DNA from: Naegleria gruberi
Lineage: Eukaryota
Strand: one strand, 5' to 3'
Length of the DNA stretch: 64,000 bases
NCBI GenBank assembly: GCA_000004985.1
Contig: GG738880.1
Shown: piece after piece, positions 1 through 64,000 of the stretch
Position numbering within the stretch: the first letter of the stretch is position 1
How the letters are laid out: every line of letters starts with the position of its first letter
The notes under the pieces: generated by a model
Told to the model about the DNA's origin: nothing
Databases searched by the model: none
The model's input: only the letters and a program-made list of their open reading frames with translations
Translations under genes and position numbers: made by a program

Positions 1-804
1 CAAGGCTGCACTCAGTTGTGCATTATAAATTGATCTTAGTAAGTCATGAGAACGGCTAGCGTGTCCATCACTCTCCGGAGAATTTGGGGAGTGATTGGAT
101 TTGAAGGAACATTTACCAGAGTGTTTTCGGTTTATCTTGAGTTCATCCTTAAATTCTAGATCAATGGCACATGCCTTTCTATTCATACTAATTCGTTCCA
201 ATGTTTGTGTTGATTGTTGAATTTCTGCAAGGAGGTGATGTTTTCTCAGAAGTGAATCCAATTGTGATGTTGCAAATGATGTCGTTTCGTCGTCATCCAT
301 ATTCGAGGATGAGGAAGACGAGGAAACACTAGATGAGGCTATTGAAAAATGTCGTCCTGTTGAACTTGGATCAGAAATACTTTCAGAAGAGAATGGACAT
401 GAAAATCCAAAATCACCTGAAATACTTTCTCTATGATGAGGAGGTGAGAATGCTTGCTGATGAGATGTAGGTGTGCAAACAACACTTTCCTTATGATGAT
501 TATGTTCGGTTATTAAATTAATGTCTGTTCTGTTTGTTTTATTTGTTGAGGAGGATGGAATAGAATCACCCTGTTGTTCCATTGCTCGCGTATTGTTGTT
601 GTACAACTCTTGTTGAGAACAGCACTGTTGTTGAGTGACCATGCTGAGAAGAGTTTTGTTTTTTTTTTGGCTAATCGCTTTGGACATTTTAAGTGGTTTA
701 ACTACCGTAAAAGAGAGCGTTAAGAAAACAACAGTAGTTGTCACAATAAAGTCGTAAGGAAATTGTTGAGGATATGATTGAAAAATAATATGAGCGACAA
801 ACAT
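1..804 (-). CDS. Hypothetical protein, 5' portion only. The gene runs off the window start, so the C-terminus is missing. It has an N-terminal hydrophobic segment followed by a Ser-rich region.
   Basis: I translated the minus strand by hand. Frame 3k+1 is open from the stop at 937-939 down to position 1, with no in-frame stop over 268 codons. ATG candidates are at 804, 687 and 642; the one at 642 follows a poly-A run, as is common for starts in AT-rich amoebozoan genes. GC content is higher than in the flanking spacer. The ORF track omits it because no stop lies inside the window. Confidence 0.45.
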   Translation of the reverse strand, partial: MFVAHIIFQSYPQQFPYDFIVTTTVVFLTLSFTVVKPLKMSKAISQKKNKTLLSMVTQQQCCSQQELYNNNTRAMEQQGDSIPSSSTNKTNRTDINLITEHNHHKESVVCTPTSHQQAFSPPHHRESISGDFGFSCPFSSESISDPSSTGRHFSIASSSVSSSSSSSNMDDDETTSFATSQLDSLLRKHHLLAEIQQSTQTLERISMNRKACAIDLEFKDELKINRKHSGKCSFKSNHSPNSPESDGHASRSHDLLRSIYNAQLSAAL

Positions 805-1435
805 AGTTGTTCCCTTAATTATCCATAATGAAGGATTTATTGATATTAATATTATGAATATTTTGCAACTTTGATTGCTTAACGCAGAAAGATATCTATG
901 GAGAAATAATACATGTTTGTTCAGAATAGTTATCTGTTAAGAATCTGGACCCTATCAAGATATCAAATTAGAAAAATATCAAATTTATTTCAATTATCCA
1001 TGTAACATTCAAGCTGCTATCAACCTTATTACGTTCCTTGAAACGTTGAGCCTTGTTTTTTTGCTGTTCAACTTTACAAACTTTTTAAAGTGTTAATTCA
1101 ATAAACATCCTGTCCCTCTAGCCATGGAGAGTTTCATATTGTGAGTTACGACTTCCGAGGTATTCTGTTGAGTCGTTATCAAATTTTAGTGCTGATTACA
1201 AGATTTAGATTTTTTTTCAAAATAGAATTAGATTTGATATTATTGCACAAGAAAAATACTAGACACTCCTTTCGCTAATTTATTATCACTACTTGTGGTC
1301 CTGCTTTTTTCTCAACTGTCTGTTACTCTTTTGATATTTTCAGTTAAGTGAAAACAACATCAGAGAAACTTGTTCTTCTTTCTGTACTCCATAATAGATC
1401 ATATTATTATTGAGTAGATTAATATTTAAATAATC

Positions 1436-3198
1436 ATGGAATGGAATTGTTGTGGTATTAAACCATTGGCTCTTTTCCTAACGTTTTTTCTCGTGTTAGG
1501 ATCAGGTTTAATATTGTTTGGAGTATTGTTTGGTGTTTTGGGACCTAGAACACCATCCGATCCAAAGGATATTGCCCGATTTAATTCTCTAGCAAAGGTT
1601 TGTTAACATATTAATTCTATAGTATTAACAAGTAATATTCCGTATGGTTTAATTTTACATTGATGAATAATTACAATGTGGATTTTAATTTAATATTATA
1701 CTGTATGGTTGACATTATAATTAATAATGCGGAATTATGATATACTATTGTGCTAATATTATGTAATGATTAAATTATTATCAATTAATTGGATTAATTA
1801 AATATGTAATGATTAAATTATTATTATTAATAATGATTCGGATAATATTGACAGCAATGGCAAGCAACCAATAGAGAATTGTTTGCAGCCTTTAATTTCA
1901 ACATGACTGCAACACTTGTAAATAATGCTCCTATTCCTCCTGCTCCTTCTGTATCTGCAGTTCCCTCTCCCTCCACTTCTACTTCAACACTTCCTCCTTC
2001 AGCAAAGAAAAAGAACACCAATTTTGTCAATCTTCATGAGCCAGGTGTTGTCATTCCTCCAAAACTAAACTCTATTTATTCTAGGTTAAACTATGAGAAA
2101 CCTAAAGTGGAGACCCAAAAGGTCGTCAAAACAATCAAACAATCAACTATTGTTAAGAATACTACATTGGATGAAAATCTCATACTTTTGGATAATGTCA
2201 TAATGCAGAGCAATATGGATTCTGATGTTTTTCATCCTGGCGATCCATCCTTCTTACTCAAATATGACTCTCTTAAATATGAAGTTAAAAATCCGAATCC
2301 ATCCCTCTTATTCAACAAACCAATCAAGACCAATTTTGACAAGGCACTCAATATGACCATCTCATTTACCAATACATTAATGCTGTCAGTGAAACCAGAA
2401 GATAAGGAAGATGGAAAAAAGGGAGGTCTCACCCTCATGACAAATACTCCTAATACTACTCCTCACACAACACATATTGTGAATGGACCAGTCCTTACAG
2501 TACAAGCTCCTCTCGTATATTTGTTTTTGAAGACTGAATCTCCTATTTATGATTCTGGATCATGTAGGTATGGATTTATGGAAGATGGAAAGTGTTACCT
2601 TGTCCATAGATTGAGAGAAATTTGCCTAAAGGTAAAAATTGTCAGTGGTGTCGCAGTATTAGATAATAGTTTGTAAGTACTTTAATTTTACAAAGTATTT
2701 TAATGAATTATGGAACTAATTTCATTCTCAATTAATAATTGATAATATTCTATGTGGACATGATTAAATAATTCAAGTGGAGGATATGGATGTGGACCAA
2801 CAGATTTGCCATATGTACCAGCCATTCGATCAACATTTTCTGGATTGACCTATGTTTACAGTTTACTCAATACTGGTGAAGATGTCTACAATCATACAGT
2901 ACTTTTCCAAGATTTAACCATTACACTGCGGTCATCCAATGACCCATTCGTGTATGCCGAGTACATTACCAATGGTACACTCAATTTCCAACCTTGGTAT
3001 CACTATTATCAAAATATTGATGATGATATTGGCTTTGTGAGAGGATTTTTTGGATTTGGAAGTTTGGGATTGGGTGTTGTGATTGTCTTACCGAGCTTGC
3101 TATTTTGTTTATTATTTTGTTGTTGCAGTCCAACTCTTAGAAAGAAATTCATGGTTGACGATCTAAGAGAGGAGCATGCACTCCTATTGAATATGTAA
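1436..3198 (+). CDS. Predicted membrane protein of about 465 aa in three exons, 1436..1597, 1855..2672 and 2778..3198. Function unknown.
   Basis: Exon 1 begins at ATG 1436 and encodes a hydrophobic N-terminus (MEWNCCGIKPLALFLTFFLVLGSGLILFGVLFGVLG); it ends at the GTTTGT donor at 1598. Exon 2 is ORF 1879..2676, open back to the ACAG acceptor at 1854 and ending at the GTAAGT donor at 2673. Exon 3 is ORF 2806..3198, open back to the acceptor at 2777, with a C-terminal TM segment (GLGVVIVLPSLLFCLLFCCC). Both junctions keep the reading frame. Confidence 0.5.
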
Positions 3199-3842
3199 GG
3201 TTAAAAGTTCACCATTTCCTTACCTTTTGTTGCCTTTATTAATATCTATTTCCAAAACTATTTTTTCATTTGTGTTGGCCAACATTCCATTAGGACACAA
3301 CAAGAACAAAGGGAAAGCAAAAATTTCAAACATCTTCTCTATCCAAACCGAAAGCAACCAGGTTATTAGAAACATGTTACTCGAGAATCAATTGATTATC
3401 CAAGCATGAAAGTTTGTTTACTTTAATGCAGTCCAAAACCCAAAAGGCTAGTGCACTTTCAAACAATAATGTTATCTCGTTATTGTTGATTAGCATGCTT
3501 TGACAGCCCCTTCCATAACAAATCCCTCTCAATACATAACAGACCAGACGTTTGAGTGCTGCAACACGTACTTCCAAATTTTAAAAAAAAAACCGCCCAT
3601 AACCAGGTCTTGGCTGACACACTTACCTCTCAATAAAGTTCAGCAGCATCAAAACCTTGCTCTCTCTGTGTGTGTTCGTGTTCGTATTTTCGTTTGAACG
3701 GCAACAGTTTCTTCAAATTTGTTTTGCAATTTTCTTGTTGTTTGTAATCAACAACGACAGGGAGAAAGAATTACTGATAGTAATAGGAGGATTCATAGAG
3801 AATCATCGTAAAAAGTAATATCATCACAAAATAGTATATCAA

Positions 3843-6383
3843 ATGATGAGAGAACTTGCCACTGATGATAATTCACATGCAATAGCATCAACGTTATCTT
3901 CTTCTTCTGAAAAGATGAAAAGGCCTCAACAACAACCAACCACAATCAAAATGGTTGCTCGTACCAAGTCGGCAAGTGTGAGGGCTAAACAATTATTTGA
4001 ACAAGAGCAAGCCTTAAAAAGACAGATGCAAGAACAAGAGCAGAATACTGAGGAGGATGATGGTGATGGTGATGAGAATGAGAAGGATGAATCAGATAAT
4101 AGTAGTGATAATAGTAGTAGTTTGAGTAGTTATTCGATTTCTTCTGAGGGGAGTTTGGAAGAAGTTTGTGCAAAGAGTTTGATGGTTCTTAACAAACAAG
4201 AAGATAATAACATTGCAATAGTAGAAATAACGGATGATGAAAAGAGTAGTAATGGTAGTGGAAGCAGCAATGGTGGCGTTGTGGAAAATTCAAAATCCAA
4301 TGAAACTACCACATCAAATTGTACTAATCAGAATTCCACTATAATTTCTGACAATGAACAAGTATTGAGAGAACCCAAAGTCATTGAGGATGATGTATTG
4401 AACACATTGGTGGCAATGAAACATCAGCAGGATCAACCTCAGGTGCAATGCACGATAACCAATGTTGCATCATCACAACAAGATGGTTCTGTATCGTCAC
4501 TGCCTGAGAAGAGGACAATCGAAAATGTTAATGAACGGATACAACCTTGTGACGATACAACAACTCGGGAGCATTCAAATATGAAAAATACTGAAATTGG
4601 AAATACTCAACACCTTAATCTTTCCTATAATCCTAATCATGCTGAGGCAAGATCAACAACTGATGTTTCAGACAATACAACACAACAATACTCCTCATCT
4701 GTTGATGGACAATTACAAATGCACACAACAGTCACTCCATCAATACATACAACCCTGAAAAACAGTTCATTACCTCAAACACAGCAGCAGCAGCTGCAAC
4801 CATCTCTTCCCCAAATTTATCATCACAAAGATGATCATCAATACTCATATAGTACCTCAACAATTTCAACAATCGTTACTACAGCCAATGCATCTGTAAC
4901 AAAGTCAGCATCTACTGCATATCATCAACACCAATACACTGTAAACTCGAGTCCATCAAACAAAACCACCTACCCAGAGTCTCACTACCTTAATTCGTAT
5001 GGATCCTCTGGTGGACCAATACCAACAATAACAACTAGACATTCACCACCTCAAAGTCCTACCATTATTACTAATAGTATACCACCACAACAACCATCAT
5101 CCTCATCATCACATTATAGTGGTAGTAGTAGCTCTGCATTTTCAAGTCAAGTATTCTCATCACCTCCAAGATATGATCCTTCTATTAGTAATAATACTGT
5201 CCCACCTGCATCTATTCATTCTACACCACCACCACCACCACAAAAGGTATCTTCACATATCTATGATCATGGTGTTTATACCAAACACTATCACCAACCT
5301 CCAATGGTTTATCATTATCATCAACCTTATCTTCCTCCAATGTCTGTCCCTCCACCACCTCATCATCATGTTCCTTATATGCAACCCTATATGACCAATC
5401 CAATGATGAGCATTCCTCCACACAATCAAACATCTTCGTATAGTTCAATTCCTCAACAAGAGCAATATTATTATCAACAGCAAACAAGCAGCAGTTCTAA
5501 ACCACCAATTCAAGGATCTTATCCTTCTTCTTCCACAACAACTTATGTAAATAGCTCACCACATCATCAACCAGCTCTATCAAATCAAAGTTCAAGTTCA
5601 AAATCAACTAGTCCACAACCACTAACACCATCGCATGAAACTCTTGGAAATTCATCCAATAATAATCAACCAAAAAACTCGTTTTTTCAAGATATTATTC
5701 AAATTCCAAAACCAATGGAATCTACCAAAAGAAAGCGAGAATATCTCAAAGATATTGTCTTGGATACTGCAAAATTAGGCCAATTAGAATATGAAACCTT
5801 TGTGGCTGAACAACAACGAAGACAGGAAGGAGCTATCACACCTAACAAGAAGAGTAAGCTTTTTAATATGGATTTTATGAATACAGTCGATCCAAATATC
5901 ATGAGAGACAAGATTGAAATTACAAAAAGAAAGGAATTTTATGCTGATCCAGCTCCACCTAGAACAGAATATTTGGAAATTTTGCAAGGTGTTCGAGCCA
6001 ATGCAGAATACAAGTTTGGAGATCCACTGCCTGATCATGTTGTCAAGGTAACATTTGGTAGATATAGTGAAACTGCCAAGTCAGCTTCTGTTAGACTTTC
6101 AATTTATGGAAGAGGTCTTAGAGATGAACCAAAAAAGAGGAAGTTTATTCAAGCCATTGCAAATTTTGAGTTGGAGGTCATTAATGGAGCAGCAAAAGTC
6201 ACCTTTTCAGATCTTGCAGCAAGACATGCTAGTCACAAATTTGGGAAAATGTTGTTTTTGAGATTTGGATTATTGTGTGATGGTGTAGAAGTTTCTTCAG
6301 TTGAAACTGAAGGTTTTACCACCATCACCTTACGAGGTATTCAAAAGAGACAACAACGACAGAATAAAGAAGTCAATCAATAA
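3843..6383 (+). CDS. Low-complexity Gln/Ser/Thr/Pro/His-rich protein of 846 aa with a conserved globular C-terminal domain of about 200 aa. Possibly a nuclear or transcriptional regulator.
   Basis: Single ATG-initiated ORF. It contains an acidic stretch, poly-Q, poly-P and His-rich tracts. The final ~230 aa are non-repetitive (KRKREYLKDIVLDTAKLGQLEYETF...EYKFGDPLPDHVVKVTFGRYSETAKSASVRLSIYGRGLRDEPKKRKF...ITLRGIQKRQQRQ) and contain basic NLS-like KRKR and KKRK motifs. Confidence 0.55.
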   Translation: MMRELATDDNSHAIASTLSSSSEKMKRPQQQPTTIKMVARTKSASVRAKQLFEQEQALKRQMQEQEQNTEEDDGDGDENEKDESDNSSDNSSSLSSYSISSEGSLEEVCAKSLMVLNKQEDNNIAIVEITDDEKSSNGSGSSNGGVVENSKSNETTTSNCTNQNSTIISDNEQVLREPKVIEDDVLNTLVAMKHQQDQPQVQCTITNVASSQQDGSVSSLPEKRTIENVNERIQPCDDTTTREHSNMKNTEIGNTQHLNLSYNPNHAEARSTTDVSDNTTQQYSSSVDGQLQMHTTVTPSIHTTLKNSSLPQTQQQQLQPSLPQIYHHKDDHQYSYSTSTISTIVTTANASVTKSASTAYHQHQYTVNSSPSNKTTYPESHYLNSYGSSGGPIPTITTRHSPPQSPTIITNSIPPQQPSSSSSHYSGSSSSAFSSQVFSSPPRYDPSISNNTVPPASIHSTPPPPPQKVSSHIYDHGVYTKHYHQPPMVYHYHQPYLPPMSVPPPPHHHVPYMQPYMTNPMMSIPPHNQTSSYSSIPQQEQYYYQQQTSSSSKPPIQGSYPSSSTTTYVNSSPHHQPALSNQSSSSKSTSPQPLTPSHETLGNSSNNNQPKNSFFQDIIQIPKPMESTKRKREYLKDIVLDTAKLGQLEYETFVAEQQRRQEGAITPNKKSKLFNMDFMNTVDPNIMRDKIEITKRKEFYADPAPPRTEYLEILQGVRANAEYKFGDPLPDHVVKVTFGRYSETAKSASVRLSIYGRGLRDEPKKRKFIQAIANFELEVINGAAKVTFSDLAARHASHKFGKMLFLRFGLLCDGVEVSSVETEGFTTITLRGIQKRQQRQNKEVNQ

Positions 6384-6424
6384 ATTGAAAGTTCTTTGTC
6401 TTAATATTAGTGGATTTTAATTTA

Positions 6425-7927
6425 TTAAAAACAAAGAGCAAGTGTTCCACTTCTCAAAGCAAAGGAGGCTTCCATATTTGAACTCTCATCTTGTGAAGGA
6501 GATTGATTGAGCAGTGATCTCTCTAATTGTTTCAATTGAGAGACAAAACCTGAATTTGGTTGAACTAAACCTCTCTTTGCCTTGACAAACTCGAGAGCAG
6601 TTTCAAAAGACCACTCATTCTTTTTCATCAGATAGGATATCAATACAGAGGCAGATCTTGATTTTCCCTTCATGCAATGAACCAACACTGACGATCCAGA
6701 ACTTATTGCCTTCTCTATAAACTCGTAAGATATTTGGAAAATATCAGAAATATTTTGATCTTCCTCATCGTAGAGGTGCAGATTCAAATACTCGAATCCC
6801 TTCTCAGGGTAAATTGGCTCCAAGGATTTCACACAAGTGACAATGTGAGTAATTCCAAGTTGCTTTAAAACTGGTTCATTGAATGCATCATCAATATCAC
6901 CTAGAAAGAGATTGTCCAAAATTCTTGTGGCTGCAAACTCTGACTTGGGTGTTCCATATCTTGCAATCTGACACAATTTGTAATAATATTTCAATGCCTT
7001 TCTCGATAAAAAGTGACTAAACTTTTCAGGTGATTGCAAATAGAGAATTGCCTTCTTGTTATGCTTAGCCTTATGTAGAATATCTATGGAATCATCAGGT
7101 GGACTATTCTGTGATTCTCTCTGAGATGTCACCATTCCAAGTTCAAGCATTCTCAAAAACTTTTTCTTTACATTGACATATCTCTGTTTGATTTCTTCCT
7201 CTTGTTGAGATTTCTTCTCCAACTTTTCAATCTTTTGCAATTTATATTCCAATCTCTCTAGAACCACATCGAGAGGAGCACACGACTTGTTTTTACATAT
7301 TTCCATAGCTTTCTGATCTCTATTCTCTATCTTTTCATTATATTTACAACAGGATGAGGAAGAGCTATCATGCTCCTCAGTATTTACAAGAACAAACTCA
7401 AAAGTGTTTGTTTCAAATAATGAATTTCCAGCCTTATGATTGAGAAGGAAAGATGGAGAAGAAATTGACCTTTTGTAATTCCTCTTGTGATTATAGAAAT
7501 GCTTGTTTGATTTTGGACTTGACAGATGGTGTACTTTTCTTGAATTGACAGCTGCTGTAGGACCATTCACAGGTGAGGCAATTGATGAAGCTGAATTTTG
7601 AATCATTGAGCAAGTTGACTCTATATATTCAAGATCATGAACAGCTTCATCCAAAGATGAATCCTTACTTAATTCATCTTCATCGCAGTCATTACATTGT
7701 TCTATTCTTTGTTGTTGTTGATCATCTTCTATGTGATTCTTGGAATTCTCCAAAACATCTTCCCATTGATCATCCGAAGGACTTGGACAAGTAGCACACT
7801 TGAATACCAAACCCTCATCATATTCCTCATCATTTTCATTGATCTTATATTGTTTCTCCATAGTAGTGCGGTTATGATTGAGCATGAGCAAAGCTTCGTT
7901 ATTAGTGGCGAGACGCAAGGCTTTCAT
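6425..7927 (-). CDS. Dual-specificity protein phosphatase, MAPK-phosphatase-like, 500 aa.
   Basis: ATG start. The C-terminal catalytic domain carries the canonical CX5R P-loop (VLVHCMKGKSRSASVLISYLM) and the upstream DSP motifs GITHIVTCV and FEYLNLHLYDEED. The N-terminal region is acidic and low-complexity. Confidence 0.85.
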   Translation of the reverse strand: MKALRLATNNEALLMLNHNRTTMEKQYKINENDEEYDEGLVFKCATCPSPSDDQWEDVLENSKNHIEDDQQQQRIEQCNDCDEDELSKDSSLDEAVHDLEYIESTCSMIQNSASSIASPVNGPTAAVNSRKVHHLSSPKSNKHFYNHKRNYKRSISSPSFLLNHKAGNSLFETNTFEFVLVNTEEHDSSSSSCCKYNEKIENRDQKAMEICKNKSCAPLDVVLERLEYKLQKIEKLEKKSQQEEEIKQRYVNVKKKFLRMLELGMVTSQRESQNSPPDDSIDILHKAKHNKKAILYLQSPEKFSHFLSRKALKYYYKLCQIARYGTPKSEFAATRILDNLFLGDIDDAFNEPVLKQLGITHIVTCVKSLEPIYPEKGFEYLNLHLYDEEDQNISDIFQISYEFIEKAISSGSSVLVHCMKGKSRSASVLISYLMKKNEWSFETALEFVKAKRGLVQPNSGFVSQLKQLERSLLNQSPSQDESSNMEASFALRSGTLALCF

Positions 7928-8733
7928 TTGCAGTCTTTTTTTTTATTGTAGATGAAAAAATCTCTCGTTTGCTGTTGTGCTGTTGTTGGAGCTGTTCAGT
8001 TCGGTCGTTGTTGTTTGTATCTCCAAATTACTTGTTTTGATTTATTTGGAAATTTAAATGATGATTTGAGTTTGGAGAGAGGTGCTAGTGGAATTATTTG
8101 TTATATGTTGGATTGAGAAGATTTGGTAAGAAAAATGATATTGAAAATTGGCGGTTTTTTTTCAAGATAAGAAATGATATCTCGTTAATGTTTGATGTTT
8201 TTATTTTGTGTTGTTATCAATTGTTTACAAATATTACATCTGAAAAGATGATTGAGCGGAATTGCTCTCATCACACCTCAATATTTATAAGGGAATAAGG
8301 TAACGCGATTTTTTGCATTTTTATTGTTCGTTTGGTTGGGAATCGTCGGGGATTGAAGATATTATGAGAAGTTGTAGTTTGAGAAGATATTGTTATGAGG
8401 ATTTTTGTTAATTATTGTTGTAGTGGTGCTGTGCTGATTTTGTATGATGGCTGCCGAAATCCAAGTTATTGTAATAATAGCTATAATAACTGAAATTTTG
8501 CAATTTTAAGATTTCGCCATTAATTTCGGAACGTTGATGATGATCATTACATAAAGTATATTACAAATTAATATTAAGGAAATATTAGAAAGATTGTATT
8601 ATATTATGAAATATTGATCCAAATGATTTTCAAATTATCAGGTCTTGAGTTTCTCCAAAAGAAATAGTATATATGATGAAATAATTATCATGTTCATTGA
8701 ATCTGCCTAGTAATAGTATCGGAATCATTATTA

Positions 8734-10457
8734 TTAACAAGTATATGAACCATTCCAATTCAAAAATACATAGGCACTTTCCAAAATGGATGGATTTGCT
8801 GGAGTATACATGAATACAAACTTGATTGACATTTCTGCCAATTTACCTTCTTTCAGCTTGATCATGGCTCTGGCAGTTCTTTCAGCTCTGAGATGAGATT
8901 GTTGCAAAACAGCAAGTCCATTATCGACATGTGAAATTATTGTTTCTCTAGTTGCCTTGGCTTCACATAACAAATTGAGTTGAGTTTGAATGAAATCAGG
9001 GCCCATAATTGAATCCAATCGAGTCAATGGTTGCTCTTCAAACATGGTAGAGAGTGGATCGCTCACATACTGAACAGATGTAAAATCAGAACCAACAGCA
9101 ACAACACCCAATGGCTTTTCAACAAGTTGTGATGGAGTAGTGGCATCATTCACTGGATAGACATTAGTTGATGTTGAAGTAAGTGTTGTAATAATTGATG
9201 GAGTTGTTGGAGCATGCGCAATATCAGAAGAAGTCATAATCTCAACCTTAGAGAGTTTTGGTTTGGTTTCAAAGTTTTGCTCTGCTTCATTTGGAGATGA
9301 TTTTCTCTTCTTTGATTCGGCTGAGGTTTTAGCTTTGGTCTTTTTACCAGATTTACCATTTTTATCCAATGCCACTGAGGTATTATTTGATTCGATATCT
9401 TGATTTGAACCCATTGTTGATCTTCCTCTCTTCTTGGTTGATTTCATTTCCACACATTCCAAACCCAATCTTACGCATCTTTCACATGGTCGTTCGAAAC
9501 CACATCTTGTATGACGTTTCTGACATTCAACACATGCTTTGCTTGCTCTCTTTCTGCCATTAGGATAGGGTGAATTCTTTTCTTGACTATTGGTTGGAGA
9601 GCTAGTTCTTGTACTGCTCTTATCTCCAGTTGGAGTTGTATTGACATTGGCATGTCCACGTTGTTTTTGGCCATTTGAACTATTGCCAGAAGAATGAGAT
9701 GGTGATTTAACATCATGTTGTTGATCTTGCTCATCCTCAGTTAAATGATCAAAATCATCATCTTCTTCCTCAGCATGCTTTCTATTCGAAACAGTTCGAT
9801 TCTTCCTTGATTGTCTTTGTGGAGAAGTTGCAACAATAGTTGGATTGAAAGAATGATGATCTTCAATATCGAATGAAGTTAGTGGTTCTGAATTATCCAA
9901 CAAGTGAATAAAATCTTCCTCTCCTTTCAAAATTGAAACCATGCCATCCACATGTTCAGGTGAAAAGAAGCCCTGATGTGGCTGATGTTGTTGTGATGAT
10001 GATTATTATTCATGTGAGTGGTATCTACATTATAGTGGTGGAAAGTTGTTGTTGCATTATTGTTTACATGTTGTTGGAATGCTTGTTGTGGATTGGAATG
10101 TTGTTGTGGATTGTTGTGATAGAAATGTTGGTCAGGGAGATTTGAGTCGTGATAGTAAGAAGGAAGCATCATATTCTGTTTCGAATTGTGATGTTGGGAA
10201 AGGATGGCTTGATTTCTCGAATAGATATCCATCAGGGATTGTTTAGTAACTAATCCATTCATCATCATTGATTCCATAGTGTGGTCAATTTGTGCACCAC
10301 CATGTTCCAAGTAAGGATGCTGACTTGGCATTGAATAATTGTTATTATTATTCAATGGTGGCATATAGGATGGAAATGAATTCACGAGATTACCATTGTT
10401 AATAGTACTATTATTTGTTGCTGAATTATTTGCTGCTGACATGACACGTGTAGCCAT
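8734..10457 (-). CDS. Zn(II)2Cys6 (GAL4-type) binuclear-cluster transcription factor. Two ORFs (9927..10457 and 8734..9951) are joined either by a 47- or 56-nt intron or by a frameshift.
   Basis: ATG at 10457 opens an Asn/His/Gln-rich N-terminus. The downstream ORF carries a perfect C-X2-C-X6-C-X5-C-X2-C-X6-C signature with basic residues (ACVECQKRHTRCGFERPCERCVRLGLEC). The two frames differ by +1. A GTAGAT donor at minus-strand position 10028 paired with either ATCAG acceptor (intron 9982..10028 or 9973..10028) restores the frame. Confidence 0.65.
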
Positions 10458-12132
10458 CTATCAAAAGTATTGTTGCTGAAATATTTGCTTTTGCTACTTC
10501 TATAATGTGACAATATTCTCTCAGTTGTGTCGAATATATTGTTGATGTCAGCTGAGTGAGTATGAAAGAAATGGACTAATGCGCAATTAGAAAAATCAAA
10601 ACTGATGTGTCAGGCAACAGTTGTTGGTTTTTTTTGGTGTGTTTTTGTTTTTAGAATTATTGTTTTTGGGTATTAGCTGATATTGTCGAACCATGAAAGA
10701 TGGTGGAGCACTATCAAACAACGCAAACACAGTTGGATTCGCATCTGTCAGATGTTCTCAGCAAAACGCCATTAATTTACTGTCAGAAACGACATCATGC
10801 CTGTTGGCGTTATGCTTTGAATTTGAGGGTACCATCAAACAATTGGTCATAGATCAATGGTTTTAATGTCCAATATTTTGTGTGCATACCGAAACATACC
10901 GATTATTTGAGTTGTTTCGAATATGAAAACAAACAAGTAGATGACAAACTTGTTTCCTACCTTATCACCATTTGGTTTAGATCCTCAAACCAAGGCAATC
11001 CACCTGATTTATCTAATCACCCAGATCTGCAACTTTTCCTATTGCATCACTAGATGTTAAATCGAAACTTTCGCATAACACAATTAGTATGGAAAGTTGG
11101 TACTTTCAGGCAGTGCACTGTCTTGTCTCACCTTATCTTCTTGCCTTCAATAATGTTTTGACACAAGTCGACAAGGTTTCAGACAACATTAAGAATTACA
11201 AATCAGAGGAGTCTGAGGAGGTTGACCATATTTGTCATGCATTGCACAAACTGTTAAAATTTTCCATTACTTATTGCAAACTTCATTCCACAAGGAAATA
11301 TTATCATTGGTTCATTATGGCGCACTGTGAAAGCTTGATAGATATCTGTTGGTTGTAATCCACCATCCAAATATTGTAATAATAACATTAATGTTGTTGT
11401 ATAATAGAATACATGTTGTTGTGTGGTTGCAATTAGCAATGTTTCAAAGGTTGTTGATGTTTTCTCAGTCACCACAGTAAAGACCAACACAAATTGGCAT
11501 AGACCGCCTTTTCGGTTTGAATATTTCTTTTAGGAAGAAAATTAATACGCAATCTCAAGAAACGAGGTATAAACAATTATGGCTATCCATCAAAATTTGG
11601 CAGATTTGATAACTATTATAAAATTCGGCGTTTGTAAACCACTTGATTGCTTGGGACATTGGCATGTAAGGAATGCTGTTCCTTTTGGGTTCCTTTGTAT
11701 AATGTTCTTCTTTAGCAATTTTGCAAACCCTCCTTCAAAACTACAGTAAAGAACTACAGTTATTAGATTTGAAACAAAGTGTTGAAAATGTTAAATAATG
11801 AACTCATTGTTTGAGGAATTGGTGCACCTGAGCTCTGTAACACTGACTTTTGTGTGTAATAGGGTAAATTAAAGCGTTGACTATCAGCACTCCGAAACCG
11901 GTTAATATTCAATGCAATATTTGTTATGAGATATCCTAATATTGAGGCGGATCACGTACCACATGTTAAATCAATAATAAGTTCAAATGGTAAATGGGTT
12001 CAAATCTTGGCTTATGTACATGAGACCATGCGAAAGTTAGAGCATTCCTTGTTACATCAAATTCGAAAGTCAATTATCTTGTTTATCTACAGATTCTGAG
12101 TCGATTTACAATTGTACATGGTCAGGAGTTGT

Positions 12133-13359
12133 TTAAATCTTAATATTCTTCGAGTATTTAAGGTGAAGAATGATTGCTGAATAGACAAGTAGACTGTGAG
12201 CATACTTGATGTCTGTGTTAGTGATTTCTACATAAAGACCTCCCTTCAATTTGTCAAATGCCAACAGTTGAGCACGTTTTCTATACTTCCTTTCTTTTTC
12301 TGTTACAAGATCAGACTTGGTTCCAACTAATACCACTTCCATTGGATTGTGTTGTTCCAAATCTTTGATGTGCCTATCCAATCTATCCAAAGTTAGTGCA
12401 CTATTACTTAAATCAAACATGGCAAATGCTACATGTCCTCCTCTGTAGTATATTGGAGATAGTGTTGCAAATCTCTCTGGACCACTGTAATCCCACAATT
12501 GCAATTCAGAGATGGAATTGGGAATGAGTTTGTATCTTTGTTTCAAGAAGGAAGCTCCAATGGTCGGCATGTCTTCCTTTTGTCTACAATTAATATTCTT
12601 AATGGCACACTCCAAAGTGGATGTCTTTCCCACATAACAGTCACCAAGCATGATTACTTTGAAAATTTGTGTCCCCTCAGTGATCATTGGTTTGTTTGGT
12701 TTCCTTTCAATTTGAATCGATGATGCTGAACTGTTATTTTTAAAGAATGATGACAAGTAATGTAAAACTGAACTCATAACACCACTACTATTCTTTTCAT
12801 CTGATTTCTTCTCAATTTCTACTTTGGAATTATTAGAAACAACTTGATCTGAATTAATAGGACTTTCCACCTTCCCAAAGAATTCACTATAACACTCTAT
12901 CATTTCCAATTCAGTTCCAAACCATTCATATTCTTTCTTACAAAAATCCATTGTAATCGTTGCATGCAAATTTTGTGTTCTAACCTCACCCATCTTGGTT
13001 ACCCCAATCAATCGAGTCGCCAATTCATAAACATGTTCCTTAAACATCATCTTGATGAAATTTCTTCCCATTCTACTTTGAAAAAGGCTTGAAAATGCTT
13101 CATCACCACCACTATTATTCGAATCATCATCAACCAATTGCGCATAATCTTGATAACGTTTCCAAATGATCGGAAGGGAAATCTCCCTCCACGACCTACA
13201 AACTCTCACCACGGAAAAGATCAAGTGGGTCATGGATAAATGTTGGAAAATCTCTCCAGTGAGTTCATCCGGAAGGGTGGAAAATATTTCCTGGAAGGAA
13301 TACTGCTTGGTTTTAGAGTTGAAAAACAGGCGAGTGAGGGCTGAATTGTTGTTGATCAT
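12133..13359 (-). CDS. F-box domain plus Ras-superfamily small GTPase fusion protein, 408 aa.
   Basis: ATG start. The N-terminal F-box reads LPDELTGEIFQHLSMTHLIFSVVRVCRSWREI. The C-terminal G-domain has G1 GDCYVGKTS, G3 WDYSGPERF (DxxG) and G4 VGTKSD (NKxD-like), with switch regions recognisable. Confidence 0.7.
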   Translation of the reverse strand: MINNNSALTRLFFNSKTKQYSFQEIFSTLPDELTGEIFQHLSMTHLIFSVVRVCRSWREISLPIIWKRYQDYAQLVDDDSNNSGGDEAFSSLFQSRMGRNFIKMMFKEHVYELATRLIGVTKMGEVRTQNLHATITMDFCKKEYEWFGTELEMIECYSEFFGKVESPINSDQVVSNNSKVEIEKKSDEKNSSGVMSSVLHYLSSFFKNNSSASSIQIERKPNKPMITEGTQIFKVIMLGDCYVGKTSTLECAIKNINCRQKEDMPTIGASFLKQRYKLIPNSISELQLWDYSGPERFATLSPIYYRGGHVAFAMFDLSNSALTLDRLDRHIKDLEQHNPMEVVLVGTKSDLVTEKERKYRKRAQLLAFDKLKGGLYVEITNTDIKYAHSLLVYSAIILHLKYSKNIKI

Positions 13360-13484
13360 TTTTTTTTTAAAGATTTTTTATTGTAATCTCAATGAATAGT
13401 AAATAGTCTTAATATGGAAGGTGAAAAATTTCATCATTTGGGATAAATTGAATGAACCATCATGTGGAAAAGAGGCTAATTTCT

Positions 13485-14459
13485 CTAAGGAATGAGTAAA
13501 ATCTTGCCAGTACTTTTACGTTGTTCCAAAAATTCATGAGCTAGAGCTCCCTCACTCAATTTGAAATTCTTCCACTCACTAATTGTAATCTTTTTTTGAG
13601 AAATCCATGAAAATAATTCAGTGGAACGTTTCAATCTCTCCTCCCTACTTGTTAGGACATTCCACAAGTCGCCACCAGTGAGTGTTTTTGAGCCATCCAT
13701 TAACATTCGTGGATTGATGAGTGGAGGATCGCCACCTGCCATTCCATAGAATACGACAGTTCCTCCAATTTTTGTAATTTTGAATGAGTCCATGATTGTT
13801 GAACCAACTGATTCGTAGACTACGTTAACACCTATTTGATTGGTCAATTGAAGTATTTGTTCAGTCCAATTATCCTTATATAGAAAAACATGATCTGCTC
13901 CAATTTGTTTTGCAATTTCTGCCTTTTCTTCACTTGAAGTCAGTCCAATAACTGTTCCTCCCAATAATTTGATAATTTGGGTAAGCAATTGACCAACTCC
14001 ACCTGCCACTGCATGCACCACTGCAACAGTTCCCTCCTTCACAACAAATGAATCTCTTGTCAAATAATGAGCTGTCAATCCTTGCAACAAGACAGCTGCT
14101 GCCATCTCTGATGAAATCTCATCTGGCAGAGGAATTGCCTTCTCCACAGTAACTTTCACCAATTGAGCATTGGCATGAGGCACATCAGCAAAACCAACTC
14201 TCATCCCCACTCGAATCAAATCAGAGTTCACCTCACTTCCAATCTCTTCTACAATTCCAGCCCCTTCATATCCCAAAATATAGGGAGGTTCTCCCACCAA
14301 ATGATAATTTCCATTCCTTCTGTAAATATCTGCAAAATTCAAGCCAATGGCCTGAGTCCTAACCAACACATCATTCTTTCCAATTTGTGGTTTTTCCAAT
14401 TCTTTCATGTAGAGAACTTGAGAAGCTTCTCCGAATCGATCAAAAACAAGAGCTTGCAT
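13485..14459 (-). CDS. NADPH:quinone oxidoreductase, zeta-crystallin-like, of the medium-chain dehydrogenase/reductase family, 324 aa.
   Basis: Full-length MDR architecture. The N-terminal GroES-like fold reads MQALVFDRFGE...VLVRTQAIGLNFADIY...GYEGAGIVEEIGSEV. The Rossmann nucleotide-binding motif AVAGGVGQLLTQIIKLLG is present. The length is typical of Qor enzymes. Confidence 0.85.
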   Translation of the reverse strand: MQALVFDRFGEASQVLYMKELEKPQIGKNDVLVRTQAIGLNFADIYRRNGNYHLVGEPPYILGYEGAGIVEEIGSEVNSDLIRVGMRVGFADVPHANAQLVKVTVEKAIPLPDEISSEMAAAVLLQGLTAHYLTRDSFVVKEGTVAVVHAVAGGVGQLLTQIIKLLGGTVIGLTSSEEKAEIAKQIGADHVFLYKDNWTEQILQLTNQIGVNVVYESVGSTIMDSFKITKIGGTVVFYGMAGGDPPLINPRMLMDGSKTLTGGDLWNVLTSREERLKRSTELFSWISQKKITISEWKNFKLSEGALAHEFLEQRKSTGKILLIP

Positions 14460-14828
14460 GATACTTTAATTTGTTGTGTTGAGCTTTTTTTTAGAGATTA
14501 TGCATGACGTCTCTTGTGTGATGAGGAGGAGAATTGTTCATTGGTAATTACGGAATTAGAGTAATTAAAGCGTCCTTATTGATGGAAAGTTGCAATTGTT
14601 TTTACTGTTTTTTTTGGAGTTGATGTGAAAATGTCTGAACTCACTCTTCTAGTCTGTGAATCATGGCAACTTCTGCTGGATATTAAGCCATGCTGAACTC
14701 TTATTGTGAATCTACGAAGAGTTTCGTCTTGTTTTTTAGAAGAAATATGTTAAATTAATTAAAAATACACTATTTTATTTAAAACACAGCGCGTTAAGTA
14801 TTGAAAAAAGACAAACTATTTTGATCAC

Positions 14829-16202
14829 TTATTGTTCAGTGTACTTTTTCAATTCTTGTTGGAGATTCCAATTTTCCTTTTCCAAAGCTTCAACACGTTG
14901 TCTCAATTCTTCATTTTGCTTGACCAATTCTTGTGGATTTGAAGTCTTGGCTGGCAAAACAGTCTTTGGTTGTTTGGCCTTAATTTCAACGTTTGGTTTG
15001 AAATCACGGAATTGAACATCAATTTCCTTATCTTCTGGATTCATGGAAACCAAAGATAATTCAGCATCTTGACCAGAGAAGTAATCAGAAGCAGACAAGG
15101 CAGGAGATGGAGAAGCAGTCTTTGGATAGATATCAGATTGGAACAATTCAGACTTTCTTGGAACAGTGAATGAAATTGGAGTAATTTGATTAGCAGTCAA
15201 CTTGAACAATCTGACAATTTCGTTAGAAGTAGTATCAACAGCAATCTTTGGAAGCATAGCCATACCCATTTGTGGATCAGTTGATCTAAATTCAGACAAT
15301 GAGTGAATGTATGGTTCTTCATTAGTAACTTCAAAGAATCTAATGTTACCATCACCCTTACCAGCCAAGAAGAGCAAATTAGTATCTGGATCATAGAATG
15401 GCATAATCAAACCAGAAGCCATATCAATATTAACAGTGTGCAATGGCTTTTCCAATGAACGTGGATCCCACATCATGTATTGTCTTTCAGAGGTCTTTGA
15501 GAAACCAACAGAGAACAATCTATCAGTATTGGTAATCCATTGAACACGAGATCCCTTAGTACCACCATGACCTTCAACTTCAAGAGCAACTGCACCCTTT
15601 CTAGGATCAATAATTCTCAACTTTTTATCCTTTGAAGTGGAGGCAAACAATGAACCATTCTTATTGAAAGAAATTGATTGAATATCTTTCCACAAATCTT
15701 TCATTTCAACTTGGCTCTTACCAGTTTCAATATCCCACAAAACAACTTTGTGATCTTGACCAGCAGTCAACAAGACATTGTTAGCAGTTGGATGGAATTC
15801 CAACAAACCAACCTTCTTCATGTGACCTTCCAATGTAACTGATGGTTCAGTAACAGTGCTTGTCAAACCATCTTGTGGAATTGACCAAATCTTGGCAGTA
15901 GCATCAACTGAACCAGTTGCCAAAATATATTGATTGAATGGATGGAACTTTAAATCCAAAACAGCACCAGTGTGGCCAGATAAAAGTGGCAAATCAGCAG
16001 CTTGTTTACCTGGAGTCTTTTGGTTCAAAACAGCAACTGAACCACCACCACCTTGCCATGGAACAGCAACGAACAAGGCATTAGCAGCAAGCCAATTAGA
16101 ATCCCAAGCACCAACATTTGGACGAATGTTTTGGAAGGCGAATTCTGCCTTGTATGGTTCACCGAAAACGTGACGATAGAGTGATGATCTGACAATGGAC
16201 AT
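14829..16202 (-). CDS. corA: Coronin, an actin-binding WD40 beta-propeller protein with a C-terminal coiled coil, 457 aa.
   Basis: Strong colinear similarity to the Dictyostelium coronin I recall. The N-terminal signature is MS.VRSS.YRHVFG...WDSN..AAN. WD repeats such as GHTGAVLDLKFHPFN and LEGHMKKVGLLEFHP follow. Further conserved blocks are VGFSKTSERQ, LFLAGKGDGNIRFFEV, YIHSLSEFRS and ISFTVPRKSELFQSDIYP. The tail is a heptad coiled coil (ELVKQNEELRQRVEALEKENWNLQQELKKY). Confidence 0.9.
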   Translation of the reverse strand: MSIVRSSLYRHVFGEPYKAEFAFQNIRPNVGAWDSNWLAANALFVAVPWQGGGGSVAVLNQKTPGKQAADLPLLSGHTGAVLDLKFHPFNQYILATGSVDATAKIWSIPQDGLTSTVTEPSVTLEGHMKKVGLLEFHPTANNVLLTAGQDHKVVLWDIETGKSQVEMKDLWKDIQSISFNKNGSLFASTSKDKKLRIIDPRKGAVALEVEGHGGTKGSRVQWITNTDRLFSVGFSKTSERQYMMWDPRSLEKPLHTVNIDMASGLIMPFYDPDTNLLFLAGKGDGNIRFFEVTNEEPYIHSLSEFRSTDPQMGMAMLPKIAVDTTSNEIVRLFKLTANQITPISFTVPRKSELFQSDIYPKTASPSPALSASDYFSGQDAELSLVSMNPEDKEIDVQFRDFKPNVEIKAKQPKTVLPAKTSNPQELVKQNEELRQRVEALEKENWNLQQELKKYTEQ

Positions 16203-16939
16203 TTTTCTATTTAATTTATATTGTATAAATGTAAAAGGTGTATAGATTTTTCAAAACGTGTGGATTAAACATAGAGTTTCGAATAAAAAGTGTGTGAAAG
16301 CATGTTAAAAAAAAATTAAAGAGAGAAATTAGCTACGTACGGTTTTTGTGTATTTTTTTGATTTGTTTGCTGGTGCCTTCGCTTACGTATTATGATGATA
16401 ATTTGCTAGTTGATGTGCATGTCAATCAAACATGTCCAACTGTCAAAAAAAATCAACCAATCAATGTTGATGGACATTAATCGTTGAAAGATAGGTACGT
16501 GTGAGTATTCGATATTGTTGGCACAATGTTCCATAAGGTCTGAGAGCGTTGGGGGAAATAGTTCAATTTTAGAAAGTAATACTACCTTGTTTAATACTTT
16601 ACAATAAAATGTTTAATTAAAATAATTGTTGACATGTTTGGAAACAATTGAATCTCTTTCTTTTGTAAGAGAAGTATTCGTAGAAGGTTACATTGAAATT
16701 TAACATTTTTGAATAATAATGAGAATTCGAAACCTTTCTAATACCAGTTGAGATAAAGAAAATGATGAGAGAATTGTTTTGCAGGAAAATAGGGTGCAAT
16801 TGATCTTTCTTTATCTCATATAAAAATAAATTTTAAAAAAAATTATTAATAATAACATTTTTATTTTCCAAATAAACCACTTCCATTTTAAGAAATACTA
16901 TATATTAAGCAATTATTCAACAACAATTCTAAAAAAAAA
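16203..16939. promoter_or_regulatory. Divergent intergenic region. It includes the 5' flank of the minus-strand coronin gene and the upstream flank of the small plus-strand gene at 16940.
   Basis: No ORFs. It is strongly AT-rich with poly-A/T runs (aaaaaaaaaatgaacg immediately before ATG 16940, and taaaaaaaaattaaag). Gene orientation fixes the two flanks. Confidence 0.3.
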
Positions 16940-17224
16940 ATGAACGAACAAGAAGAAAAGGCAATCAGAGAACACGACAAACAAGAAGAAAACACTCGAC
17001 TCTATTATTTAGCACAGGTGCCATTTGTCAGTTCTTATGGAGGTTTGATGGGAGATTGCATGTTTTATGGACACGGCGATGTTGGAGAATCTTCTGGAAA
17101 GTATAAGGGAGCAAAGATTGAACACAAGATTCGAACGGAAGAAACTAAACTATTTGATGATAAAGGAGAGGAAATTAAATATGATCAAGAAGAGGAGGTT
17201 GAAGAAAAACAAGTGAATCCTTAA
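16940..17224 (+). CDS. Small acidic Lys/Glu-rich hypothetical protein, 94 aa.
   Basis: ATG-initiated ORF preceded by an A10 tract (aaaaaaaaaatgaacg). It is a stand-alone ORF in an otherwise AT-rich spacer. No recognisable domain was found. Confidence 0.3.
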   Translation: MNEQEEKAIREHDKQEENTRLYYLAQVPFVSSYGGLMGDCMFYGHGDVGESSGKYKGAKIEHKIRTEETKLFDDKGEEIKYDQEEEVEEKQVNP

Positions 17225-17383
17225 TGAAAACCTTTCAGTTTATGACCGTTTGGGATTGTGGACATCTTTCGTCCGAACTTTCAGTGACACATCCAAGTTT
17301 CGAATAAAAAATCCAAAACTAATTGACCTAAACCAACAAAAAAATCAGAGAAGGTTCACCATCACTCTGCTGAAGGTGTCAAA

Positions 17384-20300
17384 ATGTCATCAACCCGATC
17401 AATTTTCCTTCAAATTTTCATCACTTCCTTCATTGTTTTGTTTTTTTCATCATTTAATTGTTTTTTATTATTATCAGATAATGAACATGATAATAATGAT
17501 GGAATAATCATACAATCGACAAGAGAATCAGGATTAAGTTTCGGATTGGTGGAAGCTAGTCTATTTTATGGAAATATTACACTTTCGAATATGAATTATT
17601 TGACCTCTCTTAGGTATAATCCAATTTATTATGATTATCCGAATGGAATTTTATATGCTTTTGGAGGAAATGATAGTAAGAAACGAGTTACAAAATCAGT
17701 GGCTGCTACTAAATCTTTAAGAGAAATTAGAAAAAGTAATGGAAACGTTTACAATACAACTGTTCATTCAGATTTTGGAGATTTTCAACAAATTTCAACT
17801 CTCACCACTGCTATGGTCAATTATGCTGTTTATTCGATTAATAATCCAACTGGTGGAAGATTAGTTTATTTATTTGGTGGAGATTCAACATTTGGAATTA
17901 TTCAGGCCTCTAACTCAATTACTAATCTAAATTATTATTCACCAAATTTGGCAAATATTCCACCAACCTATTTTGCACACTTCATTACTGAACAATATAT
18001 TTATTTAATTGGTGGTATTTCGAATGGTGGTGTTTATGATAATGGAATTTTCAGAGCTAATCTTTCAAGTTTATTAACTCAATGGGAAAGATTTGCTGAT
18101 TTTCCAGTAACTATTGCAAAGGCAAATGCATTTCTATTGAATGGAGATGTTTATGTCATTGGTGGAAAGAATAATGAGACTGATGATAATCGGATTGTTT
18201 ATTCTGTTCCATTGAATGATTTGGAAACACTTTCTGCTAATTTTATTGAGATTGCTACCTTGAGCCGACCAACAGTTGGTTCTTCACTCGTATTGACAAG
18301 GGATTATGGTTTCCTATTTGGAGATGAGAATGCTGGTTCTGGAGTAGGTATTGATACTGTCCTTGTTTTTCCCACAAGTGATGTTTCACAAATATTCGAA
18401 ATTGGTATCAATGATTATTATTTCTCTTATGGTGTTCCAGTTGTGGTTTCTGGAACTATTGCTAGTTTCTTTGAGAGCACTCGTTCAGAACTTGTTGAAA
18501 TTGAATTGGCATCAGATGCAGTTCCATATTGTTTCGGATTGGATGCAACGAATCCAGTTGCATGTTCGGGACATGGAAATTGTGTTGCCAATGAATACTG
18601 CAGCTGCAAGAGAGGATATTATGGCATGGATTGTTCAGTCACCTTTCTATGCAATGGAACCATTTCCTATTCTCAGAATGTGTGCAGTGGCTACGGTTCT
18701 TGTGTCAATACGGATGAATGTTCCTGTAGAGCCAATAGAGATGGAAAGTTTTGTCAATTCAGTTATTGTAGTGGTATTCTTAATACTGATCCAACAGTTT
18801 GTAATGGAAAGGGATCTTGTGTGAATTCAGTTTGTCAGTGTGAGCAGGGATTTTATGGAAGTGAGTGTAAGAATTATTCGTGTTACGAAATACCTTCCAC
18901 TAATTCTTCAGCTGCATGTTCAGGACATGGCACTTGCAATTCACCAAATAATTGCACTTGTTATGGACCTTATTCTGGAGACATGTGTCAGAGATTTTAT
19001 TGTGGAATTTTCTCGAATGAAGATGCCGATATGGCTTGTAGTGGGAATGGAAAGTGTACTGAACCTGGCAAATGCACATGTAACAGTGGATTTTATGGAG
19101 CCAATTGTGAATCTTTTAATTGTTATGGTGAAATATTCAATAGTTCAAGAGTGTGTAATGGAAACGGTTCATGTATTTCACCAGATCACTGCACATGTCG
19201 AAATGGCTATACTGGATCAAACTGCTCAATTCCAACTTGTTTTGGAGAGAATGGCACCTTGGCTTGTGATTCACACGGAATTTGTACAGCTCCTGATACA
19301 TGTAATTGTACAGGAGGATACTATGGCAGTAGATGTTCAATGTTTACGTGTTTTGGAGTCGATTACAAGGAACCATCTGTTTGTTCTTCTGAAGGTTCTT
19401 GTGTAGCTCCAGATACTTGTGAATGTAATCAATTCTATACAGGAAATAACTGTTCTCATTACACATGTTTTGATGTGAGAGATGACAATTCAACTTTAGT
19501 TTGTTCAGGAAATGGAAAATGTACCAAACCTAATGTTTGTTCATGTAAGGAGGGATACACTTCTGCCAATTGCTCTGCGTATTCTTGTAATGGTATTGGA
19601 CATGATAATTCAAAGGTCTGTAACTCTGTTGGTGTTTGCACATCACCAAATAATTGTACCTGTCAATCAGGTTACTATGGTTCTGATTGCCAAGTTTCAG
19701 AGTGTTTTGGAATTAGAAGTGATAATCAAAGTGTTTGTTCTGGAAGAGGTGAATGTAGTGGAAGAAATGCTTGCAACTGCTCTCAAAATTATTTAGGATC
19801 CCAATGTGAATTGACATCTTGTTTCGGCATTCTTTCGAATATATCCAATGTCTGTAATGGAAATGGAAAATGCATAGACTTTGATCAATGCTCTTGTAAG
19901 GAGGGATATTCAAGTCCCCAATGCACAGATTTCTATTGTGGAACTTTTCATTTTAATAATTCTGCAACTTGCTCCGGAAAGGGAAGTTGTGTTTCGCCTA
20001 ATTCATGCAACTGCTCAATTCCCTACTTTGGAAAGTATTGTGAAAACTTTAATTGTTTCAATATTTTGAATAACCAATCAACAGTTTGCTCTTCACATGG
20101 ATCTTGCATAGCTCCCGATACTTGCAAATGTGAAGAAGGTTATTTGGGACAAAATTGTTCCTCCTTTTCATGTTTCAACAAGACAGCTGATAGTGATGAT
20201 GTTTGTTCTGGAAGAGGTTTATGTATTTCACCAAATACATGCATGTGTACTGTGGAAGGGTTCCTTGGAATGGATTGCAACTTGTCATTGCCATTTGATA

Positions 20301-23300
20301 TTTATTTGAATGTTTCGAATAGTATTGTTATTTATAGTGATGATAATCCAATTATTGGATTCAAAGTTTTATCAAATTATAACGAATCTGATTTCTTTGG
20401 ATACAGATTAACATCTTCTGGAATTGCTCCTGTCAATCAAAAGAGCAATGAATTTACTCTTGACACTAGTCAACTTTCTATTGGCCTTACCAATTATTTC
20501 CTAATTGCCAGATTGAAGAACAGCAGAACTTCCTCATCTCTAAAACTTTCTGTTGTGAAATTACAAAAATCCAGACCATCAATTGCAATTTCCAAGTTTG
20601 TATCTGTCAATGTTCCTGAATTTATTGTTTCTAGAAATGCCACAACATTTGACTTTTATTTATTGAACTTGACAATTAGTGGGCAGTCTGTTTCTTCATT
20701 ATTTGGATGTAATTCTAAATGTTTAGCCGATTATTCTTATTAATATTTACTTGACAGGTGATTCTTTGGATTCAGTTTACAATATTTCCTCTTTACAAAG
20801 TTCTTCCTATGTTCTTATCAGTGATGCAAGCAATTCTATTGGATTTAGTCCAATTCTTCAAATTCCATCCTTTACTCTAACTAAATCTCAATTGGAACAA
20901 GCAACATTTTTACAATTTGATTTTACAATTGGATCTGCAATTGGTTCCAAGAGAATTCCAATCATTTCTGCACCAAAACCAAAGAATGGTGTACTCACAG
21001 CTAGTAGCTCAATTTCAAGAGGAGTTGCCCTGACAGATGCCTACAACATTGCATCAGTTGAGTTTTCAGCTGCCACTCAATTGTTACCTCTCAGTTATGC
21101 TTATGCATTCTATGAGCCATCACAAGGCAGAGTTCTTAGAATGAGTTCATTCTCTACTAGCTCAGTTGCCTCCATTTATTTACCATTCATTGCAAGCAGT
21201 GGAAACGTCAGTTCAGTTGACATTTATTTACTTGTTAAGGATGATTTGGATTTTATTGATCAGTATTACATTTTCACTCTAGAAGTCACACCATATTTAG
21301 GAAATACTGATTCATTGTTCAATCAAACTCTTCCAGATTCTATCAAGACAGTTTTTGCGTATGATAATTCCATCAAACAGTCGAATTCTGTTGCAGATCA
21401 AGTTGTGAAAAACATTGAAATTCCAACAAATTCACCAGAAGCATCTCTCTCTGTCATTCAACAAATTCTTCCACAAAATGCCAATACTCCATCAGTAGTT
21501 AAGGAAGTTCAATCAAAAGTTCAATCATTCCTTGGCAGTGTCCAAACAAGTCAATCAGAGGAAATGAAAAAGTATGGTTTCGTAAAGAATCCACTCAGTA
21601 GTACTGCACTCCAATCGACTTTGAATCTCATTTCGGATTTATTCTCATCCAATAGGAAATATCCAGCTACTGGAAACACTTCAACAACAGAATCTCTAGT
21701 TTTATCATTTAGTAAGATTTTACTTTCGAATGCTTTACCGAAAGTTGTCAATTCCAAAGATTCAGACCTACCAAATGTTAATTATCATTCCAGTGAAATG
21801 AATGTCACTGTCTCTTCACTAATTTTCGGCTCAACCACTGACAATGCAATTCAACAAACTCTTCATGGAACAAACTCACAACTTTCATTGAATTTAAAGA
21901 AAGTTGCCAAACAATTTGGTGGAGAATCAACAAATATTGGATTATCATTGATAACCTATTCTCAAAATGTTAAATCGGATAATTATTCTGCAAGTGTTCA
22001 ATCTGGATCAACTCTGGTTGAATTTAAATATTATCAAGATGCACAAGTAGTGACATTGAAGGATTTGGATTCACCATTTACTTTGATATTCACACCACTC
22101 AATGATCAAATCAAACAAAATTTAACACTCAACACTACGAATGTTAAATGTATGTATTGGAATGAGGAAGTGTCAATGTGGAAATCAGATGGCTGTCAAT
22201 ATTCAAATTCCTCAAAAGATTCTATCATTTGTCAATGCACTCACACAACCAAATTCTCCACTTTTATTGAGTATACTTCATCCTATTCGAACACAACTAA
22301 ATTGACCGAAACTGAACTATTGTACATTGCCAGCGTGTACAGTGCAGAGATTAGTTTTGGAATAATGTTTGCAATCTGCTCTGCCATCATTCTCATTGTC
22401 TTGATTATTTACAGGAAGGAACAACCATTACTTTCAAGATTCTTGACTCCATTCTTGGGAATGCTTGCTCTATTAGTGGAAAGTGTTTTAATTTCAATTG
22501 TGCAAAGATCTGTACTTGTTAGTCAACTCTTACCAAGTCAATCTAAAATGTGGGAATCTGGAGGCGAAACTGCCACTAATATTGTTGGAAATGTCACTAT
22601 GATTATTGTAAACACATTGAATTTGACAGCCATCTTGGCATATGTCATCCAAGTTATTAGATTCCAGCTCCTCAAATATTTATATGATGTGATAGCTCAG
22701 AAGAATAATGGTCAATCATTCATGATGAAAGTATTGAGATTCGTCACTTCTAAAAAGCTTTTCGTCACTCTGATTGTCATTTCATTAATCTTTAATTTGT
22801 GCTATTGGTTAATGTGGGTCTTGTTAGTGAGATTGAGTGTTATTACTGCATCTGTTTATACTGAGGCAGTTTCCATTTCGTATACAGTTATTATATTCGG
22901 ATATAGTGTGATTATTAGTATTATAGCAATTGTGGATATTATTTCTAGTACAAGACAAAAGAAGATTAAGAGGAGAAGAAGGTCAACTGTCAATTCATTG
23001 TCTTCAACTAGCTCAACAAAATCATCCCAGTCACTTATTCCATCAAAATCTACTCGAAGATTCTTTTATTTGGATGCTCCTTTATTTTTCAGATCTGAAA
23101 TGTTCATGTATTTGGTCTGTTTTGCACTCATGATTATTCAACAAGTTATTGGATTAGTTTCTAATAATTTCAGATTTATTGATGCAAATGCTTATGAAAT
23201 TGCAATTTATTTTGATGGAATTCGATTTGCATTTGAAGTATTGTACACTTGTGTGTATTTACTTGTATTTGGAGGTTTTGCTATTCTTGTACTAATTGTC

Positions 23301-23831
23301 TACAAGGTAAAAATTAACAAGAGAAGAAAACAACTGGTCAACCAAGATTTACAAGATACTGAAATGATTGAAACCATCTCGGATGACAGAGGTTACGACC
23401 TCTTTGAACAATTCTGCATCCAAGAATTAGCTACAGAAAATCTCTACCTCTTGGAATTACTGAGATACAATCCAGAGTTTGTGGAAGGAAGAAGTATGAA
23501 TGAATTGCCAAACTTTTTAGAAACCATTCATGATTTGTTCATCAAGACTGGAGCCGTTTCTGAAGTGAATATTCCATCAACAACTAGAAAGAGATTCCTG
23601 CAAATGATGAAACTTGTAAAGGAGGAAAAGAAAATGTCAGTTGAAAAGATAACTCTTGAAGTTCAGCAATGTTTTGAAGAATTGCATGATCAAGTTTCTG
23701 TTAATTTGGGAGATACCTTTTCAAGATTTGTTCTAACAGAAATTTATGAGCAATACAGGAATCAACGTGCTTTGAAAATGGAATTGGTCAAACAAGCCAA
23801 TATTGATATTGAATTGGAAAATTTGAAATAA
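17384..23831 (+). CDS. Giant receptor of about 2,100 aa. Order of domains: signal peptide, Kelch blades, 15 tandem EGF-like modules, Ser/Thr-rich stalk, GPS (GAIN-type) motif, 7 transmembrane helices, C-terminal RGS domain. Exons are 17384..20708 and 20758..23831.
   Basis: ORFs 17384..20743 and 20751..23831 join in frame across a 49-nt intron with a GTAATT donor at 20709 and a TTGACAG acceptor at 20757. Kelch signatures are YAFGGND, LVYLFGGDS, YIYLIGGIS and VYVIGGKN. Fifteen repeats follow the pattern CSG.G.C..P..C.C..GY.G..C. The GPS-like motif is CMYWNEEVSMWKSDGCQYSNSSKDSIICQCTHTTKFSTF. Seven hydrophobic helices follow. The RGS signature blocks are FEQFCIQELATENLYLLELLRY, IHDLFIKTGAVSEVNIPSTTRKRF and LTEIYEQYRNQ. 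Confidence 0.75.
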
Positions 23832-23961
23832 ATTTATTACCTTTTTCAGAACAATCGACAATAAGAGTATTGTGATAATTATTAATACTTGAAGAATATT
23901 AATCTAATTGAGGTTTTAGAAAGAAATGAAGATACACTAAAAATTGTCTTGGTTTTGACCT

Positions 23962-26900
23962 TTAAAAAAGATCATCTTCTCTTGCTTGTTCAGCTACAAA
24001 AATCTTCATCTTCTCCATTACTCTCCTAGAAATATAGAACAAGTGTGTATCAGAAAGTCTTTCAAAGAGTGGGGAATTGTACAAGTGTTCCAATAACATG
24101 CAAGTTTCTGGGAGAATGCCTTCACCATGTAATTCTTCCAAGCAATATTCTGTTAATCTGAATATCGAAGTGGCCATGGCAATCTTCTCCTCATCCAAAT
24201 CTTCATTACTATCAGAAATTACATGTTCAATGAAACTAGAACTGAAGGACATGTATTCAGGGGCAACAAGATCAATATCAATCAAACTAATATAAGCAAT
24301 AGTAATGCAAACATTTGATAAATATCCAGTAATGTCATCAATAACCTCTTCAGTTGTGTAAAAGTCCTTATTGGCAAATAATTTCAAAACTCGAATCAAT
24401 TTTGGAGCCATCTCCTTCATGAACTTGTAAAATCTTTCATCTTTAACACCCTTTCTACCAGCAGATAGAATAACTCTTCCCAAAGACCATACTGCATTGT
24501 GATAGACAATAATCTTCTTTTTCATGATGGAATCATCTTCAAGAGTAGTCTCCTCATAAAATCTGTCACCTACAACGGCTTCCTTTTTCAAAACCTGAAA
24601 GACAAAATCATATAAAAAGTCGTGGGTTGCATCTTGTGGAGTAACCTTGCCAGTTTCCTTATCAACATCGAATGGACACAAATGGAACAAGTCAGCATTA
24701 CTCATATTACCAATGGTGTGAACAGCACAATCTCTGGCTCTGTAATTACAATGGTTATGGCAAACTCTGACGAATTGTGTGAGGAAGGTGAACATGTCGT
24801 GTTTCTGGAAGAGTTCTACAAGAACCTTGCCATCAATATTTCTCATAACAGCATTAATTGTTGTAGAAAAGGCAGAAATTAAATCTTCAGTCTTGTCAAC
24901 TTCCTTCAATGTGAAAATATTTTGCATAATTTGCTTCTTTCCATAATCGAGGAATTTCTCAATAAGATTGGTATCTGAAAAGTGCCTTGTAAATTCCAAC
25001 GAGTCGTAGAATGAGTCAAAGAGACAAACCACAACAAGGTGATGTTGTCTCTTCTTTTCTTCTTCAGTGAGATTTTCCAAATCTTCAGGATAAATCAACT
25101 CTCCACTTTCACATATCTTTTCAAACAAGTTGGAATATAACTTGTTAAAATGTGGTGTGAATCTAGTGTAGGTTCCCTTAGAGTATGATGTTTTGGTAGT
25201 GACTATTGGTTGATTGTCATCATCTACGAGAGTAATCTTTCCACTCTCGAGCTTGTCTGTAACAGCTGTAATAATGACACTGAATTTCACAAAGTTCTGT
25301 ACAAAGGTCTCGCAAGTTTTCAGAATTTCTAAAATAAAACTCTCCTTCAAGACTTTCATTTCTGAAATGTAGCTGGCAAGTGAGACACAGGCAGCTTCTC
25401 TAATGCTATAGTGACTATCTACAAGCTTTTTAGGCAGCAATTCCATAATTTCCTTTCTGAAAACATGAATAAACTCAATAATCTCTTTGATTTCATCAGA
25501 GGTATCAGCTTGATTGCTAATATGTTCAATTAGACCCCAATTATTCGAGGCCTCTCCTTCTCTGTTGGTATACAGCTTACTGAAGGCAAATGTGACCAAA
25601 ATGGCGGTTTGCTTTACTATAATGTCATGAATATCCACTGGTGCTTGTTTCATTTCTTCCAAAGCATAACGACAGAATGGATCCACAAAATTTTCAATAA
25701 CAAATTCAACAATTTCATAACTTGGAACAACATTTCCAGTTACTCCACCTTTTTTCAAGACATCATTAATTATTCAAATTTGTAATTTAACAATATTAAA
25801 TGAAATATTAAATATGAAATTAACATCAAATGATAAAATTTCTCACATACCTCCTAGAGTAATATTAGTTGTGAGCATTTCTCTCACTAGAATACCCACA
25901 CAATTGTAGGCCTTTTGACGAACAGTCCAACTGACTTTTCCTCTATTTCTTCCCTCCGTCAGTCGTAAAAGAGGATTTGACACACCGGTTACTTTCAAGT
26001 CCTCTAAAAGCATTGGTAACAGAGCTATACAAAGTGGCTTACCAAAGCAATTGCACAAGGCTCCTACTACTGTTTGTGAGTGAGCTCGTATGCTGTCCAT
26101 ATTTCTAAGTAGACCCTCTCGAATGTGAGATTGAGTACTCTCATATTCACTAAACTCGTAAATTAAAGGAAGGAATGGTTCGAACATATAATCCTTGATG
26201 ATGTGAGCAATGAATCTCTTCATGTCCTTGATTTGTGCAATTGTAAGATTGGTTTTGAGTGGATCCGAGAAGGTTGAATGTTGCATTGTTGATGATGGTG
26301 TTGTTGTTGTTCTTATTTCATCTAGCTCGTTTGCTCCAACAGTTCTGAAACCTCTTCCGTCAAATACATCCTCAAGTTCATCTTCTTCATCTTCGTCGTC
26401 TTCATCCTCTTCGTCTTCCTCATCGAGAGCCATTTGTTGATCTTCTCTGTGAGTTGAAGTAATTGAAGAGATGAATACTCCCCAATAAATTAAGCATTCC
26501 TTCAATAGTCTTTCTTCAATGATATTTCTATTCCATTGAGTAATTTCCGAAGAGGTGGCATTATCGAGAGTGTGTTTTACCTTTCTATCATAGAAATACT
26601 TGAGTAGAATGAATTGGAAGAAGGGTAAACTTTGGAAAGTCGATCCCTTCAATTCTGGTGCTTTCTTCTTCTTGATTGCATTCAAAATTCGCTGTCTATC
26701 TGTTAATTTTGGTTTTGGACCAAATTCATGTAAGTATTTAATTCCCCAAGGTAATAACTCTGTTAAAAAACTAGTAAGGAAATAATACATGAGCATTACC
26801 CAATTGGGTATTGAATCATTCTCATTAGTATAAATAACTGTAGCAGCATGTGTCCTCCACGGAAGAACCTTAAAAGTATTATCCTCTTCCTCTGCCCACT

Positions 26901-27405
26901 TTTCATAATCATACTCCTTGTAATTATCCATGAATATCTGATAGGATTTTTCATATAATTTATAAATCTTACTGTGCAATAGCAAGACATGATTAAATAA
27001 TGGTTCAAAGAATTCAAAGTCAATATCTTGTCCAAGCTTTATATGATAAATAAGATACCTAAAAGATAAAATCATTGTTCTAATATTCAGTACTATTTCA
27101 TCATCACTCGATTGAAAAAGATTGTCGGTTATTATCAACTCTCTATACTTTCCTTCCACCTCCAAAAACGACTCCAAAATATTCATTGTCCTTTTTTGTG
27201 TCTCATCGACAGACATTTCTTCATGCTTTGAATAGGTCTTATCCTTTTCAAAAGATACTAGATTTGTTACAAACATCCGATGCTTCTCACTCGGAATGTT
27301 GGCTTGCAAATGCTTCACCAGCTTATCAAAAAAGCTTTTAATATCAAACGTCGTTGATGATGGTGTTGAAGCTTCTTGTTGTTGAGGCATTTTTTTTGTG
27401 TTCAT
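23962..27405 (-). CDS. Large alpha-helical protein of about 1,130 aa, HEAT/ARM-repeat-like, function unknown. Exons are 25851..27405 and 23962..25748.
   Basis: Upstream ORF 25843..27489 has its first ATG at 27405 (MNTKKMPQQQ). It ends at a GTATGT donor at 25850. The acceptor AAAAAAG at 25749 continues in frame into ORF 23962..25758, giving a 102-nt intron. An acidic (D/E)n tract is encoded by a GAA/GAT microsatellite near 26340-26430. Predicted secondary structure is all-alpha and repetitive. Confidence 0.6.
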
Positions 27406-27911
27406 CTTCAAATTTTCATATTTTTGAAACGGAAATTTTTTTGTTGAACAAATATTGCAACAATTTTGAGCGGAATGATTAAATCTCAAAGAAAAAATCT
27501 CATCCTATTTACAAAGTTTATTGTATTTGATATTAAATTTTTCTTGGAATGTTTTAGAAGCCATTAAAGAAGATGTTGTTATTGGCGCACTTTTTTTGGT
27601 AACGCTTCCAAATAGCAGTTCGATGTCGCATTTTTCAATTTTTAAAAAAATTTATTAAAAAAAATTGATCGAACACATCATCAATAATTTCTCTTTGTTG
27701 TTGGAAAATCTTCTTTTTTGATTGTGGCCACAATACACCGACAAACAATAGCAACAGCAATAGTATATTTAGTAAATTGCAGAGGCTTATAGAAGAATAC
27801 AACATTATAAGAACAACAACAACAATTTTGGATCTGAAAGAAACAATCTTTGGATACCAATTATACTAGTAGTAGAATAGATAGTAATTTATTTACATTT
27901 TAATCGGAAAG
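27406..27911. promoter_or_regulatory. Divergent promoter interval between the minus-strand HEAT-like gene (ATG 27405) and the plus-strand LisH/HEAT gene (ATG 27912).
   Basis: About 500 bp, AT-rich and ORF-free, with poly-T/A tracts. The genes diverge head to head. Confidence 0.35.
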
Positions 27912-30900
27912 ATGAATGATTACGTAGCCAACTATTTAATCAAGAATAATTTCATGCTCACTGCATTGGAATTCTATCAAGAACTTTTGGAAGAAGGACA
28001 AGAATTAAAACTTTTGAGAGATTACTTTGAAAACAAGGAATATAAGAATGAACAAGCATCATCATCCAACAGCAATGGTATGATGATTCAAGTCGATTCA
28101 CAACATACAAAAGCTCTCGAAGAACAATTAAAAAAGAAGGATGAAACCATTTCAATGATGGAATACGAAATTAGACTTCTCCAATCAGATATTGCCAAAT
28201 TAAAAGGTCAAGCAAAGGAAAGTTTTGTTATACCAACAGTAAACAAAACAGCTAAAGCAAATGAAAACACTGAAGGTAATGAAGATGAAAATGCCGAAGG
28301 AAATGATGAACCTACAACACCAAATGTAGATCACAAGATGGCCTCCGAACCATTAACAGTACACGAAAAGCAAGTTGTAAATTATCTTGTTAAAGATTAC
28401 TTGGTTAAACAAGGATATAAAATCAGTGCTATTAGTTTCACTGATGAAGTACACGAAATGGACATGTTCAATTTAGATGAAGTTTTATCAAATAGTGATG
28501 AAAATGAATTGCCAATAGGTTTGTCATATCTGTATAGACACTATTATAGTGGAGGTGATAAGACCAAACAAAATATGAAGGACACAAAGGCACTCAGAGA
28601 AGCTCTTGCTCAATTGGAACAAAAGGATAAATTGATTCAATCTTTGGAAAAGTCAATTCAACGTCAAGATAAAGCAATAGAAAAGCTCAAGTCTCAACTT
28701 GAATCTAATGCAACATCAGCAACTACTTCAGATGAAACACCACTAAATTCAAGCACTGATGAATCTAACTCAGTTGTTTCACAAGATGTTATGGTACTTC
28801 AAGCCAAACTTAGAGAATTTGAAAATCAAGAATCGAGTATTATTCAAATTTTGGGTGAAAAACTCCCTGCTCTTTTGGAAACAGCCAAATCAAACAAGAG
28901 ACAAGAATTCATGCCAATTCTTGTTGCAACCCTCCAATCACACCCAGATGCCGAAGTGAGAGAAACACTCTCCGAATCTCTATTCAATCTCATCAAGAAA
29001 CCTGATGATCAACAACGTCAAATGATCATTAATGGATGTATTAGTTTAGCTAGACGTATTTCTCCAGATAGATTTGAAAAGGAACTTCTCCCTCAATGTT
29101 GGAAACAAATTACTCACAAGTATACTGAAAGAAAAATACTGGTTGCTGAGGCCTGTGGTGAATTATCTCACTACGTAAAGGCCTCTCTGAGACCAACAAT
29201 GCTCTTGACAACTCTCTTCAAACTCATGGAAGATAAAACTGATGAAGTGAGAGCTTCAGTTGTTATCAACTTGGCCAAATTAGTCAAGACTTTCACAGAG
29301 GAAGAAGATGTTGAAAGTAAGAGTAAATATTTCCAAATCGAAGAAATGACACTCAAATTCCTGTACGATAAGTCAGAAGCTGTTGAAGATGCTGCAACAA
29401 CACAACTTGTACCATCTCTCATAACATGGTGCTTTACCTTTGATTATTTATTTGAAAAGTTTGCTCCAACCCTGTTGAGTAACATTGAGAATTTGATTAA
29501 GAAGAGACTCAAGAGTGGATCAAATGCCAGTAGCTCCAAGATTGTTGTCCTTTTGAGATGTTTCAGTGGTGTCATACCATACATTCTCAAATTAATGACC
29601 AAGACAATGCCAGCAGAAATTCACAACTCTGAAAATACCAAGGATGAACAATCCATGAAAAAGATTATGGATAAGTATATTGGAGAAACTTCTCTTTCGG
29701 ATTTGGAAAAGACCAAGTCTGCATCTTGGAAGGGTCTTTACTGGTTACTCAATGTTTGCACCAGAAGACTCTTATCTGTTGCTGCCTCTGTAAACATTGA
29801 ACATACCAATGTAAGTATATGGATTTTAATTGTTAATATCAACAATATTTAAAGATTTCTAAAGAAATTTACACAATTTTCAATGGATTATGTGAAGCAT
29901 TTGGAGAACCTGTTATTTCAAAGATTTTCGAACAAAAGATTGTTTCCCTCTTGGAAACAAGCTCAGACACCATCATTGACGGAACTATTGAAGTTGTAAA
30001 GAAGGAAAAGGACACTGAAAGAACCAGTGTAACTATTGTAAAGGAAAGACTCTTACCAGTGTATATTTGTGGTGTATTACCATTCAGTCCTAAGGAAAGA
30101 ATTTCTGAAGTACTGAGAACACTCATTATCAATGTATCCATCTCAGAGAGAACATGGGAAAGCTCACATATGCCATTCTTGTACAATGCCCTTATTAGCG
30201 GTGTAACCATGAATGAAAAGCTGAGAAATGACATTCTTACTGTTGTATGCAAACTTGCTGTTAATCCTTCCAAGGTTGTTCGTTCATCAGTTGCTGATAT
30301 TTTAACTGAATTAATTGAACCATTGGAATCTGAAATTTTGGCAGCTCAAATCTTGCCTGCACTCATTACAGTTGCCTCTGATATGGAATCTGACATTAAG
30401 ATGAAGGCTGTTAGAGGTTTGGGAATTTTGGCATGTAGTTTGAGTGAAGTAGCAGATTTTAACAAGCTCTCCACTCAATTTGACATGCTTTTAGATTCTA
30501 GAGATAGAAGTATGTTCAAGGAAGTGTTGAACGTTTTTTCAGAAATTATTCCTCAAGTTGATCCATACTTCCGTGATAGTTTCATGATTAAGAAATTAGT
30601 CTGGCTAGGTAAACAAAATAACCAAAATAGTGATTTGAGAGATCGTAGAGATACTGCCAATTTATTATTGGACAATTATCGTGCTCTTAATGGATGTATT
30701 ATGACCGATGAAATTATTTCTGACATTATTGAAGGATTGAAACTCTTGTCGAATGATTGTGAACTCATTACTGACTCTTCTGTAGCATCATTTGTTTCAC
30801 AAATGAAAGAAGAATTGGAAGCCATTGTCCAACAACATGCCAAGGAACAAACAAAGGGCTCAACTCTTATTTCATTCTCTGCACTCATTGACAAGATGAA

Positions 30901-31153
30901 ACCAAACATGGAAGGAGGAAGTGGAGCCATGAGTTCTCTTGCCTCTTCCACTGCCAGTATTTTAGGATCCAAGGAAAATAATTCTCCAAACAATGCCACA
31001 TCAACAGCCTCTACAACAGCCAACAATAATCCTTCAAACAACTCGACCAATTGGCAAGGTATTGGAAGTGGTAATCCTGGTAAATCAAATGAAGAAGTTA
31101 AGGAAAATCTTAAAAAGATCTTTACTTTTGGTTTGGCAGGCAAGAAGCAATAA
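27912..31153 (+). CDS. LisH-domain and HEAT-repeat protein, comparable to KIAA1468/RELCH, about 1,045 aa. Exons are 27912..29810 and 29855..31153.
   Basis: ATG at 27912. The N-terminal LisH motif is YVANYLIKNNFMLTALEFYQELLEEG. Long coiled coils follow, then HEAT-like helical repeats in the second half (ILPALITVASDMESDIKMKAVRGLGILA). A GTAAGT donor at 29811 and a TTTAAAG acceptor at 29854 give a 44-nt intron that joins ORF 27912..29852 to ORF 29951..31153 in frame. Confidence 0.65.
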
Positions 31154-31240
31154 ACTTTGTTTACTTTCTTCCCAAATCTTGCTTCAAAAAATGTATATTC
31201 GGTGCAGATCATTTATGAGAAAGTTTCAATAGTTGTTTTA

Positions 31241-32257
31241 TTATGGCTTGTCAATTTTAATCTTGTACAATTCCTTGCCATTCTTATCCATTGCAATCAT
31301 GTAAATGAATGATTTTTGAATTTCCACAGCAAAGAATCCAGAGTCATTGTAAACATTACTCGAATACTTGTTGTAAACTGTTGGTCTAGTATTCCCAGCT
31401 CCTCCTCCAGAGATGACATAGTTTGTAACTTCATTTGGATCCTTAAGCCAATTCAAAAAGTGGTCATGTCCTGAAAGATAGAGTGGAAGCTTGTACTTTT
31501 TAAAGAGAGGCAAATAATTCTCAATGAGAGTGGTAGTATCTCCGTGTATTCCGGCTGAATAAACAGGATGATGTCCTAAAACTATACTCCAAGTATTTGT
31601 CTTTCCATAATTTTCCTTCAACACGCTCTCAATCATATTCAATTGATCTTGCTTAAATGCTGATTGTTCCTTTACATATTGTTGATTCATGAGTGAATCT
31701 GGTTGAAATGTATTTGTATCAGTCACAACGAATGATACATTAAATCCTCCCAAAGTTGATGTCTTGTTAAATATGTAATAATATGCTGGCAAATCCCATA
31801 GTGAGCTCTTGTATTGAATTTGAGCATTTGGATTATTTCTATAATCATGATTTCCCAGCATTAATTTCCAAGGTAAATTCTTTGTTCCATTATATTGAGA
31901 ATAGATATTTTCAAATTTAGTTGCAAACTGTTCATCAGTGGCACTTCCAACTCCATAATCATAAATATTATCCCCCACTCCAATAACAAATGAACACTTC
32001 TTCACTCGGTCACAGTAGTCTCCCATACTCTTTGCCACACTCACTTGGTCAGCATTGGCTCTTCCCTGATCCCCAACTACTAGAAAATGTAAATAATCAT
32101 CCGAAGCTGTATACACTGGATCTGGATAGATATTGATATTTTGTCTGCCAAATATCACTGAAGGCACAATAATTATTACCAAACAAACAGCAAAGCATGC
32201 CAACAAGAATAACGCCAAGATGAAGAGTATAATACCCAACCTCAGCTTTCTATTCAT
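31241..32257 (-). CDS. Tartrate-resistant (purple) acid phosphatase type 5-like metallophosphoesterase, membrane-anchored, 338 aa.
   Basis: The N-terminal TM anchor is LGIILFILALFLLACFAVCLVIIIV. All metallophosphoesterase and ACP5 metal-ligand blocks are present in order: VVGDQG, VIGVGDNIYDYGV, LGNHDY, VLGHHPVYSAGIHGD and LSGHDHFLNW. Confidence 0.85.
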   Translation of the reverse strand: MNRKLRLGIILFILALFLLACFAVCLVIIIVPSVIFGRQNINIYPDPVYTASDDYLHFLVVGDQGRANADQVSVAKSMGDYCDRVKKCSFVIGVGDNIYDYGVGSATDEQFATKFENIYSQYNGTKNLPWKLMLGNHDYRNNPNAQIQYKSSLWDLPAYYYIFNKTSTLGGFNVSFVVTDTNTFQPDSLMNQQYVKEQSAFKQDQLNMIESVLKENYGKTNTWSIVLGHHPVYSAGIHGDTTTLIENYLPLFKKYKLPLYLSGHDHFLNWLKDPNEVTNYVISGGGAGNTRPTVYNKYSSNVYNDSGFFAVEIQKSFIYMIAMDKNGKELYKIKIDKP

Positions 32258-32621
32258 TTTTTTGAATTTGAATCATCAGAATCATTGAAAGTTGAATGTC
32301 ATCCAAGTTCATTAATGGAAACCAGCATCACAAATATTCGGAGAAAAGAATAAACATTTCACAAAAGTTCCAAATATTGTTATTATCCAATAGTTGAATA
32401 AATTTTTCATTCGTATCTACTTGAATATAGATTGTATTAAACTCACCCCGAATACTTTTCATTTACTTCCATTGGTGTGGTGGCGCCTTCATCACGTAGT
32501 TCCATTTTTTTTCTGTAATTTCTTAGTGAAATTTGCCGCCAAAATTATTTTGGAATACTTTGATGATTCTCGAACTCTTAAATATTGAAATAAGATGCTG
32601 ATTAAGGAATATATTTATATT

Positions 32622-33894
32622 TTACAATTCATCTTTGAGAGATTTGAAAGCTTGATCACCACCAATGACTCTATCCAAAAGGAGAGAAGCTTCAGAGAGT
32701 TCAGTAATGGATTGTTTGAGGGCAAACTTCTTCTTGCTTGCTCTATAGACGACAATTTGCCATCCTTCTTGAGAATCAATTGAGAAGAGTCCTCTCAATG
32801 AAGTATCAACATCAGAACCAGAGTTGACTTGGAGAATGGTATTTTCTGGATACTTTTCAGCAAGTTGCTTGAGTTGTGATTCAGTTTGAGAATCAACAAA
32901 GCCAATAACACACATTCTTTCACACTTCTTATTCAAAGTTTCCTTATCTTCAACAATGGTGATTGGAGCTGCCTTCTTTTTTCTTGGAACAGGAACTGGA
33001 GCAGAACGGTCACCCTTTGGAATGTTTGCTTCAACAAATTGAACCATAGAACCCTTCTTCAATTGACCATCATATTTAACATAATCTTCCAATGATTGAC
33101 CATTCTTAAAGACAAGCAATGCTGGTGTCTTTTCAATGCCAAACTTTTCAATTAATTTATCACCTCCAACAAAGGCAAAATCAACCTTTCTGCTTGTAAA
33201 TTCAACAGCAATTGATTTGAATAAATTAGGATTTGCAGTCTTACTGCTGAACAAGACAACTTTAGCATTTTGAGATGAATTTTCATCGAGAATCCATGAA
33301 TCCAAATCTTCATCAATCTTTTTAACTGGATCCTTAACTGCATTCAACAAGGAGAGAGCAGCACTGACAATACTTGATGATTCTCTAGCTCCTTGATAAT
33401 CTTCTGGCTTGGCCTTGGATGATTTATAGGCAGGGAAGATTTTAATAGTTGGGAAGCCACGAATTCCGAATCTTTGGGCCAATCCCTTTTCATTATCACA
33501 ATTAATACGTCCAATATTTACAACACCTCCAAGTGATTTAGCAGCCTTATCATATTCTGTTGTTTTAAACCATTGAATTTAACAAGGATGATAATTTCCA
33601 CACACAATTTTAAAATTCCAAAGATTGTGTGCAAGATTGTGAAAGATTGTTGGATGATAATATAAGAGGAAGAAAAGAAAGGAATAACCTACCTGGATGA
33701 AGTCTTTGACAATGTCCACACCAAGGAGCAACAAAGGCAACAATCCAAGGAGCATCACTATTAGTGACCAATCTATCAAAATTCATATCAGTCAAATCAA
33801 CAACCTCTGGTGAAGAGGATGATGATGCCATCACAGCAACAGCAGCAAAGGCCACCATCAAGGCAGCCACAACAAACAACTTCCTCGAGTACAT
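32622..33894 (-). CDS. Protein disulfide isomerase (thioredoxin-domain secretory protein). Exons are 33695..33894 and 32622..33556.
   Basis: Exon 1 carries a signal peptide ([23 protein letters not shown]) and a thioredoxin active site [12 protein letters not shown]. It ends at a GTAGGT donor. A 138-nt intron (33557..33694) joins in frame to ...[43 protein letters not shown]..., the classic PDI a-domain continuation. A C-terminal ERp29/PDI-D-like helical domain follows. Confidence 0.85.
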
Positions 33895-34075
33895 CTCGTT
33901 ATCGGAATAATTTTATAAAAATTTGATGAAAGTAATTTTTTTTCAACTTGACCATTCCAAAATTCCAAAACACGTGTTTTTTCAAAGCCCTTCGGAATTT
34001 GCCTTCTTTCTTCCTCATCATTAGATGATGAATTAATTACATAGAAATTGAAAAAGATGATGCTAAATAATCATT

Positions 34076-35668
34076 TTACCAAGAAAACATTTTTTTACTT
34101 GTTTTTTTCTTTGTTGTTGAAGCTCTTCTGGAACTTCCGAGCTTTCTCTTCTTTTCTTCGGTGAGGGTAACACCTTTGGATCTTTGATTTTGAGAGATTT
34201 TTGATGGAGAAGTTGGTGGAATGACATAGATTGGTAACTTTTTACCACCTACATTAGGTGCAGCTCCATTCAAATCGACAACAATCTTGGTTGATTCTGG
34301 AGAATCAAGTTTTGGTGTCGATTGGTGATACTTGATTTGTGTCAGGACCTTTTCATTTCCATGTGGAACATCTGATTTGAATTTGAAGAGATTGAATTGT
34401 TTCCCTCCACGAGGGCGTGGTTGTATTGACTTGTTGGCAGTTATCAAAACATCAATATCCTTATCTTGTTCTTCAGGGACAATGGCTGGTCTATTCTTCT
34501 TTTTAAGGATGAGATCACTTCGAGAACTGTTATTTATAGTTCTGAACACGTCGAGTGGAGAGATTGCTCTGCAGTTTCCATGGACTTCCTTGAGATCCTT
34601 ATTTGTTTCCTTAATTGTCGTCGGGACAGCATTCATTGGACAGCTGTGAGATGTGGATTTTGGTATTGTAATTTTGGCCAATGGTTGTTTGTAATGTGGA
34701 ACACTTATGGCAAAGTCAATTTCCTTTTCATTGCTGGCATTTGTTGGTGAGCTGTTAATATTTTCACTATTATTTGCAGTTGTTATTGTTACAGTTGTTG
34801 CATTACTAATTGTTGAAGAACCATTAGTATTGGTAAAACCAATCACTACAACACCGTCCTCTTCATTGATCATCTTCTTTGGGGAGTTTTTGAGTGGAGG
34901 AAGATTTGATTTTTCCTCGTCACTATCCGAATGAGAACCATTGGTTCTAACTCTATTCACCCTTGAAACATATTCCTTGCTATCAAGAGATTTACAAGTA
35001 GGATTTGCTCCTGTCATATTCTTGTTAGGTTGCGGTGATGATCTTGATCTACTTCTTGTGTCTTGTTTGAGTTTTTCCAAATCGGTGACACTTTCTTCAC
35101 GACCTGGTGTTGAACCACGTCTTGTTCTATTCCTAGCCACACCCAACGTAGGATTTTGAGGTGGTGGATCTCTCTTACTTGGTGTTGTGAATAATCTTGA
35201 ATTTCCAGTCACAGAAGTAGGTGATGAATTACAATCAGAGTTTAAGGCACTATTGAAAATCTTGACAGGATTGGGAATGGAAAATGTGAGCTTCTTAGGG
35301 GTTTTACTTGATTTTGGGGAACTAACTTCCTCGAAATGATGATGAGGCGGTGTTTGAATTGGTGGAGGAGATGATGAATTTATCTTTCTCTTGTGACATG
35401 TTTTACAAATAGAAATTTCAGGAGCGGTTATTGGAGTTGTAATGGTAGGATTGGTTGTAGATATGGTTCTTCTTCGTTGTGTAAGTTTATAACAATCAAA
35501 TTGGTCTTGCTGAGTATTAGTCAGTGGATAAATAGTGTTATCACACTCATCAAATGAATTACTCTTTGGAATCAGGATTTTCATCTCTTCCGAGTCGAGT
35601 GAGTTGAATTCACAGAGAGGATTCTTTGCTTGACATTCACAATGGGATGATGAAGCAGAAATTCCCAT
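34076..35668 (-). CDS. Ser/Thr/Pro-rich hypothetical protein of 530 aa with an N-terminal MG myristoylation-type start and a Cys-rich N-terminus.
   Basis: ATG start with MGISASS. The N-terminal Cys cluster is HCECQAKNPLCEFNS...CKTCHKRK. The remainder is long low-complexity S/T/P sequence with a basic C-terminus. No recognisable catalytic domain. Confidence 0.5.
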   Translation of the reverse strand: MGISASSSHCECQAKNPLCEFNSLDSEEMKILIPKSNSFDECDNTIYPLTNTQQDQFDCYKLTQRRRTISTTNPTITTPITAPEISICKTCHKRKINSSSPPPIQTPPHHHFEEVSSPKSSKTPKKLTFSIPNPVKIFNSALNSDCNSSPTSVTGNSRLFTTPSKRDPPPQNPTLGVARNRTRRGSTPGREESVTDLEKLKQDTRSRSRSSPQPNKNMTGANPTCKSLDSKEYVSRVNRVRTNGSHSDSDEEKSNLPPLKNSPKKMINEEDGVVVIGFTNTNGSSTISNATTVTITTANNSENINSSPTNASNEKEIDFAISVPHYKQPLAKITIPKSTSHSCPMNAVPTTIKETNKDLKEVHGNCRAISPLDVFRTINNSSRSDLILKKKNRPAIVPEEQDKDIDVLITANKSIQPRPRGGKQFNLFKFKSDVPHGNEKVLTQIKYHQSTPKLDSPESTKIVVDLNGAAPNVGGKKLPIYVIPPTSPSKISQNQRSKGVTLTEEKKRKLGSSRRASTTKKKTSKKMFSW

Positions 35669-37009
35669 CTTGTTGTTGTTAAATATATTATTTAAGGTTA
35701 TTAGTTGTTGTTGGATTAATACAATGCTGTTTGGATATTGTTAATAAATAGAGAAATGATGAAGGTTATTAACAATTATATATTTAGGAAGGGTATTATA
35801 TGAAGGGGTGGAATATATAATAATGGATGATGAGAATGATGGTAGAATATTAAGCGTTTGTACACCAATATTAAGCAATATCAAACTATTGAAAAGTGTA
35901 TACAAAGAGGATTACCTTCTTCTGTATATTTAGAGTCGAGTTTGGTAAGGATTCACCTTTGAAGAGATGAGGTGTAATGGTGGTGGTTGTTGTTGCTCTA
36001 TTTTATTTTGTTGTTGCTTGATTGCAAGTGAACCTGGGAGCCAATGCCTTAATAAAGAGCGAAGAATACATCCCTGGCAAATTCAAGGTTTGTCTCTCCC
36101 ATCAAGAGACCATTTGGAAACATGTTCTTCTTAATGTTCAATAAAAACTCAGTAAAAACAATTTGTTTATATTATTAAGCTTCCTTAATAGATTCCGACA
36201 ATGACCTAAAATTGTCAGTTGGTTCTGAAATAGTACTTTGATTTATCAATTCCAAATTATATATTGGAATGGAGTACTTAGGCTGTATACTTATTTAGAA
36301 AAGAATTCCATCGAAACAGTTGTGGAAGATCCTCCATTTGTTAAGCTGAGAGTGTACAATGTTTCATCCTTGGACCCTTTCTTCCAAACAGCAACTGATA
36401 TATCTTCCCGCTTAATTGATTCTTGATCAATGGCAGTTATTAAAGTCAGGTGCTAATCTCTTATAAAAATCCAGTACTATTGTGTGTACTGTGGGAATGT
36501 TCAGCAACCATTCATTTCCATTCCTGTTGAAAATTTAGATTTCAATGGTTAATATTGCCATTTATAGATATGTTTCTCCATAGTTTTTGTTAGTTGCCCA
36601 TCAATATCTTTTGTGCAAAATCTAAGAAATTGGTGGCAAACAAATAAATTTACCTTAATAAAAAATCAATCAGAAATGACAATATTCAGTGATCATACTT
36701 GTTTAAAACCTAATTGGATGAATACTACTTAATTTTAGTTTTTAAATACTAATATTTTTTTGTAAATATTCAATAAAATTGAACCTTGAAATTGTTGGAT
36801 AAAAATAACCTCCTTTCTCTTGTCGGCTGCAGTCCTAAAACAGCCAACAATAATTTCGCCGCCATCAAGATTCGCCTTTGTCTATTAATTTCTCGATGAT
36901 CATCATTAAAACCAATAAATTTCACCCGAGCCAGGATTTGAGCTGTTTTCCAATATTAAAACAAATACCTCAACAACTCTAGTAAATATTTAAACATAAA
37001 GTCAAAAAG

Positions 37010-37687
37010 ATGATGAAACAAATTAGCTCTTCCTCAAACAAGAAATTGCTCACCTCCCTCACTTGTTCAACTTTGAGAAACTTTTCGACCCGATCATTGT
37101 GTGCCTTTAAGGAAGTTGAATTTTTGGATATTCGTGAATCATTGGAAGGTGCCTCTGCCAAGCATGTTCAAGTTGTCGATGTCAGAACTCAACAAGAATT
37201 TGAAACAGCTGAACACAAATTCAATATTGGTTTCAATTTACCAGTCCAAACTCTTTCTTCCAATATTTCCCTTCTAGATACTTCCAAGCCAGTTTATGTC
37301 GTTTGTCAATCTGGTTTGAGAGCTAAACGTGCTGCTGAAATGTTGGATAACAGTGGATTCAAAGATGTCTATTGCATTAAGGGAGGTTTCAATGATATCA
37401 AAAATAAGGCCACCTCCAATGATCCAATTGTTGCCAAGAGAGACACCAATGCTTCTCAAGTCTGGTCATTGGAAAGACAAGTCAGATTCACAGCTGGTAT
37501 GTTCGTTGCAGCTGGTGTTGCTGGTTTCCTCGCTAGTGGAAATCCATACTTTTTGGCAGTGCCTGGATTTGTTGGTTGTGGTCTAATGTTTGCCTCCATT
37601 ACCAATACGTGTGCTATGGGTGCAGTCTTACTCAAAATGCCATGGAACAAGGTTAACCCAAATGTATGTCCTGTAATAAAGAAATAA
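37010..37687 (+). CDS. Rhodanese-domain sulfurtransferase fused to a C-terminal DUF2892 (YgaP-like) two-helix membrane domain. The N-terminus looks like an organellar presequence.
   Basis: The rhodanese fold starts at VQVVDVRTQQEF, and the active-site Cys loop is VYVVCQSGLRAKRAAEML (CxxGxR). The C-terminal ERQVRFTAGMFVAAGVAGFLASGNPYFLAVPGFVGCGLMFASITNTCAMGAVL matches the YgaP/DUF2892 pattern. The N-terminus is Ser/Thr/Arg-rich (MMKQISSSSNKKLLTSLTCSTLRNFSTRSL). Confidence 0.75.
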   Translation: MMKQISSSSNKKLLTSLTCSTLRNFSTRSLCAFKEVEFLDIRESLEGASAKHVQVVDVRTQQEFETAEHKFNIGFNLPVQTLSSNISLLDTSKPVYVVCQSGLRAKRAAEMLDNSGFKDVYCIKGGFNDIKNKATSNDPIVAKRDTNASQVWSLERQVRFTAGMFVAAGVAGFLASGNPYFLAVPGFVGCGLMFASITNTCAMGAVLLKMPWNKVNPNVCPVIKK

Positions 37688-38406
37688 TACTTTATCTTGT
37701 TCCTATTTTATAATGACTCGTGATATTAAGTGAATAAGGACAAGGTTACTCAACTTTCAAGGTATTCTTCTTTAACATGGTATTGAATACAACACAATTA
37801 TTTTACAAAACCAATTTCAGTTCCTTAATGTCTCTTCCCCATGATTTTGTATGTTGACCAAACAAGGTCAAGTTGAACTCTAAAATTAAAATAATTCGGT
37901 CAAACTTTCCATATTTTAAAAAAATAACGAAAAATACTCTTGTGGCGTTGTGGCTCATTTTGGAAGAAAAGCCACCATCGCAACAACAGAGAGATTTTGT
38001 ACAAAATCCTCACATTCAATCTAAAACAAATAACCACTACATCATACAATTATTTATTTATTAATATTCGGCATCATCAGGAAGCACTTTAATAACTACG
38101 CACCGAGGCCGAAAGATAGTCAGAGGCATCAATCAATTAACCTCCCAAAAATCCCTTGTTGTGCTGCTTTGAGTTTGTGAGGATCTCTCTCATTGTACAC
38201 AATTAACAATTGCTAATTCAACTCTAATTTATATTATCAAATTCTCAGAGAAAAAGACATTAAAACCTCTGTTTGTCCTCTCTCTGACAACAAACCAACC
38301 ACCATACCAATTTACAAACATACTAATCGATCCTCCTCTCATTCTCTTGGTGTGATCCTACAACAACAATAATAATACTCAACCAGTACAAGAGAAGATT
38401 TTCAAT

Positions 38407-40239
38407 ATGGGAAATACAAAGTCCAACAATAAGATACCTGCCATTCTTTGTGAACCTACCTATCACATCTATTCTGATACTGGTGCTTGGGATGTGGCCA
38501 CATTGAAAAAGTTGGTCATTGATGGTCGACTTGCTCCATTCTATCCACCTGTTTCTGAAGTACCACCAATTCCTACAACTAATACCAACAACAATACAAT
38601 AATTACTACTACTGCCAATCATTCTCATCATCATACTAACAATAACTCAACTACCACCACAACTTCACAAGAACAAAACCGTGGGAGAAAACGATCAACA
38701 AATTCATCAACTCCTGATCGTAAATCATCCATTCTCTCCCGATTCCATACCATTCTTCATGTAAATAATAATAACAATGAAAATAACAATCATTCAACAG
38801 CTGTTGAACAAACTTCCTCTGCTGAACCACAAGCACCAAGACCTCTCGATGAATTTTACGATGAGTGTCCTATCTGTATGATGTACTATCAGGGAGGAAT
38901 GAACGTTGCCAAATGTTGTTCCCAACGAATTTGTTCAGAGTGTGTTATTCAAATATGTAAACAAGGACCAAAGCATGCAGAGACTAGCTCAGTTTGTCCC
39001 TTCTGTAAATCTTGTCCTTTCAAGATTGACTACAAGGGACCAAAGCCATGGTCTCAACGTTGTAGAGAATTAGAAGAAGAACAAGCTGTCATTCAATTGA
39101 AAATTAAACATCAACAAGAGGAAGACAAGCAACAGGAAGAGGAAAGAAAGAAACGTTTAGAATCTTCCAACTCTCTCAATAACTCTCAACAAGATGCTTC
39201 CATACTGAGTAATTTAACAAGAAACAACAATACTAATACCAGTTTCACAAGTACTACAACCACCACTACCACTAACACCTTGTCTAATAATAATAGCTTT
39301 TCTTCACCAACCATTTCTACTCCTTCCACCAATTTGGTCAATCCTGCTTCTGGTATTTCATTCCTGGAGACATACTTTGCCAATAGACGTATGAATGAAC
39401 ATCAACATCAACAACAACAACAACAAACTGAAGAAAGTTTAACCACCACTACTAACAATTCTACCACACCTACCTCCTCTACCTATTCCACACAAAATCA
39501 AGACAATGATGATTCTTACTTTAGATATATTTTCGGAACAGACAGAGCTCCTTCATCACCAACAAGAACATTGCAACATGCTCTCATCTCTCGTCTTCAG
39601 AATCGATTCTTCATAGAGGATGATACTGCTGATGAGGATGAAGAAGAGGATGAACACGACTATTTGGGTTACTATTTGGCAGGTAATCGTTCGCCAATCA
39701 GAAGACCTGCTGGTCCAATTTATAATAACACTAACAACAATACTAGAGTTGGTACACCAAATAGAGCTACTAATAACAATGCTGCAATGAGTTCTTCTAC
39801 TGTCACTCCAACAACAAACAATATCTCTTCAACACCAGCCAATGACCACATTGAAGGATTGCCAACCTTTTCTGATTTCATTCCAAATTCCATTGATGTC
39901 ACTAACGTGTCGGCTGATGACGAAATGTTGAATGAGGCCATTCGTCTCTCACTGTTGGAACAAGGAACCACTCACCATGAGTCTGTGATTTTGGATTTTA
40001 ATATTCCTATTAATCATACAAATACTAGTAATAATATCAGTAATAATATCAGTGTAGGAATTAACACCACAACAACTCAACAATCAATTTCCATCTCACC
40101 AATCATTTCATCACCACTCTCAACTCTTCCAAATCATTCGGCAAATACAAATCAGACAATCAGTAATAGTTCTGTCACTTTTGAAGAAAATGATGAGGAA
40201 CTTCAAATGGTTCTCAGATTGAGTTTGTTGGATAAGTAA
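38407..40239 (+). CDS. RING-type E3 ubiquitin ligase with two C-terminal ubiquitin-interacting motifs and an N-myristoylation signal, 610 aa.
   Basis: MGNTKS N-terminus. The RING-like Cys cluster is CPICMMYYQGG.NVAKCCSQRICSECVIQICKQ...CPFCKSCPF. Two UIM consensus motifs are present: DDEMLNEAIRLSLLEQG and DEELQMVLRLSLLDK. The linkers are Asn/Thr/Gln-rich low complexity. Confidence 0.7.
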   Translation: MGNTKSNNKIPAILCEPTYHIYSDTGAWDVATLKKLVIDGRLAPFYPPVSEVPPIPTTNTNNNTIITTTANHSHHHTNNNSTTTTTSQEQNRGRKRSTNSSTPDRKSSILSRFHTILHVNNNNNENNNHSTAVEQTSSAEPQAPRPLDEFYDECPICMMYYQGGMNVAKCCSQRICSECVIQICKQGPKHAETSSVCPFCKSCPFKIDYKGPKPWSQRCRELEEEQAVIQLKIKHQQEEDKQQEEERKKRLESSNSLNNSQQDASILSNLTRNNNTNTSFTSTTTTTTTNTLSNNNSFSSPTISTPSTNLVNPASGISFLETYFANRRMNEHQHQQQQQQTEESLTTTTNNSTTPTSSTYSTQNQDNDDSYFRYIFGTDRAPSSPTRTLQHALISRLQNRFFIEDDTADEDEEEDEHDYLGYYLAGNRSPIRRPAGPIYNNTNNNTRVGTPNRATNNNAAMSSSTVTPTTNNISSTPANDHIEGLPTFSDFIPNSIDVTNVSADDEMLNEAIRLSLLEQGTTHHESVILDFNIPINHTNTSNNISNNISVGINTTTTQQSISISPIISSPLSTLPNHSANTNQTISNSSVTFEENDEELQMVLRLSLLDK

Positions 40240-41171
40240 TGTACAAAAAAAACAAAACACATTAAAGAATTCTATTTTATCTTCTTGTTTTTTTCAATCA
40301 TTTCTCTGGAGAGGTACAGATTTCCTTCTCCCTTAATTGAATTATTTCAATAAGCTTCGAACTGGTTGATTCAAATTACTTCTTTTGAATCAACCCGTGG
40401 TTGGATGTTAGTACCGAGAGTGCCTTGACAATCACCTCATTGATATTGCTAAGTTCCAGATCAAGCTGGGATCATCCGTGGTGATGGCATCAGGAAGTTT
40501 CTCCTTGGTCAAATTTGATCATTTATTAGATGGATCTCCTTCAGCCAATATATTTGGGTTGGCGTTATTTCAAATGGTGAATTAGCTCTACTAGGATGCT
40601 ACAATTTATCCTAATTTTAAAATTGTTCATGGAGTGAAGGATTTAAAATTTGGTTTGGCTACTATTGAATATAATGATGAACAGTTACATGCACAAGGAT
40701 TTGATTTTAGAGACAATCTACAAGTTTGGTGGAAGATTTTGCTATTGCTCAGGGGCTGTGGATATTTGGAAAGCTATTTGACAATGCATTTGAAATTAGA
40801 TAGACAGAATTACACACATGATGCTAATGTTTGATAGATTGATTAGATGGAAAAATGATTGGTGCTGAGGTGAAAAAAGTAATGTCATGGTTTCTCTAAA
40901 CTACAGTATTGCATCATGTCATTTAATACTATGAAAAAACAATAATTTGTAATGATGGTTGCTATTTCTAGCTATTTCACTGCTTTTAACCCTCTTAGTG
41001 ATGCACCCATCAAAAACATTAAGCACTACTTCAATTTTAGACATCTTTAAACGCTATTTATCCAAGGTATTTTTTTCGAAATGGGTTTTGATGTTGAAAT
41101 CTATTGAGAGCAAATTGTAGTTGAAGGAAAAATCAATGAATAGTAGCTGGTGATGTTTCTACAAGAAAAAA

Positions 41172-43661
41172 ATGACAAAAGTCACTCCTGTTACTACTAC
41201 AACAACTGATAAGAGACAAAACTATGGAGCCAATGATTCAGTTTCAGATATTTTCCAAGAAGAAGAAGAAGAAGAAAATGCTCAATTGATTCAATCAAAA
41301 ACTCAACCAAAACGAACCATTAATTGTCCCCTCCGTTTATTTCTCATGACAACATTGAGTATACTTATCATTGTCTGTGCCATAACTGTTTATTTAGCAG
41401 TATTTGTTGGCATGTATTCATCAGTGGACGAATTGACCAACAAGATGATCCAAACAGTTCAAGGACAAGTCACCAATTACATTGACAGATTTCTAGGAGA
41501 GTTGAAAATGTCAAGCAAACTAGCTGCTGGCCACTATAACAATGGACTCGTTGCCAAGAAAGATTACAGACAATATCTCTATCAAGGATTCAATAATTCA
41601 GGAGTTTTTGTTGGCTACTTTTTACAGGTGAATAATCATTCTGAGAGATTTTCCTATGTGATTATAAATGGAAATTTCTTGTATACCTATCAGGATAATG
41701 GATTTCCAGGACTGATTAGAGATCGAGTTAATATCTCAACTGCACAAGTAATCAAGTATAATTTTACAGTTTCGTCTGCTCCTCAAAATTTGGAAACGAC
41801 AGAGTTTTATACTTCAGCCATTTCAGAATCGAATAGTTTGGGAGTTGAGGGCGTTTTTGGAAAACCGTTTTATGTGGTTGGAGGAGCCATTAGTTTGCCA
41901 TATGCTACCAAACTTTATTCCACAATGTATCCAGTTAAAAGCTTGATTGGAATTTGTAGAGCTACCATTCCATTGTACTTGTTGTCAGAATATTTGAGTG
42001 GTGTCAAAGTTTTTCAAAAAGGATATGTCATTTTGACAGAATTGAATAGCACAATTGCAGTTGCTGGAAGTATCAAGACCACCACCGATGATGGGAGTAA
42101 CAATTTGAGTATTTTCAATTTGACACAAAATAATGCTGGTCAACTCATGAATGACATTTCAATCAATTTTAGAGGATTAGATAATATTCCTTCTAAATTT
42201 TCAATTTACAGTATTGATACCAAGTATATTGTATCAGTTTCTAATTACAAGTTTGATAATGTGTGGAGAATGTTTATTATTGCATACGATGAAGATGTGA
42301 GCTTGACAACTAATTTGAGTATTGGAATTTCAATTGGTGTCTCGATTCTTATAATAATTATTGGAATGGTATATAGTTTGATATTGAGCAAAATGATTAC
42401 TCGAACTGTTAACTATTTAGAGGAGCAATTAATGTTTGTGAAGGTGTTTGATTTGGAGAAGGTTACACTTTCGTCCAGTATCTTCAAAGAAATGAATCAG
42501 ATTATAGATAATTTACACACGACAGTATTGTGGTTGAAACAGGTAAAGCCATTTATTCCAGCCACTGTGTTTTATCACATTCAGAGCCAAAATGATGAAA
42601 ACCTTGCTGAAGATAATGAAAAAGCTCAAGATTCGAATAAGCAAACAATTCATGATAAGAATGGTGATTCAAAGAATATAGATGTGCGTGGCTCCTCTTC
42701 ACTAGATTCCAAAACGAAAAGCTCTTCACTTTCACTCAATAAGGATGCCAATTCATTATTTAAAATGGGATTGTCAAGGAAAACCTGTGCCATTCTTCAT
42801 ATCACATTCAATAAGTTTGAATTACAAACAACACATTCGGATATTTCAGTCACTCTGTCTAAGGTTTCGACCATGATTAGAAACATTGCCAATATTCATC
42901 AAGCTCACTTTCAAATCAACTCTTCTGAAGATATCATTATTGTAATCGATCAGAAATCAAATAAGAAACATCCATCAGAAATTGCACTTGAATGTGCTCT
43001 CAAAATTACTAATATCATTCATTCCACTAACAATTTACTGAAAGAAAATGATTTAAATGGTTTGGATTTCTTTATTGGAATTTCAACAAGTGATAATTCA
43101 CATGTTGGAAATATTGGATCTAATTCGTTCAGATTCTTCTCTTTCATATCAAATTCTAGAAAGATTGCAATGAATTTGGCTATTTTGGCAAGCTCACTTG
43201 GAGTTAGAATTCTCCTCGATGAAGAGACATTCAACAATACCAAGCAGAAGTTTATTACAAAACCAGTAGATAGAATATTATTGGAAGGTTCCATTCATTC
43301 TTCACAGACAAGTAACATTGCAAATGTTTATGAATTGGTCAAGGAAAAAGCTGTTGCCCAAGATGAATGGCTTTATGAGCTCGATAATTTGAATTCGAAT
43401 AAGGAACTTGAAAGTTTGAATGGTGTATTCTCGATATTTAAGGAGATTCCACAAGAGAAAATAATTCCAGAATTGGATAGTAATTTGGCATTGATTAATT
43501 CGTACCTTGAAAAATCTCCCAATGATGTTGCTGTCAGTAATTTATTGAACATTTTGGAGTATTATAAGCATGTGTGTGGAGGTGATGGTTTTGGAGAAGT
43601 GCTGACTCGTATTAGAAACTATTGCAAAAAAGTGAATTATCAGATAACAACCATGCAATAA
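41172..43661 (+). CDS. Membrane sensor with an extracellular ligand-binding-type domain and a degenerate class-III nucleotidyl-cyclase homology domain (ACG-like), paralog 1, 829 aa.
   Basis: ATG start. TM1 is LMTTLSILIIVCAITVYLAVFVGMY. An extracytoplasmic region of about 330 aa follows, then TM2 (ISIGVSILIIIIGMVYSLIL). The cytoplasmic cyclase-like blocks are CAILHITFNKF...IIIVIDQ...FFIGISTSDNSHVGNIGSNSFRFFSFISNSRKIAMNLA. It is homologous over its full length, including the C-terminal EWLYEL block, to the gene at 51189..53752. Confidence 0.55.
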   Translation: MTKVTPVTTTTTDKRQNYGANDSVSDIFQEEEEEENAQLIQSKTQPKRTINCPLRLFLMTTLSILIIVCAITVYLAVFVGMYSSVDELTNKMIQTVQGQVTNYIDRFLGELKMSSKLAAGHYNNGLVAKKDYRQYLYQGFNNSGVFVGYFLQVNNHSERFSYVIINGNFLYTYQDNGFPGLIRDRVNISTAQVIKYNFTVSSAPQNLETTEFYTSAISESNSLGVEGVFGKPFYVVGGAISLPYATKLYSTMYPVKSLIGICRATIPLYLLSEYLSGVKVFQKGYVILTELNSTIAVAGSIKTTTDDGSNNLSIFNLTQNNAGQLMNDISINFRGLDNIPSKFSIYSIDTKYIVSVSNYKFDNVWRMFIIAYDEDVSLTTNLSIGISIGVSILIIIIGMVYSLILSKMITRTVNYLEEQLMFVKVFDLEKVTLSSSIFKEMNQIIDNLHTTVLWLKQVKPFIPATVFYHIQSQNDENLAEDNEKAQDSNKQTIHDKNGDSKNIDVRGSSSLDSKTKSSSLSLNKDANSLFKMGLSRKTCAILHITFNKFELQTTHSDISVTLSKVSTMIRNIANIHQAHFQINSSEDIIIVIDQKSNKKHPSEIALECALKITNIIHSTNNLLKENDLNGLDFFIGISTSDNSHVGNIGSNSFRFFSFISNSRKIAMNLAILASSLGVRILLDEETFNNTKQKFITKPVDRILLEGSIHSSQTSNIANVYELVKEKAVAQDEWLYELDNLNSNKELESLNGVFSIFKEIPQEKIIPELDSNLALINSYLEKSPNDVAVSNLLNILEYYKHVCGGDGFGEVLTRIRNYCKKVNYQITTMQ

Positions 43662-43773
43662 ATATTTACTTATTACTCCCTGGATTGATGATGAAATAAA
43701 AACAGGCACATGCCACTACAATACAAGATTGGAAAAGATGGTCAAACAAAAGAATAATGCTGTTGAAAATCAT

Positions 43774-45640
43774 TTAATTTACAGTTTGATATAATGGTTC
43801 TGATTCCTTTGTCTCAGTAGTGGCAACACCTCTAATCAATCTGGATAATCTTGATCTGCTTACTGCCATCACGCAGAAGAGAGAACATGTTAATAACAAG
43901 ACACCCAAAAGAATTGCCAACAAGATCCAAAAGATTGTTGTCAAACTTCTTTGCTCATTGTAATTGTCCCTAATGCAAATATCAGCTTCATAATTCTTGC
44001 ATTCCCTGCACCAATTTACAGGAATGGCATCTCTTTCACAAATCGATTTAAAGCTAGTGAATGTGCAATTAAAGTCGGTGTCCTTTCCTGGTTGACATCC
44101 CTTTCCACCCAAAGATTTCAAAGTATATTCAGCGAATCTGTTATCACTATATCCTCTATTGTAAACAATCTTGATGTAAAAATCGTTAATGGTTGGTTTT
44201 TGTCCTTGGGGAACTGAATCACTTAGGTGCAATTCAACTAAAATTTGAGATCCATATGGAGGATTTTTTTGAAGCTCAACATAATCATCTGACAACTTTA
44301 AGGCAGCCATGAGTGAGAGAATACTCACATCGTGAGCACTGTAATGAATATACTTGTATGGTATTGTCTTACTGGCTCCCAGATCAGCTCCATAATTATT
44401 TGGTGGCTTTGGGGTTGATAATCCAGTCAATTTATCAATCATCTTGTTCATTTCGACAATCATGTTTTGAACAAGTGGTCCACCTCCAAGTTTACCTTGA
44501 ACTTTTCTATTGAATACCATAAATGTTGCGACGTCTCCCAATTCTTGGATCATATCCCAAATCTTGACAAGTTCTTGCAATTTCAATTGCTTGTGGGAGT
44601 ATTGAACATTTAAAAGATCATAGACCATATAAAAGTTGGCAAAATCAATAGTCTTCCAAGCAGGATACTTGAATCCAGCTTCACTCCTCAATGCTCTAAA
44701 GTATTCATCAGCAAATTTTCTATCGGAAAGTAATTTGTAGAAAGGAATTTGCTTTTGATTTTCATATGGACTGATGAATGAATTGATCATGTTCATAACA
44801 TGATTGCCTGATCCTTCCTTGAGACTATTATCAAACGGAATTTCAGTAACATTGGAAATGAAAGCCAAGGTTGGCTTGTACTTGTCAAGAATCTTGAAAA
44901 ATTCTGAACTTTGTTGATAATTTTCATTATTCAAATCAATAGTTGGACACTTTCCATAAGCACTCATCCAAATTTCATTGACATTTTCCTTAGTATTAAT
45001 TGGAATTGGTTGCATTTGATTTGGAAGAGCTCTCGCTTGTCCAGTAATTGAAATATCAGCAACTGGTCCATTTCCAGCAGGGAACATTGCTTGTGAAATA
45101 CTAAAAACTGAAAAGAGAGTTCTATCATAATCGGTAGCATAAAATCTAAAATCTCTTGGATTCCAATGAGCTGTCGTTTTCACATCACTATTTTCTGGAT
45201 AAATTAAATCGGCAATGACATTTGGATTTGGTGCTATTTTTCAATATCAATATGTAATGATAATTGATGATTAATAATAATCATGCAAACAAACCTCCAG
45301 TCTCATTAATAACTCTCGATAAATATCTTGCATTAAAATGTTGTCCAACAATATTACATTGTTGAAGACCCAATCCAGTGAGTTGTCCCTCACCAAATTC
45401 AATAGGACCCGATGCATCAAATCCTGCTGTATACGAATACTTGGCCAAATCTGTTTGCCAGTCCCACGGATCTGTCGGAACTTGATAAATAGTCACTGGA
45501 GATCGATCACAATGTCTCGACAAGACTTGTACCTGAACAATTTTACCCTCAGCGACCATCATCGTCATACTAAGGGTAGATGCCAGCAAGAGCAGCACAA
45601 TAAAGGAAAATAAATTTCCCCTCATTTTGAGTTGTTGCAT
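43774..45640 (-). CDS. Histidine acid phosphatase (lysosomal/prostatic acid phosphatase family) with a C-terminal TM anchor. Exons are 45285..45640 and 43774..45232.
   Basis: Exon 1 encodes a signal peptide and the RHGXRXP motif (VLSRHCDRSPV). It ends at a GTTTGT donor. A 52-nt intron (45233..45284) joins in frame to ORF 43774..45183 (...GAPNPNVIADLIYPENSDVKTTAHWNPRDF...), which carries the downstream HD motif (YSAHDVSILSLMAAL) and a C-terminal TM helix. Confidence 0.8.
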
Positions 45641-46194
45641 TTTTTCAAAAAGGTCTAATAGCTTACTCAATGAAATTATAGTACTACCTTAATAGTGGAA
45701 TTCAGTAAGGAACCAATTTAAGAACAGATTTGTTCTCAATTAATAATGATTCTATAAAATGAATTTATTCTTATGTTTAAGGAAATAAGGTCAATCGTTA
45801 GATTTTAGGTGAAAGAAATGAAATCTAAAGAAAAAACAAGATTTTTAAGGTTTTAAAATCATTGGAGAAAGATGTCTAGCCAGCAGGAATTTCCAGACTT
45901 CTTTTTCAAGGTAGTTCAACTCCAGCTATTTTGATATGAGCTGATGAAATATCTTCTATCTCAATTAATTTAACAGATATTGAAATAATAAATTGTGTAG
46001 AGAGAGAATATATCACTGGGAATCTATCTTCTTCTAAAGAATGTTTCTCATCCCTTATTCATTGAATATAATAGTAAAGTATCACAAATATTAAATGCAA
46101 AATGTCCAATTGTGAAAATTACAGGAAAAGATAATTCTCTGGTAGAGAATGGATGAATGACATGCTGTTCGTGATGTTTTAGTGAGAAGTCAAT

Positions 46195-47039
46195 ATCCAC
46201 ATCATGTGAAAAACAATAAAAACATGAAAATATAAGATATCCACGATTTTCACAAATTATGCTACAAGACTCGAAATTATACATTCAACAACATAATAAA
46301 CATTATGAATTGTTGTTTTATTGTTGTTTGATTTGTAATTGGGCTATGAATCAACTCTGTAGCATGAAATATCGGAACTTGGTAAATTGACAACATGATG
46401 AAAATCTGATAATAAATACCTCTCCTACCTACTATTGACCATTCCGAACAATAATACATTGACACTTTTCCAACTTGTCCAGTAGATCCAGCAGTGATGA
46501 TGAATTTAGTGAAAATTTTGACATTTCACCAAAATTACATTGCTAAAAATTAATTTCCACAAATACTATTATTATATTGATGGAAAACAATAATGATGAT
46601 GGTTGGTGAATGATCCGATGATGGAACACCAACTTGGGATTTTCCAGCATGAAAAATAAATTCCAATTTCATGATGATAATGAACCAATAAAAATTACTA
46701 TTATTATTACTATATAGATCATGTTGAGATGATGATGTGAAAGTTTGGTGGTTTCATGATGTAAAACCACTCCGAAAATCATGATGTCCTCCTTGAGTAG
46801 AAGAATGTTGAATATTTTTTTATGAAGTTTTTGTGAGAATGGCGTAGCAGTTGTATTATTGGTGAAGTTATGGTCTATGTCTTTCAAAATTAAGTCCATC
46901 ATGATGATAATCCACTAATAAAATTACTACTATTCAGATCATGTTGAGGGGTTCGATTTATCTCTTGTTTTACTGTAACAAGTATTGCGCCCAAAATTGT
47001 TAAGGTACTTCCCGTGTGCTAAACTCAAGCTCCAAAAAA
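46195..47039 (+). repeat. Copy A of a duplicated ~0.85-kb non-coding segment that lies upstream of the histidine-kinase 5' region.
   Basis: About 97-98% identical to 48291..49274 (copy B). Copy B carries an extra ~140 bp at about 48517..48656. Both copies run from CATCATGTGAAAA... to ...GATTATTTAGCGAGTAA. Confidence 0.85.
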
Positions 47040-48240
47040 ATGTTTGAAAATAAGCCACTAACAAACATGCAAGATATTAACTCTGGAAAAGATTATTTAG
47101 CGAGTAAAAGAAGGAAGGAATGATGTTATCGGAGAAGGAATTTATCAGTGATGATATTGAAATTAATGATAACACAAAAGCTACATCTTCAAAAACACTT
47201 TTCAATATTTCATCACCTTCGTTTAGGAAGAGATTGGAACTGGGAGAGGATGTGCCATTCTCCAATAATTTTAATAATAATGTAAATAATTCAAACAATA
47301 TTGAAAAACAACAAACGGAAACAAGTTCATCATCAACTACAACAACACCGAGACCATCATTCATCAAAGCACCTTCATTACCTTCATTATCTTTTCCTAT
47401 TAAGAAAAGTTCATCAGTTTCTGATGATGTTAAAGAGATTGAATCTAAATTGAATGCTAATTGCAAGAATGGTGTGGAAAGGGCAATGTTATACATGTTG
47501 GCAAACCGATTGAATGTCAAGTTGTTGATTGGAGTTCTATTTGTGTTATCTTTTTTAAATAGCCTTAAAACATTAAGTTTTAATCAGAATATTTTGAGTA
47601 TTGTCCTATTTCTTGTTCAATTATATACTAACTATCATAGGAAGAATATTGATATGGCCATGTCCTATGAGGAGACTTTTAAAAGATTGGATGGGCAGGA
47701 AATGCAGAGAATGGTTGTTTCCTTGGTTCTCTACACAACCAGAATACTATTCCTTCCCGAACATAACATGATGTTTATTCCAGTTCTTTTCCTTTGGTTT
47801 GCTGGAGCTAACAAGTTGTACATTTACTCAACTTTTCATGGGCTATTCCCAACATTTTACACAAGCTTTCTCTACATTATGTGTGCTTGCTACCATTCGT
47901 ACCATGAGTATATTTTGAATGGATACTCTGCTCGATTCATTGGAATCATTGAGCAATATACAGTTATGACTGGCTGTGTTTGGATGTTCTCCTATTATTT
48001 TATTAATGTGACTGGTTATTTGAAACACAAGGTAGATAAATTGCAAGACACTAGAAAAAGGTTGGAATCAGCATTAGACGCTCGTAGTCGTTTCATGGCC
48101 CATATTTCACACGAGTTTAGATGTCCAATAATGTCAAGTATAGGGTGCTTGGAGTTGTTAAAAGAAACTCCATTGAATGAAAAACAAAATGATTTGGTTG
48201 ACACAATTGTTTCTTCAAATAGTGTTCTTTTGCTTTGATG
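47040..48240 (+). CDS. Hybrid sensor histidine kinase, 5' part, copy 1, with a multi-TM sensor region and the HisKA H-box. It is truncated by the N-gap at 48241, and a 1-nt homopolymer frameshift near 47110 lies upstream of the ORF-track start 47120.
   Basis: H-box is SRFMAHISHEFRCPIMSSIGCLELLKETPLNEKQNDLVDTIV. Several hydrophobic helices lie upstream. Copy 2 (49275..) is in frame from MFENKPLTNMQD, whereas copy 1 has AGTAAAAGAAGG against AGTAAGAAGG in copy 2. Confidence 0.6.
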
Positions 48241-48290
48241 NNNNNNNNNNNNNNNNNNNNNNNNNNNNNNNNNNNNNNNNNNNNNNNNNN
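48241..48290. other. Assembly gap (50 N).
   Basis: A run of N. Flanking sequence shows the contig break falls inside the duplicated unit. Confidence 0.99.
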
Positions 48291-49274
48291 CATCATGTGA
48301 AAACAATAAAAACATGAAAATATAAGATATCCACGATTTTCACAAATTTTGTTACAAGACTCGAAATTATACATTCAACAACATAATAAACATTATGAAT
48401 TGTTGTTTTATTGTTGTTTGATTTGTAATTGGGCTATGAATCAACTCTGGTAGCATCAAATATCGGAACTTGGTAAATTGACAACATGATGAAAATCTGA
48501 TAATAAATATGATGTTTATTATCTATTTAAATAGTAGTACTAAAAGACATGATTCAAGTTGGTGAAGTACATGTTGAGTTATGGTCCATGTACTTTTTAA
48601 AAATTCACATGTACCTATCCCTATCATAACTTGACCAAAATTGATAAGAGAAAGTTCTCCTACCTACTATTGACCATTCCGAACAATAATACATTGACAC
48701 TTTTCCAACTTGTCCAGTAGATCCAGCAGTGATGATGAATTTAGTGAAAATTTTGACATTTCACCAAAATTACATTGCTAAAAATTAATTTCCACAAATA
48801 CTATTATTATATTGATGGAAAACAATAATGATGATGGTTGGTGAATGATCCGATGATGGAACACCAACTTGGGATTTTCCAGCATGAAAAATAAATTCCA
48901 ATTTCATGATGATAATGAACCAATAAAAATTACTATTATTATTACTATATAGATCATGTTGAGATGATGATGTGAAAGTTTGGTGGTTTCATGATGTAAA
49001 ACCACTCCGAAAATCATGATGTCCTCCTTGAGTAGAAGAATGTTGAATATTTTTTTATGAAGTTTTTGTGAGAATGGCGTAGCAGTTGTATTATTGGTGA
49101 AGTTATGGTCTATGTCTTTCAAAATTAAGTCCATCATGATGATAATCCACTAATAAAATTACTACTATTCAGATCATGTTGAGGGGTTCGATTTATCTCT
49201 TGTTTTACTGTAACAAGTATTGCGCCCAAAATTGTTAAGGTACTTCCCGTGTGCTAAACTCAAGCTCCAAAAAA
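48291..49274 (+). repeat. Copy B of the duplicated upstream non-coding segment, with a ~140-bp insertion relative to copy A.
   Basis: It aligns with 46195..47039. The extra block is at about 48517..48656. Confidence 0.85.
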
Positions 49275-49734
49275 ATGTTTGAAAATAAGCCACTAACAAA
49301 CATGCAAGATATTAACTCTGGAAAAGATTATTTAGCGAGTAAGAAGGAAGGAATGATGTTATCGGAGAAGGAATTTATCAGTGATGATATTGAAATTAAT
49401 GATAACACAAAAGCTACTTCTTCAAAAACACTTTTCAATATTTCATCACCTTCGTTTAGGAAGAGATTGGAACTGGGAGAGGATGTACATGTGCCATTCT
49501 CCAATAATTTTAATAATAATGTAAATAATTCAAACAATATTGAAAAACAACAAACGGAAACAAGTTCATCATCAACTACAACAACACCGAGACCATCATT
49601 CATCAAAGCACCATCATTACCTTCATTATCTTTTCCTATTAAGAAAAGTTCATCAGTTTCTGATGATGTTAAAGAGATTGAATCCAAATTGAATGCTAAT
49701 TGCAAGAATGGTGTGGAAAGGGCAATGTTATACA
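49275..49734 (+). CDS. Hybrid sensor histidine kinase, 5' part, copy 2, truncated by the N-gap at 49735.
   Basis: About 98% identical to 47040..47500. It has an in-frame ATG at 49275 and a 6-nt indel relative to copy 1 (GEDVHVPF against GEDVPF). The ORF-track ORF 49251..50996 spans the gap artificially. Confidence 0.6.
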
Positions 49735-50119
49735 NNNNNNNNNNNNNNNNNNNNNNNNNNNNNNNNNNNNNNNNNNNNNNNNNNNNNNNNNNNNNNNNNN
49801 NNNNNNNNNNNNNNNNNNNNNNNNNNNNNNNNNNNNNNNNNNNNNNNNNNNNNNNNNNNNNNNNNNNNNNNNNNNNNNNNNNNNNNNNNNNNNNNNNNNN
49901 NNNNNNNNNNNNNNNNNNNNNNNNNNNNNNNNNNNNNNNNNNNNNNNNNNNNNNNNNNNNNNNNNNNNNNNNNNNNNNNNNNNNNNNNNNNNNNNNNNNN
50001 NNNNNNNNNNNNNNNNNNNNNNNNNNNNNNNNNNNNNNNNNNNNNNNNNNNNNNNNNNNNNNNNNNNNNNNNNNNNNNNNNNNNNNNNNNNNNNNNNNNN
50101 NNNNNNNNNNNNNNNNNNN
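49735..50119. other. Assembly gap (385 N).
   Basis: A run of N. Confidence 0.99.
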
Positions 50120-50156
50120 ATGGCAAGTGTCAAGACCTGTCACATTGATGAAAAAA

Positions 50157-51187
50157 ATGAATAGAGAAGATGTTCTTCTAATGTTGCATGATAAACCGAA
50201 TGAAAATGCAAATAGCTTGTTTGAACTATTGAAAATTAGAATGATGACAAGCAAAACCTCTAAAATTTCAAATCAATTTACAAAAGCAATTCGTATTGAT
50301 AATTGTAAACATGTGGAAACGCTTGGAACGCCAAATAAGTATGGAAAGCCTGCACGAGGACTCAACAACAAATTCTTCTTCAATATTCCGATGGATATTA
50401 CTATTTCATACAGGCACGAAACAATTTATGTTTGCGACTACAAAAATTACAAAATTCAAACATTTGATTTGGCTACCAAACAATTTATCACTTCAATTTC
50501 GACAATTCCGACGTGCTTTATCTACATTCAAGTGGACGATCAATTTGATCAATTATTTGGATTAGGATTTGATCGTTCCTTATATGTGGGAAAATTTGAG
50601 AAACCAAGTAAGGGAAGAGGTGGATTAAGTTTTGCAAGTTTGGAACGATTGAAAATGTCAGTAATGGAAGAATGTGGTCAATTTTCAAAGATTTGTTTGG
50701 ATAGAGAAATGGGGAGATTATACTTTATGGAAAATTCAAGGCAATTCAGAATTGGAGTATTGAGAACGATGGATTTGAGTATTGTAAATTTGATGCAAGT
50801 TGATTTTGATGAACAAGATCCAAGTGATGGGGACAAAATATTGTATTTGGATGGAAGAGGCAATTTATGTATTCTTTCGTTCCCTCTTGTTAAAAGCATT
50901 CCCTTGTCAATTGTGAATTCAAGGAAACAAGCTCACTTTGGCCAATTTGAAACATTATTGAGTTTACAGAAAAGATTTCCAATGTGTTCAAGATAGTAAC
51001 TGAGAAATCATCTGGGAATATATTAATTTCTATACCAATTCCTTTAACATCAACTCCTATTACCATTCAAAAAGGTCATCATCAAACATGGATCTTTCAT
51101 TCTGCTTCTGGAATGGAAATTAATGAAATTGAAGGTGAATTATTAATTGTAGAAAAGAAATCCTTCACTATTAAAATATTCAAATAA
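50157..51187 (+). pseudogene. NHL-repeat (beta-propeller) protein gene, copy 1. It carries a 1-nt frameshift near 50958 relative to copy 2, which is either pseudogenisation or a homopolymer error.
   Basis: NHL-like blades are IYVCDYKNYKIQTFDLATKQFITSI, GRLYFMENSRQFRIGVL and GELLIVEKKSFTIKIF. Copy 1 reads CATTATTGAGTTT where copy 2 reads CATTATTTGAGTTT. The reading frame continues in ORF 50984..51187. Confidence 0.5.
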
Positions 51188-51188
51188 T

Positions 51189-53752
51189 TTACATGTAATC
51201 TACAACAGTTGTATGAGGTGGATAAACTTCCTGAACTTGATTGTTGACAGTTGAATAATATTGCTTGAACAATTCAAATCTGGTGTTCTTTCCAGAAGAT
51301 TCCAATATGTGAGCAAAATACCCAATGCTCTTAATCAATTTTCTGGCAGGATACGATTTGATGTATTCATCATTTTGAACAACAGCTGTCAAATTAGCTT
51401 CATAATCTCTGAGCATGTTAATAATTTCATCATTATTCAACCCTTCAAAGTTCTTGTCATAGAAGAAATATTTTCCAAACTCTGAGAATTTCTGATTTGC
51501 CTTTTGCTGTTCCAACTCGTACATCCATTCTTGAAATTTTGTTACAATTTTTGTAAACCTTTCAACTTACCATCACCTTCAATAGTATTTTCCTTTTCAA
51601 CTTCATAAACAACCGAAACTTTTCCTTCTTGTGAATTTTCAACAACTTCCATCAACTTGTCAACTGGTCTGGATACAAACTTTTTCAGAGTTGACTCATC
51701 CATTGTTCCCTCATCAGCCAACACATCACATCTCAAGTCGTCTGCCAAAAAAGCAAGTTTTTCAGCATTGATAGGAACTGAACCAACAACAGAAAATGTT
51801 CTAAATGAACTAGTTCCCAAATTTCCTGCATAGCACTTTCCACTACTGACTCCAATGGCACATCTGATATGGGTTTTCGATGTTTCATTGATTGTTACTA
51901 ATAATTTTCTCAATTTCAAAGCAGCTTCCAAAGCCAAAACATTTGACGATTTTCGACCATTTCCTTCCACAGACGAAACATAAATCTGATAATCATCCAC
52001 AGTAATAACTTGAAAATCACCTTGTATAGATTTAGAAACAGCACTCAACCCAGAAACAATCTTTGAAAATATGTGTCCAATATCAGCAACATTCAAATCT
52101 GTTGAAAAATCAATTAATTTGATTCTTACAACTGCTCCTTGTTTACAATTCAGACCAATTTTGAAAAGAGAATTTCCCACTTCTTGAACTTTGGATGCCA
52201 TTGAGGAAGTTCTTGAACTATTGTTACTAAAATGACGACTTCCATGAGATTCCAAATCTATTGAGGCAGCATCACTATTCGAAACTGGGTGATTCTTATG
52301 TTTCTTTGATTTGGTGTTGGCTTGGGATTCATCTGTTTTTTTGGTATTTTCTTCTTTCATATTTCTCAATTGTAAAAATACACTTTCTGGAATAAATGTC
52401 TTAATTTCGTTTAACCATACTGTCATTTCATATAAATAAAGGTAAATCAAATCGACTTCTTTAAACTTGCTTGCAGTAATATTCACCTGATCTAGTTCCA
52501 TAGTTTTGATTTTCATAAATTCTCTTTCTAAAATTGTAAATGGATTTGTGACAATGTGTCCAATAGTGATAGACATGATTACACCAACAATGATAATCAA
52601 AATGGTAATACCAACAGATACTCCAGTTGTAATATTTGTTACCATTTCAACTTCTTGCTTATCAACCACAATGAAAACATTCCATTCCAAGTTGACCAAT
52701 GTGAAATTTGACTTTACAATGAAAAAACCATCAAAGTCAATAAAAATTGGTGTGTTAGTCCACCCCTTATAATTCTGATAAACCCTGTTCAATAAACTTC
52801 CAGAACCCTTATCAATCAAGTCAAATAACGAAACTCTAGAACTTCCATCCAAAGCAGTAGTATTGATATTTCCACCAATGACAAGATTATTGGTTTCTGC
52901 CACAATCACATAACCACTAGTGAGTACTTGTACTGTTTTCAAAAAGCTTTCAATAATTCTCAATGAAATATTCGTTTTTGTAATGCCAACTACCTTTTTA
53001 ATTCCATTGCTATAATAGGTAGGATCATATAATTTGGCACAATAGTAAGTTGTATAACTTGGATTGCCAGGAATTGCATAAGGAATGCCGAATACACCAT
53101 CTAATCCCAAAGAGGAATAAAAACCAAAAGTAGTTTTCCAATAACTTTGAGCATTCACTTCATAATTAGGAGATGCCTTGACCAGTGACTTGGCAGTTGT
53201 GTTAGGAGTTGAAGTATCCAATGAAATTGCATATAACATAAATTCAGTCGTTGGTGTATGATACCAAACAACAATTTCATTGGGTGGAGCTCCGTAAACA
53301 TTGACACTGTCAAGACTGTCATTAAAAAATAAACCAATTCCGTATGGCTTGAAAGTGTTGTAATATTTGTAAAGATAGGCAAGCGATGGTTGACGAGGAA
53401 CAAGTCCTAAATTGTAATCCTCAGCCATTGACTCAGTTGCTGAAATATAAGGTTTCAGTTGACCGTTCATATAGTTCAGTACTGAACCACTGATGGTATG
53501 CATCAATTGAGTTGATAAGGAACTCAGGGCTTCTCGAGATCCTATGAAAGAAGATAACCAAATTAAAATTGAACAGCAAACTAATAGAGAAGTGATTAGA
53601 ATAATGATAAATGTTCTAACCGAAATGATTCCACCACATGTTGTTGGTTTGATTGGAGCTATTTTGGTTTTCTCCTCGGTTTCGTCTTCGTTGAGGAGAG
53701 GATTTTGTTCTTTGAGACTGTCTAGGGATGCTGTGAATGGTTGTATTTTCAT
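51189..53752 (-). CDS. Membrane sensor with a class-III nucleotidyl-cyclase homology domain (ACG-like), paralog 2. Exons are 51580..53752 and 51189..51538.
   Basis: TM1 is IIILITSLLVCCSILIWLSSFIG. An extracytoplasmic domain follows, then TM2 (VSVGITILIIIVGVIMSITIG). The cyclase-like blocks are VVRIKLIDFSTDL, QVITVDDYQIYVS and IRCAIGVSSGKCYAGNLGTSSFRTFSVVGSVPINAEKLA. A GTAAGT donor at 51579 and a TTTCAAG acceptor at 51539 give a 41-nt intron. It joins in frame to ORF 51189..51524, whose start (EWMYELEQQ) matches the EWLYELDNL tail block of paralog 1. Confidence 0.6.
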
Positions 53753-55002
53753 GATTAGTTTTGAATAGTTTTTTTAAAAATTTGAAATCATTTGAAAGGT
53801 AGTTTGATTCAATCTCGTTTGAAAATTTAGAAATCTCACCACATATGCGTTTATGGTGGAGATAACAACAATTACCTGTTTGAATATTTCCTTAACTTCT
53901 CCATTCTATTCACAACCCATCATATACTGTTAACTTTAAACGAAAATTTACAGCGCTCATTTAGAATGATTCAACTCTGTTCCCATCACTTGATGTTAAA
54001 CAACCAAATGTTTTTTCTACTTTGAAAGAGAATCTTCCTTAAAATTCGATAGGTGACAGAAATAAAAGGGTGTAGGTGTAAAAACGTCTCTTGTATCAAT
54101 AACGACCTGAGAGAACAATAGGTGACAGAAAAGAAAAAGATGTTGTTGCATTTCAGCTATCTCCCTTGATTTTTTTTGCTATAGTAAATTCGTTTATTTA
54201 AACATAGTTGTTTGGTAAATTACTTAGTGAAGATTCATATCATTGATTATATTTCTTATCGTCTATTAATGATGTAAATATGATGTTTTCATTTCTTATA
54301 TCTGTGGTCAGGTTCTCGGCGCATTTTTGTGATGCTTCCAAAAAACATGGAATGCTCCCAAAGCTGATTTACCTGTAGGGGTAATTGGATGCGCCAATAA
54401 CACCGATTTATTACTTAAGCAAATTCACTCAACTTCAACAAAGCGTATCTCAATAACAACACTGGATGTTAGAGAAACATACCGTATGGTCATTATTAAT
54501 TATGTTAACAATCATAATATCAAGTTTGTTACAGATTTGGCTCTTTACTTATCGAGAAAAGTGATTTCAAAATTTTCATATGTGGTAGTAAGACGAGCAT
54601 GTTTTCTTGGTTAATACAAATAACTGATATTCAATAAAACAGAATCTTGTAGAAAACATCAATTAGAACAAGAATAATAAATAATATTTTTATTTCACTA
54701 AGTATTAAATTTAATATTTCCTTTTTTGTAAGGAGCATTGCAAAAATACGGGAAAAACATTTCCACAGATATTGATAGATATTTAAAGGTTAAGGATAAC
54801 GGTCAAATTGAGTTGAATGGAAGTGAATATTGAGATATGTATACTACTGTTGAAGAAGTATCACCTTCACTATAATTACTGACATGAGTATAACAATTGA
54901 ACATATGATTCCTGTATCAATAATTCATTATTCAATGATTTTGATATGATGGGGTTGGATTAGATATCCACTTTTGGGTTTGGATCCCATGTCAACCCCT
55001 AT

Positions 55003-58000
55003 NNNNNNNNNNNNNNNNNNNNNNNNNNNNNNNNNNNNNNNNNNNNNNNNNNNNNNNNNNNNNNNNNNNNNNNNNNNNNNNNNNNNNNNNNNNNNNNNNN
55101 NNNNNNNNNNNNNNNNNNNNNNNNNNNNNNNNNNNNNNNNNNNNNNNNNNNNNNNNNNNNNNNNNNNNNNNNNNNNNNNNNNNNNNNNNNNNNNNNNNNN
55201 NNNNNNNNNNNNNNNNNNNNNNNNNNNNNNNNNNNNNNNNNNNNNNNNNNNNNNNNNNNNNNNNNNNNNNNNNNNNNNNNNNNNNNNNNNNNNNNNNNNN
55301 NNNNNNNNNNNNNNNNNNNNNNNNNNNNNNNNNNNNNNNNNNNNNNNNNNNNNNNNNNNNNNNNNNNNNNNNNNNNNNNNNNNNNNNNNNNNNNNNNNNN
55401 NNNNNNNNNNNNNNNNNNNNNNNNNNNNNNNNNNNNNNNNNNNNNNNNNNNNNNNNNNNNNNNNNNNNNNNNNNNNNNNNNNNNNNNNNNNNNNNNNNNN
55501 NNNNNNNNNNNNNNNNNNNNNNNNNNNNNNNNNNNNNNNNNNNNNNNNNNNNNNNNNNNNNNNNNNNNNNNNNNNNNNNNNNNNNNNNNNNNNNNNNNNN
55601 NNNNNNNNNNNNNNNNNNNNNNNNNNNNNNNNNNNNNNNNNNNNNNNNNNNNNNNNNNNNNNNNNNNNNNNNNNNNNNNNNNNNNNNNNNNNNNNNNNNN
55701 NNNNNNNNNNNNNNNNNNNNNNNNNNNNNNNNNNNNNNNNNNNNNNNNNNNNNNNNNNNNNNNNNNNNNNNNNNNNNNNNNNNNNNNNNNNNNNNNNNNN
55801 NNNNNNNNNNNNNNNNNNNNNNNNNNNNNNNNNNNNNNNNNNNNNNNNNNNNNNNNNNNNNNNNNNNNNNNNNNNNNNNNNNNNNNNNNNNNNNNNNNNN
55901 NNNNNNNNNNNNNNNNNNNNNNNNNNNNNNNNNNNNNNNNNNNNNNNNNNNNNNNNNNNNNNNNNNNNNNNNNNNNNNNNNNNNNNNNNNNNNNNNNNNN
56001 NNNNNNNNNNNNNNNNNNNNNNNNNNNNNNNNNNNNNNNNNNNNNNNNNNNNNNNNNNNNNNNNNNNNNNNNNNNNNNNNNNNNNNNNNNNNNNNNNNNN
56101 NNNNNNNNNNNNNNNNNNNNNNNNNNNNNNNNNNNNNNNNNNNNNNNNNNNNNNNNNNNNNNNNNNNNNNNNNNNNNNNNNNNNNNNNNNNNNNNNNNNN
56201 NNNNNNNNNNNNNNNNNNNNNNNNNNNNNNNNNNNNNNNNNNNNNNNNNNNNNNNNNNNNNNNNNNNNNNNNNNNNNNNNNNNNNNNNNNNNNNNNNNNN
56301 NNNNNNNNNNNNNNNNNNNNNNNNNNNNNNNNNNNNNNNNNNNNNNNNNNNNNNNNNNNNNNNNNNNNNNNNNNNNNNNNNNNNNNNNNNNNNNNNNNNN
56401 NNNNNNNNNNNNNNNNNNNNNNNNNNNNNNNNNNNNNNNNNNNNNNNNNNNNNNNNNNNNNNNNNNNNNNNNNNNNNNNNNNNNNNNNNNNNNNNNNNNN
56501 NNNNNNNNNNNNNNNNNNNNNNNNNNNNNNNNNNNNNNNNNNNNNNNNNNNNNNNNNNNNNNNNNNNNNNNNNNNNNNNNNNNNNNNNNNNNNNNNNNNN
56601 NNNNNNNNNNNNNNNNNNNNNNNNNNNNNNNNNNNNNNNNNNNNNNNNNNNNNNNNNNNNNNNNNNNNNNNNNNNNNNNNNNNNNNNNNNNNNNNNNNNN
56701 NNNNNNNNNNNNNNNNNNNNNNNNNNNNNNNNNNNNNNNNNNNNNNNNNNNNNNNNNNNNNNNNNNNNNNNNNNNNNNNNNNNNNNNNNNNNNNNNNNNN
56801 NNNNNNNNNNNNNNNNNNNNNNNNNNNNNNNNNNNNNNNNNNNNNNNNNNNNNNNNNNNNNNNNNNNNNNNNNNNNNNNNNNNNNNNNNNNNNNNNNNNN
56901 NNNNNNNNNNNNNNNNNNNNNNNNNNNNNNNNNNNNNNNNNNNNNNNNNNNNNNNNNNNNNNNNNNNNNNNNNNNNNNNNNNNNNNNNNNNNNNNNNNNN
57001 NNNNNNNNNNNNNNNNNNNNNNNNNNNNNNNNNNNNNNNNNNNNNNNNNNNNNNNNNNNNNNNNNNNNNNNNNNNNNNNNNNNNNNNNNNNNNNNNNNNN
57101 NNNNNNNNNNNNNNNNNNNNNNNNNNNNNNNNNNNNNNNNNNNNNNNNNNNNNNNNNNNNNNNNNNNNNNNNNNNNNNNNNNNNNNNNNNNNNNNNNNNN
57201 NNNNNNNNNNNNNNNNNNNNNNNNNNNNNNNNNNNNNNNNNNNNNNNNNNNNNNNNNNNNNNNNNNNNNNNNNNNNNNNNNNNNNNNNNNNNNNNNNNNN
57301 NNNNNNNNNNNNNNNNNNNNNNNNNNNNNNNNNNNNNNNNNNNNNNNNNNNNNNNNNNNNNNNNNNNNNNNNNNNNNNNNNNNNNNNNNNNNNNNNNNNN
57401 NNNNNNNNNNNNNNNNNNNNNNNNNNNNNNNNNNNNNNNNNNNNNNNNNNNNNNNNNNNNNNNNNNNNNNNNNNNNNNNNNNNNNNNNNNNNNNNNNNNN
57501 NNNNNNNNNNNNNNNNNNNNNNNNNNNNNNNNNNNNNNNNNNNNNNNNNNNNNNNNNNNNNNNNNNNNNNNNNNNNNNNNNNNNNNNNNNNNNNNNNNNN
57601 NNNNNNNNNNNNNNNNNNNNNNNNNNNNNNNNNNNNNNNNNNNNNNNNNNNNNNNNNNNNNNNNNNNNNNNNNNNNNNNNNNNNNNNNNNNNNNNNNNNN
57701 NNNNNNNNNNNNNNNNNNNNNNNNNNNNNNNNNNNNNNNNNNNNNNNNNNNNNNNNNNNNNNNNNNNNNNNNNNNNNNNNNNNNNNNNNNNNNNNNNNNN
57801 NNNNNNNNNNNNNNNNNNNNNNNNNNNNNNNNNNNNNNNNNNNNNNNNNNNNNNNNNNNNNNNNNNNNNNNNNNNNNNNNNNNNNNNNNNNNNNNNNNNN
57901 NNNNNNNNNNNNNNNNNNNNNNNNNNNNNNNNNNNNNNNNNNNNNNNNNNNNNNNNNNNNNNNNNNNNNNNNNNNNNNNNNNNNNNNNNNNNNNNNNNNN

Positions 58001-59675
58001 NNNNNNNNNNNNNNNNNNNNNNNNNNNNNNNNNNNNNNNNNNNNNNNNNNNNNNNNNNNNNNNNNNNNNNNNNNNNNNNNNNNNNNNNNNNNNNNNNNNN
58101 NNNNNNNNNNNNNNNNNNNNNNNNNNNNNNNNNNNNNNNNNNNNNNNNNNNNNNNNNNNNNNNNNNNNNNNNNNNNNNNNNNNNNNNNNNNNNNNNNNNN
58201 NNNNNNNNNNNNNNNNNNNNNNNNNNNNNNNNNNNNNNNNNNNNNNNNNNNNNNNNNNNNNNNNNNNNNNNNNNNNNNNNNNNNNNNNNNNNNNNNNNNN
58301 NNNNNNNNNNNNNNNNNNNNNNNNNNNNNNNNNNNNNNNNNNNNNNNNNNNNNNNNNNNNNNNNNNNNNNNNNNNNNNNNNNNNNNNNNNNNNNNNNNNN
58401 NNNNNNNNNNNNNNNNNNNNNNNNNNNNNNNNNNNNNNNNNNNNNNNNNNNNNNNNNNNNNNNNNNNNNNNNNNNNNNNNNNNNNNNNNNNNNNNNNNNN
58501 NNNNNNNNNNNNNNNNNNNNNNNNNNNNNNNNNNNNNNNNNNNNNNNNNNNNNNNNNNNNNNNNNNNNNNNNNNNNNNNNNNNNNNNNNNNNNNNNNNNN
58601 NNNNNNNNNNNNNNNNNNNNNNNNNNNNNNNNNNNNNNNNNNNNNNNNNNNNNNNNNNNNNNNNNNNNNNNNNNNNNNNNNNNNNNNNNNNNNNNNNNNN
58701 NNNNNNNNNNNNNNNNNNNNNNNNNNNNNNNNNNNNNNNNNNNNNNNNNNNNNNNNNNNNNNNNNNNNNNNNNNNNNNNNNNNNNNNNNNNNNNNNNNNN
58801 NNNNNNNNNNNNNNNNNNNNNNNNNNNNNNNNNNNNNNNNNNNNNNNNNNNNNNNNNNNNNNNNNNNNNNNNNNNNNNNNNNNNNNNNNNNNNNNNNNNN
58901 NNNNNNNNNNNNNNNNNNNNNNNNNNNNNNNNNNNNNNNNNNNNNNNNNNNNNNNNNNNNNNNNNNNNNNNNNNNNNNNNNNNNNNNNNNNNNNNNNNNN
59001 NNNNNNNNNNNNNNNNNNNNNNNNNNNNNNNNNNNNNNNNNNNNNNNNNNNNNNNNNNNNNNNNNNNNNNNNNNNNNNNNNNNNNNNNNNNNNNNNNNNN
59101 NNNNNNNNNNNNNNNNNNNNNNNNNNNNNNNNNNNNNNNNNNNNNNNNNNNNNNNNNNNNNNNNNNNNNNNNNNNNNNNNNNNNNNNNNNNNNNNNNNNN
59201 NNNNNNNNNNNNNNNNNNNNNNNNNNNNNNNNNNNNNNNNNNNNNNNNNNNNNNNNNNNNNNNNNNNNNNNNNNNNNNNNNNNNNNNNNNNNNNNNNNNN
59301 NNNNNNNNNNNNNNNNNNNNNNNNNNNNNNNNNNNNNNNNNNNNNNNNNNNNNNNNNNNNNNNNNNNNNNNNNNNNNNNNNNNNNNNNNNNNNNNNNNNN
59401 NNNNNNNNNNNNNNNNNNNNNNNNNNNNNNNNNNNNNNNNNNNNNNNNNNNNNNNNNNNNNNNNNNNNNNNNNNNNNNNNNNNNNNNNNNNNNNNNNNNN
59501 NNNNNNNNNNNNNNNNNNNNNNNNNNNNNNNNNNNNNNNNNNNNNNNNNNNNNNNNNNNNNNNNNNNNNNNNNNNNNNNNNNNNNNNNNNNNNNNNNNNN
59601 NNNNNNNNNNNNNNNNNNNNNNNNNNNNNNNNNNNNNNNNNNNNNNNNNNNNNNNNNNNNNNNNNNNNNNNNNNN
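55003..59675. other. Large assembly gap (4,673 N).
   Basis: A run of N. The poly-X ORFs 54974..59707 and 54992..59698 are artefacts of translating N. Confidence 0.99.
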
Positions 59676-60605
59676 ATAAAATGAGCGAGTTGGAGCATAA
59701 TCTTTGATTTTATGTCAAAGGTCTATAGTAAAATGATAGAGTTGACAACTCAATATCTACTGAACCAAAATTAATGAAATTGATATTATATGCTAATTAG
59801 AGTGTCTACATATCATGGTATTAATTTCAGTGAAAATGGAGTTGTTTCTATATCTTTCAGATTTCCAGCCATTCTCTTGAAATATCACCATGTACTATCT
59901 ACTGAATGCATTTGTTGAAATGAAATTATATAATTTGATGAAATTACACTTTATTTGAGATGTAGAACACGATATTATCATTTATTTTGAGATTGGTAAC
60001 TTTTCCTATAGTGTCATCCTTAATTGTCTTAATTGACTAAAAAAGGTCAAGGAGATATTTCAAAATATAAAATAAATTATATTTTCGAGATGTACTATTG
60101 ATTTCCAATCGATTGATATGTATTTTGTTGATTGACGAAGTGGTTCTCTATTTGAAGATTTCCTCCTTGATCTTTAAAGACAACCTTGAAATTTCACCCT
60201 TTACCTTACTGAAAGATAGAATATTCTCCAAAATGTCTGAAAATTGAACCATATACATTATTTGAGATGTTGAACATGGTGGTAAAGTTGCATAGAGTGG
60301 TCATTTTCCAGATTTTCATCCATGTCCACAGTTGACTAATTGGTATGATAGAGTTGAAATCATGAACATGAAAGTGAAAATAAACTTGATTTTCTATCTC
60401 TACTCGTAGAGTGAAGCATTTTCATGTATATATTGTTGGTTGAAGTGATGTATTTGATAGAGTTAGTGTGACTTGTCTTTCCTTAAAGTCAACCATAAAA
60501 TATCAACATTTACCTTCCCATTATACCATTTCTGATTATTAAGACATGAAATTGAATTCTATATCATTATATATCATGTACATCATTTTGGTAAAGTTTT
60601 AATAG

Positions 60606-60906
60606 GTGGTTTGGGTTTGGGTTTGGGTTTGGGTTTGGGTTTGGGTTTGGGTTTGGGTTTGGGTTTGGGTTTGGGTTTGGGTTTGGGTTTGGGTTTGGGT
60701 TTGGGTTTGGGTTTGGGTTTGGGTTTGGGTTTGGGTTTGGGTTTGGGTTTGGGTTTGGGTTTGGGTTTGGGTTTGGGTTTGGGTTTGGGTTTGGGTTTGG
60801 GTTTGGGTTTGGGTTTGGGTTTGGGTTGGGTTTGGGTTTGGGTTTGGGTTTGGGTTTGGGTTTGGGTTTGGGTTTGGGTTTGGGTTTGGGTTTGGGTTTG
60901 GGTTAA
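60606..60906 (+). repeat. (GGGTTT)n hexanucleotide array of about 50 units with one GGGTT variant. Telomere-like, G-rich strand on the plus strand, and it ends in a gap.
   Basis: Perfect 6-bp periodicity with a single 5-mer variant near 60826. The three 'ORFs' over it (GLGL, WVWV, PKPK/TQTQ) are artefacts of the open frames of a hexamer repeat. Confidence 0.9.
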
Positions 60907-60956
60907 NNNNNNNNNNNNNNNNNNNNNNNNNNNNNNNNNNNNNNNNNNNNNNNNNN
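60907..60956. other. Assembly gap (50 N).
   Basis: A run of N. Confidence 0.99.
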
Positions 60957-61995
60957 AAGGATGAGGATCCAAATGTAACAACCTTTAATTTGTTCGAATC
61001 GTTGAAGGCCATGACGAACATTATTTCAGGTTACGCTTCCACATTTAAGGTAAATTTGAAATTGGAAATTGATTCCAAGATTAAGGACATGTTCGTTCAC
61101 TCAAATTCTTCCAAACTCCACCAAATATTATTAAATTTATTGACAAACGCTGTAAAGGCTTCAAAGCAAGGTGATTCTGTATGGTTAAAAAGTAGACTAT
61201 TGGAAGATTATGGAGATTCTGTAACTGTCAGATTTATTTGTGAAGATACTGGATGCGGAATTCCACAAAATTTGATTTCTTCTATTTTTGAACCATTCGT
61301 GCAATTACAAAACAGCTCACAATCCAAAGTGCCAAGTTCTGGACTCGGACTCACTACTGTTTCACATCTAATCAAATCGATGGATGGTCAAATTAGCGTT
61401 CTCTCTCAAGTCGGAAAAGGAAGTATTTTCACAGTTGATTTGCCATTCAAATTAAAACCAAGCAAGTTCCAAGAAAATAGTGATCGTAATGGTAATCCAG
61501 AAGATAGGCGATCAAAACTTCACCTTAGCGTTCATAAGAGCTATTTAACAATGATGACAGACTTGGAAAAGAATGAAAAAGAAAAGGAGAAAAAGTCAAA
61601 GTTTAATTCTAAAATATTGATTGCAGAAGATAATCCTATTAACAGAAAAGTTATTGTCAAGATGATAAATAGTTTAGGGCACGAAACAGATTATGTTTGT
61701 GATGGAAAGGAACTGGTTGAGAACTTTAATCCAAAAACTCACAAGGTTGTAATTACAGATATGGTATGTTGAAAAATCAATATTTAATGTATGCTCATCT
61801 AATTAGAATATGCCAAATATGAATGGATTGGAAGCTACTAAGGTTCTAAGAGAAAAATATGGAGATTCATTCAAGATTTATTTATTAACAGGTAATGTGA
61901 CAGTCTCTTTGACAGATGTTGATGATATGGGTTTATTGGATGGCATTCTAACAAAGCCCTGTTCTAAACAAGAGCTTGAGAAATGTATTACGTAA
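60957..61995 (+). CDS. Hybrid sensor histidine kinase, 3' part (HATPase_c catalytic domain plus receiver domain). The 5' end is lost in the gap. Exons are 60957..61763 and 61807..61995.
   Basis: N-box is LLNLLTNAVKAS, G1 is EDTGCGIP, G2 is SGLGLT. The receiver opens with KILIAEDNPINRKVIVKMINSLGHETDYVCDGKELVENF...VVITDM. A 43-nt GTATGT..AATTAG intron leads in frame to NMPNMNGLEATKVLREK...IYLLTGN...ILTKP, giving the D-x2-MP receiver signature. A TAA stop is at 61993. Confidence 0.8.
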
Positions 61996-62040
61996 AGTGA
62001 ATTTGGCAAGTGTCAAGACCTGTCAAATTGATGAAAAAAA

Positions 62041-62932
62041 ATGAATAGAGAAGATGTTCTTCTAATGTTGCATGATAAACCGAATGAAAATGCAAATAGC
62101 TTGTTTGAACTATTGAAAATTAGAATGATGACAAGCAAAACCTCTAAAATTTCAAATCAATTTACAAAAGTAATTCGTATTGATAATTGTAAACATGTGG
62201 AAACGCTTGGAACGCCAAATAAATATGGAAAGCCTGCACGAGGACTCAACAACAAATTCTTCTTCAATATTCCGATGGATATTACTATTTCATACAGGCA
62301 CGAAACAATTTATGTTTGCGACTACAAAAATTACAAAATTCAAACATTTGATTTGGCTACCAAACAATTTATCACTTCAATTTCGACAATTCCGACGTGC
62401 TTTATCTACATTCAAGTGGATGATCAATTTGATCAATTATTTGGATTAGGATTTGATCGTTCCTTATATGTGGGAAAATTTGAGAAACCAAGTAAGGGAA
62501 GAGGTGGATTAAGTTTTGCAAGTTTGGAAAGTATAATCTTCCCATTTCTCTATCCATACAAATCTTTGAAAATTGACCACATTCTTCCATTAGTGACATT
62601 TTCAATCGTTTATGGAAAATTCAAGGCAATTCAGAATTGGAGTATTGAGAACGATGGATTTGAATATTGTAAATTTGATGCAAGTTGATTTTGATGAACA
62701 AGATCCAAGTGATGGGGACAAAGTATTGTATTTGGATGGAAGAGGCAATTTATGTATTCTTTCATTCCCTCTTGTTAAAAGTATACCCTTGTCAATTGTG
62801 AATTCAAGGAAACAAGCTCACTTTGGCCAATTTGAAACATTATTTGAGTTTACAGAAAAGATTTCAAATGTGTTCAAGATAGCAACTGAGCAATCGTCTG
62901 GGAATATATTAATTTCCATACCAATTCCTTTG
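62041..62932 (+). pseudogene. NHL-repeat protein gene, copy 2, lying directly downstream of the HK 3' end. It is disrupted by an ~81-bp internal inversion (62530..62610) and truncated by the gap at 62933.
   Basis: About 97% identical to 50157..51050. The segment 62530..62610 is the reverse complement of copy 1 at about 50648..50728. The correct peptide KMSLMEECGQFSKICMDREMGRLYF is encoded on the minus strand (ORF 62402..62605). The forward frame is broken into ORFs 62041..62688 and 62612..62989. Confidence 0.5.
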
Positions 62933-62982
62933 NNNNNNNNNNNNNNNNNNNNNNNNNNNNNNNNNNNNNNNNNNNNNNNNNN
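62933..62982. other. Assembly gap (50 N).
   Basis: A run of N. Confidence 0.99.
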
Positions 62983-63679
62983 TTATTGAAATACCATGAT
63001 TAACTGATCCATTATAACACATTATAATTGAAAGATTTTAAAATTAATATGATTTGACAATCTTGACATTTATAATTCCCATGATTACACTCCTGACATG
63101 TTGAATGATTTCAAATTGTCATGAAACTGATACAGTAGTGTTTATTCACCTTCACTAAGGTCCTATATCAGTTTCATGATGATCTGTATAGTGGATGTGA
63201 TTGTCACATCCCTATAGGTGTCAAGTAGATCAGCCATGTAGCATGTATGATATGGATGAATGTCAAAATGATATTAATGTATTTCATTATCATGTATAGA
63301 TGTATTGGAAGTGAATTGAAGTGGTATAGATTTCTATCTTCAATGTTAGTATAGGTGAGTTGACAAGTTGAATATTAAATATCCTGATATGATACCTAAG
63401 TATTTGAAATTGATATATATTGTTATTAACATGATTTGCAAGGTGATATATTGATATGAAATGATTTTGAAATGTTTTCATTGATATTCTAATTGTCTAA
63501 TCTATTATATGAAATTAACTTATATAAGTCATTATAATGATGTAATATTATGTTATAATATGATTATATATTCAATTTGGAGTATATTGATATATAATAT
63601 ATTGATTTATAATGAGTATTTATTGAGATAATCAATTAAGATGAATAAAAGTCAAAATGTTGGGTCTGACCTTAGTCGT

Positions 63680-64000
63680 GGGTTTGGGTTTGGGTTTGGG
63701 TTTGGGTTTGGGTTTGGGTTTGGGTTTGGGTTTGGGTTTGGGTTGGGTTGGGTTGGGTTTGGGTTTGGGTTTGGGTTTGGGTTTGGGTTTGGGTTTGGGT
63801 TTGGGTTTGGGTTTGGGTTTGGGTTTGGGTTTGGGTTTGGGTTTGGGTTTGGGTTTGGGTTTGGGTTTGGGTTTGGGTTTGGGTTTGGGTTTGGGTTTGG
63901 GTTTGGGTTTGGGTTTGGGTTTGGGTTTGGGTTTGGGTTTGGGTTTGGGTTTGGGTTTGGGTTTGGGTTTGGGTTTGGGTTTGGGTTTGGGTTTGGGTTT
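63680..64000 (+). repeat. (GGGTTT)n array with three GGGTT variants, running to the window end. Candidate terminal telomeric repeat with the G-strand oriented 5'->3' toward the end.
   Basis: More than 50 perfect hexamer units. It is preceded by a ~700-bp AT-rich ORF-free spacer (62983..63679). It has the same orientation as the array at 60606. Confidence 0.85.

What the first reader, a model, noticed from the sequence alone, without database searches (positions are those of the whole stretch)
62530..62610. Short (~81-bp) inversion inside the coding sequence of NHL gene copy 2
In copy 2, the stretch 62530..62610 is the near-exact reverse complement (3-4 mismatches) of copy 1 at about 50648..50728. 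The peptide KMSLMEECGQFSKICMDREMGRLYF is therefore encoded on the minus strand, as ORF 62402..62605, and the forward ORF breaks. Such a small precise inversion within an exon is unusual. It could mark a pseudogene, a programmed or recombination-mediated flip, or a local assembly error in a repeat-rich subtelomere.
Basis: seen in the sequence. Interest (0 to 1): 0.55.

Follow-up and report, generated by a model that had tools for sequence, protein, structure and literature searches.

The report
Tiny inversion in redundant Naegleria contig
A 78-bp stretch of an NHL-like gene really is flipped in one of two near-identical versions of a chromosome-end locus in the Naegleria gruberi draft genome, but this is an ordinary gene-breaking micro-inversion (or a single-clone artefact) sitting on a small unmerged contig, not a switch or a true second gene.

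Summary
Window 62528-62610 is the reverse complement of 50644-50726 (83 bp, 3 mismatches, E=1e-32), with collinear homology on both sides. The core is 78 bp (62531-62608 versus 50646-50723). Its junctions share only AA/TT(T) microhomology and show a net 1-bp gain.

The window is the end of a Sanger draft scaffold of Naegleria gruberi NEG-M. "Copy 2" lies on a 1976-bp contig bounded by two 50-N gaps and placed after a telomere array. That contig carries the only catalytic half of a hybrid histidine kinase, whose N-terminal half ends contig A at 48240. It is therefore a redundant bridge contig of the same locus, most likely the other haplotype, not an independent gene.

The differences between the two versions are biased towards synonymous changes (9 synonymous, 7 non-synonymous; pN/pS 0.19; p=0.0014). 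They are real divergence, not sequencing noise.

No inverted repeats or hairpin potential flank the breakpoints, so a programmed flip is not supported. An assembler mis-join is also unlikely, because one Sanger read spans both junctions.

Best reading: a recent microhomology-mediated micro-inversion that truncates one allele. A single-clone artefact cannot be excluded without reads. Interest is low.

The parts
62531..62608 (.). Inverted 78-bp core in the contig-E version ('copy 2') of the NHL-like gene
   Evidence: It is the reverse complement of 50646-50723 with 3 mismatches.
62528..62610 (.). Maximal inverted match (83 bp), including the junction microhomology (AAA on the left, TT on the right). 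One extra base relative to copy 1 lies in these runs.
   Evidence: BLASTN minus-strand HSP 50644-50726 = 62610-62528, E=1.4e-32. A 1-bp insertion is placed at 62528 by global alignment.
50646..50723 (+). Counterpart segment in copy 1, in the ancestral (coding) orientation. It encodes RLKMSVMEECGQFSKICLDREMGRLY in frame with both flanks.
   Evidence: Continuous ORF through the segment.
50157..51188 (+). NHL-like gene, copy 1 (contig C). The ORF is open from 50157 to 50996. A 1-bp deletion in a T run near 50957 shifts the frame, and the reading frame resumes and runs to 51188.
   Evidence: One NHL blade lies at aa 74-115.
62041..62688 (+). Truncated forward ORF of the contig-E version (215 aa): 163 normal residues, 27 antisense-derived residues, then a +1 frameshift tail.
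62402..62605 (-). Incidental minus-strand ORF (67 aa) that carries the displaced peptide KMSLMEECGQFSKICMDREMGRLYF.
   Evidence: tblastn places aa 163-190 of copy 1 on the minus strand at 62611-62528.
62612..62932 (+). Downstream remainder of the contig-E coding sequence. It is still an intact ORF of 107 codons up to the contig end, in a frame shifted by +1.
60957..62932 (.). Contig E: a 1976-bp contig between two 50-N gaps, placed after a telomere array. It is a redundant bridge contig (kinase 3' half plus the 5' three-quarters of the NHL-like gene).
   Evidence: N runs. Overlap with contig C. Fit to contig A.
60957..61995 (+). C-terminal half of a hybrid histidine kinase (HATPase_c plus receiver domain, with a 43-nt intron at 61764-61806). 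This is the only such coding sequence in the window.
   Evidence: Pfam hits. tblastn. Intron sequence.
47120..48240 (+). N-terminal part plus HisKA domain of the same kinase, cut off by the gap at 48241. It joins to contig E with only about 8-13 residues missing.
   Evidence: Pfam HisKA positions 1-48 of 66. The concatenated query aligns as one kinase to PDB kinases.
48291..49734 (.). Contig B: a second redundant contig, equal to 46200-47495 at about 98% identity. It has a roughly 130-bp insertion and an in-frame 6-bp indel.
60608..60904 (+). Internal (GGGTTT)n telomere array ending contig D.
   Evidence: TTTGGG is the candidate N. gruberi telomere repeat (PMC3622300).
63679..64000 (+). Second (GGGTTT)n telomere array ending contig F.

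Best explanation
The window is the end of a Sanger draft scaffold of the heterozygous diploid amoeba Naegleria gruberi NEG-M. One subtelomeric locus (a hybrid histidine kinase followed by an NHL-like gene) is present in two diverged versions that the assembler merged only in part. Contigs A and C carry one version. The small contigs B and E carry pieces of the other, most likely the second haplotype, and were parked in or after the scaffold with minimal 50-N gaps.

In the contig-E version, a single mutational event inverted 78 bp of coding sequence in place. The event used 2-3 nt of inverted microhomology (AA...TT) and left a 1-bp junctional gain. This signature fits either a replication template switch onto the opposite strand and back (four-point/MMBIR type) or re-ligation of a two-break fragment by end joining.

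The result is a null allele: 163 normal residues, then 27 nonsense residues, then a frameshift and a stop. The 78-bp heterology is also the likely reason the two versions could not be merged into one contig.

What is shown: the inversion, its junction anatomy, the ORF truncation, the redundancy of contig E, and the real (selection-shaped) divergence of the two versions.

What is inferred: that the two versions are alleles, that the event happened in Naegleria and not in a clone, its mechanism, and that it is recent.
For: The inverted match has collinear flanks, and the junctions were read base by base.

The organism and assembly are identified. P0001 = XP_002675081.1 of N. gruberi lies on a 416,450-bp scaffold and matches the window. 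The assembly is Sanger-based (PMC8040595). N. gruberi is heterozygous and diploid (PMC9928731). The telomere repeat is TTTGGG (PMC3622300).

Contig E is bounded by 50-N gaps. Its kinase half continues the kinase broken at 48240, with about 8-13 aa missing. It is the only HATPase_c/REC sequence in the window. No near-identical annotated N. gruberi protein exists; the best is 66% identical.

The copy1/copy2 differences are 9 synonymous and 7 non-synonymous, with pN/pS 0.19 and binomial p=0.0014. Contig B differs from contig A by an in-frame 6-bp indel. These are real variants, not sequencing noise.

The inverted block carries 3 variants in 78 bp, which matches the divergence of the right flank (3.4%). 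The block therefore belongs to the diverged version.

The downstream 107 codons are still open, so the event is recent.

Micro-inversions of 5-125 bp are a known, fairly common mutation class, and 65 lie in human exons (PMC3227671). Template switching can invert a fragment in place (PMC5453318).
Against: No reads or independent assemblies could be examined. Exact-sequence look-ups and two metagenome scans found nothing.

Contigs B, D, E and F are each only 1-2 kb, about one or two Sanger reads long. The inversion may therefore rest on a single clone.

An intact downstream ORF and low pN/pS are expected equally if the inversion arose in the clone.

Synonymous divergence of 7-9% to the right of the inversion is high for alleles and would also fit paralogues.

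Contig E is scaffolded next to a different telomere-adjacent sequence (F) than copy 1 (D), and the two are unrelated. A simple allelic model does not predict this.
Confidence: 0.5

Rival explanations
1. Clone-level artefact. The inversion arose in the E. coli plasmid or fosmid clone (or during library construction) and entered the consensus because this poorly covered chromosome end is represented by one clone at that point. Under this reading the Naegleria genome is collinear in both versions.
For: Contig E is 1976 bp and lies among several 1-2 kb contigs and five gaps within 16 kb, which implies very low coverage. The coding sequence downstream of the inversion is perfectly open for 107 codons, and the divergence is still selection-shaped. 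This is what an unbroken gene would look like. No independent sequence confirms the inversion.
Against: An in-place inversion needs two precise junctions 78 bp apart with the flanks kept in order. Ordinary chimeric clones have one junction and join unrelated DNA. No inverted repeat or hairpin is present that would promote such a rearrangement in E. coli. By the author's rough estimate, natural micro-inversions should outnumber such artefacts in a heterozygous 41-Mb genome. The inversion also gives a ready reason why the contig stayed unmerged.
Confidence: 0.25
2. Real micro-inversion, but in a true paralogue. A recent segmental duplication of the kinase/NHL block sits at a different chromosome end (contig E then F then telomere). 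The identical middle part of the two copies was collapsed by the assembler.
For: The scaffold has two telomere arrays with unrelated adjacent sequence, D versus F. Synonymous divergence of 7-9% right of the inversion is high for alleles. Divergence is strongly heterogeneous, 5/526 left of the inversion versus 17/404 from it rightwards, with Fisher p=0.0017. This would fit gene conversion between paralogues stopping at the heterology.
Against: Only one kinase catalytic half is present in the window, and none is near-identical among annotated N. gruberi proteins. The scaffolder linked contigs B and E to this same scaffold. The pattern of alternating collapsed and split segments is typical of heterozygous diploid assemblies.
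Confidence: 0.2
3. Programmed or recombinase-mediated invertible segment (a phase-variation-like switch) within the gene.
For: Only the bare fact of a precise inversion.
Against: No flanking inverted repeats beyond 2-3 nt. No structure-forming potential. The junctions are inexact, with a 1-bp gain. The flipped state is frameshifted and gives no alternative product. The inverted block has accumulated the same divergence as its flank, so it is not being flipped back and forth between otherwise identical molecules.
Confidence: 0.02
4. Assembler mis-join: reads were laid out in the wrong orientation.
For: The region is fragmented and redundant.
Against: In a Sanger assembly, reads of several hundred bp span both junctions. 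An overlap-layout assembler cannot join reads through 2-3 nt. Collinearity resumes for 323 bp after the block.
Confidence: 0.03

Closest known systems
Ultramicro/micro-inversions between closely related genomes (Hara & Imanishi 2011, PMC3227671: 2,377 inversions of 5-125 bp between human and chimpanzee, 65 within exons)
   Same: A short segment (78-83 bp, within the 5-125 bp range) is inverted in place and buried inside otherwise collinear, roughly 97-99% identical sequence. It lies inside a protein-coding exon.
   Different: Here the comparison is between two versions within one draft assembly (alleles or very recent duplicates), not between species. The event is unverified by reads. It lies towards the large end of the size range.
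Short-range template switching (four-point model, Loytynoja & Goldman 2017, PMC5453318) and the MMBIR model for micro-inversions (Potapova et al. 2022, PMC8755829)
   Same: [quoted passage not shown] There is minimal microhomology at both switch points and a 1-bp junctional gain. The model includes a case that inverts a fragment only.
   Different: The 59 'definite' human-chimpanzee micro-inversions of Potapova et al. are 17-33 nt and all are flanked by perfect or near-perfect inverted repeats. This one is 78 nt and has only AA/TT at its ends. It does not fit the classical quasi-palindrome route, and two-break end joining explains it equally well.
Unmerged haplotigs / redundant contigs in heterozygous Sanger draft assemblies
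   Same: Small contigs are bounded by minimal-size gaps and duplicate adjacent sequence at 96-99% identity. They differ by indels or a structural variant that blocks merging. The unique part of contig E fills a gap in the main path.
   Different: The contig was parked beyond a telomere array, about 12 kb from its proper place. Allelic status is not proven.
Site-specific invertible DNA switches (Hin/Gin/Fim-type, shufflons)
   Same: Only the outcome is shared: a defined segment is found in the opposite orientation.
   Different: There are no inverted-repeat recombination sites and no exact junctions. Neither a functional alternative reading frame nor a eukaryotic precedent at this scale is known.

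Membership tests
Micro-inversion (ultramicro inversion, 125 bp or less) | An internal segment is reverse-complement identical, with collinear homology on both sides | tested here: met
   the minus-strand HSP of 83 bp is flanked by plus-strand HSPs of 526 and 323 bp.
Micro-inversion (ultramicro inversion, 125 bp or less) | Length of 125 bp or less | tested here: met
   78-bp core, 83-bp maximal match.
Micro-inversion (ultramicro inversion, 125 bp or less) | Present in the organism's DNA (supported by independent reads or molecules) | not testable with these tools
   No reads are available. Exact look-ups and metagenome scans were empty.
Template-switch event (four-point model) | The replaced fragment equals the reverse complement of a nearby fragment (here, of itself) | tested here: met
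Template-switch event (four-point model) | Microhomology at the switch points | tested here: inconclusive
   Only 2-3 nt (AA/AAA and TT/TTT), which is also compatible with end joining.
Classical quasi-palindrome / inverted-repeat-flanked micro-inversion (Ripley; Potapova et al.) | Perfect or near-perfect inverted repeats flanking the inverted spacer | tested here: not met
   no inverted-repeat pair of 7 nt or more brackets 50646-50723; no excess folding energy.
Site-specific invertible switch | Inverted-repeat recombination sites at both ends | tested here: not met
Site-specific invertible switch | Both orientations give a defined functional state | tested here: not met
   The inverted state is frameshifted and truncated at 215 aa.
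Site-specific invertible switch | Recombinase encoded nearby | not tested
   Only a few neighbouring ORFs were scanned against Pfam. None was a recombinase.
Redundant/haplotig contig | A gap-bounded small contig overlaps the main path at high identity | tested here: met
   62004-62931 equals 50121-51045, with 50-N gaps on both sides.
Redundant/haplotig contig | Its unique part fits a gap of the main path | tested here: met
   the kinase HisKA (end of contig A) plus HATPase_c/REC (start of contig E) form one protein with about 8-13 aa missing.
Redundant/haplotig contig | The two versions are alleles at one chromosomal position | not testable with these tools
   This needs phased long reads.
NHL-repeat protein (Pfam PF01436) | Reaches the Pfam gathering score | tested here: not met
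   14.5 bits against a cut-off of 20, one repeat at aa 75-103.
NHL-repeat protein (Pfam PF01436) | Sequence relatives are NHL proteins | tested here: met
   307 hits at E<=1e-3, all through query aa 65-118; six of the seven hits sampled carry 4-6 NHL repeats; the seventh, P0002, had no Pfam hit.
NHL-repeat protein (Pfam PF01436) | Six-bladed beta-propeller fold | tested here: inconclusive
   The single-sequence AlphaFold2 model has pLDDT 31. No internal repeat was detected by BLASTP.

The most novel reading that the evidence does not exclude
The two versions are the two homologous chromosome ends of diploid N. gruberi, and they differ structurally. They differ by a 130-bp indel, by a 78-bp exon inversion, and by entirely different terminal sequence with separate telomere addition (contig D versus contig F). 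The inversion also marks the edge of a mitotic gene-conversion or loss-of-heterozygosity tract, because divergence jumps from about 1% to about 4% exactly there. If so, a tiny heterology acted as a barrier to homogenisation at a Naegleria subtelomere.
Probability: 0.15. Interest if true: 0.35.

Novelty: new member of a known kind. Interest (0 to 1): 0.15.

Why it matters
The value is mainly practical.

- The apparent second NHL gene and the internal telomere are products of a fragmented heterozygous Sanger assembly.
- The annotated gene NAEGRDRAFT_69842 is a chimera built across a gap.
- The hybrid histidine kinase at this locus is split over two contigs that lie 12 kb apart in the record.

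If the inversion is real, it is one more example of a small microhomology-mediated inversion knocking out an allele. [quoted passage not shown] It does not point to a new mechanism.

Tried and rejected
Flanking inverted repeats at the breakpoints: none of 7 nt or more was found.

Hairpin or cruciform potential of the segment with and without flanks: no better than shuffles.

Independent evidence for either orientation:
- Exact-sequence look-ups of the broken ORF, the minus-strand ORF, the copy-1 ORF and the kinase exon found none in the collection.
- The look-up of encoding contigs for P0001 found nothing on record.
- The search for related loci on JGI metagenomes found no relatives.
- An exact 23-mer from the right flank had no hit in the metagenome scan.

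An outgroup for the orientation was sought. The only closer relative, P0002 (71% identity, a 623-bp ENA contig), covers just the N-terminal 90 aa.

The AlphaFold2 single-sequence model of copy 1 was unusable at pLDDT 31. BLASTP of the putative second blade against the recognised NHL blade gave no alignment. The idea that the inverted block cuts a propeller blade therefore rests only on a motif seen by eye (GRLYF..RI..V).

Intronisation of the inverted block was checked. In-frame GT..AG pairs exist (for example 62531..62642, 112 nt), but a third of all such pairs would be in frame by chance and nothing supports their use.

The Fritz-Laylin 2010 genome paper and the 2011 review are not held in the library. 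The figures on coverage and heterozygosity that I recall from them are not used as evidence.

Full report
**1.

A BLASTN of the window against itself gives three adjoining matches between the two regions:
- 50121-50645 matches 62004-62529 on the plus strand (99.0% over 526 bp).
- 50644-50726 matches 62610-62528 on the minus strand (83 bp, 3 mismatches, E=1.4e-32).
- 50724-51045 matches 62609-62931 on the plus strand (96.6% over 323 bp).

Read base by base, the unambiguous inverted core is 78 bp. It is CGATTG...ATTATAC at 50646-50723 and GTATAAT...CAATCG at 62531-62608. In copy 1 the core is flanked by AA on the left and TTT on the right. In copy 2 the flanks are AAA and TTT. The breakpoints are therefore ambiguous by 2-3 nt of inverted microhomology, and copy 2 is one base longer.

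The minus-strand ORF 62402-62605 with the peptide KMSLMEECGQFSKICMDREMGRLYF exists. tblastn places residues 163-190 of the copy-1 protein on the minus strand at 62611-62528.

The forward ORF is not stopped inside the block. It reads 27 antisense-derived codons, and the extra base then shifts the frame, so it ends at 62688 (215 aa).

**2. What the window is**

The reconstructed protein has one close database relative, P0001. P0001 is XP_002675081.1 / NAEGRDRAFT_69842 of Naegleria gruberi, on a 416,450-bp scaffold.

Several facts from the literature fix the context:
- The (GGGTTT)n arrays at 60608-60904 and 63679-64000 match the candidate N. gruberi telomere repeat TTTGGG (PMC3622300).
- The only N. 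gruberi assembly listed is the Sanger assembly GCA_000004985 of strain NEG-M (PMC8040595), with 1977 contigs in 784 scaffolds (PMC6125883).
- N. gruberi is described as heterozygous and diploid (PMC9928731).

The window contains five N runs: 48241-48290 (50 N), 49735-50119 (385 N), 55003-59675 (4673 N), 60907-60956 (50 N) and 62933-62982 (50 N). These divide it into six contigs:
- A: 1-48240
- B: 48291-49734
- C: 50120-55002
- D: 59676-60906, ending in a telomere array
- E: 60957-62932
- F: 62983-64000, ending in a telomere array

**3. 'Copy 2' is a redundant bridge contig, not a demonstrated second gene**

Contig A ends inside a histidine-kinase gene. ORF 47120-48238 matches Pfam HisKA positions 1-48 of 66 and is cut off by the gap. 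Contig E begins with the HATPase_c and receiver domains of a hybrid kinase.

When the end of A is concatenated with the start of E, the pair aligns to solved histidine kinases as one continuous protein. Only about 8-13 residues are missing at the joint.

Contig E holds the only HATPase_c/REC coding sequence in the window. The nearest annotated N. gruberi protein is only 66% identical and lies on another scaffold.

Contig C starts in the kinase/NHL intergenic region. It overlaps the last 928 bp of contig E.

Contig B is a second redundant piece. It equals 46200-47495 at about 98% identity. It carries a roughly 130-bp unique insertion and an in-frame 6-bp indel in the kinase N-terminus, EDVPFS versus EDVHVPFS.

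So one locus (kinase then NHL-like gene) is represented by two diverged versions. They are split where they differ (A versus B; C versus the right part of E) and single where they do not. This is the usual picture of a partly collapsed heterozygous region.

I infer that the three 50-N gaps are floor values for contigs that the scaffolder expected to abut or overlap.

The annotated protein P0001 is a chimera. It joins the kinase N-terminus of contig B to the NHL-like gene of contig C across the 385-N gap.

**4. The differences between the two versions are biological, not noise**

After un-inverting the block, the two versions differ at 22 positions. Within the coding sequence there are 9 synonymous and 7 non-synonymous substitutions. 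This gives pS 0.051, pN 0.0099 and pN/pS 0.19. The excess of synonymous changes over random expectation has binomial p=0.0014. Random base-calling errors would not show this bias.

The inverted block carries 3 differences in 78 bp (3.8%). That is similar to the right flank (3.4%) and unlike the left flank (about 1%). The step in divergence at the inversion is significant: 5/526 left versus 17/404 from the inversion rightwards, Fisher p=0.0017. The inverted block therefore belongs to the diverged version. It is not copy-1 sequence pasted in backwards.

Downstream of the block, the contig-E version is still an open frame for 107 codons up to the contig end. Either the inversion is recent relative to the divergence, or it is not present in the organism.

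Copy 1 has its own defect. A 1-bp deletion in a T run near 50957 ends its ORF at 50996, and the frame resumes and runs to 51188. I cannot tell whether this is a sequencing error or real.

**5. How it arose**

No inverted repeat of 7 nt or more brackets the breakpoints in the ancestral arrangement. The region has no more DNA-folding potential than shuffled controls, with z-scores of +1.57, -0.64 and -0.32.

This excludes a recombinase-type invertible switch. It also excludes the classical quasi-palindrome route that accounts for the 17-33 nt 'definite' micro-inversions of Potapova et al., all of which have flanking inverted repeats (PMC8755829).

The junction anatomy is 2-3 nt of inverted microhomology plus a 1-bp gain. 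Two origins fit it.

(a) An inter-strand replication template switch and return, as in the four-point model, which includes a case that inverts a fragment only (PMC5453318):
- The nascent ...GGAA end primes on the AAA that precedes GTATAAT on the opposite strand.
- It copies through ...CAATCGTT.
- It then returns through the TT of TTTATGG.
- This reproduces the observed sequence, including the extra base.

(b) Two double-strand breaks about 80 bp apart, with the fragment re-ligated in reverse by end joining.

The sequence cannot separate these two origins.

**6. Real event or artefact**

An assembler mis-join is unlikely. Sanger reads span both junctions, and an overlap-layout assembler cannot join reads through 2-3 nt. 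The inversion therefore existed in at least one sequenced clone.

Whether it exists in Naegleria cannot be decided here. Contigs B, D, E and F are each only 1-2 kb, about one or two reads long. Coverage is evidently very thin, and a rearrangement in a single clone could have reached the consensus.

Against an artefact, an in-place inversion needs two precise junctions with the flanks kept in order. Chimeric clones do not produce this. Natural inversions of 5-125 bp are a well-documented mutation class, with 2,377 between human and chimpanzee and 65 in exons (PMC3227671).

My estimates are:
- About 0.7 that the inversion is real. This splits into about 0.5 on the alternative haplotype and about 0.2 on a true paralogue at another chromosome end.
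- About 0.25 that it is a clone artefact.
- About 0.05 in total for a mis-join or a programmed flip.

**7. What it does**

If real, it is a null allele of an NHL-like gene of unknown function. The 'NHL' label is weak but defensible:
- Pfam NHL scores 14.5 bits against a cut-off of 20, for one repeat at aa 75-103.
- An exhaustive phmmer search finds 307 proteins at E<=1e-3, all through query residues 65-118.
- Six of the seven hits sampled carry 4-6 Pfam NHL repeats; the seventh, P0002, had no Pfam hit.

Whether the inverted block lies in a second blade could not be shown.

**8. Novelty and score**

This is a known kind of mutation in a draft assembly with known weaknesses. It is a new instance, not a new kind.

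The most interesting reading that remains possible concerns the two homologous chromosome ends. They may differ structurally, with different terminal sequence and separate telomeres (D versus F are unrelated). The inversion may also mark the boundary of a gene-conversion or loss-of-heterozygosity tract. That is speculative (about 0.15) and of moderate interest.

Overall interest is 0.15.

Noticed in passing
window 60608-60904 and 63679-64000: Two (GGGTTT)n telomere arrays lie in the same orientation within one scaffold. The first is internal and is followed by a 50-N gap and two more contigs. The 0.7-0.9 kb next to each array (59676-60607 versus 62983-63678) are unrelated. Either two alternative chromosome ends or a scaffolding error has been strung together. 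Both arrays contain occasional GGGTT pentamer variants.
   Followed up: partly
window 49251-50996 (+), spanning the 385-N gap 49735-50119: The annotated N. gruberi protein XP_002675081.1 / NAEGRDRAFT_69842 (P0001, 402 aa) is a chimeric gene model. It joins the kinase N-terminus from redundant contig B to the NHL-like gene of contig C, treating the assembly gap as an intron.
   Followed up: yes
window 48291-49734 versus 46200-47495: Contig B duplicates the region upstream of, and the first part of, the histidine-kinase gene at about 98% identity. It has a roughly 130-bp unique insertion (48510-48640) and an in-frame 6-bp indel (EDVPFS versus EDVHVPFS). This is a second sign of two diverged versions of the locus.
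   Followed up: partly
window 47120-48240 (+) and 60957-61995 (+): A hybrid histidine kinase (HisKA, HATPase_c, receiver) is split between contig A and contig E, which lie 12.7 kb apart in the record. Only about 8-13 residues are missing at the joint. A 43-nt GT..AG intron lies at 61764-61806 in the receiver domain.
   Followed up: yes
window about 50957: Copy 1 of the NHL-like gene has a 1-bp deletion in a T run (TTATTGAG versus TTATTTGAG in contig E). This ends its ORF at 50996, and the frame resumes and runs to 51188. It is either a sequencing error or a second independent inactivating mutation.
   Followed up: partly
window 62004-62931 versus 50121-51045: Divergence between the two versions jumps at the inversion, from 5 differences in 526 bp on the left to 17 in 404 bp from the inversion rightwards (Fisher p=0.0017). 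Possible causes are a gene-conversion or loss-of-heterozygosity tract ending at the heterology, or a mixed-haplotype consensus on the left.
   Followed up: partly
window 41172-43661 (+) and 51542-53752 (-): Two large intron-less ORFs (829 and 736 aa) look similar by eye in layout: an N-terminal transmembrane segment, a long extracellular-like region, a second transmembrane segment and a C-terminal domain. Neither has a Pfam hit at E<=1e-3. They may be paralogous receptor-like proteins of an undescribed family.
   Followed up: no
P0002 (ENA metagenome contig of 623 bp): A 123-aa environmental protein fragment is 71% identical to the first 90 residues of the NHL-like protein. It presumably comes from a related heterolobosean. 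It is the only close relative outside the N. gruberi reference.
   Followed up: partly
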